Assembly: GCF_000341895.1 (NCBI RefSeq)
Contig: NC_020409.1
Coordinates: 3,000,001-3,032,000, forward strand
DNA: 32,000 bases
From: Pseudodesulfovibrio piezophilus C1TLV30
GTDB lineage: Bacteria; Desulfobacterota; Desulfovibrionia; Desulfovibrionales; Desulfovibrionaceae
Reading direction: 5' to 3'
In this document: positions 1 through 32,000 of the stretch, piece by piece
How the letters are laid out: the number at the start of each line of letters is the position of its first letter
Position numbering within the stretch: the stretch's first letter is position 1
Translations under genes and position numbers: made by a program
The notes under the pieces: generated by a model
What the model was told of the DNA's origin: nothing
Database searches by the model: none
The model's input: only the letters and a program-made list of their open reading frames with translations

Positions 1-2
1 TT

Positions 3-1268
3 TTGCCCATGGATACCCATCTGCATCGAATCAGCGGATTGGAGAAGGATTATGTGGATTTCTACGGGGAAGGATATTTGAATGAGTACCCGGCTCCTCC
101 TAAAAAAGAGGTTTCTGTGGCGAATGCTTCTTCGGGACAGTCCTCAAACTCTTCGTTACCCTTGAGAGACTGCGCGAACTCTTCTGACGAATTTGGTCGG
201 CTTATGTGTCTCATCGAAAAACAGAACGGCGCAAAGGGCGGTCGTTCAATGCAATGGCCTCTCGCCGTTTTTCCTTCCTATACGGTCAAGGTGGGGACTG
301 ATGCTTCGCTGGGAGCGGGGCTTTCCCTCAAGGGGATACCCCTTGGGTTGTCCTTCCTGCATGCATCTCAAGCTTTGGCCATGGTGACTATCAAGGACAG
401 CTATAGTGTGGGGCTTCCCGTGGATGTGCTCTACCCGGAAGTGACAGCTTGGGCAGCGCGGCCGGAGGCAAGCGAATTGCTTGATGAATATGTCGATGGC
501 CATGAAAACGTCCTCTACGTTCGGCTTATCACAAAGGTCTTTTTGGCGCAGCAGTTCGACATAGCTCTTCTCTCAAACTCCCAGACTGGCGGCAGGGTAA
601 ACGTCAATACAGAATCAGCCGAGGGAAACGCGACTGCCGACAATGCAACCATGACCGAGCGCTTGACAGAGCTTGTCATGCAAAACCTCGTGACCGCAGC
701 GGCCGACCAGATGCCCAAGGGCGAGGTGGCTTTCATGTCCGGTTCATCCAGTGCCGTGAGCCTGCGAGAGACGTTGGATCGTCCTGTTGTTCTCGGGTAT
801 CACGCTGTTGATATACCGGTTTTTGACGGCGGGAGGCTTGGAGCACCGGTTGCCACACAAAGCTTTCTCCTTGACCGGGCAACGCCCTTGGCCTCGGCCA
901 GGGAAATCAGGGAAAACCGGTTGAGCATCGTGGATCTGAATCGCGAAGTAAATTCTCTATCCAGGACGTGCGCTGTCTTTTTCATGCATATTATGGCGGA
1001 TAGAAGTCCTGATCGTTATGGCTCAATCGTATCTTTACTCGATCGATTGGTCGCAGAAGCTCAAGAAGGATCAGTGACTGAGAGTTTCTTTGACGCGACA
1101 AAAAAAGATTTCGATGACGTTACCGATGACTGGATTAACGAGGCTGCCAATGCATCAACGGAAGAAAGCGACCGGATTTTACGATCGATCAAGGCGGAAT
1201 ACGTGCGAGCGCTCGGGATGGCCCGGCGTCGATGCGAGAGCATGAAGAGCAGGAGGAATTATGAGTGA
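3..1268 (+). CDS. Hypothetical protein, possibly truncated at the 5' window edge. It has a Ser-rich N-terminal stretch, a beta-rich central region with a gasdermin-N-like motif pattern (speculative), and a helical charged C-terminal region.
   Basis: The frame is open from the window edge (TTG at 3, ATG at 9), so the true start may lie upstream. The stop TGA 1266-1268 overlaps the ATG of the next ORF. I recognise no family with certainty. Motifs in order: GTDASLGAGLSLKG, VTIKDSYSV, ENVLYVRLITKVF, GGRVNVNT, PVVLGYHAVDI. Confidence 0.6.
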   Translation: MPMDTHLHRISGLEKDYVDFYGEGYLNEYPAPPKKEVSVANASSGQSSNSSLPLRDCANSSDEFGRLMCLIEKQNGAKGGRSMQWPLAVFPSYTVKVGTDASLGAGLSLKGIPLGLSFLHASQALAMVTIKDSYSVGLPVDVLYPEVTAWAARPEASELLDEYVDGHENVLYVRLITKVFLAQQFDIALLSNSQTGGRVNVNTESAEGNATADNATMTERLTELVMQNLVTAAADQMPKGEVAFMSGSSSAVSLRETLDRPVVLGYHAVDIPVFDGGRLGAPVATQSFLLDRATPLASAREIRENRLSIVDLNREVNSLSRTCAVFFMHIMADRSPDRYGSIVSLLDRLVAEAQEGSVTESFFDATKKDFDDVTDDWINEAANASTEESDRILRSIKAEYVRALGMARRRCESMKSRRNYE

Positions 1269-1473
1269 CGGAATACAGTATGAATACAGAGTGTTTCAAC
1301 AGGATAAACCGTTTGTTTTCGTCTCGGGGCAATTGGAAACATGGAAGGACAACGGTTACCTCGCGGTGGAGCTGCTGGACAGAGAAGGAGTCTGGTATGC
1401 ACTGCGTTGGCTGAAGACTCCTCGAGGCATAGACGGCAAACCTTCCGATGATCCGGAAGGGCTGGAATTGTAG
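1261..1473 (+). CDS. Small hypothetical protein (70 aa), translationally coupled to the upstream ORF.
   Basis: ATG 1261 is preceded by AGGAGG (1250-1255). It overlaps the upstream stop by 8 nt. No recognisable family. Confidence 0.5.
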   Translation: MSDGIQYEYRVFQQDKPFVFVSGQLETWKDNGYLAVELLDREGVWYALRWLKTPRGIDGKPSDDPEGLEL

Positions 1474-1589
1474 GTTTTCGAAAGGGGCTTCGGATACGGT
1501 CCGGGTGTTCTTGAGAGTGCCGGAGTTTTGCACATCATTGCCAGCCCGGAAAGTTTGCGTTAGGGCCGCTCTCACAAGGAGTTGCTCTC

Positions 1590-2576
1590 ATGAAGTCGAC
1601 CATAACCCCGGCCCGTTTCCGTTTGGTCATTCAAACCGTTTTCGTCGTTTTTAATATTTACGTTGGTATTCGCTTTGCCGCATTTGTGGCCTGGGCCACG
1701 AACAAGACTGATGTCTTTACCCCCAAGCCCGGTGCCGTAGAAGGTTTCTTGCCAATCAGTGCCTTGCTTGGTTTCAGGCAATGGATCACGACTGGGCTCT
1801 GGGATACTGTCCATCCGGCTGGCTTGACGATCTTTTTGGCTTTGCTGGTCATGGCGCTGCTTTTTCGTAAAGGCTTTTGCGGATATATCTGTCCGATTGG
1901 TTTCCTTTCCGGTCTTCTTGACAGGGCAGGGCGGAAGATGGGCCTATCCCGTATCCCGGTCAAATGGGTGGACTATCCACTCCTTTCCGTCAAATATCTG
2001 CTGACAGGGTTTTTCCTTTATACCGTTTTTGTTTCCATGGGGCTTGCTTCGGTCCAGTCTTTTCTCGGCACTCCTTTTAATGTTGTTGCCGATGCCAAAA
2101 TGCTCGCTTTTTTTATGTCGCCCTCTCTTCTTTCGTTGATCATTATCGCCGTGCTCATCATTTTTACGTTGATTTTCAGATACGCATGGTGCCGATACCT
2201 CTGCCCGTATGGCGCGTTGCTCGGTGCCCTCGCCTTTTTCAGCCCCACGACTGTCTCTCGAAATGAAGAGACCTGTATCGACTGCGGGAAATGTACTCGG
2301 GGCTGCCCTGGCGGTATTCGGGTCCAGCAGAAAAAGCATGTGCGATCCCCTGAATGTATCGGGTGCGCCGAGTGTCTCGGTAATTGTCCTGTGGATGGGT
2401 GTCTGAATGTCACGGTTGGCGGACGGTACTCGGTGCCATGGATGATGATAGGCATTGGTGCCGTTGTTACTCTGCTTGCCTTCTGGGGCTGGGCTAGGGC
2501 GACAGGGCATTGGAATGCGGAGATGCCTGCGGCCATGATCAAACGGTTTTATTCGCTGTTCTTCACTGCCGGATAG
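1590..2576 (+). CDS. Membrane-bound 4Fe-4S polyferredoxin, NapH/MauN/NosR-like family.
   Basis: AAGGAG lies upstream of ATG 1590. There are several hydrophobic TM segments. Cys motifs CGYICPIG and CRYLCPYG, plus two ferredoxin-type clusters CIDCGKCTRGCP and CIGCAECLGNCP. Confidence 0.8.
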   Translation: MKSTITPARFRLVIQTVFVVFNIYVGIRFAAFVAWATNKTDVFTPKPGAVEGFLPISALLGFRQWITTGLWDTVHPAGLTIFLALLVMALLFRKGFCGYICPIGFLSGLLDRAGRKMGLSRIPVKWVDYPLLSVKYLLTGFFLYTVFVSMGLASVQSFLGTPFNVVADAKMLAFFMSPSLLSLIIIAVLIIFTLIFRYAWCRYLCPYGALLGALAFFSPTTVSRNEETCIDCGKCTRGCPGGIRVQQKKHVRSPECIGCAECLGNCPVDGCLNVTVGGRYSVPWMMIGIGAVVTLLAFWGWARATGHWNAEMPAAMIKRFYSLFFTAG

Positions 2577-2718
2577 GAAGGAAGAGACATGCAGTGATTC
2601 CGGTTTCTGCCAGGTCGGGATTCATTGCAGGAACCGGGCAAAGCGTGTAAGGAAGCCCGGATAGAAACACATTGCGGGATTGAGGTGTCATTATCGCCCT
2701 TCCCAAGGAGGATATTCC

Positions 2719-3375
2719 ATGTACGTTGGACTGAAAATGCTTCGCGACTTCGTCAAGGTCACCCCGGACACATTGGTCAAGGATGCCCAAAAGCAGCTTG
2801 AAGAGAATAAGCTGTGGATGCTCCTGGTGGTGGACGAAGAGGGCAAGCTGCTCGGCTACGTGCGCAAGGAAGATATCTCCGCCGCTCTGCCAAGCCATAT
2901 TACCTCACTGGAGAAACACGAGATATCTTTTCTCTTGAGCAAGCTGACGGTTGCCCAGATATATCGCACTGATATCAAGACCGTGACCCCGGAGACCGAG
3001 ATCGAGGGTGCGGCAGACATGATGTATGAGATGAACCTGGCCGGTTTGGCCGTGGTGGGGACCGAAGGACAGCTGATCGGCTATATCAATCGAAGTGTAC
3101 TGCTCGACGTACTGGCCGAGGAAATGGGATACCGCGAGGGGGGGAGTCGTTTGGCTCTGGAATGCGAAGACCGCTCAGGTATCCTCTATGAAGTGGCTGG
3201 TGTGATTGCAAATATGAAAATTTCCATTATTTCCACGGGTACATTCTTCTATAAAGGGCGTCGGATCGTCGTGGTTCGTATTGACAGTGACGATACCTCT
3301 GCAGTGGGAGCTGCTTTGACCGAACGTGGATACAAGCTGGTTGCTCCCGAGTCCTTTGCCGAAGAGTGGGCATAG
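2719..3375 (+). CDS. CBS-pair plus C-terminal ACT-like domain protein (AcuB-like).
   Basis: AAGGAGG lies 7 nt upstream of ATG 2719, which I prefer to the longer ORF start at 2680. The translation has two CBS-like repeats (VTPDT...VVDEEGKLLGYV, VTPETE...VVGTEGQLIGYI) followed by an ACT-like segment (LALECEDRSGILYEVAGVIANMKISI). Confidence 0.75.
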   Translation: MYVGLKMLRDFVKVTPDTLVKDAQKQLEENKLWMLLVVDEEGKLLGYVRKEDISAALPSHITSLEKHEISFLLSKLTVAQIYRTDIKTVTPETEIEGAADMMYEMNLAGLAVVGTEGQLIGYINRSVLLDVLAEEMGYREGGSRLALECEDRSGILYEVAGVIANMKISIISTGTFFYKGRRIVVVRIDSDDTSAVGAALTERGYKLVAPESFAEEWA

Positions 3376-3662
3376 TTTTCTCTCATCCATTTTCTTCCTG
3401 CCGGGGGGTATGCGGAAGATTCATTCCTCGGCAGCGCACCATGGCTGCTCTCACTGTCTTCTTGTCTCTGCGGATAGCAAAGTTTTTTCCAGAAGAGTGT
3501 CCATTTTCTCTCGGCAGCAAAGGGTGTCGGGTTTGAGATCGTCATGGACGAATACGGTTCATTGTGTTAGTGCGCTCCGATAAGGTGTCGAGGATTGGTT
3601 TCTCGGTTCTGAAAATTTCGATTAACCCGGCTTATTGGCTGGGGTTGCGGTCCTGATCGGAC

Positions 3663-3696
3663 GGGTCGGTGATGGTTTCACCGGCCCTTCTCTTTT
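3663..3696 (+). terminator. Intrinsic terminator-like hairpin on the plus strand, about 290 nt downstream of the nearest plus-strand gene.
   Basis: GGGTCGGTGA-tggtt-TCACCGGCCC forms 10 bp including one G-U pair. It is followed by TTCTCTTTT. Confidence 0.5.
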
Positions 3697-3711
3697 GGGA
3701 GAAGGATGTTT

Positions 3712-3767
3712 GTCAGTCAAAAGAATCCCCCGGAGACAGATGTTTCCGGGGGATTCTTTTGACTGAC
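3712..3767. terminator. Very long perfect hairpin (23-bp stem) between convergent genes. Probably a bidirectional terminator.
   Basis: GTCAGTCAAAAGAATCCCCCGGA (3712-3734) is the exact reverse complement of TCCGGGGGATTCTTTTGACTGAC (3745-3767). The loop is 10 nt. Confidence 0.55.
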
Positions 3768-3814
3768 GGATTGCATGATGTGCCGTGGCTCATCAGGCTT
3801 TCCACAGGGAGAGT

Positions 3815-4144
3815 TTAGCAGCCGCAACCTGAAGAGCCGCATCCACCGCTGGAGCAATCGCATCCGCCGCCGCCACCGACTTCATTTTCGGAATCAATGG
3901 TGAATCCGTATTGAGTCATGTCAATGGTCACTTTGCCTGTAGCTTCTGCCAGTTCCTCATTGATGAGAAAGGTAAAGCTTTCAAGTTCCACTGATTTGTC
4001 ACCGTCGCGCGGTTCGTCGAGGGCCAGGGAAAGCCGCATGCCGCTGCAACCGCCACCTGCGAGATGAATACGGATGGGAGAGACGGTTTTCCCTTCAAAG
4101 TAAGAGGTCAGTTCCTTTTGTGCTGATTCGGTCACATTGATCAT
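3815..4144 (-). CDS. HesB/IscA-like Fe-S cluster assembly/carrier protein (Cys form) with a Cys/Gly/Ser-rich C-terminal tail.
   Basis: Translation: MINVTESAQKELTSYFEGKTVSPIRIHLAGGGCSGMRLSLALDEP...GGGGGCDCSSGGCGSSGCGC. I prefer the start at 4144 over 4168 because it aligns residue-for-residue with the start of the upstream paralogue. Confidence 0.8.
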   Translation of the reverse strand: MINVTESAQKELTSYFEGKTVSPIRIHLAGGGCSGMRLSLALDEPRDGDKSVELESFTFLINEELAEATGKVTIDMTQYGFTIDSENEVGGGGGCDCSSGGCGSSGCGC

Positions 4145-4205
4145 ACTGGTTCCTTTTTTGGGGTTCATGAAAGATTTATGAACGAGTCCCTATCGGGATG
4201 ACTGA

Positions 4206-4239
4206 TAAAAAAGCGACGCCTTGATAAGAGACGTCGCTT
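4206..4239 (-). terminator. Intrinsic terminator between the two HesB-like genes.
   Basis: On the minus strand, AGCGACG-tctcttatcaagg-CGTCGCT is followed by TTTTTT. Confidence 0.6.
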
Positions 4240-4260
4240 TCGATGACCGTAAACTCAGCC

Positions 4261-4605
4261 TTAGCAGGAGCAGCTTCCAGAGCTGCATCCGCCGCTATCG
4301 GTGCCGCAGCCGCCTGAAGAGCAGCCACCTTCACCGCCGACCGAATTTTCGGATTCAACAACAAAACCGTAGTAGGTCATGTCGATTTTCACTTTACCGG
4401 TCTGGGCTTGAAGTTCTTTGTCGATGAGGAAGGTGAATCCACCAGCCTCGAATACTTCGTCTTTATCATTAGGCTCATCCAGAGCCAGAGTCAGGCGAGG
4501 GCCTGCTCAACCTCCGGCTGCGAGGTACACTCGGACAGGAGATGGCTCCTTGTCCTGGAAATAGCCGTCGAGCTGCTTACCGGCAGCTTCAGTCAATTCA
4601 AACAT
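4261..4605 (-). CDS. HesB/IscA-like selenoprotein candidate. An in-frame TGA (4509..4507) sits at the position of the conserved Cys.
   Basis: AGGAGG (4617..4612) lies 6 nt upstream of ATG 4605. Translation: MFELTEAAGKQLDGYFQDKEPSPVRVYLAAGG-TGA-AGPRLTLALDEPNDKDEVFEAGGFTFLIDKELQAQTGKVKIDMTYYGFVVESENSVGGEGGCSSGGCGTDSGGCSSGSCSC-TAA. It is collinear with the Cys paralogue on both sides of the TGA. The ORF track does not list it. Confidence 0.75.
4472..4506 (-). other. Candidate bacterial SECIS region: two small hairpins within 40 nt 3' of the UGA.
   Basis: The mRNA reads UGA-GAGCAGGC-CCUC-GCCUG(A)CUC, then GGCUC-UGGAU-GAGCC. The second hairpin has a G-containing apical loop about 30 nt after the UGA. 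I folded this by eye only. Confidence 0.4.
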
Positions 4606-4768
4606 TGATAGCCTCCTATAGATGGTCGGGAAAAGAAGAGGTAAGAACTCTATGCGGCTTTGTCAAATCGAAATTCGTACATTTCTTGTGCTGATGTTGA
4701 CCCCCTCTGATTGATGGGATAATTCCTGATATTGCCATCCGGCCAAATTGAAGACGAGGCATGATACG

Positions 4769-5311
4769 ATGAAAGAATGTGGTACCATACTGAATGACAA
4801 GGAAATGAACCGGACACTTGAACGTCTGGCCATAGAAGTCTACGAGCGTCATGGTGAATGTGAGACCCTCGCCATTCTCGGCATACAACGACGCGGTGCC
4901 GATCTGGCTGAGCGGTTGAAAAAACTTCTGGATGATCGGTTGGGACGCAAGGTTCCACTGGGCAAGCTTGATATCAATCTCTATCGGGATGACTGGACAA
5001 CCAACCTTGAATTGACCCCCGTTATCAACTGTTCCGAAATAGGGTTCGAGATAGAAGGTGCGTCCATTGTTCTGGTGGATGACGTACTGTATTCCGGCCG
5101 GACTATCCGGGCGGCGCTGGAAGCTATACTGGACTACGGCCGTCCCAGGCGTGTGGAGCTGCTGGTGATGGTTGACAGGGGGAACAGGGAATTGCCCATT
5201 CAGGCCGATTATGTGGGCAAGAAGGTTGAAACTTCCATGGGCCAGCATGTGAATGTACTGGTCAATGAGCGGGACGATGAGGACCGTGTCTGTCTGGTCG
5301 AGGGCGACTAG
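4769..5311 (+). CDS. pyrR: Bifunctional pyrimidine operon regulator / uracil phosphoribosyltransferase PyrR.
   Basis: The PRPP-binding motif IVLVDDVLYSGRTIRAA is present, and the length of about 180 aa is typical. ATG 4769 with an upstream GAGG is preferred to TTG 4748. Confidence 0.85.
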   Translation: MKECGTILNDKEMNRTLERLAIEVYERHGECETLAILGIQRRGADLAERLKKLLDDRLGRKVPLGKLDINLYRDDWTTNLELTPVINCSEIGFEIEGASIVLVDDVLYSGRTIRAALEAILDYGRPRRVELLVMVDRGNRELPIQADYVGKKVETSMGQHVNVLVNERDDEDRVCLVEGD

Positions 5312-5313
5312 GT

Positions 5314-5850
5314 ATGGCGTTTACTCCTGTTGATCGGGACCCTGTCCCACAGCCTTGTATTACGTTGGTAGGGATGGCTGGTGCCGGAAAAACCACCCTC
5401 GGAGCTATGCTGGCCCGACAACTCGATTGGGGGCAGCTTGATACCGACCTGTATCTTGAATCCTACTACGGGATGCCGCTTCAAACTATTATGGACACCT
5501 ACGGACTTGATGACTTTTTGCGCATCGAGGATCACCTTGTCAGCGAATTGGGACTGACAAGGACAGTTATTTCCACTGGAGGAAGTGTCATCTATGGCAC
5601 CCAGGCCATGGCTCGTTTGAAGGAGCTTGGCAAAGTCGTTTTTCTGGACATTGACGAGACAACATTTCTCAAGCGGGTCGGCGATGGCGAGAATCGCGGC
5701 TTAGCCATTGCTCCAGGTGCCAGTATGAGTGACCTTTACAACGAGCGGCAGCCACTGTACCGTGCCGCCGCCGACATCGTGGTCCGCACCGACAGGGACA
5801 CACCGGAAGCATGTGTGGCCCAGATTCTCGAACACATTGATCTGATATGA
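5314..5850 (+). CDS. aroK: Shikimate kinase family protein.
   Basis: Walker A GMAGAGKTT, followed by the DTD motif, STGGS, and a C-terminal pattern typical of AroK. It starts 3 nt after the pyrR stop. Confidence 0.75.
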   Translation: MAFTPVDRDPVPQPCITLVGMAGAGKTTLGAMLARQLDWGQLDTDLYLESYYGMPLQTIMDTYGLDDFLRIEDHLVSELGLTRTVISTGGSVIYGTQAMARLKELGKVVFLDIDETTFLKRVGDGENRGLAIAPGASMSDLYNERQPLYRAAADIVVRTDRDTPEACVAQILEHIDLI

Positions 5851-6461
5851 AAAAATTGACTCCAAAGGCCGCCTACCGCAAACTGGCTTCCATTTATGAT
5901 CGCATGGTCGATCAGTATTCCGATGCAGCAGAAGCGATCGGCATGACCTGCAACGGTTGTCACGATAACTGTTGTCTTTCCTTTTTTCAGCACCATACTT
6001 ACGTGGAATGGGCTTATATGTGGGAAGGATTGAATCAACTGCCCGCAGAGCGACTCGAAGAAATAAGGGAAAAAGCCCGGATATATGTGGAGAGTGCTCA
6101 GGACTCCCTGAATAGGGGAGAACGCCCACATCTCATGTGTCCGCTCAATATCGATGAGCAGCAGGGAATCTGTGGTTTGTACAATCATCGCCTGATGATT
6201 TGTCGTATGCATGGTGTTCCCAATCTTTTGGTCAAGCCCAACGGACAGCAGGTCCAGTTTCCGGGGTGCTATCGTTGTCAGGAATTGACCGACCTCTATG
6301 AGGCGGATGGCAGATCAGCTCCGGTGGTGAATCGGACCTCTCTCTACAAGGATCTGGTCATGCTGGAGATGCAATTTGTGGGCAAGAACCTGAGGCAATT
6401 CCCCAAAGTGGATCATACCATTGCGGAAATGATTGTCCTTGGCCCTCCGCGCTTTCGGTAG
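5847..6461 (+). CDS. YkgJ-family (CxxCxxCC) putative zinc/iron-chelating domain protein.
   Basis: Motif CNGCHDNCC plus further Cys pairs. An ATGA start/stop overlap joins it to aroK. Confidence 0.6.
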   Translation: MKKLTPKAAYRKLASIYDRMVDQYSDAAEAIGMTCNGCHDNCCLSFFQHHTYVEWAYMWEGLNQLPAERLEEIREKARIYVESAQDSLNRGERPHLMCPLNIDEQQGICGLYNHRLMICRMHGVPNLLVKPNGQQVQFPGCYRCQELTDLYEADGRSAPVVNRTSLYKDLVMLEMQFVGKNLRQFPKVDHTIAEMIVLGPPRFR

Positions 6462-6541
6462 AAAGGGGAGTCTTGGAGAAGAGAATACCTTGCTTCCCGG
6501 CCGGGATTGTCGAGCAGGTATAAATTATCATACAATTGGCA

Positions 6542-6575
6542 ACATGGAACAATCTGACGTAAGGTTGTTCCATGT
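6542..6575. promoter_or_regulatory. Perfect 11-bp inverted repeat that includes the annotated start codon of the sensor kinase.
   Basis: ACATGGAACAA (6542-6552), a 12-nt spacer, then TTGTTCCATGT (6565-6575). The ATG at 6572-6574 lies in the right arm and the AAGG lies in the loop. Confidence 0.3.
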
Positions 6576-8518
6576 GTGTACACGAGGGACAGAGTCGGAG
6601 CCGTCCTTGCGGCAGTGTGATGGGTTGGATGACCAGTCTGTTTCTGTTTGCTCTGTCCTGGGTGGTGCTTTTTCCGGCTGTTTCGCCAGCTGCGCCCCTG
6701 GATTCGGTCAGCTTGCAGTTACGCTGGTTTCACCAGTTCCAATTTGCAGGGTACTACACTGCAAAATCAAAAGGTTTTTACCGTGATGTCGGGCTTGATG
6801 TCACGATAATCGAGCGTGATCTCAAAGTGAACCCGGTCCATGCCGTGCAGCAGGGAAATGCTCAATTCGGTGTGACCAATTCCGAGATCCTGCTGCACCG
6901 GATGCGAGGGGAACCGGTGGTCGTCATGGCCGCGATTCTTCAGCACTCGCCGCTTGTCCTGCTCACAACGAAAAAAGACCGCATATCTTCACCCCATGAC
7001 CTGATGGGGAAGCGGGTGCTCATGAGCACCAAGACAATGGATGTCGAATTACTTGGCATGTTACAGAAGGAGCATGTCCCCCTCGGTCGACTGGATATCG
7101 TGGATCGTTTTTCGAGCAGAAATGATTATCTTGATCCCTCGTTCGACGCAGTTGCCGCCTATATCACCAATCAGCCATATTATCTTGAAGAGAAGGGGAT
7201 TGCCTACGGGGTTCTTTACCCTGCCTCTTATGGCGTCGATTTCTATGGAGATTGTCTTTTTACGACAGAAGATCAGGTTCAGAACCATCCAGACAGGGTC
7301 CGGGCATTTCATGAAGCGAGTCTGAGAGGCTGGCAGTATGCGATGGCGCATCCTGATGAAATTATCGATTTGATCATGGCGGACTATGCCCCTCGCAAAA
7401 CAAAGGCGCATCTGGAGTATGAAGCAGCGGCCATCAGGAAGCTGATGCTGCCGGACCTTGTGTCCATAGGCCATATGAATCCCGGCAGGTGGGCATATAT
7501 CGGAGAGGTCTTCAGAAGTCTCGGTCTGACTTCAACGCCTCTCGACATGGGAAGCTTTCTCTATTCACCCAATCCAGTGGGAGATCATGCCGCACTGAAA
7601 AAATTTCTCTATATATTGGGAGTCGTGGCTCTTGTCTTGATGTTGGGGGCCATTTCCCTCGGAGTCTTCAACCGAAAATTGCAGATTCAGGTGCAACAGA
7701 GAACCGAAGCCCTCACTCTCAAGGCACTGGAACTGGAACGTGCCAACCAGCGACTGACCGAACTGGATCGAGTTAAATCGGCTCTGCTGTCGTCTGTTTC
7801 GCATGAGATCAGGACACCCATGACTGCAGTGCTGGGATTTGTGAAGCTTATTGGCAAGGAGTTCAAGAGAACCTTTGCTCCGCTGGCGCATGGCAATGTT
7901 TCACTGGAGAGAAAGCGCGACAGAATCAGCAAAAACCTGAATGTCATTTCCGTCGAGGGAGAAAGACTCACTCGACTTATCTCTGATGTTCTTGATCTTT
8001 CCAAAATCGAGTCAGGGAGCGTTCACTGGCAGGATCAGGATATTGATATGGCAGAGGTTGCCTACAATTCCGTGGCAGTGGTGCAGGAACTGTTTGCCCA
8101 GAATCCGGGAACAAATCTGTTCATGGATGTCCAGGATAACCTGCCTCGGGTTCACGCCGACCCGGACCGTATTATCCAGGTTTTGATCAATCTGCTGGCC
8201 AATGCCGTGAAATTCACCGCATCCGGTGAAGTTCGACTCACCCTTGCTTCGGATGGAGCCGGTCATATCGAGATCGTGGTCAGCGATACTGGCATCGGCA
8301 TCGCTCAGGAAGATGCAGAGGATATCTTTAATATGTTTCATCAGGTCCGGCGGGGTGATACCGTTCGTTTCGGCGAGCAGGGAGCCGGACTTGGGCTGGC
8401 TATCTGCAAGGAAATCGTGGAACATTATGGTGGTTCCATTTTTGTACACTCCGCTCTCGGCCAGGGCAGTCGTTTTACAGTGAGGCTTCCCGCAGTCGTC
8501 CCGAAAACCGAAAACTAG
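6572..8518 (+). CDS. Sensor histidine kinase with an NMT1/THI5-like (ABC substrate-binding-like) periplasmic domain. No cognate regulator is adjacent.
   Basis: Signal/TM segment, periplasmic LQLRWFHQFQFAGYY...-type domain, second TM, coiled coil, HisKA box SHEIRTPMTAV, and HATPase N/G boxes (LLANAVKFT, DTGIGI, GAGLGLAI). The start is uncertain (6572, 6620 or 6629). Confidence 0.85.
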   Translation: MCVHEGQSRSRPCGSVMGWMTSLFLFALSWVVLFPAVSPAAPLDSVSLQLRWFHQFQFAGYYTAKSKGFYRDVGLDVTIIERDLKVNPVHAVQQGNAQFGVTNSEILLHRMRGEPVVVMAAILQHSPLVLLTTKKDRISSPHDLMGKRVLMSTKTMDVELLGMLQKEHVPLGRLDIVDRFSSRNDYLDPSFDAVAAYITNQPYYLEEKGIAYGVLYPASYGVDFYGDCLFTTEDQVQNHPDRVRAFHEASLRGWQYAMAHPDEIIDLIMADYAPRKTKAHLEYEAAAIRKLMLPDLVSIGHMNPGRWAYIGEVFRSLGLTSTPLDMGSFLYSPNPVGDHAALKKFLYILGVVALVLMLGAISLGVFNRKLQIQVQQRTEALTLKALELERANQRLTELDRVKSALLSSVSHEIRTPMTAVLGFVKLIGKEFKRTFAPLAHGNVSLERKRDRISKNLNVISVEGERLTRLISDVLDLSKIESGSVHWQDQDIDMAEVAYNSVAVVQELFAQNPGTNLFMDVQDNLPRVHADPDRIIQVLINLLANAVKFTASGEVRLTLASDGAGHIEIVVSDTGIGIAQEDAEDIFNMFHQVRRGDTVRFGEQGAGLGLAICKEIVEHYGGSIFVHSALGQGSRFTVRLPAVVPKTEN

Positions 8519-8868
8519 ATCGTCTTTGCCAACCCGGCTTTGGCAAAAGTATATTGTCCAGCTTGAAGTAGGGCTATTTCGTTTTCCTTGGCTGCTATCT
8601 GCCGATATTTTTCTTCATCTGGTAATGCCGAATTCCAGACTTTGGAAATCTCACTCTTGACCACCTGCACTCGCTGTTCCAATCGTTCAAGAGAAAAAGT
8701 TCCATTCTTGATCGGTTCGATGGCTGCTTCCCGGAACGCTTGCAGGGCTTCTTCCGAAAATTCAACGACATCGCCGAGCAGACGTTCATTTTCCTCCTGT
8801 GTCATTTCCTTGAGGTGCATCTCAAAGCTGACATCCTCTGAGCGGGCTTCACGTACTTCAACTTGCAT
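8515..8868 (-). CDS. Hypothetical acidic helical protein (117 aa).
   Basis: GGAGGG lies 6 nt upstream of ATG 8868. Its stop codon overlaps the stop of the convergent kinase gene. No family recognised. Confidence 0.5.
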   Translation of the reverse strand: MQVEVREARSEDVSFEMHLKEMTQEENERLLGDVVEFSEEALQAFREAAIEPIKNGTFSLERLEQRVQVVKSEISKVWNSALPDEEKYRQIAAKENEIALLQAGQYTFAKAGLAKTI

Positions 8869-8982
8869 AACCAACCCTCCATGGTGGCTGTGTCCTTATC
8901 TTATCGGTCACCACACGAATTTTCTCTAGGGAGGGTATGGAAGTGAAGGAGTCGATGGGGAATGATTCGGCGGAATCTCCAT

Positions 8983-9017
8983 CATAAGAAAGGCCCTCCC
9001 GATTGTACGGGAGGGCC
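8983..9017 (-). terminator. Intrinsic terminator downstream of the octaheme cytochrome gene.
   Basis: GGCCCTCCCG-attgta-CGGGAGGGCC forms a perfect 10-bp stem. It is followed on the minus strand by TTTCTTAT. Confidence 0.6.
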
Positions 9018-9057
9018 AGGGGGCGAGGTTCGCTATGGAGTGGCGAAAGCCATCGGC

Positions 9058-10419
9058 TTAGTCTGGAGCGGTGGACATGACTGTGGACAATTCTTCGATC
9101 TGGCCGGTTTTCAGGCGATAATCATAGATGGCCTTCATATCCTTGTAGACCTGGAAGACTTGGAAGAAACCATGCCAGTGGGCATAATCCGGGCCGTTCA
9201 TGGCCGTCCCGTGACGGGCGCGACGACCGCAGTGATGCCACAGGAAGTACATCAGCTCCTGGAAACCATCAGTCCACGGATCTTTGCCCAGCAGATTTTT
9301 TTCCTGAAGCACGGTTTTCATTTCGACAGCCTTGTCCCAATACGTATTATACAGGGCAACTGCGTTATCAAGCTGCATACGCTGGCTATTGGTATGCAGG
9401 GTCGAGTGGCAGCTCTTGCAGACCTGGCGCATTTTCTTGTCGCCTTCCATGCCATTACCGCGATCATTTTTGCGAAGTTCGCTGCGAGCATGGACCAGGT
9501 CCCATTTGAGACGCTCGGCCACGTTATGCGTCGTGGTCAATTCGCCTATGCCGGACATGTGGCAGACAGCGCAGGTTGGTGCGTCATAATCTCCAGGTTC
9601 CCAGGTGTCGGGAGCGGCTTCAAAGTTCCATTTTTCACTGTGGGCCTTGTAGATTTGCCCGTGCTTGGACTCTTCGTAGATTTCGATCTGCGGATGATCC
9701 GGACCAAGGTGGCAGGAAGCACAGGCTTCGGGCTTGCGGGCCTCGGATACGGCAAACTGGTGACGTGTATGGCAGACGGTGCAGTTGCCGACACTGCCGT
9801 CTGGATAGCGGGTGCCGACGCCTCCGGGCCAAGTGTCATTAATGGGCTTGTGGTCCGGGCCGAGTTCGACCTGTGTTCCGTGGCACATCTGACACCCGGC
9901 GGCACGGCTTGCACGATTGGGGGCAGAGCCTTTTTCAACGCCAAGGAATTCCGCACCTTCATGATGATACATCAGGCCGATGAATTTGGGGACCTCCAAC
10001 AGGGGACGCCCCGAGTTCATGGCGTGATTCGATTTCAGGAACTGCTCCACTTCGCGCGGATGGCACTTGGAGCAGGTTTTTGAGGAAACCATGGGCGAGG
10101 TGTAAATATTGGTGCCGCGAAGGCCCTCGCACTGGCTGGCCATGGGAGAATCCTTTTCCACGACGTGACAGTCATAGCAGGAGACCGTGGCATGGCCCAT
10201 TTTGCCGTTTTTCCAGTTTTCAACTATGCCGGGTGTCTTCTGGGAGTGACACTCGATGCACGATTTGGCTTCCTTGGTGAAGCCTCGGTGCACCACGAGC
10301 TGCCTCTTCTCGAGATTGACGCCTTCCAATTCGGCTGCGGCCTGTGCCGGTCCAGCCAGCATGAACGTCATGCAGCATATGAATCCGGCGACGAAGATCG
10401 TACCGAAAACTTTTTTCAT
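9058..10419 (-). CDS. hao: Periplasmic octaheme c-type cytochrome, hydroxylamine oxidoreductase (HAO) family. Probably a reductive Hao-like enzyme.
   Basis: Signal peptide ending AQAAA. Eight CxxCH motifs (CIECH, CYDCH, CSKCH, CQMCH, CTVCH, CASCH, CAVCH, CKSCH) and no CxxCK. The segment [30 protein letters not shown] matches my recollection of HAO-family sequences. Confidence 0.75.
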
Positions 10420-10428
10420 AAACCTCTC

Positions 10429-10998
10429 CTACTCCTTGCCCGCGACTTGTGGGCTTTTCTTGAAATAGTTGTTGATTTCCGAGACCATGTTCTTGTGGCC
10501 GACATGCTCGTGGCAATCCACGCAACGTTTGTCCAGATCGCCGATGAGGTACTGCCTGTGCGCGAGAATCCCACTGGTCCTCATGCCTTCCGGCTCGAGG
10601 TTGACGTGGCATTTGCGGCAGGCATTGTCGTAAGTGAATCCGCGCCGGTGTTTGGCGCGACCAGCCCAGTCGTACGTGGAGGGATCAATAATCATGTTCA
10701 TGATGATATCCCGCGTTCCGGTGTACGCCTTGGTGGCCACATACTCCACAAAACCGCCATGCGGCAGGTGACAGTCCACACATTGCGCTTCAAGCCCTTT
10801 GTCGTTGTTGCCACCGTGTGTTTCATTGCGCCAGGCCGTTCTGAAAGGCTTCATGACGTGACAGGAAACACAAAAGACATCCGTATTCGTAGCCTGAATC
10901 ATATACCCCGAGGCCAAAATAACGGAGACGGCAAGAACGACCCCAATGAGCACGCCTGGCAACAGCTTTCGGCTATGACGCTTCTCACTGTCTGCCAT
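10429..10998 (-). CDS. NapC/NirT/NrfH-family membrane-anchored tetraheme cytochrome c (quinol dehydrogenase).
   Basis: N-terminal TM helix and four CxxCH motifs (CVSCH, CVDCH, CRKCH, CVDCH). It lies 9 nt upstream of the octaheme gene. Confidence 0.85.
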   Translation of the reverse strand: MADSEKRHSRKLLPGVLIGVVLAVSVILASGYMIQATNTDVFCVSCHVMKPFRTAWRNETHGGNNDKGLEAQCVDCHLPHGGFVEYVATKAYTGTRDIIMNMIIDPSTYDWAGRAKHRRGFTYDNACRKCHVNLEPEGMRTSGILAHRQYLIGDLDKRCVDCHEHVGHKNMVSEINNYFKKSPQVAGKE

Positions 10999-11120
10999 TC
11001 ATACATCCCTTATTTGCAGTTGAACGTGTCAAGAGTGCCCCTCTTGGGCGCTCGCCTTTACCAACCTCGCTGACCGGATTGATGAACGATGCACAATCCG
11101 ATGAGAAACTTTTTTGTTAG

Positions 11121-11136
11121 AACAATAACCATGCCA
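11121..11136 (-). promoter_or_regulatory. Weak sigma-54-type -24/-12 candidate facing the nrfH-like/hao operon.
   Basis: The minus strand reads TGGCATggttaTTGTT. The GG spacing is correct but -12 is GT rather than the consensus GC. It lies about 125 nt upstream of ATG 10998. Confidence 0.25.
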
Positions 11137-11148
11137 TGATGGGGAGAG

Positions 11149-11164
11149 TGGCACTGTTCTTGTT
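11149..11164 (+). promoter_or_regulatory. Weak sigma-54-type -24/-12 candidate facing the kinase/regulator operon.
   Basis: The plus strand reads TGGCACtgttcTTGTT. Again -12 is GT instead of GC. It sits back-to-back with the minus-strand candidate. Confidence 0.2.
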
Positions 11165-11233
11165 TTCATTGGCACCACGAGTTGTTTTGGCTGGGAAGAG
11201 TCTCGGAGTTTACTGGGAGTGGATAAGAGAAAA

Positions 11234-11294
11234 ATGTCATTTTTTTCTGACATACGTCATATAAAAATGACAGAGTGTCATATAGAGTTGACAT
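11234..11294. promoter_or_regulatory. Cluster of six TGACAT/ATGTCA half-sites, including two inverted-repeat pairs. Candidate regulator binding array.
   Basis: ATGTCA(11234-11239)-N8-TGACAT(11248-11253); CGTCAT (11255-11260); ATGACA(11267-11272)-gag-TGTCAT(11276-11281); TGACAT (11289-11294). Confidence 0.35.
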
Positions 11295-11333
11295 TGTATG
11301 TGGGGCTTTCGGATTCCCGGTTGGGAGGAGAAA

Positions 11334-13628
11334 ATGGACAAGAAGGCGAAATCAAAAATGAATCGGTGGGCATGGCCTCTTGGGTTGGGTGTGGCATGGC
11401 TGATATTTTTGTTGGTTCTGGCTATCTGGTCAGTTCAGTCGGAGCGAGCCCACGTGACGAGCATGGCTGAGCGTGAAGCAAAGGCCTTTTTCCAACAGAT
11501 GGTGGTGACCCGATCCTGGAACGCCGCTCATGGAGGAGTGTATGTTGTCGCGACTCCCGACAATCCGCCCAATCCGTATTTCAAGAGGGAAGACCGGAGC
11601 CTTGAAACCATGCAGGGCATTACACTGACCAAGGTCAACCCGGCTTACATGACACGCCAACTCTCCACCATTGCTCGCTATGAACATGATGTACAGTTCC
11701 ATATCACGAGCCTGGACCCGGTTCGTCCCGCGAATAAGGCTGACGAATGGGAGTCCGTGGCATTGAGGGAGTTCGAACGGGGAGGCAGAGAAAAATTTTC
11801 TTTGGTGGAGACTGGTGGAAAACATTTCTTTCGGTATATGGCTCCGTTGCTGGCAGAAAAAGGCTGTATGCGATGCCATGACGAATACGGGCATAAAGGG
11901 AAACGCCTTCTGGGCGGTATTTCAGTCACCTTTCTGGCCGATCCTCTCATCAATGCCCGCAAGAGTTCCGTGGCCCATACACATTTGGTCTTTTCGTTGA
12001 TTTTTCTCGTGGGTTTTATCGGTATTTGCGGATCCACATATCTGGTGCAGACGAAACGGGCGGAGGCCGAACAGGCCAATCGAACCAAATCCGTTTTTTT
12101 GGCGAATATGAGTCATGACATGAGAACTCCTCTGAATGGCATCATGGGGCTGACGGAATTGATGCAAAAGAAAGGGTTGAGCCAAACTCAATCCCGATAT
12201 GCGGACATGGTCCGCCATTCCGCTTGGACTCTGCTGGAAATAATCACTGATATAACAGATTTTTCTCGGCTGGAATCAGGGCGTCTGGAGCTGACAAAAA
12301 CGGTTTTCGAGATGAAGCAGCTACTGGATGATGCCCTTGCCATTTTTCGGTTTGAATCAGAGAATAAAGGATTGGTGCTTTCTGCCACCGTTTCGCCGGA
12401 TGTTCACCGCCTGCTCAAGGGTGATGCTTTCCGCCTCAAACAAGTTATCACCAACCTGGTAGGCAATGCTGTCAAATTTACCGAGCACGGCATCGTTGCC
12501 GTCAGGGTTTCATCTGGTGGGGAAGTTTCCGAGGTGAATGGCGGCCGTTCCAGGAATGTTCGCGTCTTGGTGGAGGTCAGTGATTCCGGTATCGGTATTC
12601 CGCAAGAGAGGCAGCAGGATATCTTCGAGAGTTTTCGGCAGGTGGATGATTCTTATGCCAAGCATCATGAGGGGTCCGGGCTGGGCTTGGCCATCTGCCG
12701 ACAACTGGTGACCATGATGGGTGGTTCCATCTCTGTCCGTAGTGTCCTTGGCGAAGGAGCGACCTTCTCTTTTGATGTCATCCTCGAAGTGCCGGAGAAA
12801 GGGGAATTTTCCGCGGAGGTATCAGATGCGGAAACAGCTGTGATTTCGTCTGTCCGGCCCCGACGAGTACTGATGGCGGAAGATAACAGTCTCAATCAGA
12901 CCTTTGCCGTGGAAATATTGGAAGAGGCCGGGCATCCGGTGAGTGTGGCTGCGAACGGGTATGAAGTCCTGGAACTTCTCAGGAACAATGAATTTGATAT
13001 TGTTTTCATGGATATTCAAATGCCGGAGATGGACGGTTTGGAAGCGACTCGTTGCATTCGGGCCGGAGAAGCGGGAGAACATGCCAAGCGCGTCCCGATT
13101 GTGGCGGCTACGGCGTTTGCTCTGCCGGGCGATAGGCAGGCATGTCTGGATGCTGGGATGAACGGATTTGTACTCAAGCCATTGACGAGTGAAGATCTGT
13201 TGCAGGCCGTGGTCAAGTATACCGGAATAGCAGGGAAAACAGGAAAGGCAATAGCGGGATCAATGAAAAGGACGACAAAAAAGGTGAAACCAGTTCTCGA
13301 TATGGCTGGAGCACTGGAGCGATTGGGCGGGAGAAAAGGACTTTTCAAAAAGCTGGTTTGCGCATTTCAGGATGATGCACCATCCAAGCTGGCAGATTTG
13401 TCAGATGCCGTCAGGGACGGTCGCATTCAGGACGTCTTGCGGCTGGCCCATGGGATCAAGAATTCTGCAGGCATGATTGAAGCGACCGTATTGTCCAACG
13501 CAGCCTTTGCTCTGGAAATGGCGGCGCGTGAAGATCGTCTCATGGAAATCCCGGAACTTCATGACATACTCGGGCGTGCAGCCGAGGACGTTTTGTTCGC
13601 TTTGCATCAAATTGTGGAGGATATGTAA
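11334..13628 (+). CDS. Hybrid sensor histidine kinase. Domains: periplasmic Tll0287-like/DUF3365 domain with a c-type heme motif, HisKA, HATPase, receiver, HPt.
   Basis: GGAGG lies upstream of ATG 11334. Two TM segments flank a domain with GGVYV...FRYMAPL...GCMRCH (CxxCH at 11865-11879). H-box MSHDMRTPLNGI, G-boxes DSGIGI/GSGLGLAI, receiver segment DIVFMDIQMPEMDG, HPt LAHGIKNSAGMI. Confidence 0.85.
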   Translation: MDKKAKSKMNRWAWPLGLGVAWLIFLLVLAIWSVQSERAHVTSMAEREAKAFFQQMVVTRSWNAAHGGVYVVATPDNPPNPYFKREDRSLETMQGITLTKVNPAYMTRQLSTIARYEHDVQFHITSLDPVRPANKADEWESVALREFERGGREKFSLVETGGKHFFRYMAPLLAEKGCMRCHDEYGHKGKRLLGGISVTFLADPLINARKSSVAHTHLVFSLIFLVGFIGICGSTYLVQTKRAEAEQANRTKSVFLANMSHDMRTPLNGIMGLTELMQKKGLSQTQSRYADMVRHSAWTLLEIITDITDFSRLESGRLELTKTVFEMKQLLDDALAIFRFESENKGLVLSATVSPDVHRLLKGDAFRLKQVITNLVGNAVKFTEHGIVAVRVSSGGEVSEVNGGRSRNVRVLVEVSDSGIGIPQERQQDIFESFRQVDDSYAKHHEGSGLGLAICRQLVTMMGGSISVRSVLGEGATFSFDVILEVPEKGEFSAEVSDAETAVISSVRPRRVLMAEDNSLNQTFAVEILEEAGHPVSVAANGYEVLELLRNNEFDIVFMDIQMPEMDGLEATRCIRAGEAGEHAKRVPIVAATAFALPGDRQACLDAGMNGFVLKPLTSEDLLQAVVKYTGIAGKTGKAIAGSMKRTTKKVKPVLDMAGALERLGGRKGLFKKLVCAFQDDAPSKLADLSDAVRDGRIQDVLRLAHGIKNSAGMIEATVLSNAAFALEMAAREDRLMEIPELHDILGRAAEDVLFALHQIVEDM

Positions 13629-15011
13629 ATGGCTCGTATCCTCCTGATTGATGATGAGCAGATGATGCATGTCCTTTTTGCGGATGTAGTGACAGAGTTA
13701 GGGCATGAATTAACTGTTGCAGGAACATTGGCAGAAGCATGGCCTTTGCTTGAGGCTCTGCAGCATGACGTCATTTTCCTTGATGTTTTATTACCTGACG
13801 GCAATGGTATAGAAGAACTGGATCGGTACAAATCGTTGCCATGGGCACCTGAAGTCATTGTCATTACAAGCTACGGGGAGTCCTCGGGGGCCGCATCTGT
13901 CCTTGAACAAGGCGGTTGGGAGTATTTGACCAAGCCACTGACTGTCGACAAGATTGAACAGTCGGTCAGAGATGTTGTCACCTATCGGGAGCATCGGGTC
14001 GTGTTGCCCGGTGCAGGGAAACGCCCGGTGGGGATTGCCGGGTCAAGCGCCAAGCTTCTCCGGTGTCTGGCAAAAGTGGATGATATTGCCCATACCGATG
14101 TGACGGCCATGATCCATGGTGAGACCGGCACAGGGAAAGAACTGATTGCCCGTGCGGTTCACGATCGAAGCAGGCGGGCCTCCCGGCCTTTCGTGACGCT
14201 CGATTGTGCTTCTCTTTCTCCGACTCTTGTCGCCTCACAACTTTTCGGTCATGTCCGTGGGGCTTACACCGGAGCAGATAGATCGCGTAACGGTGTCATT
14301 GCACAGGCTCACACCGGAACACTCTTTATGGACGAGATAGGTGAATTGCCTCTTGAGATGCAGGCATCCTTTTTGCGGGTATTGGAAACCGGACGATACC
14401 GGCCCGTTGGCAGTCAGGGTGAGCAGGAGTCGGATTTCAGGCTGGTCACGGCGACCAACAGAGACCTGGAGGAAATGTCCAGGCTTGGTTTGTTCCGCAA
14501 TGATTTACTGTATCGACTTCAGGGAGCAACACTGACGCTTCCTCCGCTTCGGGATCGGCTTGAAGATCTTGAATCCATTGTCCGTTTTCACCTTGATAAG
14601 GCCTGCGGTTCATCTGATGGATGTACCAAGGAAATCAGTGAGGAATTCTGGGCAACTCTTCGCGCGTACTCATGGCCCGGAAATGTTCGGGAACTCAAAC
14701 ATGCGGTTCTCCGGGCATTGGGAGCAGCCAAGGACGGGCCTGTCATCTATAGCCGTCATCTTCCAACGCATGTCCGTATCAAAGCCGTCCAGCAGACACT
14801 GGATTCAGGCGAAAGATTGTCGGCTCCGCTCCTCCGATCTGGGCAGAAATTATTCCCCCGCCTCAAGGACTACCGGGATAAGGCCGAGCGGGAATATGTG
14901 AAATTGCTTCTTGAGAAGAGTGGCTGCAACATGAAACAGGCGGCTACCCTTGCCGGAGTCTCTCGGGGGTATCTCTATGAGCTTCTGAAGAAACACGGCG
15001 TGAAACGGTAA
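13629..15011 (+). CDS. Sigma-54-dependent response regulator (NtrC family): receiver, AAA+, Fis-type HTH.
   Basis: The ATG directly follows the kinase stop. Receiver domain; Walker A GETGTGKE; GAYTGA (the GAFTGA sigma-54 contact loop); C-terminal HTH QAATLAGVSRGYLYELLKKHG. Confidence 0.9.
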   Translation: MARILLIDDEQMMHVLFADVVTELGHELTVAGTLAEAWPLLEALQHDVIFLDVLLPDGNGIEELDRYKSLPWAPEVIVITSYGESSGAASVLEQGGWEYLTKPLTVDKIEQSVRDVVTYREHRVVLPGAGKRPVGIAGSSAKLLRCLAKVDDIAHTDVTAMIHGETGTGKELIARAVHDRSRRASRPFVTLDCASLSPTLVASQLFGHVRGAYTGADRSRNGVIAQAHTGTLFMDEIGELPLEMQASFLRVLETGRYRPVGSQGEQESDFRLVTATNRDLEEMSRLGLFRNDLLYRLQGATLTLPPLRDRLEDLESIVRFHLDKACGSSDGCTKEISEEFWATLRAYSWPGNVRELKHAVLRALGAAKDGPVIYSRHLPTHVRIKAVQQTLDSGERLSAPLLRSGQKLFPRLKDYRDKAEREYVKLLLEKSGCNMKQAATLAGVSRGYLYELLKKHGVKR

Positions 15012-15132
15012 GACCCTCCAGGTGCGCATGGTTCTGCCTGAAATGAATATGGACCGGTCGAGACTGGCTCTCTGCCAGGAGCGGGCAGGGCATGCTCTTC
15101 GAATTTGTTTGAGGCGGTGATGGGATTGTCTC

Positions 15133-17421
15133 CTAATGAACCCCCGCCTTGTTTAGATGAGGGACATATTTCCTGTCATCGCCCTGGATATGGTTGACGA
15201 GCCAGTCCTTGAGGAACTCCATGACATCGTTGGTCAGGGCAGCCTTGCCGTTTTTGAATTGGGCTTCAAGTTCGAGAACGGTATTGACGAGCTTCTTGTG
15301 CTTGGCGACATGAGCAATCATGCCGGGGTAATGATGTTCTTCGAAAAGAGCTTCTTCCGTGGCGAAGTGATGGACGGTATATTCCTTCAGCTCTTCGAAA
15401 ATTTGTCCGAGTTTCTGGCTTCCGCGTCCACTTTTCATCGCGGAGTTGAGGTCGTTGACCAGGCCGACGAGCTTTTTGTGCTGACTATCGATTTCACGGA
15501 TGCCGATGACGAAATCATCATTCCATTCCATGAGGTTTGATGATCTGCGAGGAGATGTTCCAGAGGTGCGCAACGCTCGGCCCGGGACTGGGGTTGCCGG
15601 TTCGACTCCCGCTTTGAGTAGGAAGGGAACATATTTTCTGTCCGTGCCCTGGATGTGGTTGACAAGCCAATCCTTGAGGAACTGCATGACGTCGTTGGTC
15701 AGGGCGGCCTTGCCTTCCTTGAACTGTTTTTCGAGTTGGAGCACGGTATCCACCAATTTCTTGTGTTCAGCTTCATGGGCAAGGGTGCCCGGATAATGGT
15801 GTTCCTCGAAAAAGGCTTCTTCCGTGGCAAAATGGTGGACGGTGTATTCCTTCAACTCTTCGAAAATTTGTCCCAGAATCTCCTTGCCCTTGCCAGCTTT
15901 CATGGCTTCATTGAGCTTGTTGACGAGATCAACAAGCTTGTGATGTTGAGTATCTATCTCTTTCAGGCCGAGGACGAAATCACTGTTCCACTCCATGAGA
16001 GAGCCGCTCTTGTGACGGCTGGTTCCTGGAAGGGGAGAACGTCCGGTGTTTCGAGCTCTGCTCCCTGATTTAGGCCGGTCACCTGTCGTTGTCTGCATGT
16101 CGGACCAATTGCGCTGCTCAATGGCTGATATATTGCCATCGCTCATATCCTGAATTATCTCGGCGAGAATCGTGGTGTAGGATGTGACATTATCAATCAT
16201 TCCATGGGATTCTTCCATCCCATTGACTATGAGCGAGGACGTTTCATTGACCTCATCCACGGAGCGGTTGATTTCTTCGCTGGTAGCGGATTGTTCCTCG
16301 GCAGCGGTGGCTATGGCATGGGCCTGGTCCGAACTCAATTCAACAATGCCGACGATGTCCTTGAGGGATGTTTCGGCTTCGGCTGCGAGGGAGCTTGCCT
16401 TTTCCACGGCCTCGGCAGCCTGGGTCATCTCAGTCATGGAGCTGTGAACGCCTCCTTGGATGGCCTGAACAGTGGAGCCGACTTCCTTGGTGGCGTCCAT
16501 GGTCTTCTCTGCCAGTTTTCTGACTTCGTCGGCAACCACCGCAAAGCCCCGTCCAGCCTCACCTGCACGAGCCGCCTCAATAGCCGCATTGAGCGCGAGA
16601 AGATTTGTTTGGTCCGCGATATCCGTAATGACACTCATGATCTTGCCAATATCATCAGCTTGCGTTCCCAGCCCATGGACGCTGTCTTTCATGCGTTGGG
16701 TCAATGCGCTGACAGACGCCACAGCCTCGGCAACCTGGTCGACCACAGCTGCTCCTGAAGTTGCCCGATCCTTGGCTTGGGTCGCTTGAGCCGCAGCTTC
16801 GGAAGCATTGCGTGCCACATCAAGAATGCTGGCATTCATCTGGTCCATGGCAAGCGCGCTTTCTCCGCTCCGGCTGAGTTGCGTGTTGGCTCCTTCGGTC
16901 ACTACGGCGACCTGTTCGGACAAGCCCTCTGTGGCTGCATCAAGAAGATCAGTTAATTCCCTGAGTTTGGTTGCGCCGGAGATCAAGCCCTGTTTCCATT
17001 TGGCCGTTTCCTTGCGGGCTGTTTCCAGTTCATCTCCGGCAGCGGTCAGTTCGTGTCGGGACATGGCGAGTTGATTATCCAGCTCTTCGCACTGGTCGGC
17101 CTTGAGTGTCGCTTCTCCGGCAATGATGTCGATGGCATTTTTAAGCTGGAGGAATTCCCCGGTGCAGTCGCCTTCGTAAGGTGCGCCGTAATTACCGTTG
17201 GCGATACGGGTAGCGTAGCGGATGGTACGCATCAGGGGAAATAGGGCGCTTCGAAAGATTACCAGGGAGATCACAAGAATCAGGATGGAGCCGAGACTCC
17301 CTGCCAGAATCACGGTCAGATTCGTGTTGGAAGCGGAGAAGATTCCTGTCAGGCTGACGATGATCGAAATGACACATATGAAGACAAGGCTGAAAGCCAG
17401 TTTGAGCCGTATGCTATGCAC
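15133..17421 (-). CDS. Methyl-accepting chemotaxis protein (DcrH-like) with two tandem C-terminal hemerythrin domains.
   Basis: Two closely spaced TM helices, a HAMP-like linker, and the MA signalling domain ([37 protein letters not shown]). Two copies follow of LMEWN.DF..G..EID.QH..LV...HF..EE..F....YP......H...V...W...HI...D. The start is uncertain: GTG 17421 with AGGA upstream, or ATG 17577, which would overlap the upstream gene by 62 nt. Confidence 0.85.
15136..15999 (-). repeat. Tandem intragenic duplication encoding the two hemerythrin domains (copies 15601-15999 and 15136-15534, period 465 nt).
   Basis: The two 133-aa units align without gaps. Long identical blocks include [20 protein letters not shown] and [12 protein letters not shown]. 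The DNA copies are clearly similar but diverged. Confidence 0.85.
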
Positions 17422-17515
17422 GATTGATCCTGTAATGCTTTTGCCGTTGAGATGGCATTGATTATCACTACGGGAAGAATACCGGGAGCGGCTTCGGAAT
17501 ACAATCCCTATTTGT

Positions 17516-19340
<1,825 letters not shown>

Positions 19341-19498
19341 AGTCACCGGAAGGGGTTGAAATGTCCTGTGAAAGCCGACAATGAAATTAACACGTCCTGC
19401 GCAGGCGTTCAACTCTCTTTATAGAGCGACTATTTACAGGGGATAAGACAAGGTGTATCCCTCCGGCACTGAATAAACACCTAAGTGAACATGAGGAT

Positions 19499-20572
19499 AT
19501 GATGCAAAAAGAATTTGATACCGCCGTGGCAGCCATCCAGCCGGTCGATCGTTCCTTGACAGACAAAGGGCAAGCTCATCTGGACAGTCTGACCAAACCC
19601 CAGGGGAGCCTTGGACGGCTGGAAGACCTGGCCTTGCAGTTATTCCTGATCCAGGAAGGACAGGCGCTTCAGGCCGACCCCATGCGCATTTACACTGTCG
19701 CCGGTGACCATGGTGTTAACGATGAAGGGGTGAGCCTTTTCCCGCAGGAAGTCACTCGGCAGATGATTCTCAATTTTCTCGGTGGTGGTGCCGGTATCAA
19801 CGTCTTGGCCAAGACCGCCGGAGCGCAACTCTATGTGGTGGACGCCGGTTCCTGTGGCGGTGGCTATGACGAGCATCCCAATCTGATTCAGGCGAAGATC
19901 GCCCCCGGTACGGCCAATCTAGCGCAAGGCCCGGCCATGACTCGTGACCAATGCCTTCAGGCCTTGATGCTGGGGATAGATCTTGCCGACCGAGCGTATG
20001 CGGACGGAGTAAAAATTCTCGGAACAGGCGATATGGGTATTTCCAATACGACCCCATCCACGGCGCTTTATTGCGCTTTTCTGGGATTGAAACCTCTGGA
20101 AGTCACGGGCCCCGGAACCGGTCTGGATAGTGACGCTGTGGGACGGAAGGCTGAAGTGGTCGCACGAGGGCTGAAAGTCAATCGCTCGGCCCTGGAATCA
20201 GGCGATGCTGTGGAAATCCTCGCTGCGTTGGGTGGGCTGGAGATCGCCACTCTGGCTGGCTTGATTCTCGGTGGAGCAAAAAACCGTCAGCTTGTCAGTG
20301 TCGATGGTTTTATCTCGACCGCCGCGTATGCGGCTGCCTGGAAAATATGTCCGGCAGTCAAGGACTATTGCATTATCAGTCATGCTTCTGCGGAACCCGG
20401 TCATGCCAAGGCCGTCAGTGCCATGGATCTTGATCCGTTGCTTCATCTCGGTTTCAGGCTGGGGGAAGGCACCGGAGCCGCCTGTGCTATGTATCTGGTG
20501 AGGAGTGCTGTGGATATGTACAATAATATGGCGACATTCGCCGATGCCGGAGTTGCCGAAGCTCACGATTAG
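19499..20572 (+). CDS. cobT: Nicotinate-nucleotide--dimethylbenzimidazole phosphoribosyltransferase.
   Basis: LDSLTKPQGSLGRLEDLA, GDMGIGNT-like GDMGISNTT, and C-terminal LGEGTGA are typical CobT motifs. GAGGA lies upstream of the ATG ATG at 19499/19502. Confidence 0.9.
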   Translation: MMQKEFDTAVAAIQPVDRSLTDKGQAHLDSLTKPQGSLGRLEDLALQLFLIQEGQALQADPMRIYTVAGDHGVNDEGVSLFPQEVTRQMILNFLGGGAGINVLAKTAGAQLYVVDAGSCGGGYDEHPNLIQAKIAPGTANLAQGPAMTRDQCLQALMLGIDLADRAYADGVKILGTGDMGISNTTPSTALYCAFLGLKPLEVTGPGTGLDSDAVGRKAEVVARGLKVNRSALESGDAVEILAALGGLEIATLAGLILGGAKNRQLVSVDGFISTAAYAAAWKICPAVKDYCIISHASAEPGHAKAVSAMDLDPLLHLGFRLGEGTGAACAMYLVRSAVDMYNNMATFADAGVAEAHD

Positions 20573-20595
20573 TCCGTCATAGGATGTTCTTGGGG

Positions 20596-20636
20596 AAAAA
20601 AATAAGCCGGACGAAAATCGTCCGGCTTATTTTTTT
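20596..20636. terminator. Bidirectional intrinsic terminator.
   Basis: An A-run, ATAAGCCGGACGA-aaa-TCGTCCGGCTTAT (13-bp stem), then a T-run. Confidence 0.7.
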
Positions 20637-20660
20637 GAAAGGCCGCGTCTCACGGCATCG

Positions 20661-20858
20661 TCATGCGTCACCGAGATCTCCTGTTAGCGCCTGGATGACA
20701 TCGCCCTTGGCGTTATAGGTTCCTGTTGATTCCACCTTCACGAGTTGGCGAGCCATCTCGGGGTTTTCCAAAACTTCTCGTTGCAGTCGAACCTTGCGGA
20801 TAGACTTCATCTGTTCCGCCAAAGTCGGTCCTTGCAGATCAAAACCACCAACTTCCAT
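20661..20858 (-). CDS. Small hypothetical protein (65 aa), probable flagellar/motility regulon member.
   Basis: GGAGG lies 8 nt upstream of ATG 20858, which is preferred to the longer ORF start at 20996. A sigma-28-type promoter lies about 48 nt upstream. It bears only a vague resemblance to YjfB-type small motility proteins. Confidence 0.6.
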   Translation of the reverse strand: MEVGGFDLQGPTLAEQMKSIRKVRLQREVLENPEMARQLVKVESTGTYNAKGDVIQALTGDLGDA

Positions 20859-20905
20859 GATACGTACCTCCTTCCATGGAGTGTCAATTGAATGTCTTAC
20901 TCCTC

Positions 20906-20932
20906 TTATCGGATGGTGCGTAAATATCTTTA
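20906..20932 (-). promoter_or_regulatory. Sigma-28 (FliA)-type promoter.
   Basis: The minus strand reads TAAAG-atatttacgcaccat-CCGATAA. This gives 16 nt between TAAA and CCGATAA, the same spacing as the enterobacterial consensus TAAAGTTT-N11-GCCGATAA. Confidence 0.65.
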
Positions 20933-21136
20933 GTAAAATATTGGAAGATCGAGTTCTGCTGTCGCCAACAACCCGGATTGATTTTATTTTTTTCATGAAT
21001 ATTTCTTTATATTCTTAACATTCGAAGTGTGAGTCGTGCGGGATAAAAAAAGATAAAGAATTGGCGAGGGAGAGGACTCGTCACCCGAATACGGCTCGCC
21101 CCGTCTTTTTCGGAAGGGCAGAGGCGAGCCGGAAAG

Positions 21137-22069
21137 TTATTTGGCTGTTGCTGCGTAGACTCTGTCGAGAATTTCTTTTCCACCGGCGTCGAGGACCTTT
21201 CCCGCCAGAACCATACCGATGTCCCAGGCATTTTCCAGCGAACCTTCGACCATTAGGCGAATGGGATTGGAGCCATCAATATCGGCGACAAAACCGGTGA
21301 GACGAATCAGGTCGCCTTCTATTACAGACCACGCGGCAATAGGAACCTGACACCCACCGTCAAGGCCAGTCAGAAAACCACGTTCGGCCATGACTTGCTG
21401 CTTGGTCGGTTCATGGTTCAGGAACTGGAGCATTTCGACGACTTCGGTGTTGCTGGTGTCATATTCTATTCCGAGAGCGCCTTGCGCAACGGCTGGCAAA
21501 AAATCCGGCGGTCCGAGAATTTCATGCTTGGGTGCGCTGAGTTCGAGTCGGTTCAATCCGGCCGTGGCAACGACGATTGCATCAAACTCCCCATCGATGA
21601 GTTTTCTGACACGGGTATCAAGGTTACCACGCAGGGATTCGATGCGGAGGTCCGGGCGCAGGGCCGCGAGTTGGGATTGACGACGCAGGCTGGATGTTCC
21701 GACCAACGCTCCCTCTGGTAAGCCTTTCAACCCATCATATTTGACCGAGAGGAGGGAGTCTGTTGCTGCTTCTCGTTCAGGCATGACCCCGACTTCAAGT
21801 CCATCGGGCAGCTTGGTGGGGACATCTTTCATGGAATGGACAGCGATGTGGGCGCGCCCATCCAGAAGGGCTTCCTCAATTTCTTTGACGAAAAGTCCTT
21901 TGCCGCCAACCTTGGCCAGCGGGACATCCAGAATCTTGTCGCCCTTCGTCTTGATCTTGAGCAGTTCCACGGTCAGGCCGGGATGTTCGGCTTCCAGACA
22001 GTCCTTGATATGATTGGCTTGCCAGAGGGCAAGAGCGCTGCCACGGGTGGCGATGACGAGTGTGTTCAT
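21137..22069 (-). CDS. hemC: Porphobilinogen deaminase (hydroxymethylbilane synthase).
   Basis: N-terminus [25 protein letters not shown], and the conserved Cys region GGCQVPIAA. Confidence 0.9.
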
Positions 22070-22105
22070 TGAAAACCTTCGGGTGAGAGCTTCAGGGGAG
22101 CGTGT

Positions 22106-22351
22106 CTAGTGACAGCTGGAGCAGTTTCCGCCGGAACATCCGGCACATCCGCTGGGTGCGGCCGGTGCCGGGGCAGCTTCGGAAGCAGCCGTTTCCGGTG
22201 CTCCTCCGCCGACTCGTGAGCGCACTGCACTCATGAGTTTTCCTGTTTTACCGGACCCGCATTTCGGGCATGGGGGACATTCATCCCGGTCAAAGACGAG
22301 TTCTTCGAACTCGCCACCGCAGTCTTCGCAAGAGTATTCGAATATCGGCAT
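22106..22351 (-). CDS. FmdB-family zinc-ribbon protein with a Cys-rich tail.
   Basis: MPIFEYSCEDCGGEFE...CPKCGS (the CxxC...CxxC zinc-ribbon signature). C-terminal GCAGCSGGNCSSCH. It lies 36 nt upstream of hemC. Confidence 0.8.
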   Translation of the reverse strand: MPIFEYSCEDCGGEFEELVFDRDECPPCPKCGSGKTGKLMSAVRSRVGGGAPETAASEAAPAPAAPSGCAGCSGGNCSSCH

Positions 22352-22567
22352 AGACTTCTCCGATCATGTTGTGTGTGCAACCGACCCGTGTCGGCAGACG
22401 CTCTCAATAGCTCAAAAGAACAGGGCTGGCAACGGTGCACGCCCTTGTGTCAGAGAGGTAAGACATTGGGGAGAAATGTCCAGTGAGTCGAGAATGAATG
22501 ACTCGTTGCTTGCGGGCAACTTGCATTCAGTATAAGAATTTTGATTATGGTGAGGGAGCTTGTTTTT

Positions 22568-22583
22568 ATGAGATAGATCTCAT
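22568..22583. promoter_or_regulatory. 16-bp palindrome upstream of the first TPR paralogue.
   Basis: ATGAGAT-ag-ATCTCAT, about 45 nt upstream of ATG 22627. Confidence 0.25.
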
Positions 22584-22626
22584 CTTTGTACCAATGAATT
22601 TGCCTTGGGAGGTTCTTCGGAAATCC

Positions 22627-23595
22627 ATGGAAGATGCACGAATACATACCAGTGCGGACAGCCGCGTCGAGTCGAGTGAAGGGTGTTCCGGCCTGGATAA
22701 TCCGGATGAGCAGCTCCGGTGCGTCTTTTCCTCGACCACGGAGATTCGGATAGGAACCGGGACCACGGCCAAGAAGCAGATTTCGAAGCTGCTGTGGTAT
22801 GTGAACCAATGCGGACTGGATGAATACGGTATTCGCAAGATCAATCCGAACTTTGTTCCGGTGGGTGAAGAAGACCTTATCGATCAGGAAAAATTGCTTA
22901 CTGACTACACTCCCGAGGTCGAAATTCACAATGCACGGGTCATGCCTGCCATGAGGGCGTTGAAAAAGACCATTGCCAAAGGTGACAAGCATCGGGAGAA
23001 CGGTGAACCGCTGTCAGCCGAGATGGAATACACCCGTGCACTTGATGTGGATGAAACCAATGTCAGGGCCATTTTTGGTTTGGGATTGGTCTATCTTGAT
23101 CGCAAAGACAAGGATAAGTCGCGTGGAGTTTTCGAGCAATTGGTTTCGCTTCAAGGTGCTTTTCATGAAAATCACAAACACCTTTTTAACGAATTCGGCA
23201 TAGCCTTGCGCAAGAATGGCCTGTATGATGAGTCGGTGCAGTATTATACCCGCGCTGTGGAATTGACCAAGAATGATGAGAACCTGTACTATAATCTGGC
23301 ACGCGCTTTCTATGAAAAGGGAGACTGGGAGTATTGTTTCACCTTTGCCAGCAAGGCTCTGGATATCAATGCCTATCATGAGCATGCCATTGCCATGTGT
23401 CGATTCATGATGACTCTGGCAGGAAACGAAAACCTGCGGACCAAATATGATAAACCGCCGGTCCCGGCAGACCTCGTTGCACAGGCTTCCGCGCGACTCG
23501 GCATAGATGCGAGCGATGAGCATGCAATGGTCGAAATCGATCCAGACGGCTTCGGAACGGAGTTGGTTTCGGGCGATACCACATCCGAAAAGTAG
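22627..23595 (+). CDS. TPR-repeat protein, paralogue 1 of 3. Conserved N-terminal beta-rich domain plus TPRs.
   Basis: The start at 22627 (MEDAR) was chosen because the distance to the conserved RCVFS motif then matches paralogues 2 and 3. Shared blocks: HLFNEFGIALRK, DENLYYNLARA, KPPVP. Confidence 0.75.
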   Translation: MEDARIHTSADSRVESSEGCSGLDNPDEQLRCVFSSTTEIRIGTGTTAKKQISKLLWYVNQCGLDEYGIRKINPNFVPVGEEDLIDQEKLLTDYTPEVEIHNARVMPAMRALKKTIAKGDKHRENGEPLSAEMEYTRALDVDETNVRAIFGLGLVYLDRKDKDKSRGVFEQLVSLQGAFHENHKHLFNEFGIALRKNGLYDESVQYYTRAVELTKNDENLYYNLARAFYEKGDWEYCFTFASKALDINAYHEHAIAMCRFMMTLAGNENLRTKYDKPPVPADLVAQASARLGIDASDEHAMVEIDPDGFGTELVSGDTTSEK

Positions 23596-23604
23596 CCGGA
23601 GGCA

Positions 23605-24204
23605 TTGGTGGGGAAGAGACTTGAAATAACGATTTTCGGTATGTTTCAGAAGGTCGGCGCGCTCTATCTTTTTCGCAAGTCGATTCAGTCCGGTGTCAAT
23701 GCCTACGGGAAACGAAAATGGCATGATCTCGTTCGGGATATAGCTTTGGGATTACTTCCCGTCAAAAAGCTGAGGCAGGTGTCACAGGTGGTGGGGCAAC
23801 CGCTCAAGCCTGTGTATCAAGTGCAGGGTATTTCCATGCAAGGGCGCGAATTTGGACTGGAGTTTTTTCATGGCGGCCAATTTCTCCCCATGACCTTCAT
23901 GGAGGGAGGAGGCAGAGATATTCAGGTGGCGGGGTTGATGCGACAATGCTGTCGGGGTGATATGCTGGGTGTTTTCAGCGCACAGCGAGAGGGCGCGTTG
24001 AATTTTCGCTGGGACGATGTGGACGAGGTCAACCCTGAAGAGGTTGCTCTTGTCTATGATGATGTCTCTGAACTTCTGGGCAGGAAACGATCCTGCGAAA
24101 TAGCCTTGGATATGACATGGAAGGGGAGAAACGGCAAATGCAGGGGAATGGACAGCGCACAAAAGTTTTTGGGCCACAAACACGCCTTTCACATGACGAA
24201 GTAA
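23605..24204 (+). CDS. Uncertain hypothetical ORF in the spacer between TPR paralogues 1 and 2.
   Basis: The frame is open for 199 codons on the plus strand and 136 codons on the minus strand (23782-24192). There is no convincing RBS for either and no family is recognised. The plus strand is favoured only by ORF length and co-orientation. Confidence 0.3.
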   Translation: MVGKRLEITIFGMFQKVGALYLFRKSIQSGVNAYGKRKWHDLVRDIALGLLPVKKLRQVSQVVGQPLKPVYQVQGISMQGREFGLEFFHGGQFLPMTFMEGGGRDIQVAGLMRQCCRGDMLGVFSAQREGALNFRWDDVDEVNPEEVALVYDDVSELLGRKRSCEIALDMTWKGRNGKCRGMDSAQKFLGHKHAFHMTK

Positions 24205-24226
24205 ATCTTTTTTCAGGTGGTGTTTC

Positions 24227-25249
24227 GTGAGTGCTCATAAGCATGATTCCGGCTCCGAGCCAGGACTTGATGCTCTGATTTCCGAAAGCGGCTTCGAATT
24301 CTTGGCGGATGGCGGTTTGATTCGGTGTGCCTTTTCAACAGTGAAAGCGATCAGGGTGGGGGTCGGGAGTAGTAGTCGGAAGCATGTGAGTCAGATATAT
24401 TGGTATGTTGAACAGATTGATGACAATATGTTTGAGATGCGGCGTATTAATGACAAGAATGTTCCGGCTGGAGATGTGACTGTCATTTCCCTGAATCGCT
24501 TGCTTGATGAGTATACTCCGGAACTTGCCTATTATGAAGAAGTGGTGCTTCCGGCGCTGGAATCCCTCGAAGAAACAGTGGGGCAGGGTGATGCATTTCG
24601 CAAAGAAGGTCGGCTCTATTCTGCGGAACTTGAATACGGGAGAGTCCTTGAAATCGAGGAATCGAATGTCCGGGCTGTTTTTGGTCTGGGGTTGATCCAT
24701 GCCAGCCGTAACGAAGTACAACGAACCAGAGAAATATTGAAACAACTGGTCGATATTCAGGCTGCCTTTGATGGAAAAAATCAGCATCTTTTCAACGAGT
24801 TCGGGATAGCCCTGCGCAAAACTCGTCTCTTTGAGGAGGCCGTGGCATATTATAGTCGCGCATTGGATTTCGTGACAGATGACGAGAATTTGTATTACAA
24901 TCTTGCCCGAGCGCATTATGAAGCAGACAACTGGACAGAGTGTGTGGAGGCTTTGGCCTTATCATACCGGCTCAACCCCGAGTTGGTGGTGACACGAGAC
25001 CTGCTTACGGTCATAGTGAAGTTGGCAGAAAGTGAACGGTTATCCAAAGAATCCGGCAAGCCGCCAGTTCCCTCTGGAATAGGGAACAGAGCACGGCGGT
25101 TGTTGGAAGCGGAAGAGGGTCTTCCTTTGGATGAAAACCCGGTGCGCAGGGAAGAAGTCGAGGCTTCCTTTACGGGAGCCAGTGGCCGGGCTCGCTCGGG
25201 AGCTTTGACAAAGGCAGCACCGGACAATTCGGGTGATGAGGAAAATTGA
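24227..25249 (+). CDS. TPR-repeat protein, paralogue 2 of 3.
   Basis: GTG start with AGGTGG 6 nt upstream. It shares the same conserved blocks as paralogues 1 and 3. Confidence 0.75.
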   Translation: MSAHKHDSGSEPGLDALISESGFEFLADGGLIRCAFSTVKAIRVGVGSSSRKHVSQIYWYVEQIDDNMFEMRRINDKNVPAGDVTVISLNRLLDEYTPELAYYEEVVLPALESLEETVGQGDAFRKEGRLYSAELEYGRVLEIEESNVRAVFGLGLIHASRNEVQRTREILKQLVDIQAAFDGKNQHLFNEFGIALRKTRLFEEAVAYYSRALDFVTDDENLYYNLARAHYEADNWTECVEALALSYRLNPELVVTRDLLTVIVKLAESERLSKESGKPPVPSGIGNRARRLLEAEEGLPLDENPVRREEVEASFTGASGRARSGALTKAAPDNSGDEEN

Positions 25250-25254
25250 GGCAA

Positions 25255-25284
25255 GGCATGCGTGCTTCATGCGAGACGCATGCC
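25255..25284 (+). other. Perfect 9-bp-stem hairpin between TPR paralogues 2 and 3.
   Basis: GGCATGCGT-gcttcatgcgag-ACGCATGCC. No T-run follows, so it is not a canonical intrinsic terminator. Confidence 0.35.
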
Positions 25285-25322
25285 AATTCGTAGAGTAACG
25301 TGATCGAAGGAATAGACTTGAG

Positions 25323-26354
25323 ATGACCGAAGACTCGGGACGGCTCGAACTTGATACCGGGCAATCTTACCTCGCAGAAGCAACCTCGGATGAAGGGTTG
25401 GTGAACTGCGTGTTTTCTTCCACTTCGATGATCAAGGTGGGAACAGGAACGACCACGCGTTCTCACCGGACGAAGTTGTATTGGTATGTGGAAGAAATTG
25501 AAGACAAGCTTTTTGCGGTTCGTCAGATCAATACGAATAGTGTTCCATCCGGGGATGAAAAGATTATCTCACTTGATGAATTGATGGCGGAGTATTCGCC
25601 TGAAGTGGAATATTTCGAGGATCAGACTCTCCCGGCAATGCAGAATCTTGATGATCATCTTGACCTTGGAGAATCCCTCCGGGAGGAAGAGCGGTTTTAC
25701 AGTGCAGAGCATTGTTTTACCAATGCCCTTGGCATAGATGAAAAAAATGTCAGGGCATTGTTTAATCTCGGCTTGATTTACCTCGAATCCCACAACATCG
25801 AAAGAGCGCGGGATATGATGCAGGAGATTCTCAAAATCAAAGCGGCTTTCAAAGGAAAAAATCACCATTTGTTCAATGAATTCGGTATCGCTTTGCGCAA
25901 GAGCGGACTATACGATGAATCTGTGGAATATTATGCCAAGGCAGTGGAGTTTGCCCCGGAAGATGAAAATCTTTTCTATAATCTTTCCCGAGCCAACTAT
26001 GAGCGCGGGAACTGGGAGGAATGCGTCTCAGCCCTTTCCCAGAGCCGACTTCTTAATCCTGGGCTTGGGGCGGCAAAGAGTCTGGCCAAGTTGATCGTGG
26101 AGATGCACGACAAACCCTTGCTATGCGAGAAACAGGGAAAACCGCCTGTTCCGGCGAATATCATCGAGGCCTTAGGGGGTGACGTTCTTGGAAAAGACAG
26201 AGCTGTCTCCTATTCGCCAGGACAAGCCGAATCTGTGGACCGTGCACGCGGTAAGGCAACGAAATCTTCCGAAGAAAAGCAATTCACAGAGAAAGAGCAG
26301 TCGTCAGAACAAAAAGGCCCTTCTGATTCCGTCAAGATTGAGTTTGATATCTAA
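25323..26354 (+). CDS. TPR-repeat protein, paralogue 3 of 3, with a Ser/Glu/Lys-rich tail.
   Basis: ATG 25323. It shares the same conserved blocks: VNCVFSSTSMIKVGTGTT, HLFNEFGIALRK, DENLFYNLSRA, GKPPVP. Confidence 0.8.
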   Translation: MTEDSGRLELDTGQSYLAEATSDEGLVNCVFSSTSMIKVGTGTTTRSHRTKLYWYVEEIEDKLFAVRQINTNSVPSGDEKIISLDELMAEYSPEVEYFEDQTLPAMQNLDDHLDLGESLREEERFYSAEHCFTNALGIDEKNVRALFNLGLIYLESHNIERARDMMQEILKIKAAFKGKNHHLFNEFGIALRKSGLYDESVEYYAKAVEFAPEDENLFYNLSRANYERGNWEECVSALSQSRLLNPGLGAAKSLAKLIVEMHDKPLLCEKQGKPPVPANIIEALGGDVLGKDRAVSYSPGQAESVDRARGKATKSSEEKQFTEKEQSSEQKGPSDSVKIEFDI

Positions 26355-26369
26355 GGGTATCGGTCGATA

Positions 26370-26392
26370 AGGATCGCATCCTCGTTTTTTTT
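26370..26392 (+). terminator. Weak intrinsic terminator after paralogue 3.
   Basis: AGGAT-cgc-ATCCT (only 5 bp), followed by a run of eight T. Confidence 0.35.
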
Positions 26393-26420
26393 AAAATTCC
26401 GCGCTCAAAATTGGCAATAG

Positions 26421-26454
26421 AAAAGGCCTGCCGAGTATACTCGGCAGGCCTTTT
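26421..26454. terminator. Bidirectional intrinsic terminator (palindrome) between the TPR cluster and lon.
   Basis: AAAAGGCCTGCCGAGTA/TACTCGGCAGGCCTTTT. This gives an 11-bp GC-rich stem with A/T runs on both sides. Confidence 0.75.
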
Positions 26455-26479
26455 CTGAATTATCGAATGAGAAGCGTGT

Positions 26480-29023
26480 TTATTTGGCAGATGCCAAGGG
26501 CCACACTTCATCAATTTTTTCGATGGGCTTGATCGTAATACGTTTGAGCAACTCTTCGGGTATTTCGCTCAAATCCTTCTTGTTTTGCGAGGGGATAAGG
26601 ACGGTCTTCATACCTCGTGATACGGCAGCGAGAATTTTTTCCTTGATTCCGCCGACAGGCAGGACCCGGCCACGCAGGCTTATTTCTCCGGTCATGGCCA
26701 TTTCCGGGTTGATGGGCGTATCCGTAAGTGCGGATATGAGGGCCGTAACCAGGGTTACTCCTGCTGATGGGCCATCCTTGGGAGTGGCTCCGGCCGGAAC
26801 GTGGACATGGATATCCATCTCTTCGGTGAACTTGGGATTGATGCCATATTTGTCCGCTCGGGCACGGGCGATCGACAGGGCGGCCTGGGCCGATTCCTTC
26901 ATTACCTCGCCCAGTTTTCCGGTCAGGGTCAGCTTTCCTTTCCCTGGCATGGTGGAGACTTCGATATGCAACAACTCTCCTCCAACAGGGGTCCACGCGA
27001 GCCCCACTGCGACGCCTGCGGGCAGGACTGTTTCCTTGGCGTCTTCCAGGAAGTGAGGCGGCCCAAGCAGGGTGTAGAGATTCTTGGCAGTGACCTTGAA
27101 CGGTCCCTTTTCGCCTTCGGCCTTTTTTCGGGCCATTTTGCGACAGAGGGTGCCTATTTCCCGTTCCACATTACGAAGCCCGGCTTCGCGGGTGTATTCC
27201 CGGATGACCTTGGAAACCAGCTTGTCGCTTATCTCCAATTCCTTTTCCTTGAGACCGTTTTCAGACACCTGGCGCGGAATGATATAACGTCTGGTGATCA
27301 CGGTTTTTTCCTGCTCTGTGTATCCGGGAATACGAATGATTTCCATGCGGTCACGCAGAGGACCGGGAATGGAATCAAGCATGTTGGCTGTGCACACGAA
27401 CATGACTTTGGACAGATCAAAAGGAACATTCAGGTAATAGTCAGTGAACGAGAAGTTCTGCTCCGGATCGAGGACCTCGAGCAGGGCAGATGACGGATCG
27501 CCACGGAAGTCATTTCCGAGCTTGTCTATCTCATCAAGCATGATCACCGGATTTCGGGTACCGCACTGCTTGATGGCCTGAATGATACGACCGGGCATGG
27601 CTCCTATATACGTGCGTCTGTGGCCTCTGATCTCTGCCTCATCACGCATTCCTCCAAGAGACATACGGTGGAATTTACGGCCCAGAGAGCGTGCAATGGA
27701 ACGGCCCAGAGAGGTCTTGCCAACACCGGGAGGCCCGGCAAAGCATAGAATGGGTCCCTTCATCTTCGGATTAAGCTTGCGGACGCTCAGGTATTCAAGG
27801 ATACGCTCCTTGACTTTCTCCAGATCGTAGTGGTCCTCATTGAGAATATATTCGGCTTTCTTGATATCAAGCCGATCGCGGGAGAGTTTTTTCCAGGGGA
27901 GTTCGATCATCCAGTCCAGATAGGTTCTGATGACGGTTGCCTCACTGGATTCGGCATGCATGGATTCCAGGCGGTGCAACTGCTTGTTCGCTTCCTTCAT
28001 CACATCCTTGGGCATGCCGGATTTCATGATGCCCTGCTTGAAATCTTCCATCTCCTCGGTTTCATCGCCATCATCGCCCAATTCGCGTTTGATGGCTTTC
28101 ATCTGTTCTCGCAGATAAAAGTCCCGTTGCGCCTTGTCCATGCCTTCCTTGGCCATGGTCTGGATGCGGTTTTGCATGTTGGCGACCTCAACTTCCTTGA
28201 GGAGTTGGCTGTTGACCAATTCCAGCCGGATAATGGGGTCATAGCACTCAAGGATTTTCTGAGCGGCGCTGACCTTCATGCGAAGGTTGGATGCAATGAG
28301 ATCGGCCAGCCTGCCGGGTTCATTGACGTTATTCAGAACGCTCATGATGTCCTGAGAAGAAATGCCACGCAGGGAGAGGATGCGTTCGGACTGCTCGCGG
28401 GAAGAGCGAATCAATGCTTCCTGCTCACTGGTCAATTCAGGAACTTCAGGTTCCATGAGAGGTTCGAGTTCGGCAATGTGGAACGGGTCACTGGAGGTGA
28501 ATCGCTTCACTTTGGCGCGGGCCAGTCCCTGCACCAGCACCTTGAGGCGACCATCAGGCATTTTCAACATTCGCATGATCATGCCGACAGTACCGGTTGC
28601 GTACAATTCATCCTCGGTCGGGTCTTCCACTGCCTCGTCTTTCTGGGTGAGAATGAGGATGTATCGGTCAGCGGCGAGAGCTGCATCCACGGCCTTGACA
28701 GATTTCTCGCGTCCGACAAAAAGGGGCAGTATCATATAGTTGAAGACAACAATATCGCGTACGGCAAGCACTGGAAGTTCTTGTGGAATATCTGCTGGAT
28801 TGGGACCCGCAAGATCATCCCCTTCGCCAAAAATGGCTGCACTGCCGGGGGCACTGGTCAAAGCTTCGATGATTTCAGGCAACTCTTCACCGCTTCCGGG
28901 ACGGATTGTCCCCTTGTCACGGGGGGTGGCGGGTTTGTTGGGAGATGAGTTCTTGTCCCGTATATTCTTCTTGCGTTGTATGCGCGAAGGCTTGATCGGT
29001 GTATTTTTCTTTTTCCTGCTCAA
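26480..29023 (-). CDS. lon: ATP-dependent Lon protease with a Lys/Arg-rich N-terminal extension.
   Basis: Lon N-domain (LPVLAVRDIVVFNYMILPLFVGREKS), Walker A GPPGVGKTS, and protease Ser motif PKDGPSAGVT. The only start upstream of the N-domain with an RBS (AAGGA) is TTG 29023. Confidence 0.9.
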   Translation of the reverse strand: MSRKKKNTPIKPSRIQRKKNIRDKNSSPNKPATPRDKGTIRPGSGEELPEIIEALTSAPGSAAIFGEGDDLAGPNPADIPQELPVLAVRDIVVFNYMILPLFVGREKSVKAVDAALAADRYILILTQKDEAVEDPTEDELYATGTVGMIMRMLKMPDGRLKVLVQGLARAKVKRFTSSDPFHIAELEPLMEPEVPELTSEQEALIRSSREQSERILSLRGISSQDIMSVLNNVNEPGRLADLIASNLRMKVSAAQKILECYDPIIRLELVNSQLLKEVEVANMQNRIQTMAKEGMDKAQRDFYLREQMKAIKRELGDDGDETEEMEDFKQGIMKSGMPKDVMKEANKQLHRLESMHAESSEATVIRTYLDWMIELPWKKLSRDRLDIKKAEYILNEDHYDLEKVKERILEYLSVRKLNPKMKGPILCFAGPPGVGKTSLGRSIARSLGRKFHRMSLGGMRDEAEIRGHRRTYIGAMPGRIIQAIKQCGTRNPVIMLDEIDKLGNDFRGDPSSALLEVLDPEQNFSFTDYYLNVPFDLSKVMFVCTANMLDSIPGPLRDRMEIIRIPGYTEQEKTVITRRYIIPRQVSENGLKEKELEISDKLVSKVIREYTREAGLRNVEREIGTLCRKMARKKAEGEKGPFKVTAKNLYTLLGPPHFLEDAKETVLPAGVAVGLAWTPVGGELLHIEVSTMPGKGKLTLTGKLGEVMKESAQAALSIARARADKYGINPKFTEEMDIHVHVPAGATPKDGPSAGVTLVTALISALTDTPINPEMAMTGEISLRGRVLPVGGIKEKILAAVSRGMKTVLIPSQNKKDLSEIPEELLKRITIKPIEKIDEVWPLASAK

Positions 29024-29112
29024 GATGACATCCTTTTATTTCAGTGAAAACAGGTCTGCTTACCTCATTTAAGTCGTCATATCGACTTGGCAAGCCTGTT
29101 TTTCATGTAATT

Positions 29113-29394
29113 TCATAGTTTCTGACGCCATGTGGTAAAGCTGTCAAAATGCTCCCGGAGTTCTCCGATTGTCGATTCGACTCGGCTGACCCGTGCCAAC
29201 AGTGGCCCTTCATGCAGCCGTGCGGCAAAGAGTTTCAGAACCATCGGTTCTCCTTGTGCCAGGGCTTCGACATGACCATCGGGTCGATTTCGTACCCACC
29301 CGGTGACACCCAATTCCTTTGCCAGCTCACAGGTCCATTTCCTGAACCAGACTCTTTGCACCTTGCCGTGGATAATGGCTCTTAGTTCCTGCAT
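29113..29394 (-). CDS. acyP: Acylphosphatase.
   Basis: 93 aa. IHGKVQRVWFRKWT...GWVRNRPDGHVEA matches the acylphosphatase signature pattern. Confidence 0.8.
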   Translation of the reverse strand: MQELRAIIHGKVQRVWFRKWTCELAKELGVTGWVRNRPDGHVEALAQGEPMVLKLFAARLHEGPLLARVSRVESTIGELREHFDSFTTWRQKL

Positions 29395-30078
29395 CTACAG
29401 ACGTCCTTGCTCATTAAAACTGTAATAGTCATGGTCGGTGACTATCAGGTGGTCCAGAATCCGGATATCCAGTCCATGGGCAGTCTCCCTGATTCGTTCC
29501 GTCAAGAGAATGTCTTCGCTGGAAGGGGACGGATCACCACCAGGATGATTGTGCGCCAGGATGATGCTTGCGGCTTCGAGCCTGAGCGCTGTAGCCATGA
29601 TCTCCCTGGGAAAAACCGGTGTGGCATTGACTGTCCCTTTGCTCACTCTCTCCCAGGCGATGACTCTGTTTTTGGAGTCGAGATAGGCGGCCCAGAATTC
29701 TTCCACGCCCTTGTTGCCGATTCGCGCCATGGCCGCCTTGGCAACGTCTGCCGGGTCCGACAGGCTGGTTCCGCTGCGAGTGACAGCTTCCCCCACGCGG
29801 GCATGGAGTTCTTGTGTCAACATCCATTGCGACCGAACTCCGTCGCCAATACCCTTGATACCTTCCAATTGGTCTGGTCGGGCCATGATGGCGTCTTTCA
29901 AAGAACCGAACCGCTCGATGAGTTCCTTGGCAAGCGGTTTTGTATCCCTGCGTGGCAAAACCAACGCAAGGAGCAACTCCAGCACTTCATAGTCGGCCAA
30001 AGCGCGCGGATTGTGTGCGAGCTTTTCCTTGAGACGTTGTCTGTGGCCGAGGTAGTGAGGCTTCTTTGGTACTGTCAT
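29395..30078 (-). CDS. radC: RadC-family (JAB/MPN domain) protein.
   Basis: N-terminal HhH-like region and the JAMM motif ILAHNHPGGDPSPSSED. Its stop abuts the acyP start. Confidence 0.85.
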   Translation of the reverse strand: MTVPKKPHYLGHRQRLKEKLAHNPRALADYEVLELLLALVLPRRDTKPLAKELIERFGSLKDAIMARPDQLEGIKGIGDGVRSQWMLTQELHARVGEAVTRSGTSLSDPADVAKAAMARIGNKGVEEFWAAYLDSKNRVIAWERVSKGTVNATPVFPREIMATALRLEAASIILAHNHPGGDPSPSSEDILLTERIRETAHGLDIRILDHLIVTDHDYYSFNEQGRL

Positions 30079-30128
30079 ATCCGGGAAGTCAACAGGAGAA
30101 ATAGTATTTTGGGATTATTATAACAGAG

Positions 30129-31127
30129 CTAAAAACGAGTGGCCTGGCCGCGAGGCTGGAAAAGATCAATGAGACCGGCAATGAGAATATCAAGTACTTC
30201 TTCATATTTGCGCTCTCCGGTCTTGATGGACATCTCAGCCTCAAGGGCGAGATCCAGCATGTGGGCTATACCGTTTCGACCCAGCCGTTGTGCAACTCCC
30301 GTCTTGAGTTTCTTGACATAGGGATGAGCTTTGACTTTGGTCTCCTCCCCACTGATCAGCATCCAGTACATGCGCGCCTGACTGGCGAGGAATCCGATCA
30401 GGTTGAATAACATTTGATCCTTGGCCGCTTTGAAGTGATCATTGATGACCCGTTTCCAGACAGAGGCCTCGGCCCCGCGCTTGCCAAGGGCATCCATGAG
30501 TTCGAAAAATTCCATTTCGCCGACTTGTGCCACAAGATCAACATGATCGCGGCGGAGAATTCGTTGCTCTCCGGCTGCCAGGTCCAATTTCTCCAACTCC
30601 AGTTTGGCGGCTACGGCATCCACGGGAAGGGCTTGAGTCAAGGCCTGTTCGACTCCCCGTTCGAAAGTTATCGCGTTCGTGGCTCCCCAATTCCGTACGA
30701 ATTCTCCCAAAGTTCGGCGGTCCAATCCGGGGGATTCCCATATCCAACCTTCCTGTTGGGCCTTTTTGAAAAGATTCCTGCGGGACAGAGTGGCTGGGAC
30801 CGGAGCTTTTTTTCCCTTCCATTGGCCTTCCAGACAAAAAATGGGAAAAACATCCGACCCAATGCCTTTGACCCCGGCATCAAGCTTGTCCCAGTATTCG
30901 GCCTTGAGGCTGTGAGCGCGGCGTACGATCAAAGCTTTGGGTTGGGGGAAGAGTGATTTGATGGTCAGGTCTGTCCAATAACCGGCAGGAAGTGGATCGT
31001 CATCATCACCCCAGAAGGTTTTGTGTTCCCAATCGGAACGTCCGGATGCCTTGAGTTGTTCATCTGTGTGCAGTCGGATCAACTCCGGGTCAGGGCAAAC
31101 GAAAAAAAGATAGCGGGGGCGGTTCAT
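30129..31127 (-). CDS. holA: DNA polymerase III delta subunit.
   Basis: The length (about 330 aa), helical C-terminal pattern and position immediately downstream of an LptE-like lipoprotein gene (the conserved lptE-holA arrangement) support the call. Confidence 0.65.
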   Translation of the reverse strand: MNRPRYLFFVCPDPELIRLHTDEQLKASGRSDWEHKTFWGDDDDPLPAGYWTDLTIKSLFPQPKALIVRRAHSLKAEYWDKLDAGVKGIGSDVFPIFCLEGQWKGKKAPVPATLSRRNLFKKAQQEGWIWESPGLDRRTLGEFVRNWGATNAITFERGVEQALTQALPVDAVAAKLELEKLDLAAGEQRILRRDHVDLVAQVGEMEFFELMDALGKRGAEASVWKRVINDHFKAAKDQMLFNLIGFLASQARMYWMLISGEETKVKAHPYVKKLKTGVAQRLGRNGIAHMLDLALEAEMSIKTGERKYEEVLDILIAGLIDLFQPRGQATRF

Positions 31128-31142
31128 GCCAAGATTCCTGAC

Positions 31143-31637
31143 TTAGTAGTTCTGGGATAGACGATCTGCCAGGCGACGTATCCCGAGCCGGGTGACCTCT
31201 TTATCCGCTTCACTTTCCTGGCCGGAATAGAAAGGCCAGCTCTGATTGATTGTTCCGGATGCCCAGACGACATGGCTGTCTACAGCTGATTTGATAACTG
31301 CCTGAAATTCGAATCGCGCTGTGGATCGCAGCGTGTCATCATCTTCACCTTCCACGGCAGTGGGTCGGTAATACTTGACTATCTTGAATTCGAGGAAGGC
31401 GTCAGCCTCCTCTCTGTCATCGGTCCATGTGATATTAGAACGTGCGCCCAGTTCATCCCTGAGCAATTTGCGGATACGGGGTTCCAGCCATGTCTGCATG
31501 GTTGGGTTTTCCACTTTGGTGATGGTTATTGTACGAAAGTTGCGGGCGAGGACCGAGTGTCCGGCATTGCCGAAACCGTATCCGCACGCCATGAGCATGA
31601 GGGGCAGCAGAAAAATGATATAGCGAAGGAATTTCAT
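31143..31637 (-). CDS. lptE: LptE-like outer-membrane lipoprotein.
   Basis: GGAG lies upstream of ATG 31637. Lipoprotein signal MKFLRYIIFLLPLMLMAC with a lipobox Cys. Size and synteny with holA also fit. Confidence 0.55.
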   Translation of the reverse strand: MKFLRYIIFLLPLMLMACGYGFGNAGHSVLARNFRTITITKVENPTMQTWLEPRIRKLLRDELGARSNITWTDDREEADAFLEFKIVKYYRPTAVEGEDDDTLRSTARFEFQAVIKSAVDSHVVWASGTINQSWPFYSGQESEADKEVTRLGIRRLADRLSQNY

Positions 31638-31720
31638 CCATAGTCTCCATATGTTGGTCTCCAGCTGTTGATGATACTTGGAAACTGCGCAAAGGTCCAT
31701 ATGGATGACCGAGTCGCTGA

Positions 31721-31754
31721 AAGGAAAAGCCGGAAGGGTGTATCCTTTCCGGCT
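31721..31754 (-). terminator. Intrinsic terminator after the partial substrate-binding protein gene.
   Basis: On the minus strand, AGCCGGAAAGG-ataca-CCCTTCCGGCT (one mismatch) is followed by TTTTCCTT. Confidence 0.55.
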
Positions 31755-31775
31755 GTTGGTTGTTGTCGGAGCAGG

Positions 31776-32000
31776 CTATTGAGCAACGACTTGATCTCTG
31801 AACGTCTCAGGTAAGCGTGGGAACATGGTTGCGCGTGTGCGAGCCGGAATAAAAGGGGGTTGCCCCATCTTTTTGAGTACTTCAAGCCCACCAGCCGGAT
31901 CCAGGAGATAGGAGAGAAAGGCTTCAGCGGCTTCCCTGTTCGGAGCCTTGTCGAGCAGGGTGACGCCGTAGGTGATAGATTTACCAACTCTTTCGAGAGT
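31776..32000 (-). CDS. 3' end of a periplasmic ABC-transporter substrate-binding protein (molybdate/tungstate/sulfate-type PBP). The gene is partial.
   Basis: My own minus-strand translation entering from the window edge reads [77 protein letters not shown]. It is absent from the ORF track because there is no start codon in the window. Confidence 0.6.

Follow-up and report, generated by a model that had tools for sequence, protein, structure and literature searches.

The window, by which we mean the whole stretch of 32,000 nucleotides of Pseudodesulfovibrio piezophilus C1TLV30 DNA that was analysed, carries on its minus strand a HesB/IscA-like gene (4261..4605) with an in-frame TGA. The reading frame starts at the ATG at 4605..4603, runs through 32 sense codons to the TGA at 4509..4507, and continues for 81 sense codons to a TAA at 4263..4261. 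A ribosome-binding site, AGGAGG (4612..4617, minus strand), can be read from the sequence 6 nt 5' of the ATG at 4605. The translated product consists of MFELTEAAGKQLDGYFQDKEPSPVRVYLAAGG, the TGA, and AGPRLTLALDEP, and proceeds to a terminal CSC. When the TGA at codon 33 (4507..4509, minus strand) is taken as selenocysteine (Sec), as predicted, the protein has 114 residues, and Sec33 is the first residue of a U-A-G-P motif. This coding sequence is based on the translation, on the family model NF038090 and on the orthologues. The original prediction had set out the same succession of ATG, AGGAGG at 6 nt, 32 codons, TGA, 81 codons and TAA, and every coordinate agreed with the sequence. The stretch 4200-4700, including the TGA, has the same sequence in two other metagenome assemblies, and therefore an assembly or sequencing error at the TGA is unlikely.

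According to the window annotation, the gene is located outside any isc, suf or nif operon, and its neighbours encode a phosphoribosyltransferase, a shikimate kinase and a CBS/ACT protein. Upstream of the gene on the minus strand, the blocks TTGACA (4666..4661) and CTTACCT (4645..4639) showed no variation across 15 aligned loci. On the basis of this conservation, the region 4639..4666 is a putative promoter/operator of the selenoprotein gene; the consensus promoter scan gave no match at these blocks. The window also encodes a multihaem cytochrome with a NapC/NirT partner, a sigma-54 activator, a methyl-accepting chemotaxis protein (MCP) with a hemerythrin domain, CobT, HemC and Lon, and this predicted gene content is compatible with a sulfate reducer.

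A tandem paralogue with Cys in place of the TGA is located at 3815..4144 on the minus strand. It encodes 109 residues and was recognised from its translation, from a score of 102.1 bits against NF038090 (cutoff 85) and from an AlphaFold model. Aligned at residue 33, the paralogue reads ..IRIHLAGGG-C-SGMRLSLALDEP.. and the selenoprotein reads ..VRVYLAAGG, the TGA and AGPRLTLALDEP.., so that 32 residues precede the Cys, as had been proposed, and the Cys at residue 33 occupies the column of the TGA. A BLASTP comparison of the two proteins gave 58% identity over 90 residues without gaps (E 3e-37), and the alignment spans the TGA column. The JGI call for the paralogue begins at the ATG at 4168 and gives a protein of 117 aa.

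With one genome scanned per species, 27 orthologous loci were obtained, and the order of a Sec gene followed by a Cys gene is found in the window and in 18 of these 27. One locus (L001) has two Cys copies, and another (L003) has an additional degenerate copy. The paralogue is absent in eight loci, seven of these being among the remotest orthologues (61-70% identity), and in L002 the contig end is too near to tell whether it is present. An intrinsic terminator follows the selenoprotein gene (4205..4241, minus strand); its 13-bp hairpin runs into a U tract with a folding energy of -23.1 kcal/mol (z -5.2), and none of 200 shuffled sequences folded as well. A strong hairpin with a U tract, at 4241..4209 in the window, was present between the Sec and Cys genes in every tandem locus examined. 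After the Cys paralogue there is a terminator-like hairpin (3725..3754, minus strand) followed by UCUUUU, and the 91-nt stretch that contains it folds with -38.5 kcal/mol (z -4.8). The consensus terminator scan missed the minus-strand terminators, and both were revealed by direct folding. In several loci, a TAGACA-N17-TACTTA-like promoter lies ahead of the Cys gene. The terminator between the genes and the promoter-like sequences before the Cys gene suggest that the two genes are separate transcription units.

Sequence identical to that of the locus is present on contigs of the JGI metagenomes 3300009847, 3300009848 and 3300009849. Between the phosphoribosyltransferase and the Cys paralogue, the JGI records call only a 62-aa out-of-frame ORF and a 66-aa antisense ORF. 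These are the ORF at 4176-4364 on the minus strand, whose frame differs from that of the selenoprotein gene, and the antisense ORF at 4408-4608 on the plus strand; they had already been described as unrelated fragments, and both exist and are the JGI-called genes. The gene had been expected to be missed or truncated by gene callers, and this was borne out, as it is uncalled in the JGI records and fragmented in relatives. Many database entries of relatives are "hypothetical proteins" of 62-78 residues, mostly 77-95% identical, which cover the C-terminal part only, such as HFN16_03195 of Pseudodesulfovibrio sp. zrk46 and PSDVSF_28900 of P. sediminis. In three more distant relatives (L033-L035, namely a Megalodesulfovibrio-like contig, an ENA metagenome contig and a Desulfobulbaceae MAG), the gene calls are split into a 32/33-aa product and then a 66-72-aa product. 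The selenoprotein gene was missed by the public gene calls because UGA was read as a stop.

The assignment to a family was made by HMM scoring with Cys in place of Sec. The selenoprotein scored 114.4 bits against NCBIfam NF038090 "IscA_HesB_Se" (cutoff 85), residues 1-97 matching positions 1-101 of the 101-position profile, and thus stands above the cutoff together with its paralogue. Its score of 39.3 bits against TIGR01911 "HesB_rel_seleno" is below the cutoff of 66.35, so that it is related to this model but belongs to the NF038090 branch and not to the one modelled originally. The Pfam model PF01521 was reached just above its cutoff (29.8 against 26.3 bits). In contrast to this family membership, the scores against the equivalog models of IscA (TIGR02011, 23.0 bits, cutoff 150.6), SufA (TIGR01997, 22.3 bits, cutoff 136.2) and ErpA (NF010147, 23.9 bits, cutoff 117) were all far below cutoff.

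In a profile search of the PDB, the Cys of the GGCSG motif of Aquifex Aq_1857 (1NWB) and of Haemophilus HI1723 (2APN) fell into the Sec column, and E. coli IscA (1R94, 1S98) and the [2Fe-2S]-bound IscA of Thermosynechococcus (1X0G) matched the profile over the Sec region. In A-type carriers, the Cys aligned to the Sec column is one of the three cluster ligands, the others being in a C-terminal C-x-C. The first cluster-ligand position is Sec in the predicted protein, and the C-terminal ligands would lie in the variable Gly/Ser/Cys tail, whose alignment with the C-G-C of 1NWB and 2APN is loose. This agreed with the original prediction that Sec would sit at a putative cluster-ligating position, as the first conserved Cys of IscA-type structures falls in the same column. 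Structural modelling was available for the Cys paralogue, not for the selenoprotein itself. The AlphaFold model of the paralogue has a pLDDT of 82.9, and its Gly/Ser/Cys tail (residues 92-109) is disordered with pLDDT below 50. The best Foldseek matches of this model in the PDB were IscA/SufA structures (1R94, 1X0G, 2D2A, 1S98) with E values of 8e-6 to 4e-4 and TM of about 0.55-0.74; as modelled, the paralogue has the IscA/SufA fold. The protein therefore resembles the A-type carriers IscA, SufA and ErpA in the fold, as far as the paralogue model represents it, and in the GG[C/U]xG aligned with the first ligand Cys. On the other hand, it differs from them in having Sec where they have this Cys, and in having a Gly/Ser/Cys-rich tail of 20-25 residues with 4-6 Cys where they have a short C-x-C end.

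The 27 orthologous loci all belong to Desulfovibrionaceae, except for two MAGs labelled merely Pseudomonadota or Proteobacteria, and the nearest are in Pseudodesulfovibrio MAGs with 87-88% protein identity. All 27 have TGA in the column of codon 33, and each has a Shine-Dalgarno sequence, an ATG and 32 codons before the TGA. AGGAGG or GGAGG stands at the same spacing in all 28 sequences, and the start codon is conserved too. The codon context of the TGA in the orthologues is GG-TGA-[A/G/S]-G-[P/A]-[R/K]-L, and the TGA column is also kept in the three more distant relatives at about 45-55% protein identity. The TGA occurs without exception in the 27 distinct orthologue sequences, and 15 distinct paralogues have TGC or TGT. 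On sequence grounds, the recurrence of the TGA column in 27 of 27 loci is far beyond chance. In a protein search whose query had Cys substituted for the stop, the full-length database homologues (about 110 residues, at most 75% identity) had Cys at this column in all those inspected (n about 45), and these were continuous across both sides of it. It had been suggested to ask whether homologues carry Cys or TGA here, and the answer is TGA in the orthologues and distant relatives and Cys in the paralogues and in the database homologues.

Codon statistics point in the same direction. Among the 27 distinct orthologues, the 31 codons before the TGA had a mean entropy at codon positions 1/2/3 of 0.64/0.26/1.32, and codons +13 to +56 past it one of 0.62/0.44/1.26; the 32 upstream codons showed 316 synonymous and 222 non-synonymous differences between the orthologues and the window. 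Judged by these values, purifying selection at the protein level is equal on either side of the TGA. The proposal that coding continues across the stop codon was supported, as both sides form one protein, a single IscA-type domain, in every Cys homologue.

A candidate signal for Sec insertion lies inside the coding sequence. The input for RNAalifold was 55 nt beginning at the TGA from 25 distinct orthologue sequences, and the consensus retained a single structure, the SECIS-type hairpin GGCUC-UGGAU-GAGCC (4472..4486, minus strand), with its stem 20 nt and its apical loop 25 nt past the UGA. It was paired in 100% of cells in the 25 sequences. At the closing pair, 21 sequences have G-C, 2 have A-U with both sides changed, and 2 have G-U; the other four of the five pairs showed no variation. 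True covariation therefore rests on one pair in four sequences, and taken by itself it is modest evidence for a SECIS hairpin. Stronger support may be drawn from the synonymous sites. The third-codon entropy of codons +7..+12 of the TGA genes is 0.36, compared with about 1.3 elsewhere in the gene. For codons +7..+11 (L-A-L-D-E), the values are 0.38, 0, 0, 0.61 and 0 in the TGA genes, whereas the same peptide in the Cys paralogues gives 0.57, 0.91, 0.72, 0.35 and 1.23, which suggests that the synonymous sites under the hairpin are frozen in the TGA genes only. The invariant hairpin bases also encode the conserved peptide A-L-D-E, and hence a part of the conservation is at the protein level. The 15-nt hairpin core is identical in nucleotides in L033-L035 at about 45-55% protein identity, and in two of these three the stem is lengthened to 7 bp.

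The published bacterial SECIS model (PMC13188914) describes an apical loop of 3-9 nt, an upper stem of 4-16 bp, a G among the first two loop positions, a UGA-to-loop spacing of 16-37 nt and a folding energy of at most -7.5 kcal/mol. The hairpin has a loop of 5 nt (UGGAU) with a G at position 2 followed by another G, a stem of 5 bp, a spacing of 25 nt and an energy of -8.8 kcal/mol (z -3.0). It is within all of these published constraints and is a predicted SECIS; the suggestion to search the region past the UGA for such an element was thus answered by the conserved hairpin at 4486..4472. A larger minimum-energy fold, which pairs the UGA itself, was also considered; it is absent from the alignment consensus, where RNAalifold retained only the 5-bp hairpin. 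Rfam gave no match in the window at gathering thresholds, and a permissive Rfam scan of 4150-4800 gave chance-level matches only. A simple and specific tag for rescuing missed genes of this kind could be made by combining the ultraconserved hairpin core GGCUCUGGAUGAGCC with the GG-TGA-xGP context.

The machinery for Sec decoding was looked for in the same DNA. None of selA, selB, selC and selD was found within the window or the 27 related loci, and ARAGORN gave no tRNA-Sec in the 32-kb window or these loci. Pfam annotation of about 30 ORFs of the window revealed no sel gene and no second selenoprotein, the latter statement being based solely on Pfam-annotated genes that are complete without read-through. 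A scan of the window for TGA-interrupted frames gave 111 mechanical candidates. TGA is the normal stop codon in 3 of the 24 confident window genes, and none of them requires read-through, indicating that the genetic code is not reassigned.

Taken together, we consider it very probable that a single minus-strand gene occupies 4261-4605 and encodes a HesB/IscA-like protein of 114 residues in the IscA_HesB_Se subfamily, that its UGA at codon 33 is decoded as Sec with the hairpin as SECIS, and that the protein has a probable Fe-S role. The conserved TGA column, the SECIS-type hairpin and the NF038090 membership all support the Sec/Cys selenoprotein gene put forward in the original prediction. A read-through of the UGA that needs no Sec system, by a near-cognate Trp or Cys tRNA or by a reassigned code, would give a full-length product without selenium. 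The lack of Sec machinery genes within the window and the 27 related loci, and the rarity of TGA as a stop in the window (3 of 24 genes), would be in line with it. However, three confident genes end with TGA, and an in-frame TGA is absent from every confident gene other than this one. All paralogues have Cys at the position, as in a classical Sec/Cys pair; the hairpin agrees with the bacterial SECIS model, and the use of Sec is documented in the family and in the bacterial lineage (PMC1794560, PMC12013277). We therefore regard such read-through as very unlikely.

The locus might also be divided into two small genes, with a 32-residue peptide ending at the TGA and a protein of 62-78 residues starting from an internal GTG, ATG or CTG. 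The database entries of relatives are in fact such fragments, and L033-L035 are called as the corresponding pairs of short products. However, the internal starts chosen by the callers vary from genome to genome (V51, M51, M38, L40) with no conserved ribosome-binding site ahead of them, the Cys homologues are continuous, and strands from both parts build one IscA-type domain in the model, so that two separate genes seem extremely unlikely. The chance that the gene is a pseudogene or an error, its TGA having arisen from a Cys codon by a nonsense mutation or a wrong base call, is practically negligible, although a single base change turns TGC or TGT into TGA and the intact adjoining Cys paralogue could render a TGA copy dispensable. 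Neither the occurrence of the TGA in every orthologue and in the three distant relatives nor the identical sequence in two further assemblies is expected of decay or error. The equal purifying selection on both sides of the TGA, the retention of the ribosome-binding site and start codon in all 28 sequences, and the hairpin with synonymous sites frozen in the TGA genes alone likewise argue for a functional gene, and the shared hairpin excludes independent recent TGA mutations in the orthologues.

The preferred reading, a gene with Sec at codon 33, places the protein in a family that has been described before. A table of bacterial selenoproteins from 2006 has HesB-like proteins among its 25 families; the family then counted 11 members, some of them from Desulfovibrio vulgaris and D. 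desulfuricans, two species that also have SelD (PMC1794560). Their motif is given as UxGP in a 2026 review (PMC13188914), to which the U-A-G-P of the window gene corresponds. Ten known selenoprotein genes have been reported in Salidesulfovibrio onnuriiensis (PMC12013277), and one of our orthologous loci (L012) belongs to the genus Salidesulfovibrio. Mutagenesis together with 75Se labelling has revealed a HesB-like selenoprotein in Methanococcus maripaludis (PMC11097638), the one family member for which incorporation of selenium has been shown. The gene of the window resembles the HesB-like family NF038090 in its score above the curated cutoff, in Sec at the first conserved Cys, in the UxGP motif and in the hairpin within the coding sequence. 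The caution that the family may not be new was justified, since the selenoprotein family is documented in these sources (PMC1794560, PMC13188914) and the curated model NF038090 exists. HesB-like selenoproteins have been known in Desulfovibrio since 2006 and have been labelled with 75Se in Methanococcus, so the kind of protein is not new. The window gene is an additional, unannotated copy in a known selenoprotein family, whose Sec position, motif and lineage were already documented. Its value is mainly as an annotation correction: the JGI records have two spurious ORFs in place of the real gene, and in several public isolate genomes the orthologue is entered as a truncated "hypothetical protein".

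As for the mechanism, we infer Sec insertion, the biochemical role and any selenium-dependent switch from the sequence. The hairpin GGCUC-UGGAU-GAGCC, 20 nt past the UGA within the coding sequence, would act as a bacterial SECIS and recruit SelB and Sec-tRNA(Sec) to the ribosome paused at the UGA; Sec would then be inserted at codon 33, and translation would proceed to the TAA at 4261. In the protein, Sec would substitute for the first conserved cluster-ligating Cys of A-type carriers, and the Gly/Ser/Cys-rich, presumably disordered tail may contribute more thiols. With Sec at the first ligand Cys and these tail thiols, it is most likely that the selenoprotein binds an Fe-S cluster or passes it on (alternatively iron, sulfur or selenium), the selenolate acting as a ligand or nucleophile.

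The tandem arrangement suggests that the Cys paralogue is plausibly the selenium-independent counterpart of the selenoprotein. Separate transcription units would permit differential, possibly selenium-dependent, expression of the two. A similar organisation is reported in the HrsM system of M. maripaludis (PMC11097638), where selenoprotein genes and their Cys counterparts are also transcribed separately. However, the pairs in that system are methanogenesis enzymes under selenium control, while such control of the present pair is hypothetical. Furthermore, the HesB-like selenoprotein of M. maripaludis is not described with a Cys partner (PMC11097638), whereas here there is a tandem Cys paralogue. 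A more speculative idea, which we think is rather unlikely to be correct, is that the Sec gene, the terminator and the separately promoted Cys paralogue, an order conserved across the Pseudodesulfovibrio-type loci, constitute a bacterial switch between isoforms of an Fe-S (or selenium) carrier that responds to selenium and has the invariant upstream blocks TTGACA, CTTACCT and GGTCAAC as its operator. If this were true, selenium status would be tied to metallocluster assembly in sulfate reducers. The conserved Sec/Cys tandem would also be well suited to studying the contribution of Sec to an A-type carrier.

The Sec gene itself (4261-4605, minus strand) is uncalled in the public JGI records of the locus. 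These records instead place there a 62-aa ORF (4176-4364, minus strand), which is out of frame with the Sec gene and covers its Gly/Ser/Cys-rich tail, and a 66-aa ORF (4408-4608, plus strand), which is antisense and covers the N-terminal part; both ORFs are spurious. The JGI start for the tandem Cys paralogue is ATG 4168 (117 aa; 3815-4168, minus strand). Its orthologues all begin MI.VTES, and this comparison indicates that the gene really begins at ATG 4144, giving a protein of 109 aa.

IscA usually ends in a short C-x-C, while both paralogues in the window carry a longer tail, which is rich in Gly, Ser and Cys and consists of 20-25 residues with 4-6 Cys (4261-4335 in the Sec protein and 3815-3874 in the Cys paralogue, both on the minus strand). 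The length of the tail differs from orthologue to orthologue, and it is disordered in the AlphaFold model of the Cys paralogue (pLDDT < 50). The gene copy number also differs among the related loci that carry an orthologue of the Sec gene. In one of them (L001, 10001-11138), two Cys paralogues come after a single Sec gene. In another (L003, 10001-11254), the Sec and Cys genes are accompanied by a third copy, which is degenerate and in which the Cys motif is lost (..FLDT--SAGMRLAWGEDH..).

The Sec gene shares the intergenic region 4606-4768 with a phosphoribosyltransferase gene that runs divergently and has its ATG at 4769. Within this region, several blocks are invariant across 15 Pseudodesulfovibrio-type loci, namely TTTGACAAA, which contains TTGACA (4666..4661), CTTACCT (4645..4639), GGTCAAC and ATTAnCCCA. 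These blocks may represent a promoter and operator; a sigma-70 consensus scan of this region reported no promoter.

Elsewhere in the window, the stop codons of the 24 confident genes were skewed, with TAG in 13, TAA in eight and TGA in three (5314-5850, 24227-25249 and 29113-29394). Three TPR-repeat proteins of 365, 340 and 343 aa are encoded in a row at 22498-26354 (plus strand) and look like tandem paralogues; the 199-aa ORF between the first and the second had no family match. A long ORF at 3-1268 (plus strand), with 421 aa inside the window, extends past the 5' end, is called by JGI as 463 or 517 aa, and had no Pfam match.

More distant Sec forms, with a protein identity of about 45-55%, were found in three loci (L033, 1042-1362; L034, 1384-1701; L035, 1381-1719), one of which is from a Desulfobulbaceae MAG. 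Gene callers break each of these genes in two, giving 32/33-aa and 66-72-aa products. The core of the SECIS-type hairpin, GGCTCTGGA[T/C]GAGCC, is kept nucleotide for nucleotide in all three.

Follow-up and report, generated by a model that had tools for sequence, protein, structure and literature searches.

The closest described system is NrfS/NrfR (DVU0622/DVU0621) of Nitratidesulfovibrio (Desulfovibrio) vulgaris Hildenborough (Rajeev et al., 2015, J Bacteriol, as cited in PMC6456213, PMC5701242, and PMC12285233). NrfSR has been reported to activate the divergent nrfHA genes via sigma-54 upon nitrite stress, acting through validated NrfR sites (PMC6456213; PMC5701242; PMC12285233; PMC3333781). 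A 16-bp NrfR motif resembling that of LurR (GTCCGCTTTTTCAGAC) has been described (PMC6456213). Whether NrfS of Desulfovibrio responds to nitrate or to nitrite is left open in PMC5701242. No mention of NrfS as a heme-Cache protein was found in the literature open to search, nor was a description of any regulator of reductive hydroxylamine oxidoreductase homologs (HAOs).

Ammonifying periplasmic nitrite reductases are also induced upon exposure to nitrite or NO by NarXL/NarQP, NsrR, HcpR, NssABC, and NorR (PMC12285233; PMC1274295). However, NarX/Q need no cofactor to bind nitrate or nitrite, NsrR and HcpR act in the cytoplasm as Fe-S or heme Crp/Fnr-type factors, and NorR is a cytoplasmic non-heme-iron bEBP. 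None of these systems has a periplasmic covalently bound heme, and their sensor chemistry and output are unrelated to those considered here.

Kinase and regulator genes

In this study, a 32,000-nt stretch of Pseudodesulfovibrio piezophilus C1TLV30 DNA (the window) was analyzed; coordinates are those of the window. An NrfS-like hybrid sensor histidine kinase (11334–13628, + strand; 764 aa) was identified from its open reading frame and Pfam matches. The frame spans 11298–13628 and has an alternative upstream ATG at 11298; the 11334 start is likelier because GGAGGAG lies 5 nt upstream of it and the homologs begin there. Pfam matches were obtained for Tll0287-like (PF11845), HisKA, HATPase_c, Response_reg, and Hpt. 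HisKA (aa 252–316; H-box SHDMRTP at 12111–12131) and HATPase_c (aa 363–482) together occupy 12087–12779, followed by the receiver (aa 512–626; 12867–13211) and HPt (aa 674–746; 13353–13571) domains, all on the + strand. Hydropathy (Kyte-Doolittle, 19-residue window, >1.6) placed transmembrane helix 1 at 11364–11444 (about aa 11–37; a long helix in the AF2 model) and helix 2 at 11964–12053 (about aa 211–240). The original prediction of a hybrid kinase with a receiver and an HPt domain, whose sensor domain lies between two membrane helices, was thus borne out. In the AF2 model, helix 203–263 runs unbroken from the second membrane helix into the DHp region.

The start codon of the next gene (13629–15011, + strand), encoding an NrfR-like sigma-54-dependent response regulator, abuts the stop codon of the kinase. 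The product has REC (aa 4–113), AAA+ (aa 136–302; Sigma54_activat E = 1.7e-60), AAA lid, and C-terminal HTH domains. Its GAYTGA loop (14259–14276) is intact, as expected for the NtrC-type activator originally proposed.

The kinase is 37% identical to D. vulgaris NrfS (P0129) over 95% of the length, and the regulator is 49% identical, over its full length, to the regulator beside D. vulgaris NrfS. P0129 itself contains PF11845, HisKA, HATPase, and REC, and the HPt region of the window kinase also aligns with its C-terminus. The P0129 gene is divergent from nrfH-nrfA, and the gene after it encodes a sigma-54 response regulator. The two systems share a kinase in which two membrane helices and a PF11845 c-heme domain in the periplasm are combined with HisKA, HATPase, REC, and an HPt-like region at the C-terminus; an adjoining sigma-54 response regulator gene; divergence of the pair from an operon starting with an NrfH-type gene; and 16-bp GTC-N10-GAC sites about 90–100 bp from a -24/-12 promoter. 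They differ in the catalytic subunit, which is an octaheme Hao-family protein in the window and pentaheme NrfA (CxxCK) in D. vulgaris. The NrfH-like partner has 189 aa in the window and 159 aa in D. vulgaris, the activator loop is GAYTGA rather than GAFTGA, and the kinase, with 764 aa instead of 832, has none of the low-complexity linkers present in the Nitratidesulfovibrio proteins. The original prediction had implied that a regulator of this design was new. That part fails: NrfS/NrfR is a characterized regulator of exactly the same design, and by homology the window pair belongs to the same family, which makes it a variant of an established system and not a regulator of a new kind.

Predicted periplasmic heme c sensor domain

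The periplasmic segment of the kinase (11454–11894, + strand) was assigned to the sCache_heme (Tll0287-like/DUF3365) family by Pfam, AF2, and Foldseek. PF11845 matched aa 41–187 with 73.6 bits (cutoff 24.1; E = 2.9e-20), in agreement with the family pattern noted earlier (GGVYV at 11532–11546, FRYMAPL at 11829–11849). The predicted heme c attachment motif, CMRCH (C178, C181, H182; 11865–11879, + strand), had been called genuine. It is not a chance motif, because all three residues are invariant among 15 aligned homologs and a CxxCH occurs within the first 400 residues in 118 of the 120 best homologs. It aligns with CQSCH of GSU0582. In the AF2 model of the domain (pLDDT 85), the CxxCH helix (residues 179–185) is inserted between strands 163–173 and 192–201, the same arrangement as described for sCache_heme proteins (PMC12889525). 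The top domain-level Foldseek matches were 5B82 (Tll0287) and 3B42/3B47 (GSU0935/GSU0582), the three solved c-heme Cache or "PAS-like" sensors. Pfam, the invariant CxxCH, and the predicted fold all place the domain in the c-heme Cache family; covalent attachment of heme c is predicted from its sequence.

As in Tll0287 and GSU0582/GSU0935, the domain is a periplasmic single Cache fold with CxxCH on a short inserted helix; like the P. azotoformans Cache_heme-HAMP NO receptor (PMC12889525; bioRxiv 10.64898/2026.05.25.727664), it lacks an axial Cys and is fused to transmembrane signaling. The members characterized so far comprise a stand-alone protein, chemoreceptors, and a HAMP-only receptor pairing with a Ser/Thr kinase, whereas the window protein is a hybrid histidine kinase whose output passes by phosphorelay to a sigma-54 activator, and a target operon can be identified.

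A motif, NPAYMTRQ (11637–11660, + strand), is strongly conserved in the sensor domain: N102 to R108 are invariant and Q109 nearly so, and the peptide pattern was detected in more than 570 relatives from many phyla. Y105 and M106 are candidate distal-pocket residues and might contribute to heme ligation. Across kinases linked to hao, nrfHA, or nap genes, 52 alignment columns are invariant, mostly in the sensor region, which argues that these kinases sense the same stimulus.

That stimulus could be a redox state rather than an N-oxide ligand: the heme would report, for example, the potential of the periplasm or of the menaquinol pool, sulfide, or exposure to O2, and the reductase would be switched on when the electron-acceptor balance shifts. 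Tll0287 and GSU0582/GSU0935, the first members of the family, were discussed as redox or unknown sensors, and stand-alone members act like redox proteins (PMC12889525). Ligand and redox sensing are not separated by sequence. However, no Cys outside CxxCH was found in the periplasmic domain of the kinase. The His/Cys ligation of redox-type members is therefore absent from this domain, which resembles the signaling cluster, where NO binding was demonstrated (PMC12889525). A signaling-type protein was found to bind NO tightly and to form no stable O2 complex (PMC12889525); this NO binding comes from one distant sCache_heme protein only, a HAMP-only receptor of Pseudomonas, in a preprint. In addition, the homologous D. 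vulgaris NrfSR responds to added nitrite (PMC6456213), and the gene neighborhoods all contain N-oxide reductases (nrfHA, hao, nap). We consider redox sensing unlikely, although it is the strongest of the alternative explanations.

Predicted intergenic sites and promoter

Three 16-bp inverted repeats (11236–11292; GTCATTTTTTTCTGAC, GTCATATAAAAATGAC, and GTCATATAGAGTTGAC), predicted to be NrfR-type enhancer sites, were found upstream of the kinase gene. These GTC-N10-GAC sites are 20–21 bp apart, and they are the only matches to GTCAT-N7-TGAC in the 32-kb window (0.29 expected). About 100 bp away, on the reductase strand, lies a predicted sigma-54 -24/-12 promoter reading toward the nrfH-like gene (11121–11136, – strand; TGGCATGGTTATTGTT). 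Taken alone, the -24/-12 element is not above chance (15 matches, 17 expected). Its -12 part is TTGT rather than TTGC, a form with a precedent in the sigma-54 promoter of D. vulgaris por (ATTGGCACATTTCTTGTTA; PMC6456213).

The arrangement was compared in hao-linked loci (the window, L001, L087/88), nrfHA-linked loci (L002, L003, L084, L085, L010, L012, L021), and one nap-linked locus (L089). A -24/-12-like element was present on the target strand in 12 of 12 loci, 92–119 bp from the sites where spacing was computed; by chance, about 0.005 matches to the pattern would be expected per region and strand. All 12 related loci keep the arrangement, and the three-site layout with 20–21 bp spacing recurs in hao-, nrfHA-, and nap-linked loci. 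In the D. vulgaris locus (L090), read by eye, two GTC-N10-GAC sites lie about 90 bp from a CGGCAC-N5-TTGT element. Together with the domain family and the NrfS/NrfR homology, these elements give computational support to the original proposal of a heme sensor kinase and an NtrC-type activator that answer an N-oxide or redox signal and act on the divergent reductase genes via sigma-54.

A second sigma-54-like element, TGGCAC-N5-TTGTT, is located on the + strand (11149–11164), so autoregulation of the kinase operon is possible, instead of or besides activation of the reductase operon. The adjacency to the reductase genes could be a relic, the pair mainly controlling distant operons (nap, others) or only itself, and the hao-like operon answering to another regulator, e.g., an HcpR-type Crp/Fnr protein. 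Further NrfR targets are indeed known (nap in D. desulfuricans, por in D. vulgaris; PMC5701242, PMC6456213). Linkage of the pair to hao held in the window, L001, and L087/88 and failed in Maridesulfovibrio hydrothermalis and Desulfoluna, where the Hao-like operon stands apart from the kinase/regulator system; in Desulfoluna it adjoins a Crp/Fnr regulator and hcp genes. However, the + strand element has only a weaker counterpart in L087/88 and is absent from L001 and the nrfHA-linked loci, and no further GTCAT-N7-TGAC site occurs in the window. The three sites and the -24/-12 element stand at the canonical distance before the nrfH-like gene, and the layout is kept in three independent hao-linked loci whose kinases are just 48–66% identical. 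A relic is thus quite improbable.

Divergent operon of the predicted reductase

The kinase/regulator pair is divergent from a multiheme reductase operon, as originally described. The first gene (10429–10998, – strand) encodes an NrfH/NapC-type membrane tetraheme quinol dehydrogenase of 189 aa (PF03264, E = 1.3e-30; TIGR03153 NrfH below its cutoff; four CxxCH). The second (9058–10419, – strand) encodes an octaheme Hao-family cytochrome of 453 aa (PF13447; eight CxxCH), with homologs 60–90% identical across Desulfobacterota. The two-gene operon ends at an intrinsic-terminator-like hairpin (8992–9017, – strand; 10-bp stem, nine G-C pairs, T-rich tail). The best solved relative of the Hao-like protein was the Ignicoccus octaheme cytochrome 4QO5 (E = 1e-43), followed by HAO structures.

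With reductive HAOs (epsilon-Hao; Kuenenia HAOr Kustc0458, 6H5L; Ignicoccus hospitalis 4QO5), the protein shares eight CxxCH, the HAO-family core, a length of about 450 aa (some 100 aa less than in the oxidative Nitrosomonas HAO), and a gene adjoining that of an NrfH/NapC-type quinol dehydrogenase. It differs from them in belonging to a Desulfobacterota clade. HAO homologs without the Tyr cross-link reduce nitrite and hydroxylamine (Haase 2017, as cited in PMC8042395), and by analogy the Hao-like enzyme is predicted to be a reductive nitrite/hydroxylamine reductase.

Hao-linked and nrfHA-linked kinases are interleaved in a neighbor-joining tree. The window kinase is 66 and 48% identical to the hao-linked kinases of L001 and L087, and 66 and 59% identical to the nrfHA-linked kinases of L085 and L084. 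Both flanks of L085 are collinear with those of the window, but a methyltransferase gene, nrfA, and nrfH stand in L085 in the place of hao and the nrfH-like gene. At this orthologous locus the hao-like cassette replaces nrfHA; the two gene pairs have been exchanged under the same regulator. In L087/88 the hao-linked system adjoins a nap nitrate reductase operon, and in L089 the system directly follows nap, as would suit a role in N-oxide respiration. The enzyme might instead act on sulfite, polysulfide, some other oxyanion, or an extracellular acceptor, and the system would then sense that substrate: multiheme cytochromes are promiscuous, sulfite is also reduced by D. vulgaris NrfA (PMC3333781), and the activity of the Desulfobacterota clade is a prediction. 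This is highly improbable, given the replacement of nrfHA at an orthologous locus under a regulator with the same conserved sensor residues, the linkage to nap and, in Desulfoluna, to hcp, and the nitrite and hydroxylamine reduction by related HAOs without the Tyr cross-link (PMC8042395).

Proposed mechanism

We consider it probable that the window encodes an NrfS/NrfR-family two-component system in which a c-heme (sCache_heme) nitrite/NO sensor switches on a reductive Hao-type nitrite/hydroxylamine reductase. The domain architecture, fold, NrfS/NrfR homology, conserved sites and promoter, and the replacement of nrfHA by the hao-like cassette come from computation; heme attachment, the ligand, the direction of regulation, and the enzyme activity are what we infer. 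The kinase would carry one periplasmic Cache domain with one covalent heme c on C178/C181 and H182 as the proximal ligand, with no axial Cys. When a ligand derived from nitrite (NO or nitrite itself being the likeliest) binds at the heme, it would alter the signal passed through the second membrane helix to the DHp domain. Phosphate would then move from His261 to the kinase receiver, to HPt, and finally to the receiver of the NrfR-like activator, whose gene is translationally coupled to that of the kinase. The phosphorylated activator would bind the three GTC-N10-GAC sites (11236–11292) and, by DNA looping and ATP hydrolysis, open the sigma-54 promoter (11136–11121), so that the nrfH-like/hao-like operon (10998–9058) would be transcribed up to the hairpin (9017–8992). 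Its products, a tetraheme quinol dehydrogenase in the membrane and an octaheme Hao-type enzyme in the periplasm, would stand in for NrfH/NrfA as a reductase of nitrite (and hydroxylamine/NO) to ammonium.

The unusual part of the window system is its target only, a Hao-type enzyme in place of NrfA. The novelty is modest and lies in this changed target, a Hao-type reductase, and in the heme-Cache identity of NrfS.

The sensor kinase and its regulator

The Pfam domains of the kinase agree with the hybrid kinase of the original prediction: PF11845, HisKA, HATPase_c, receiver, and HPt. The open reading frame covers 11298-13628 on the plus strand. The public call for this protein (P0001, 776 aa) takes the upstream ATG at 11298; we prefer the start at 11334 (764 aa), because a Shine-Dalgarno sequence (GGAGGAG) is located 5 nt upstream of it and the aligned homologues begin at the same position. 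Hydrophobic stretches at about aa 11-37 and 211-240 flank PF11845, consistent with the predicted placement of the c-heme domain between two transmembrane (TM) segments. The motifs GGVYV (11532-11546), FRYMAPL (11829-11849), and CMRCH (11865-11879) were all confirmed, the last at the position given in the original prediction. Identification of the kinase as TorS, BarA, or ArcB was rejected, the NCBIfam equivalog scores being far under the cutoffs.

The sigma-54 regulator (13629-15011, plus strand) directly follows the kinase, as had been proposed: position 13629 is the base next to the kinase stop codon, and the GAYTGA motif lies at 14259-14276. The protein has REC, sigma-54 AAA+ (Sigma54_activat, E = 1.7e-60), AAA lid, and C-terminal HTH domains (Pfam; HTH aligned with that of NrfR). 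Its REC domain, AAA+ domain with a GAFTGA-type loop, and C-terminal HTH are those of an NtrC-type enhancer-binding protein. NCBIfam equivalog scores for NorR, NtrC, AtoC, and ZraR were far under the cutoffs; because the NtrC, AtoC, and ZraR matches all fell short, the regulator is assigned at the family level only. Convergent with the regulator gene is a gene for a methyl-accepting chemotaxis protein of 814 aa (15133-17577, minus strand) with HAMP, MCP signalling, and two C-terminal hemerythrin domains (Pfam). It is predicted to be a chemoreceptor with a cytoplasmic di-iron sensor of the O2/NO type, adjoining the N-oxide module.

Relationship to NrfS/NrfR

The original prediction implied that a regulator of this design was new. 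That part did not hold: the characterised NrfS/NrfR system of D. vulgaris (Nitratidesulfovibrio vulgaris) has the same design, and the two pairs are homologous. Between the window kinase and NrfS (P0129; BLASTP, E = 3e-146) identity is 37% over aa 32-759, a stretch that takes in the C-terminal HPt region; the window regulator and the one encoded just downstream of NrfS in N. vulgaris share 49% identity over the full length of the former (460 aa). NrfS is a protein of 832 aa with PF11845, HisKA, HATPase, and REC domains (Pfam). Based on these domains and the homology, D. vulgaris NrfS is itself an sCache_heme (PF11845) kinase, with the window pair in the same family. No link of NrfS to DUF3365, Tll0287, or Cache_heme was found in the literature searched, which excluded the original NrfSR paper; the stimulus of NrfS is still listed as unresolved (PMC5701242).

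The gene order at the D. vulgaris locus is nrfA (524 aa, DVU0625), nrfH (159 aa, DVU0624), the divergent kinase (DVU0622), the sigma-54 response regulator (DVU0621), and a second sigma-54 activator (DVU0619). The two systems share the kinase domain order, the adjacent sigma-54 regulator, and 16-bp sites in front of the divergent operon's sigma-54 promoter. They differ in the target: the NrfS/NrfR operon is nrfHA, encoding a pentaheme NrfA with a CxxCK active-site heme, whereas the window has an octaheme hao-like gene instead. This catalytic gene has eight CxxCH motifs and no CxxCK; PF13447 was matched, and PF02335 was not above cutoff. In a simple neighbor-joining (NJ) distance tree without support values, the window kinase grouped with two nrfHA-linked kinases (P0010, P0023) and a hao-linked one (P0003). 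The D. vulgaris/Bilophila clade was nearby, non-nrf DUF3365 kinases were outside, and the hao-linked and nrfHA-linked kinases were interleaved. Judged by its sequence, the window system is a member of the NrfS/NrfR family.

The heme-Cache sensor domain

PF11845 was matched at aa 41-187 of the window kinase (73.6 bits vs a cutoff of 24.1). The CxxCH motif is genuine, as had been proposed: C178, C181, and H182 are unchanged across 15 aligned homologues, and a CxxCH is present in the first 400 residues of 118 of the 120 best homologues. The domain is predicted to be extracytoplasmic, as c-type heme attachment requires. An AlphaFold2 model of aa 1-269 (mean pLDDT 85) begins with a long helix, followed by a mixed alpha/beta domain and, at its C-terminal end, by another long helix continuing into the DHp region; the CxxCH is on a short helix (179-185) set between strands 163-173 and 192-201. 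A search of the PDB by sequence alone gave only a marginal match, GSU0582 (E = 0.065-0.16), with the CMRCH of the window kinase aligned to CQSCH. A Foldseek search of the PDB with the sensor model placed Tll0287 (5B82) at rank 2 (E = 1.2e-4, TM 0.58 on target), GSU0935 (3B42) at ranks 4-5, and GSU0582 (3B47) at rank 7, followed by the classical Cache sensors CitA, DcuS, and PctA. 5B82, 3B42, and 3B47 are the c-heme periplasmic sensors with solved structures.

The main alternative to ligand binding is that the kinase heme senses redox state. DUF3365 has been renamed "sCache_heme" in a 2026 preprint, which reports that CxxCH is kept in at least 99% of members and that stand-alone members with His/Cys ligation act like redox proteins (PMC12889525). 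The redox-type Tll0287 subtype has an axial Cys besides the CxxCH His; the window kinase lacks it, C178 and C181 being its only cysteines before TM2, and the homologue set and alignment revealed no extra conserved Cys in its subfamily. Since the periplasmic domain has no Cys beyond the CxxCH pair, we regard the window sensor as the signalling type. One signalling-type sCache_heme without axial Cys bound NO with an H-NOX-like off-rate and formed no stable O2 complex (PMC12889525). As distal-pocket candidates we can only infer M106 (invariant) and H66 and M169 (nearly invariant).

In the 15-homologue alignment, 52 columns are invariant, mostly in the sensor region, whatever the target operon. 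This conservation irrespective of target argues that all these kinases respond to one stimulus and that the Hao-like enzyme is equivalent in function to NrfA.

Regulatory DNA between the divergent operons

Within the 335 bp that separate the two operons, the 16-bp inverted repeat GTC-N10-GAC occurs three times, at 11236, 11256, and 11277 (span 11236-11292), with 20-21 bp, or about two helical turns, from one to the next. The pattern GTCAT-N7-TGAC has no match elsewhere in the 32 kb window (0.29 expected by chance). In sequence, the three repeats are similar to the LurR/NrfR motif class GTCCGCTTTTTCAGAC (PMC6456213). About 100 bp from the repeats, on the strand of the nrfH-like gene, is a predicted sigma-54 -24/-12 promoter, TGGCATGGTTATTGTT (11136-11121, minus strand). 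Its TTGT form at -12 is also seen in the sigma-54 promoter of por in D. vulgaris (PMC6456213).

The bare sigma-54 consensus is not significant in the window (15 two-mismatch matches vs 17 expected), and the promoter call therefore rests on positional conservation. A -24/-12-like element was detected on the target-operon strand in all 12 related loci scanned. These were hao-linked (the window, L001, L087/88), nrfHA-linked (L002, L003, L084, L085, L010, L012, L021), or nap-linked (L089, promoter facing nap). The D. vulgaris locus (L090) was read separately and has sites and a -24/-12 layout as in the window. The clusters comprise one to three GTC-N10-GAC sites, the spacing between element and sites is 92-119 bp where worked out, and the chance expectation of the promoter pattern is approximately 0.005 per region and strand. 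The arrangement is, as predicted from these motifs, the canonical geometry of enhancer and sigma-54 promoter, with putative NrfR-type sites and aimed at the reductase operon. Sigma-54 switching of the divergent reductase operon, part of the original prediction, is supported by the sites and the -24/-12 element, a layout kept in the 12 loci.

A second sigma-54-like element, TGGCACTGTTCTTGTT (11149-11164, plus strand; one mismatch to consensus), is positioned back-to-back with the minus-strand element and directed toward the kinase. L087/88 has a weaker counterpart, but L001 and the nrfHA-linked loci have no such element. The plus-strand element was rejected as the primary promoter on account of this lack of conservation and because the enhancer sites would fall downstream of it. 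It may serve autoregulation of the kinase/regulator operon.

The target operon and the Hao-like enzyme

The divergent multiheme operon is present on the opposite strand as described, with a NrfH/NapC-type tetraheme gene (10998-10429, minus strand) followed by an octaheme HAO-family gene with eight CxxCH motifs (10419-9058, minus strand) and a strong terminator-like hairpin (9017-8992, minus strand). The nearest solved relative of the Hao-like protein is the octaheme cytochrome of Ignicoccus hospitalis (4QO5, E = 1e-43), with the Nitrosomonas and anammox HAOs next. With the reductive HAO family (epsilon-Hao / HAOr / IhOCC) the window gene shares eight CxxCH motifs, the HAO-core profile, and a NrfH/NapC-type partner. 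HAO homologues without the Tyr-heme cross-link (epsilon-Hao, Kuenenia HAOr) reduce nitrite, NO, and hydroxylamine (PMC8042395). Local alignments of the window protein to Nitrosomonas HAO end before the C-terminal Tyr region, and the protein is about 100 aa shorter than oxidative HAO, which is suggestive only as to loss of the cross-linking Tyr.

The Hao-like family is very widespread, with 60-90% identity across Desulfobacterota. The gene is not beside a NrfSR-type system in Maridesulfovibrio hydrothermalis or Desulfoluna spongiiphila. In the latter (L172, 6251-15040) a Crp/Fnr-type regulator gene and two hcp (Prismane) genes border the nrfH-like/hao-like pair. These neighbors suggest that in this other lineage the same enzyme is under HcpR-type control, and the predicted setting is again one of N-oxide stress. 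Several close homologues (among P0192, P0205, P0245, P0281, P0283, and P0299) are named "beta-ketoacyl-ACP synthase" and one "cytochrome c nitrite reductase subunit c552"; these names look like propagated misannotations. Misannotation is frequent among the hao-like genes of sulfate reducers, which abound in anoxic sediments and mats.

Exchange of the catalytic cassette

In related genomes of Desulfovibrionales the kinase/regulator pair is found beside nrfHA, hao, or nap. A hao-like/nrfH-like pair accompanies the kinase in Pseudodesulfovibrio sp. zrk46 (L001; kinase 66%, Hao 87% identical) and a hao-like pair, directly followed by a napC-MADGH-like operon, in a metagenomic relative (L087/88, P0027; kinase 48%). 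The pair is linked to nrfHA in L085/86 (P0010, kinase 66-73%), L084 (P0023, 59%), D. mangrovi (L003, 43%), and N. termitidis (L002), N. vulgaris (L090), and Bilophila (L010/12/21), with kinase identities of 34-38% in these last three. In Solidesulfovibrio sp. C21 (L089, kinase 42%) the neighbor is nap.

Gene order at locus L085 matches that of the window on either side of the reductase genes. The shared left flank comprises a histidine kinase whose periplasmic binding domain is NMT1/THI5-like (window 6572-8518, plus strand; 62% identity) and an ORF of 117-119 aa (64%), the 119-aa window copy (8515-8874, minus strand) being without a Pfam family; these two genes mark the left edge of the exchanged cassette. 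On the right are the kinase (66-73%) and the regulator (76%). In the middle, L085 has a methyltransferase gene, nrfA, and nrfH, and the window has hao and nrfH-like. As the flanks are collinear and the middle differs, there has been an exchange of the catalytic cassette at this orthologous locus, under the same sensor, regulator, sites, and promoter.

In L001 an ArsR/ArsP, thioredoxin, DsbD, and methyltransferase block (1483-5637) separates the 117-aa ORF from the hao gene; the corresponding window interval (8874-9058) is only 183 bp, which points to an insertion/deletion hotspot next to the cassette. The nrfH upstream of nrfA is uncalled in the public records for L085 (5109-5645, minus strand) and L086 (2745-3281, minus strand), where two short ORFs (52 and 92 aa) are called on the opposite strand; BLAST with NrfH recovers it. 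A second Tll0287-like protein, fused to GGDEF, is encoded 3.6 kb downstream of nrfSR in both (L085 11925-13217 and L086 9561-10853, plus strand), indicating that these genomes have several heme-Cache sensors with differing outputs. D. mangrovi has, in addition to nrfHA beside nrfSR, a nrfH-like/hao-like pair about 6.5-7 kb away (L003, 1-1351 and 5666-7703, both minus strand); no GTC-N10-GAC site was seen in the 190 bp upstream of that pair.

A genome-wide scan with the sensor patterns NPAYMTRQ and F[LI]ANMSHD yielded more than 570 DUF3365 kinases from many phyla among the matches listed, the informative loci being three nrfHA-linked ones of Bilophila. At the other 77 loci with related DUF3365 kinases, outside Desulfovibrionales, nrf or hao neighbors were absent among the matches listed; the linkage is therefore confined to Desulfovibrionales and does not come with the DUF3365 domain as such. 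A metagenome scan with the whole kinase was uninformative: the matches were mostly generic hybrid kinases found via the receiver motif, and none had nrf/hao neighbors.

Proposed mechanism and significance

The analysis confirms the observation behind the original prediction and supports its functional reading; the design is that of the characterised NrfS/NrfR. In the mechanism that we propose, heme c would be attached in the periplasm at C178/C181, and a nitrite-derived ligand, NO or nitrite, would bind at or perturb the heme. The signal would pass via TM2 to the DHp domain and through a His-Asp-His (HPt) phosphorelay to the Asp of the regulator, which would oligomerise on the three sites and open the sigma-54 promoter. 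The NrfH-like quinol dehydrogenase and Hao-like reductase would then be made and would remove nitrite, hydroxylamine, or NO.

Two modest points are new. A NrfSR-family member probably controls a Hao-type reductase in place of NrfA, with the exchange documented at one locus, and NrfS, the D. vulgaris protein included, is predicted to carry a c-heme Cache domain. They leave the known picture of how NrfSR-like systems work unchanged. The heme-Cache domain on NrfS, of a kind for which NO binding was recently shown in one distant member, provides a concrete, testable hypothesis for nitrite-stress sensing in Desulfovibrio. The swap of hao for nrfHA, at a single locus and with the regulator conserved, amounts to a natural experiment and argues that both enzyme types are functionally equivalent. 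The widespread Hao-like octaheme clade of sulfate reducers gains a probable regulator and thereby a probable role in nitrite, NO, or hydroxylamine reduction. We tentatively extend this to a broader proposal, for which the case is somewhat short of even: NrfS would sense nitrite-derived NO, or nitrite itself, in the periplasm through its c-heme Cache domain, and the NrfSR unit of sensor, enhancer, and promoter would be a portable controller under which NrfHA, reductive Hao-type, and Nap cassettes have been exchanged. If true, heme-Cache sensing would supply the missing mechanism of signal perception in the NrfSR nitrite response of sulfate reducers, and NrfS would be the first histidine kinase of the sCache_heme type to have a defined physiological output. 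Portable NrfSR control would also mark the Hao-like proteins of Desulfobacterota as true respiratory or detoxifying nitrite reductases.
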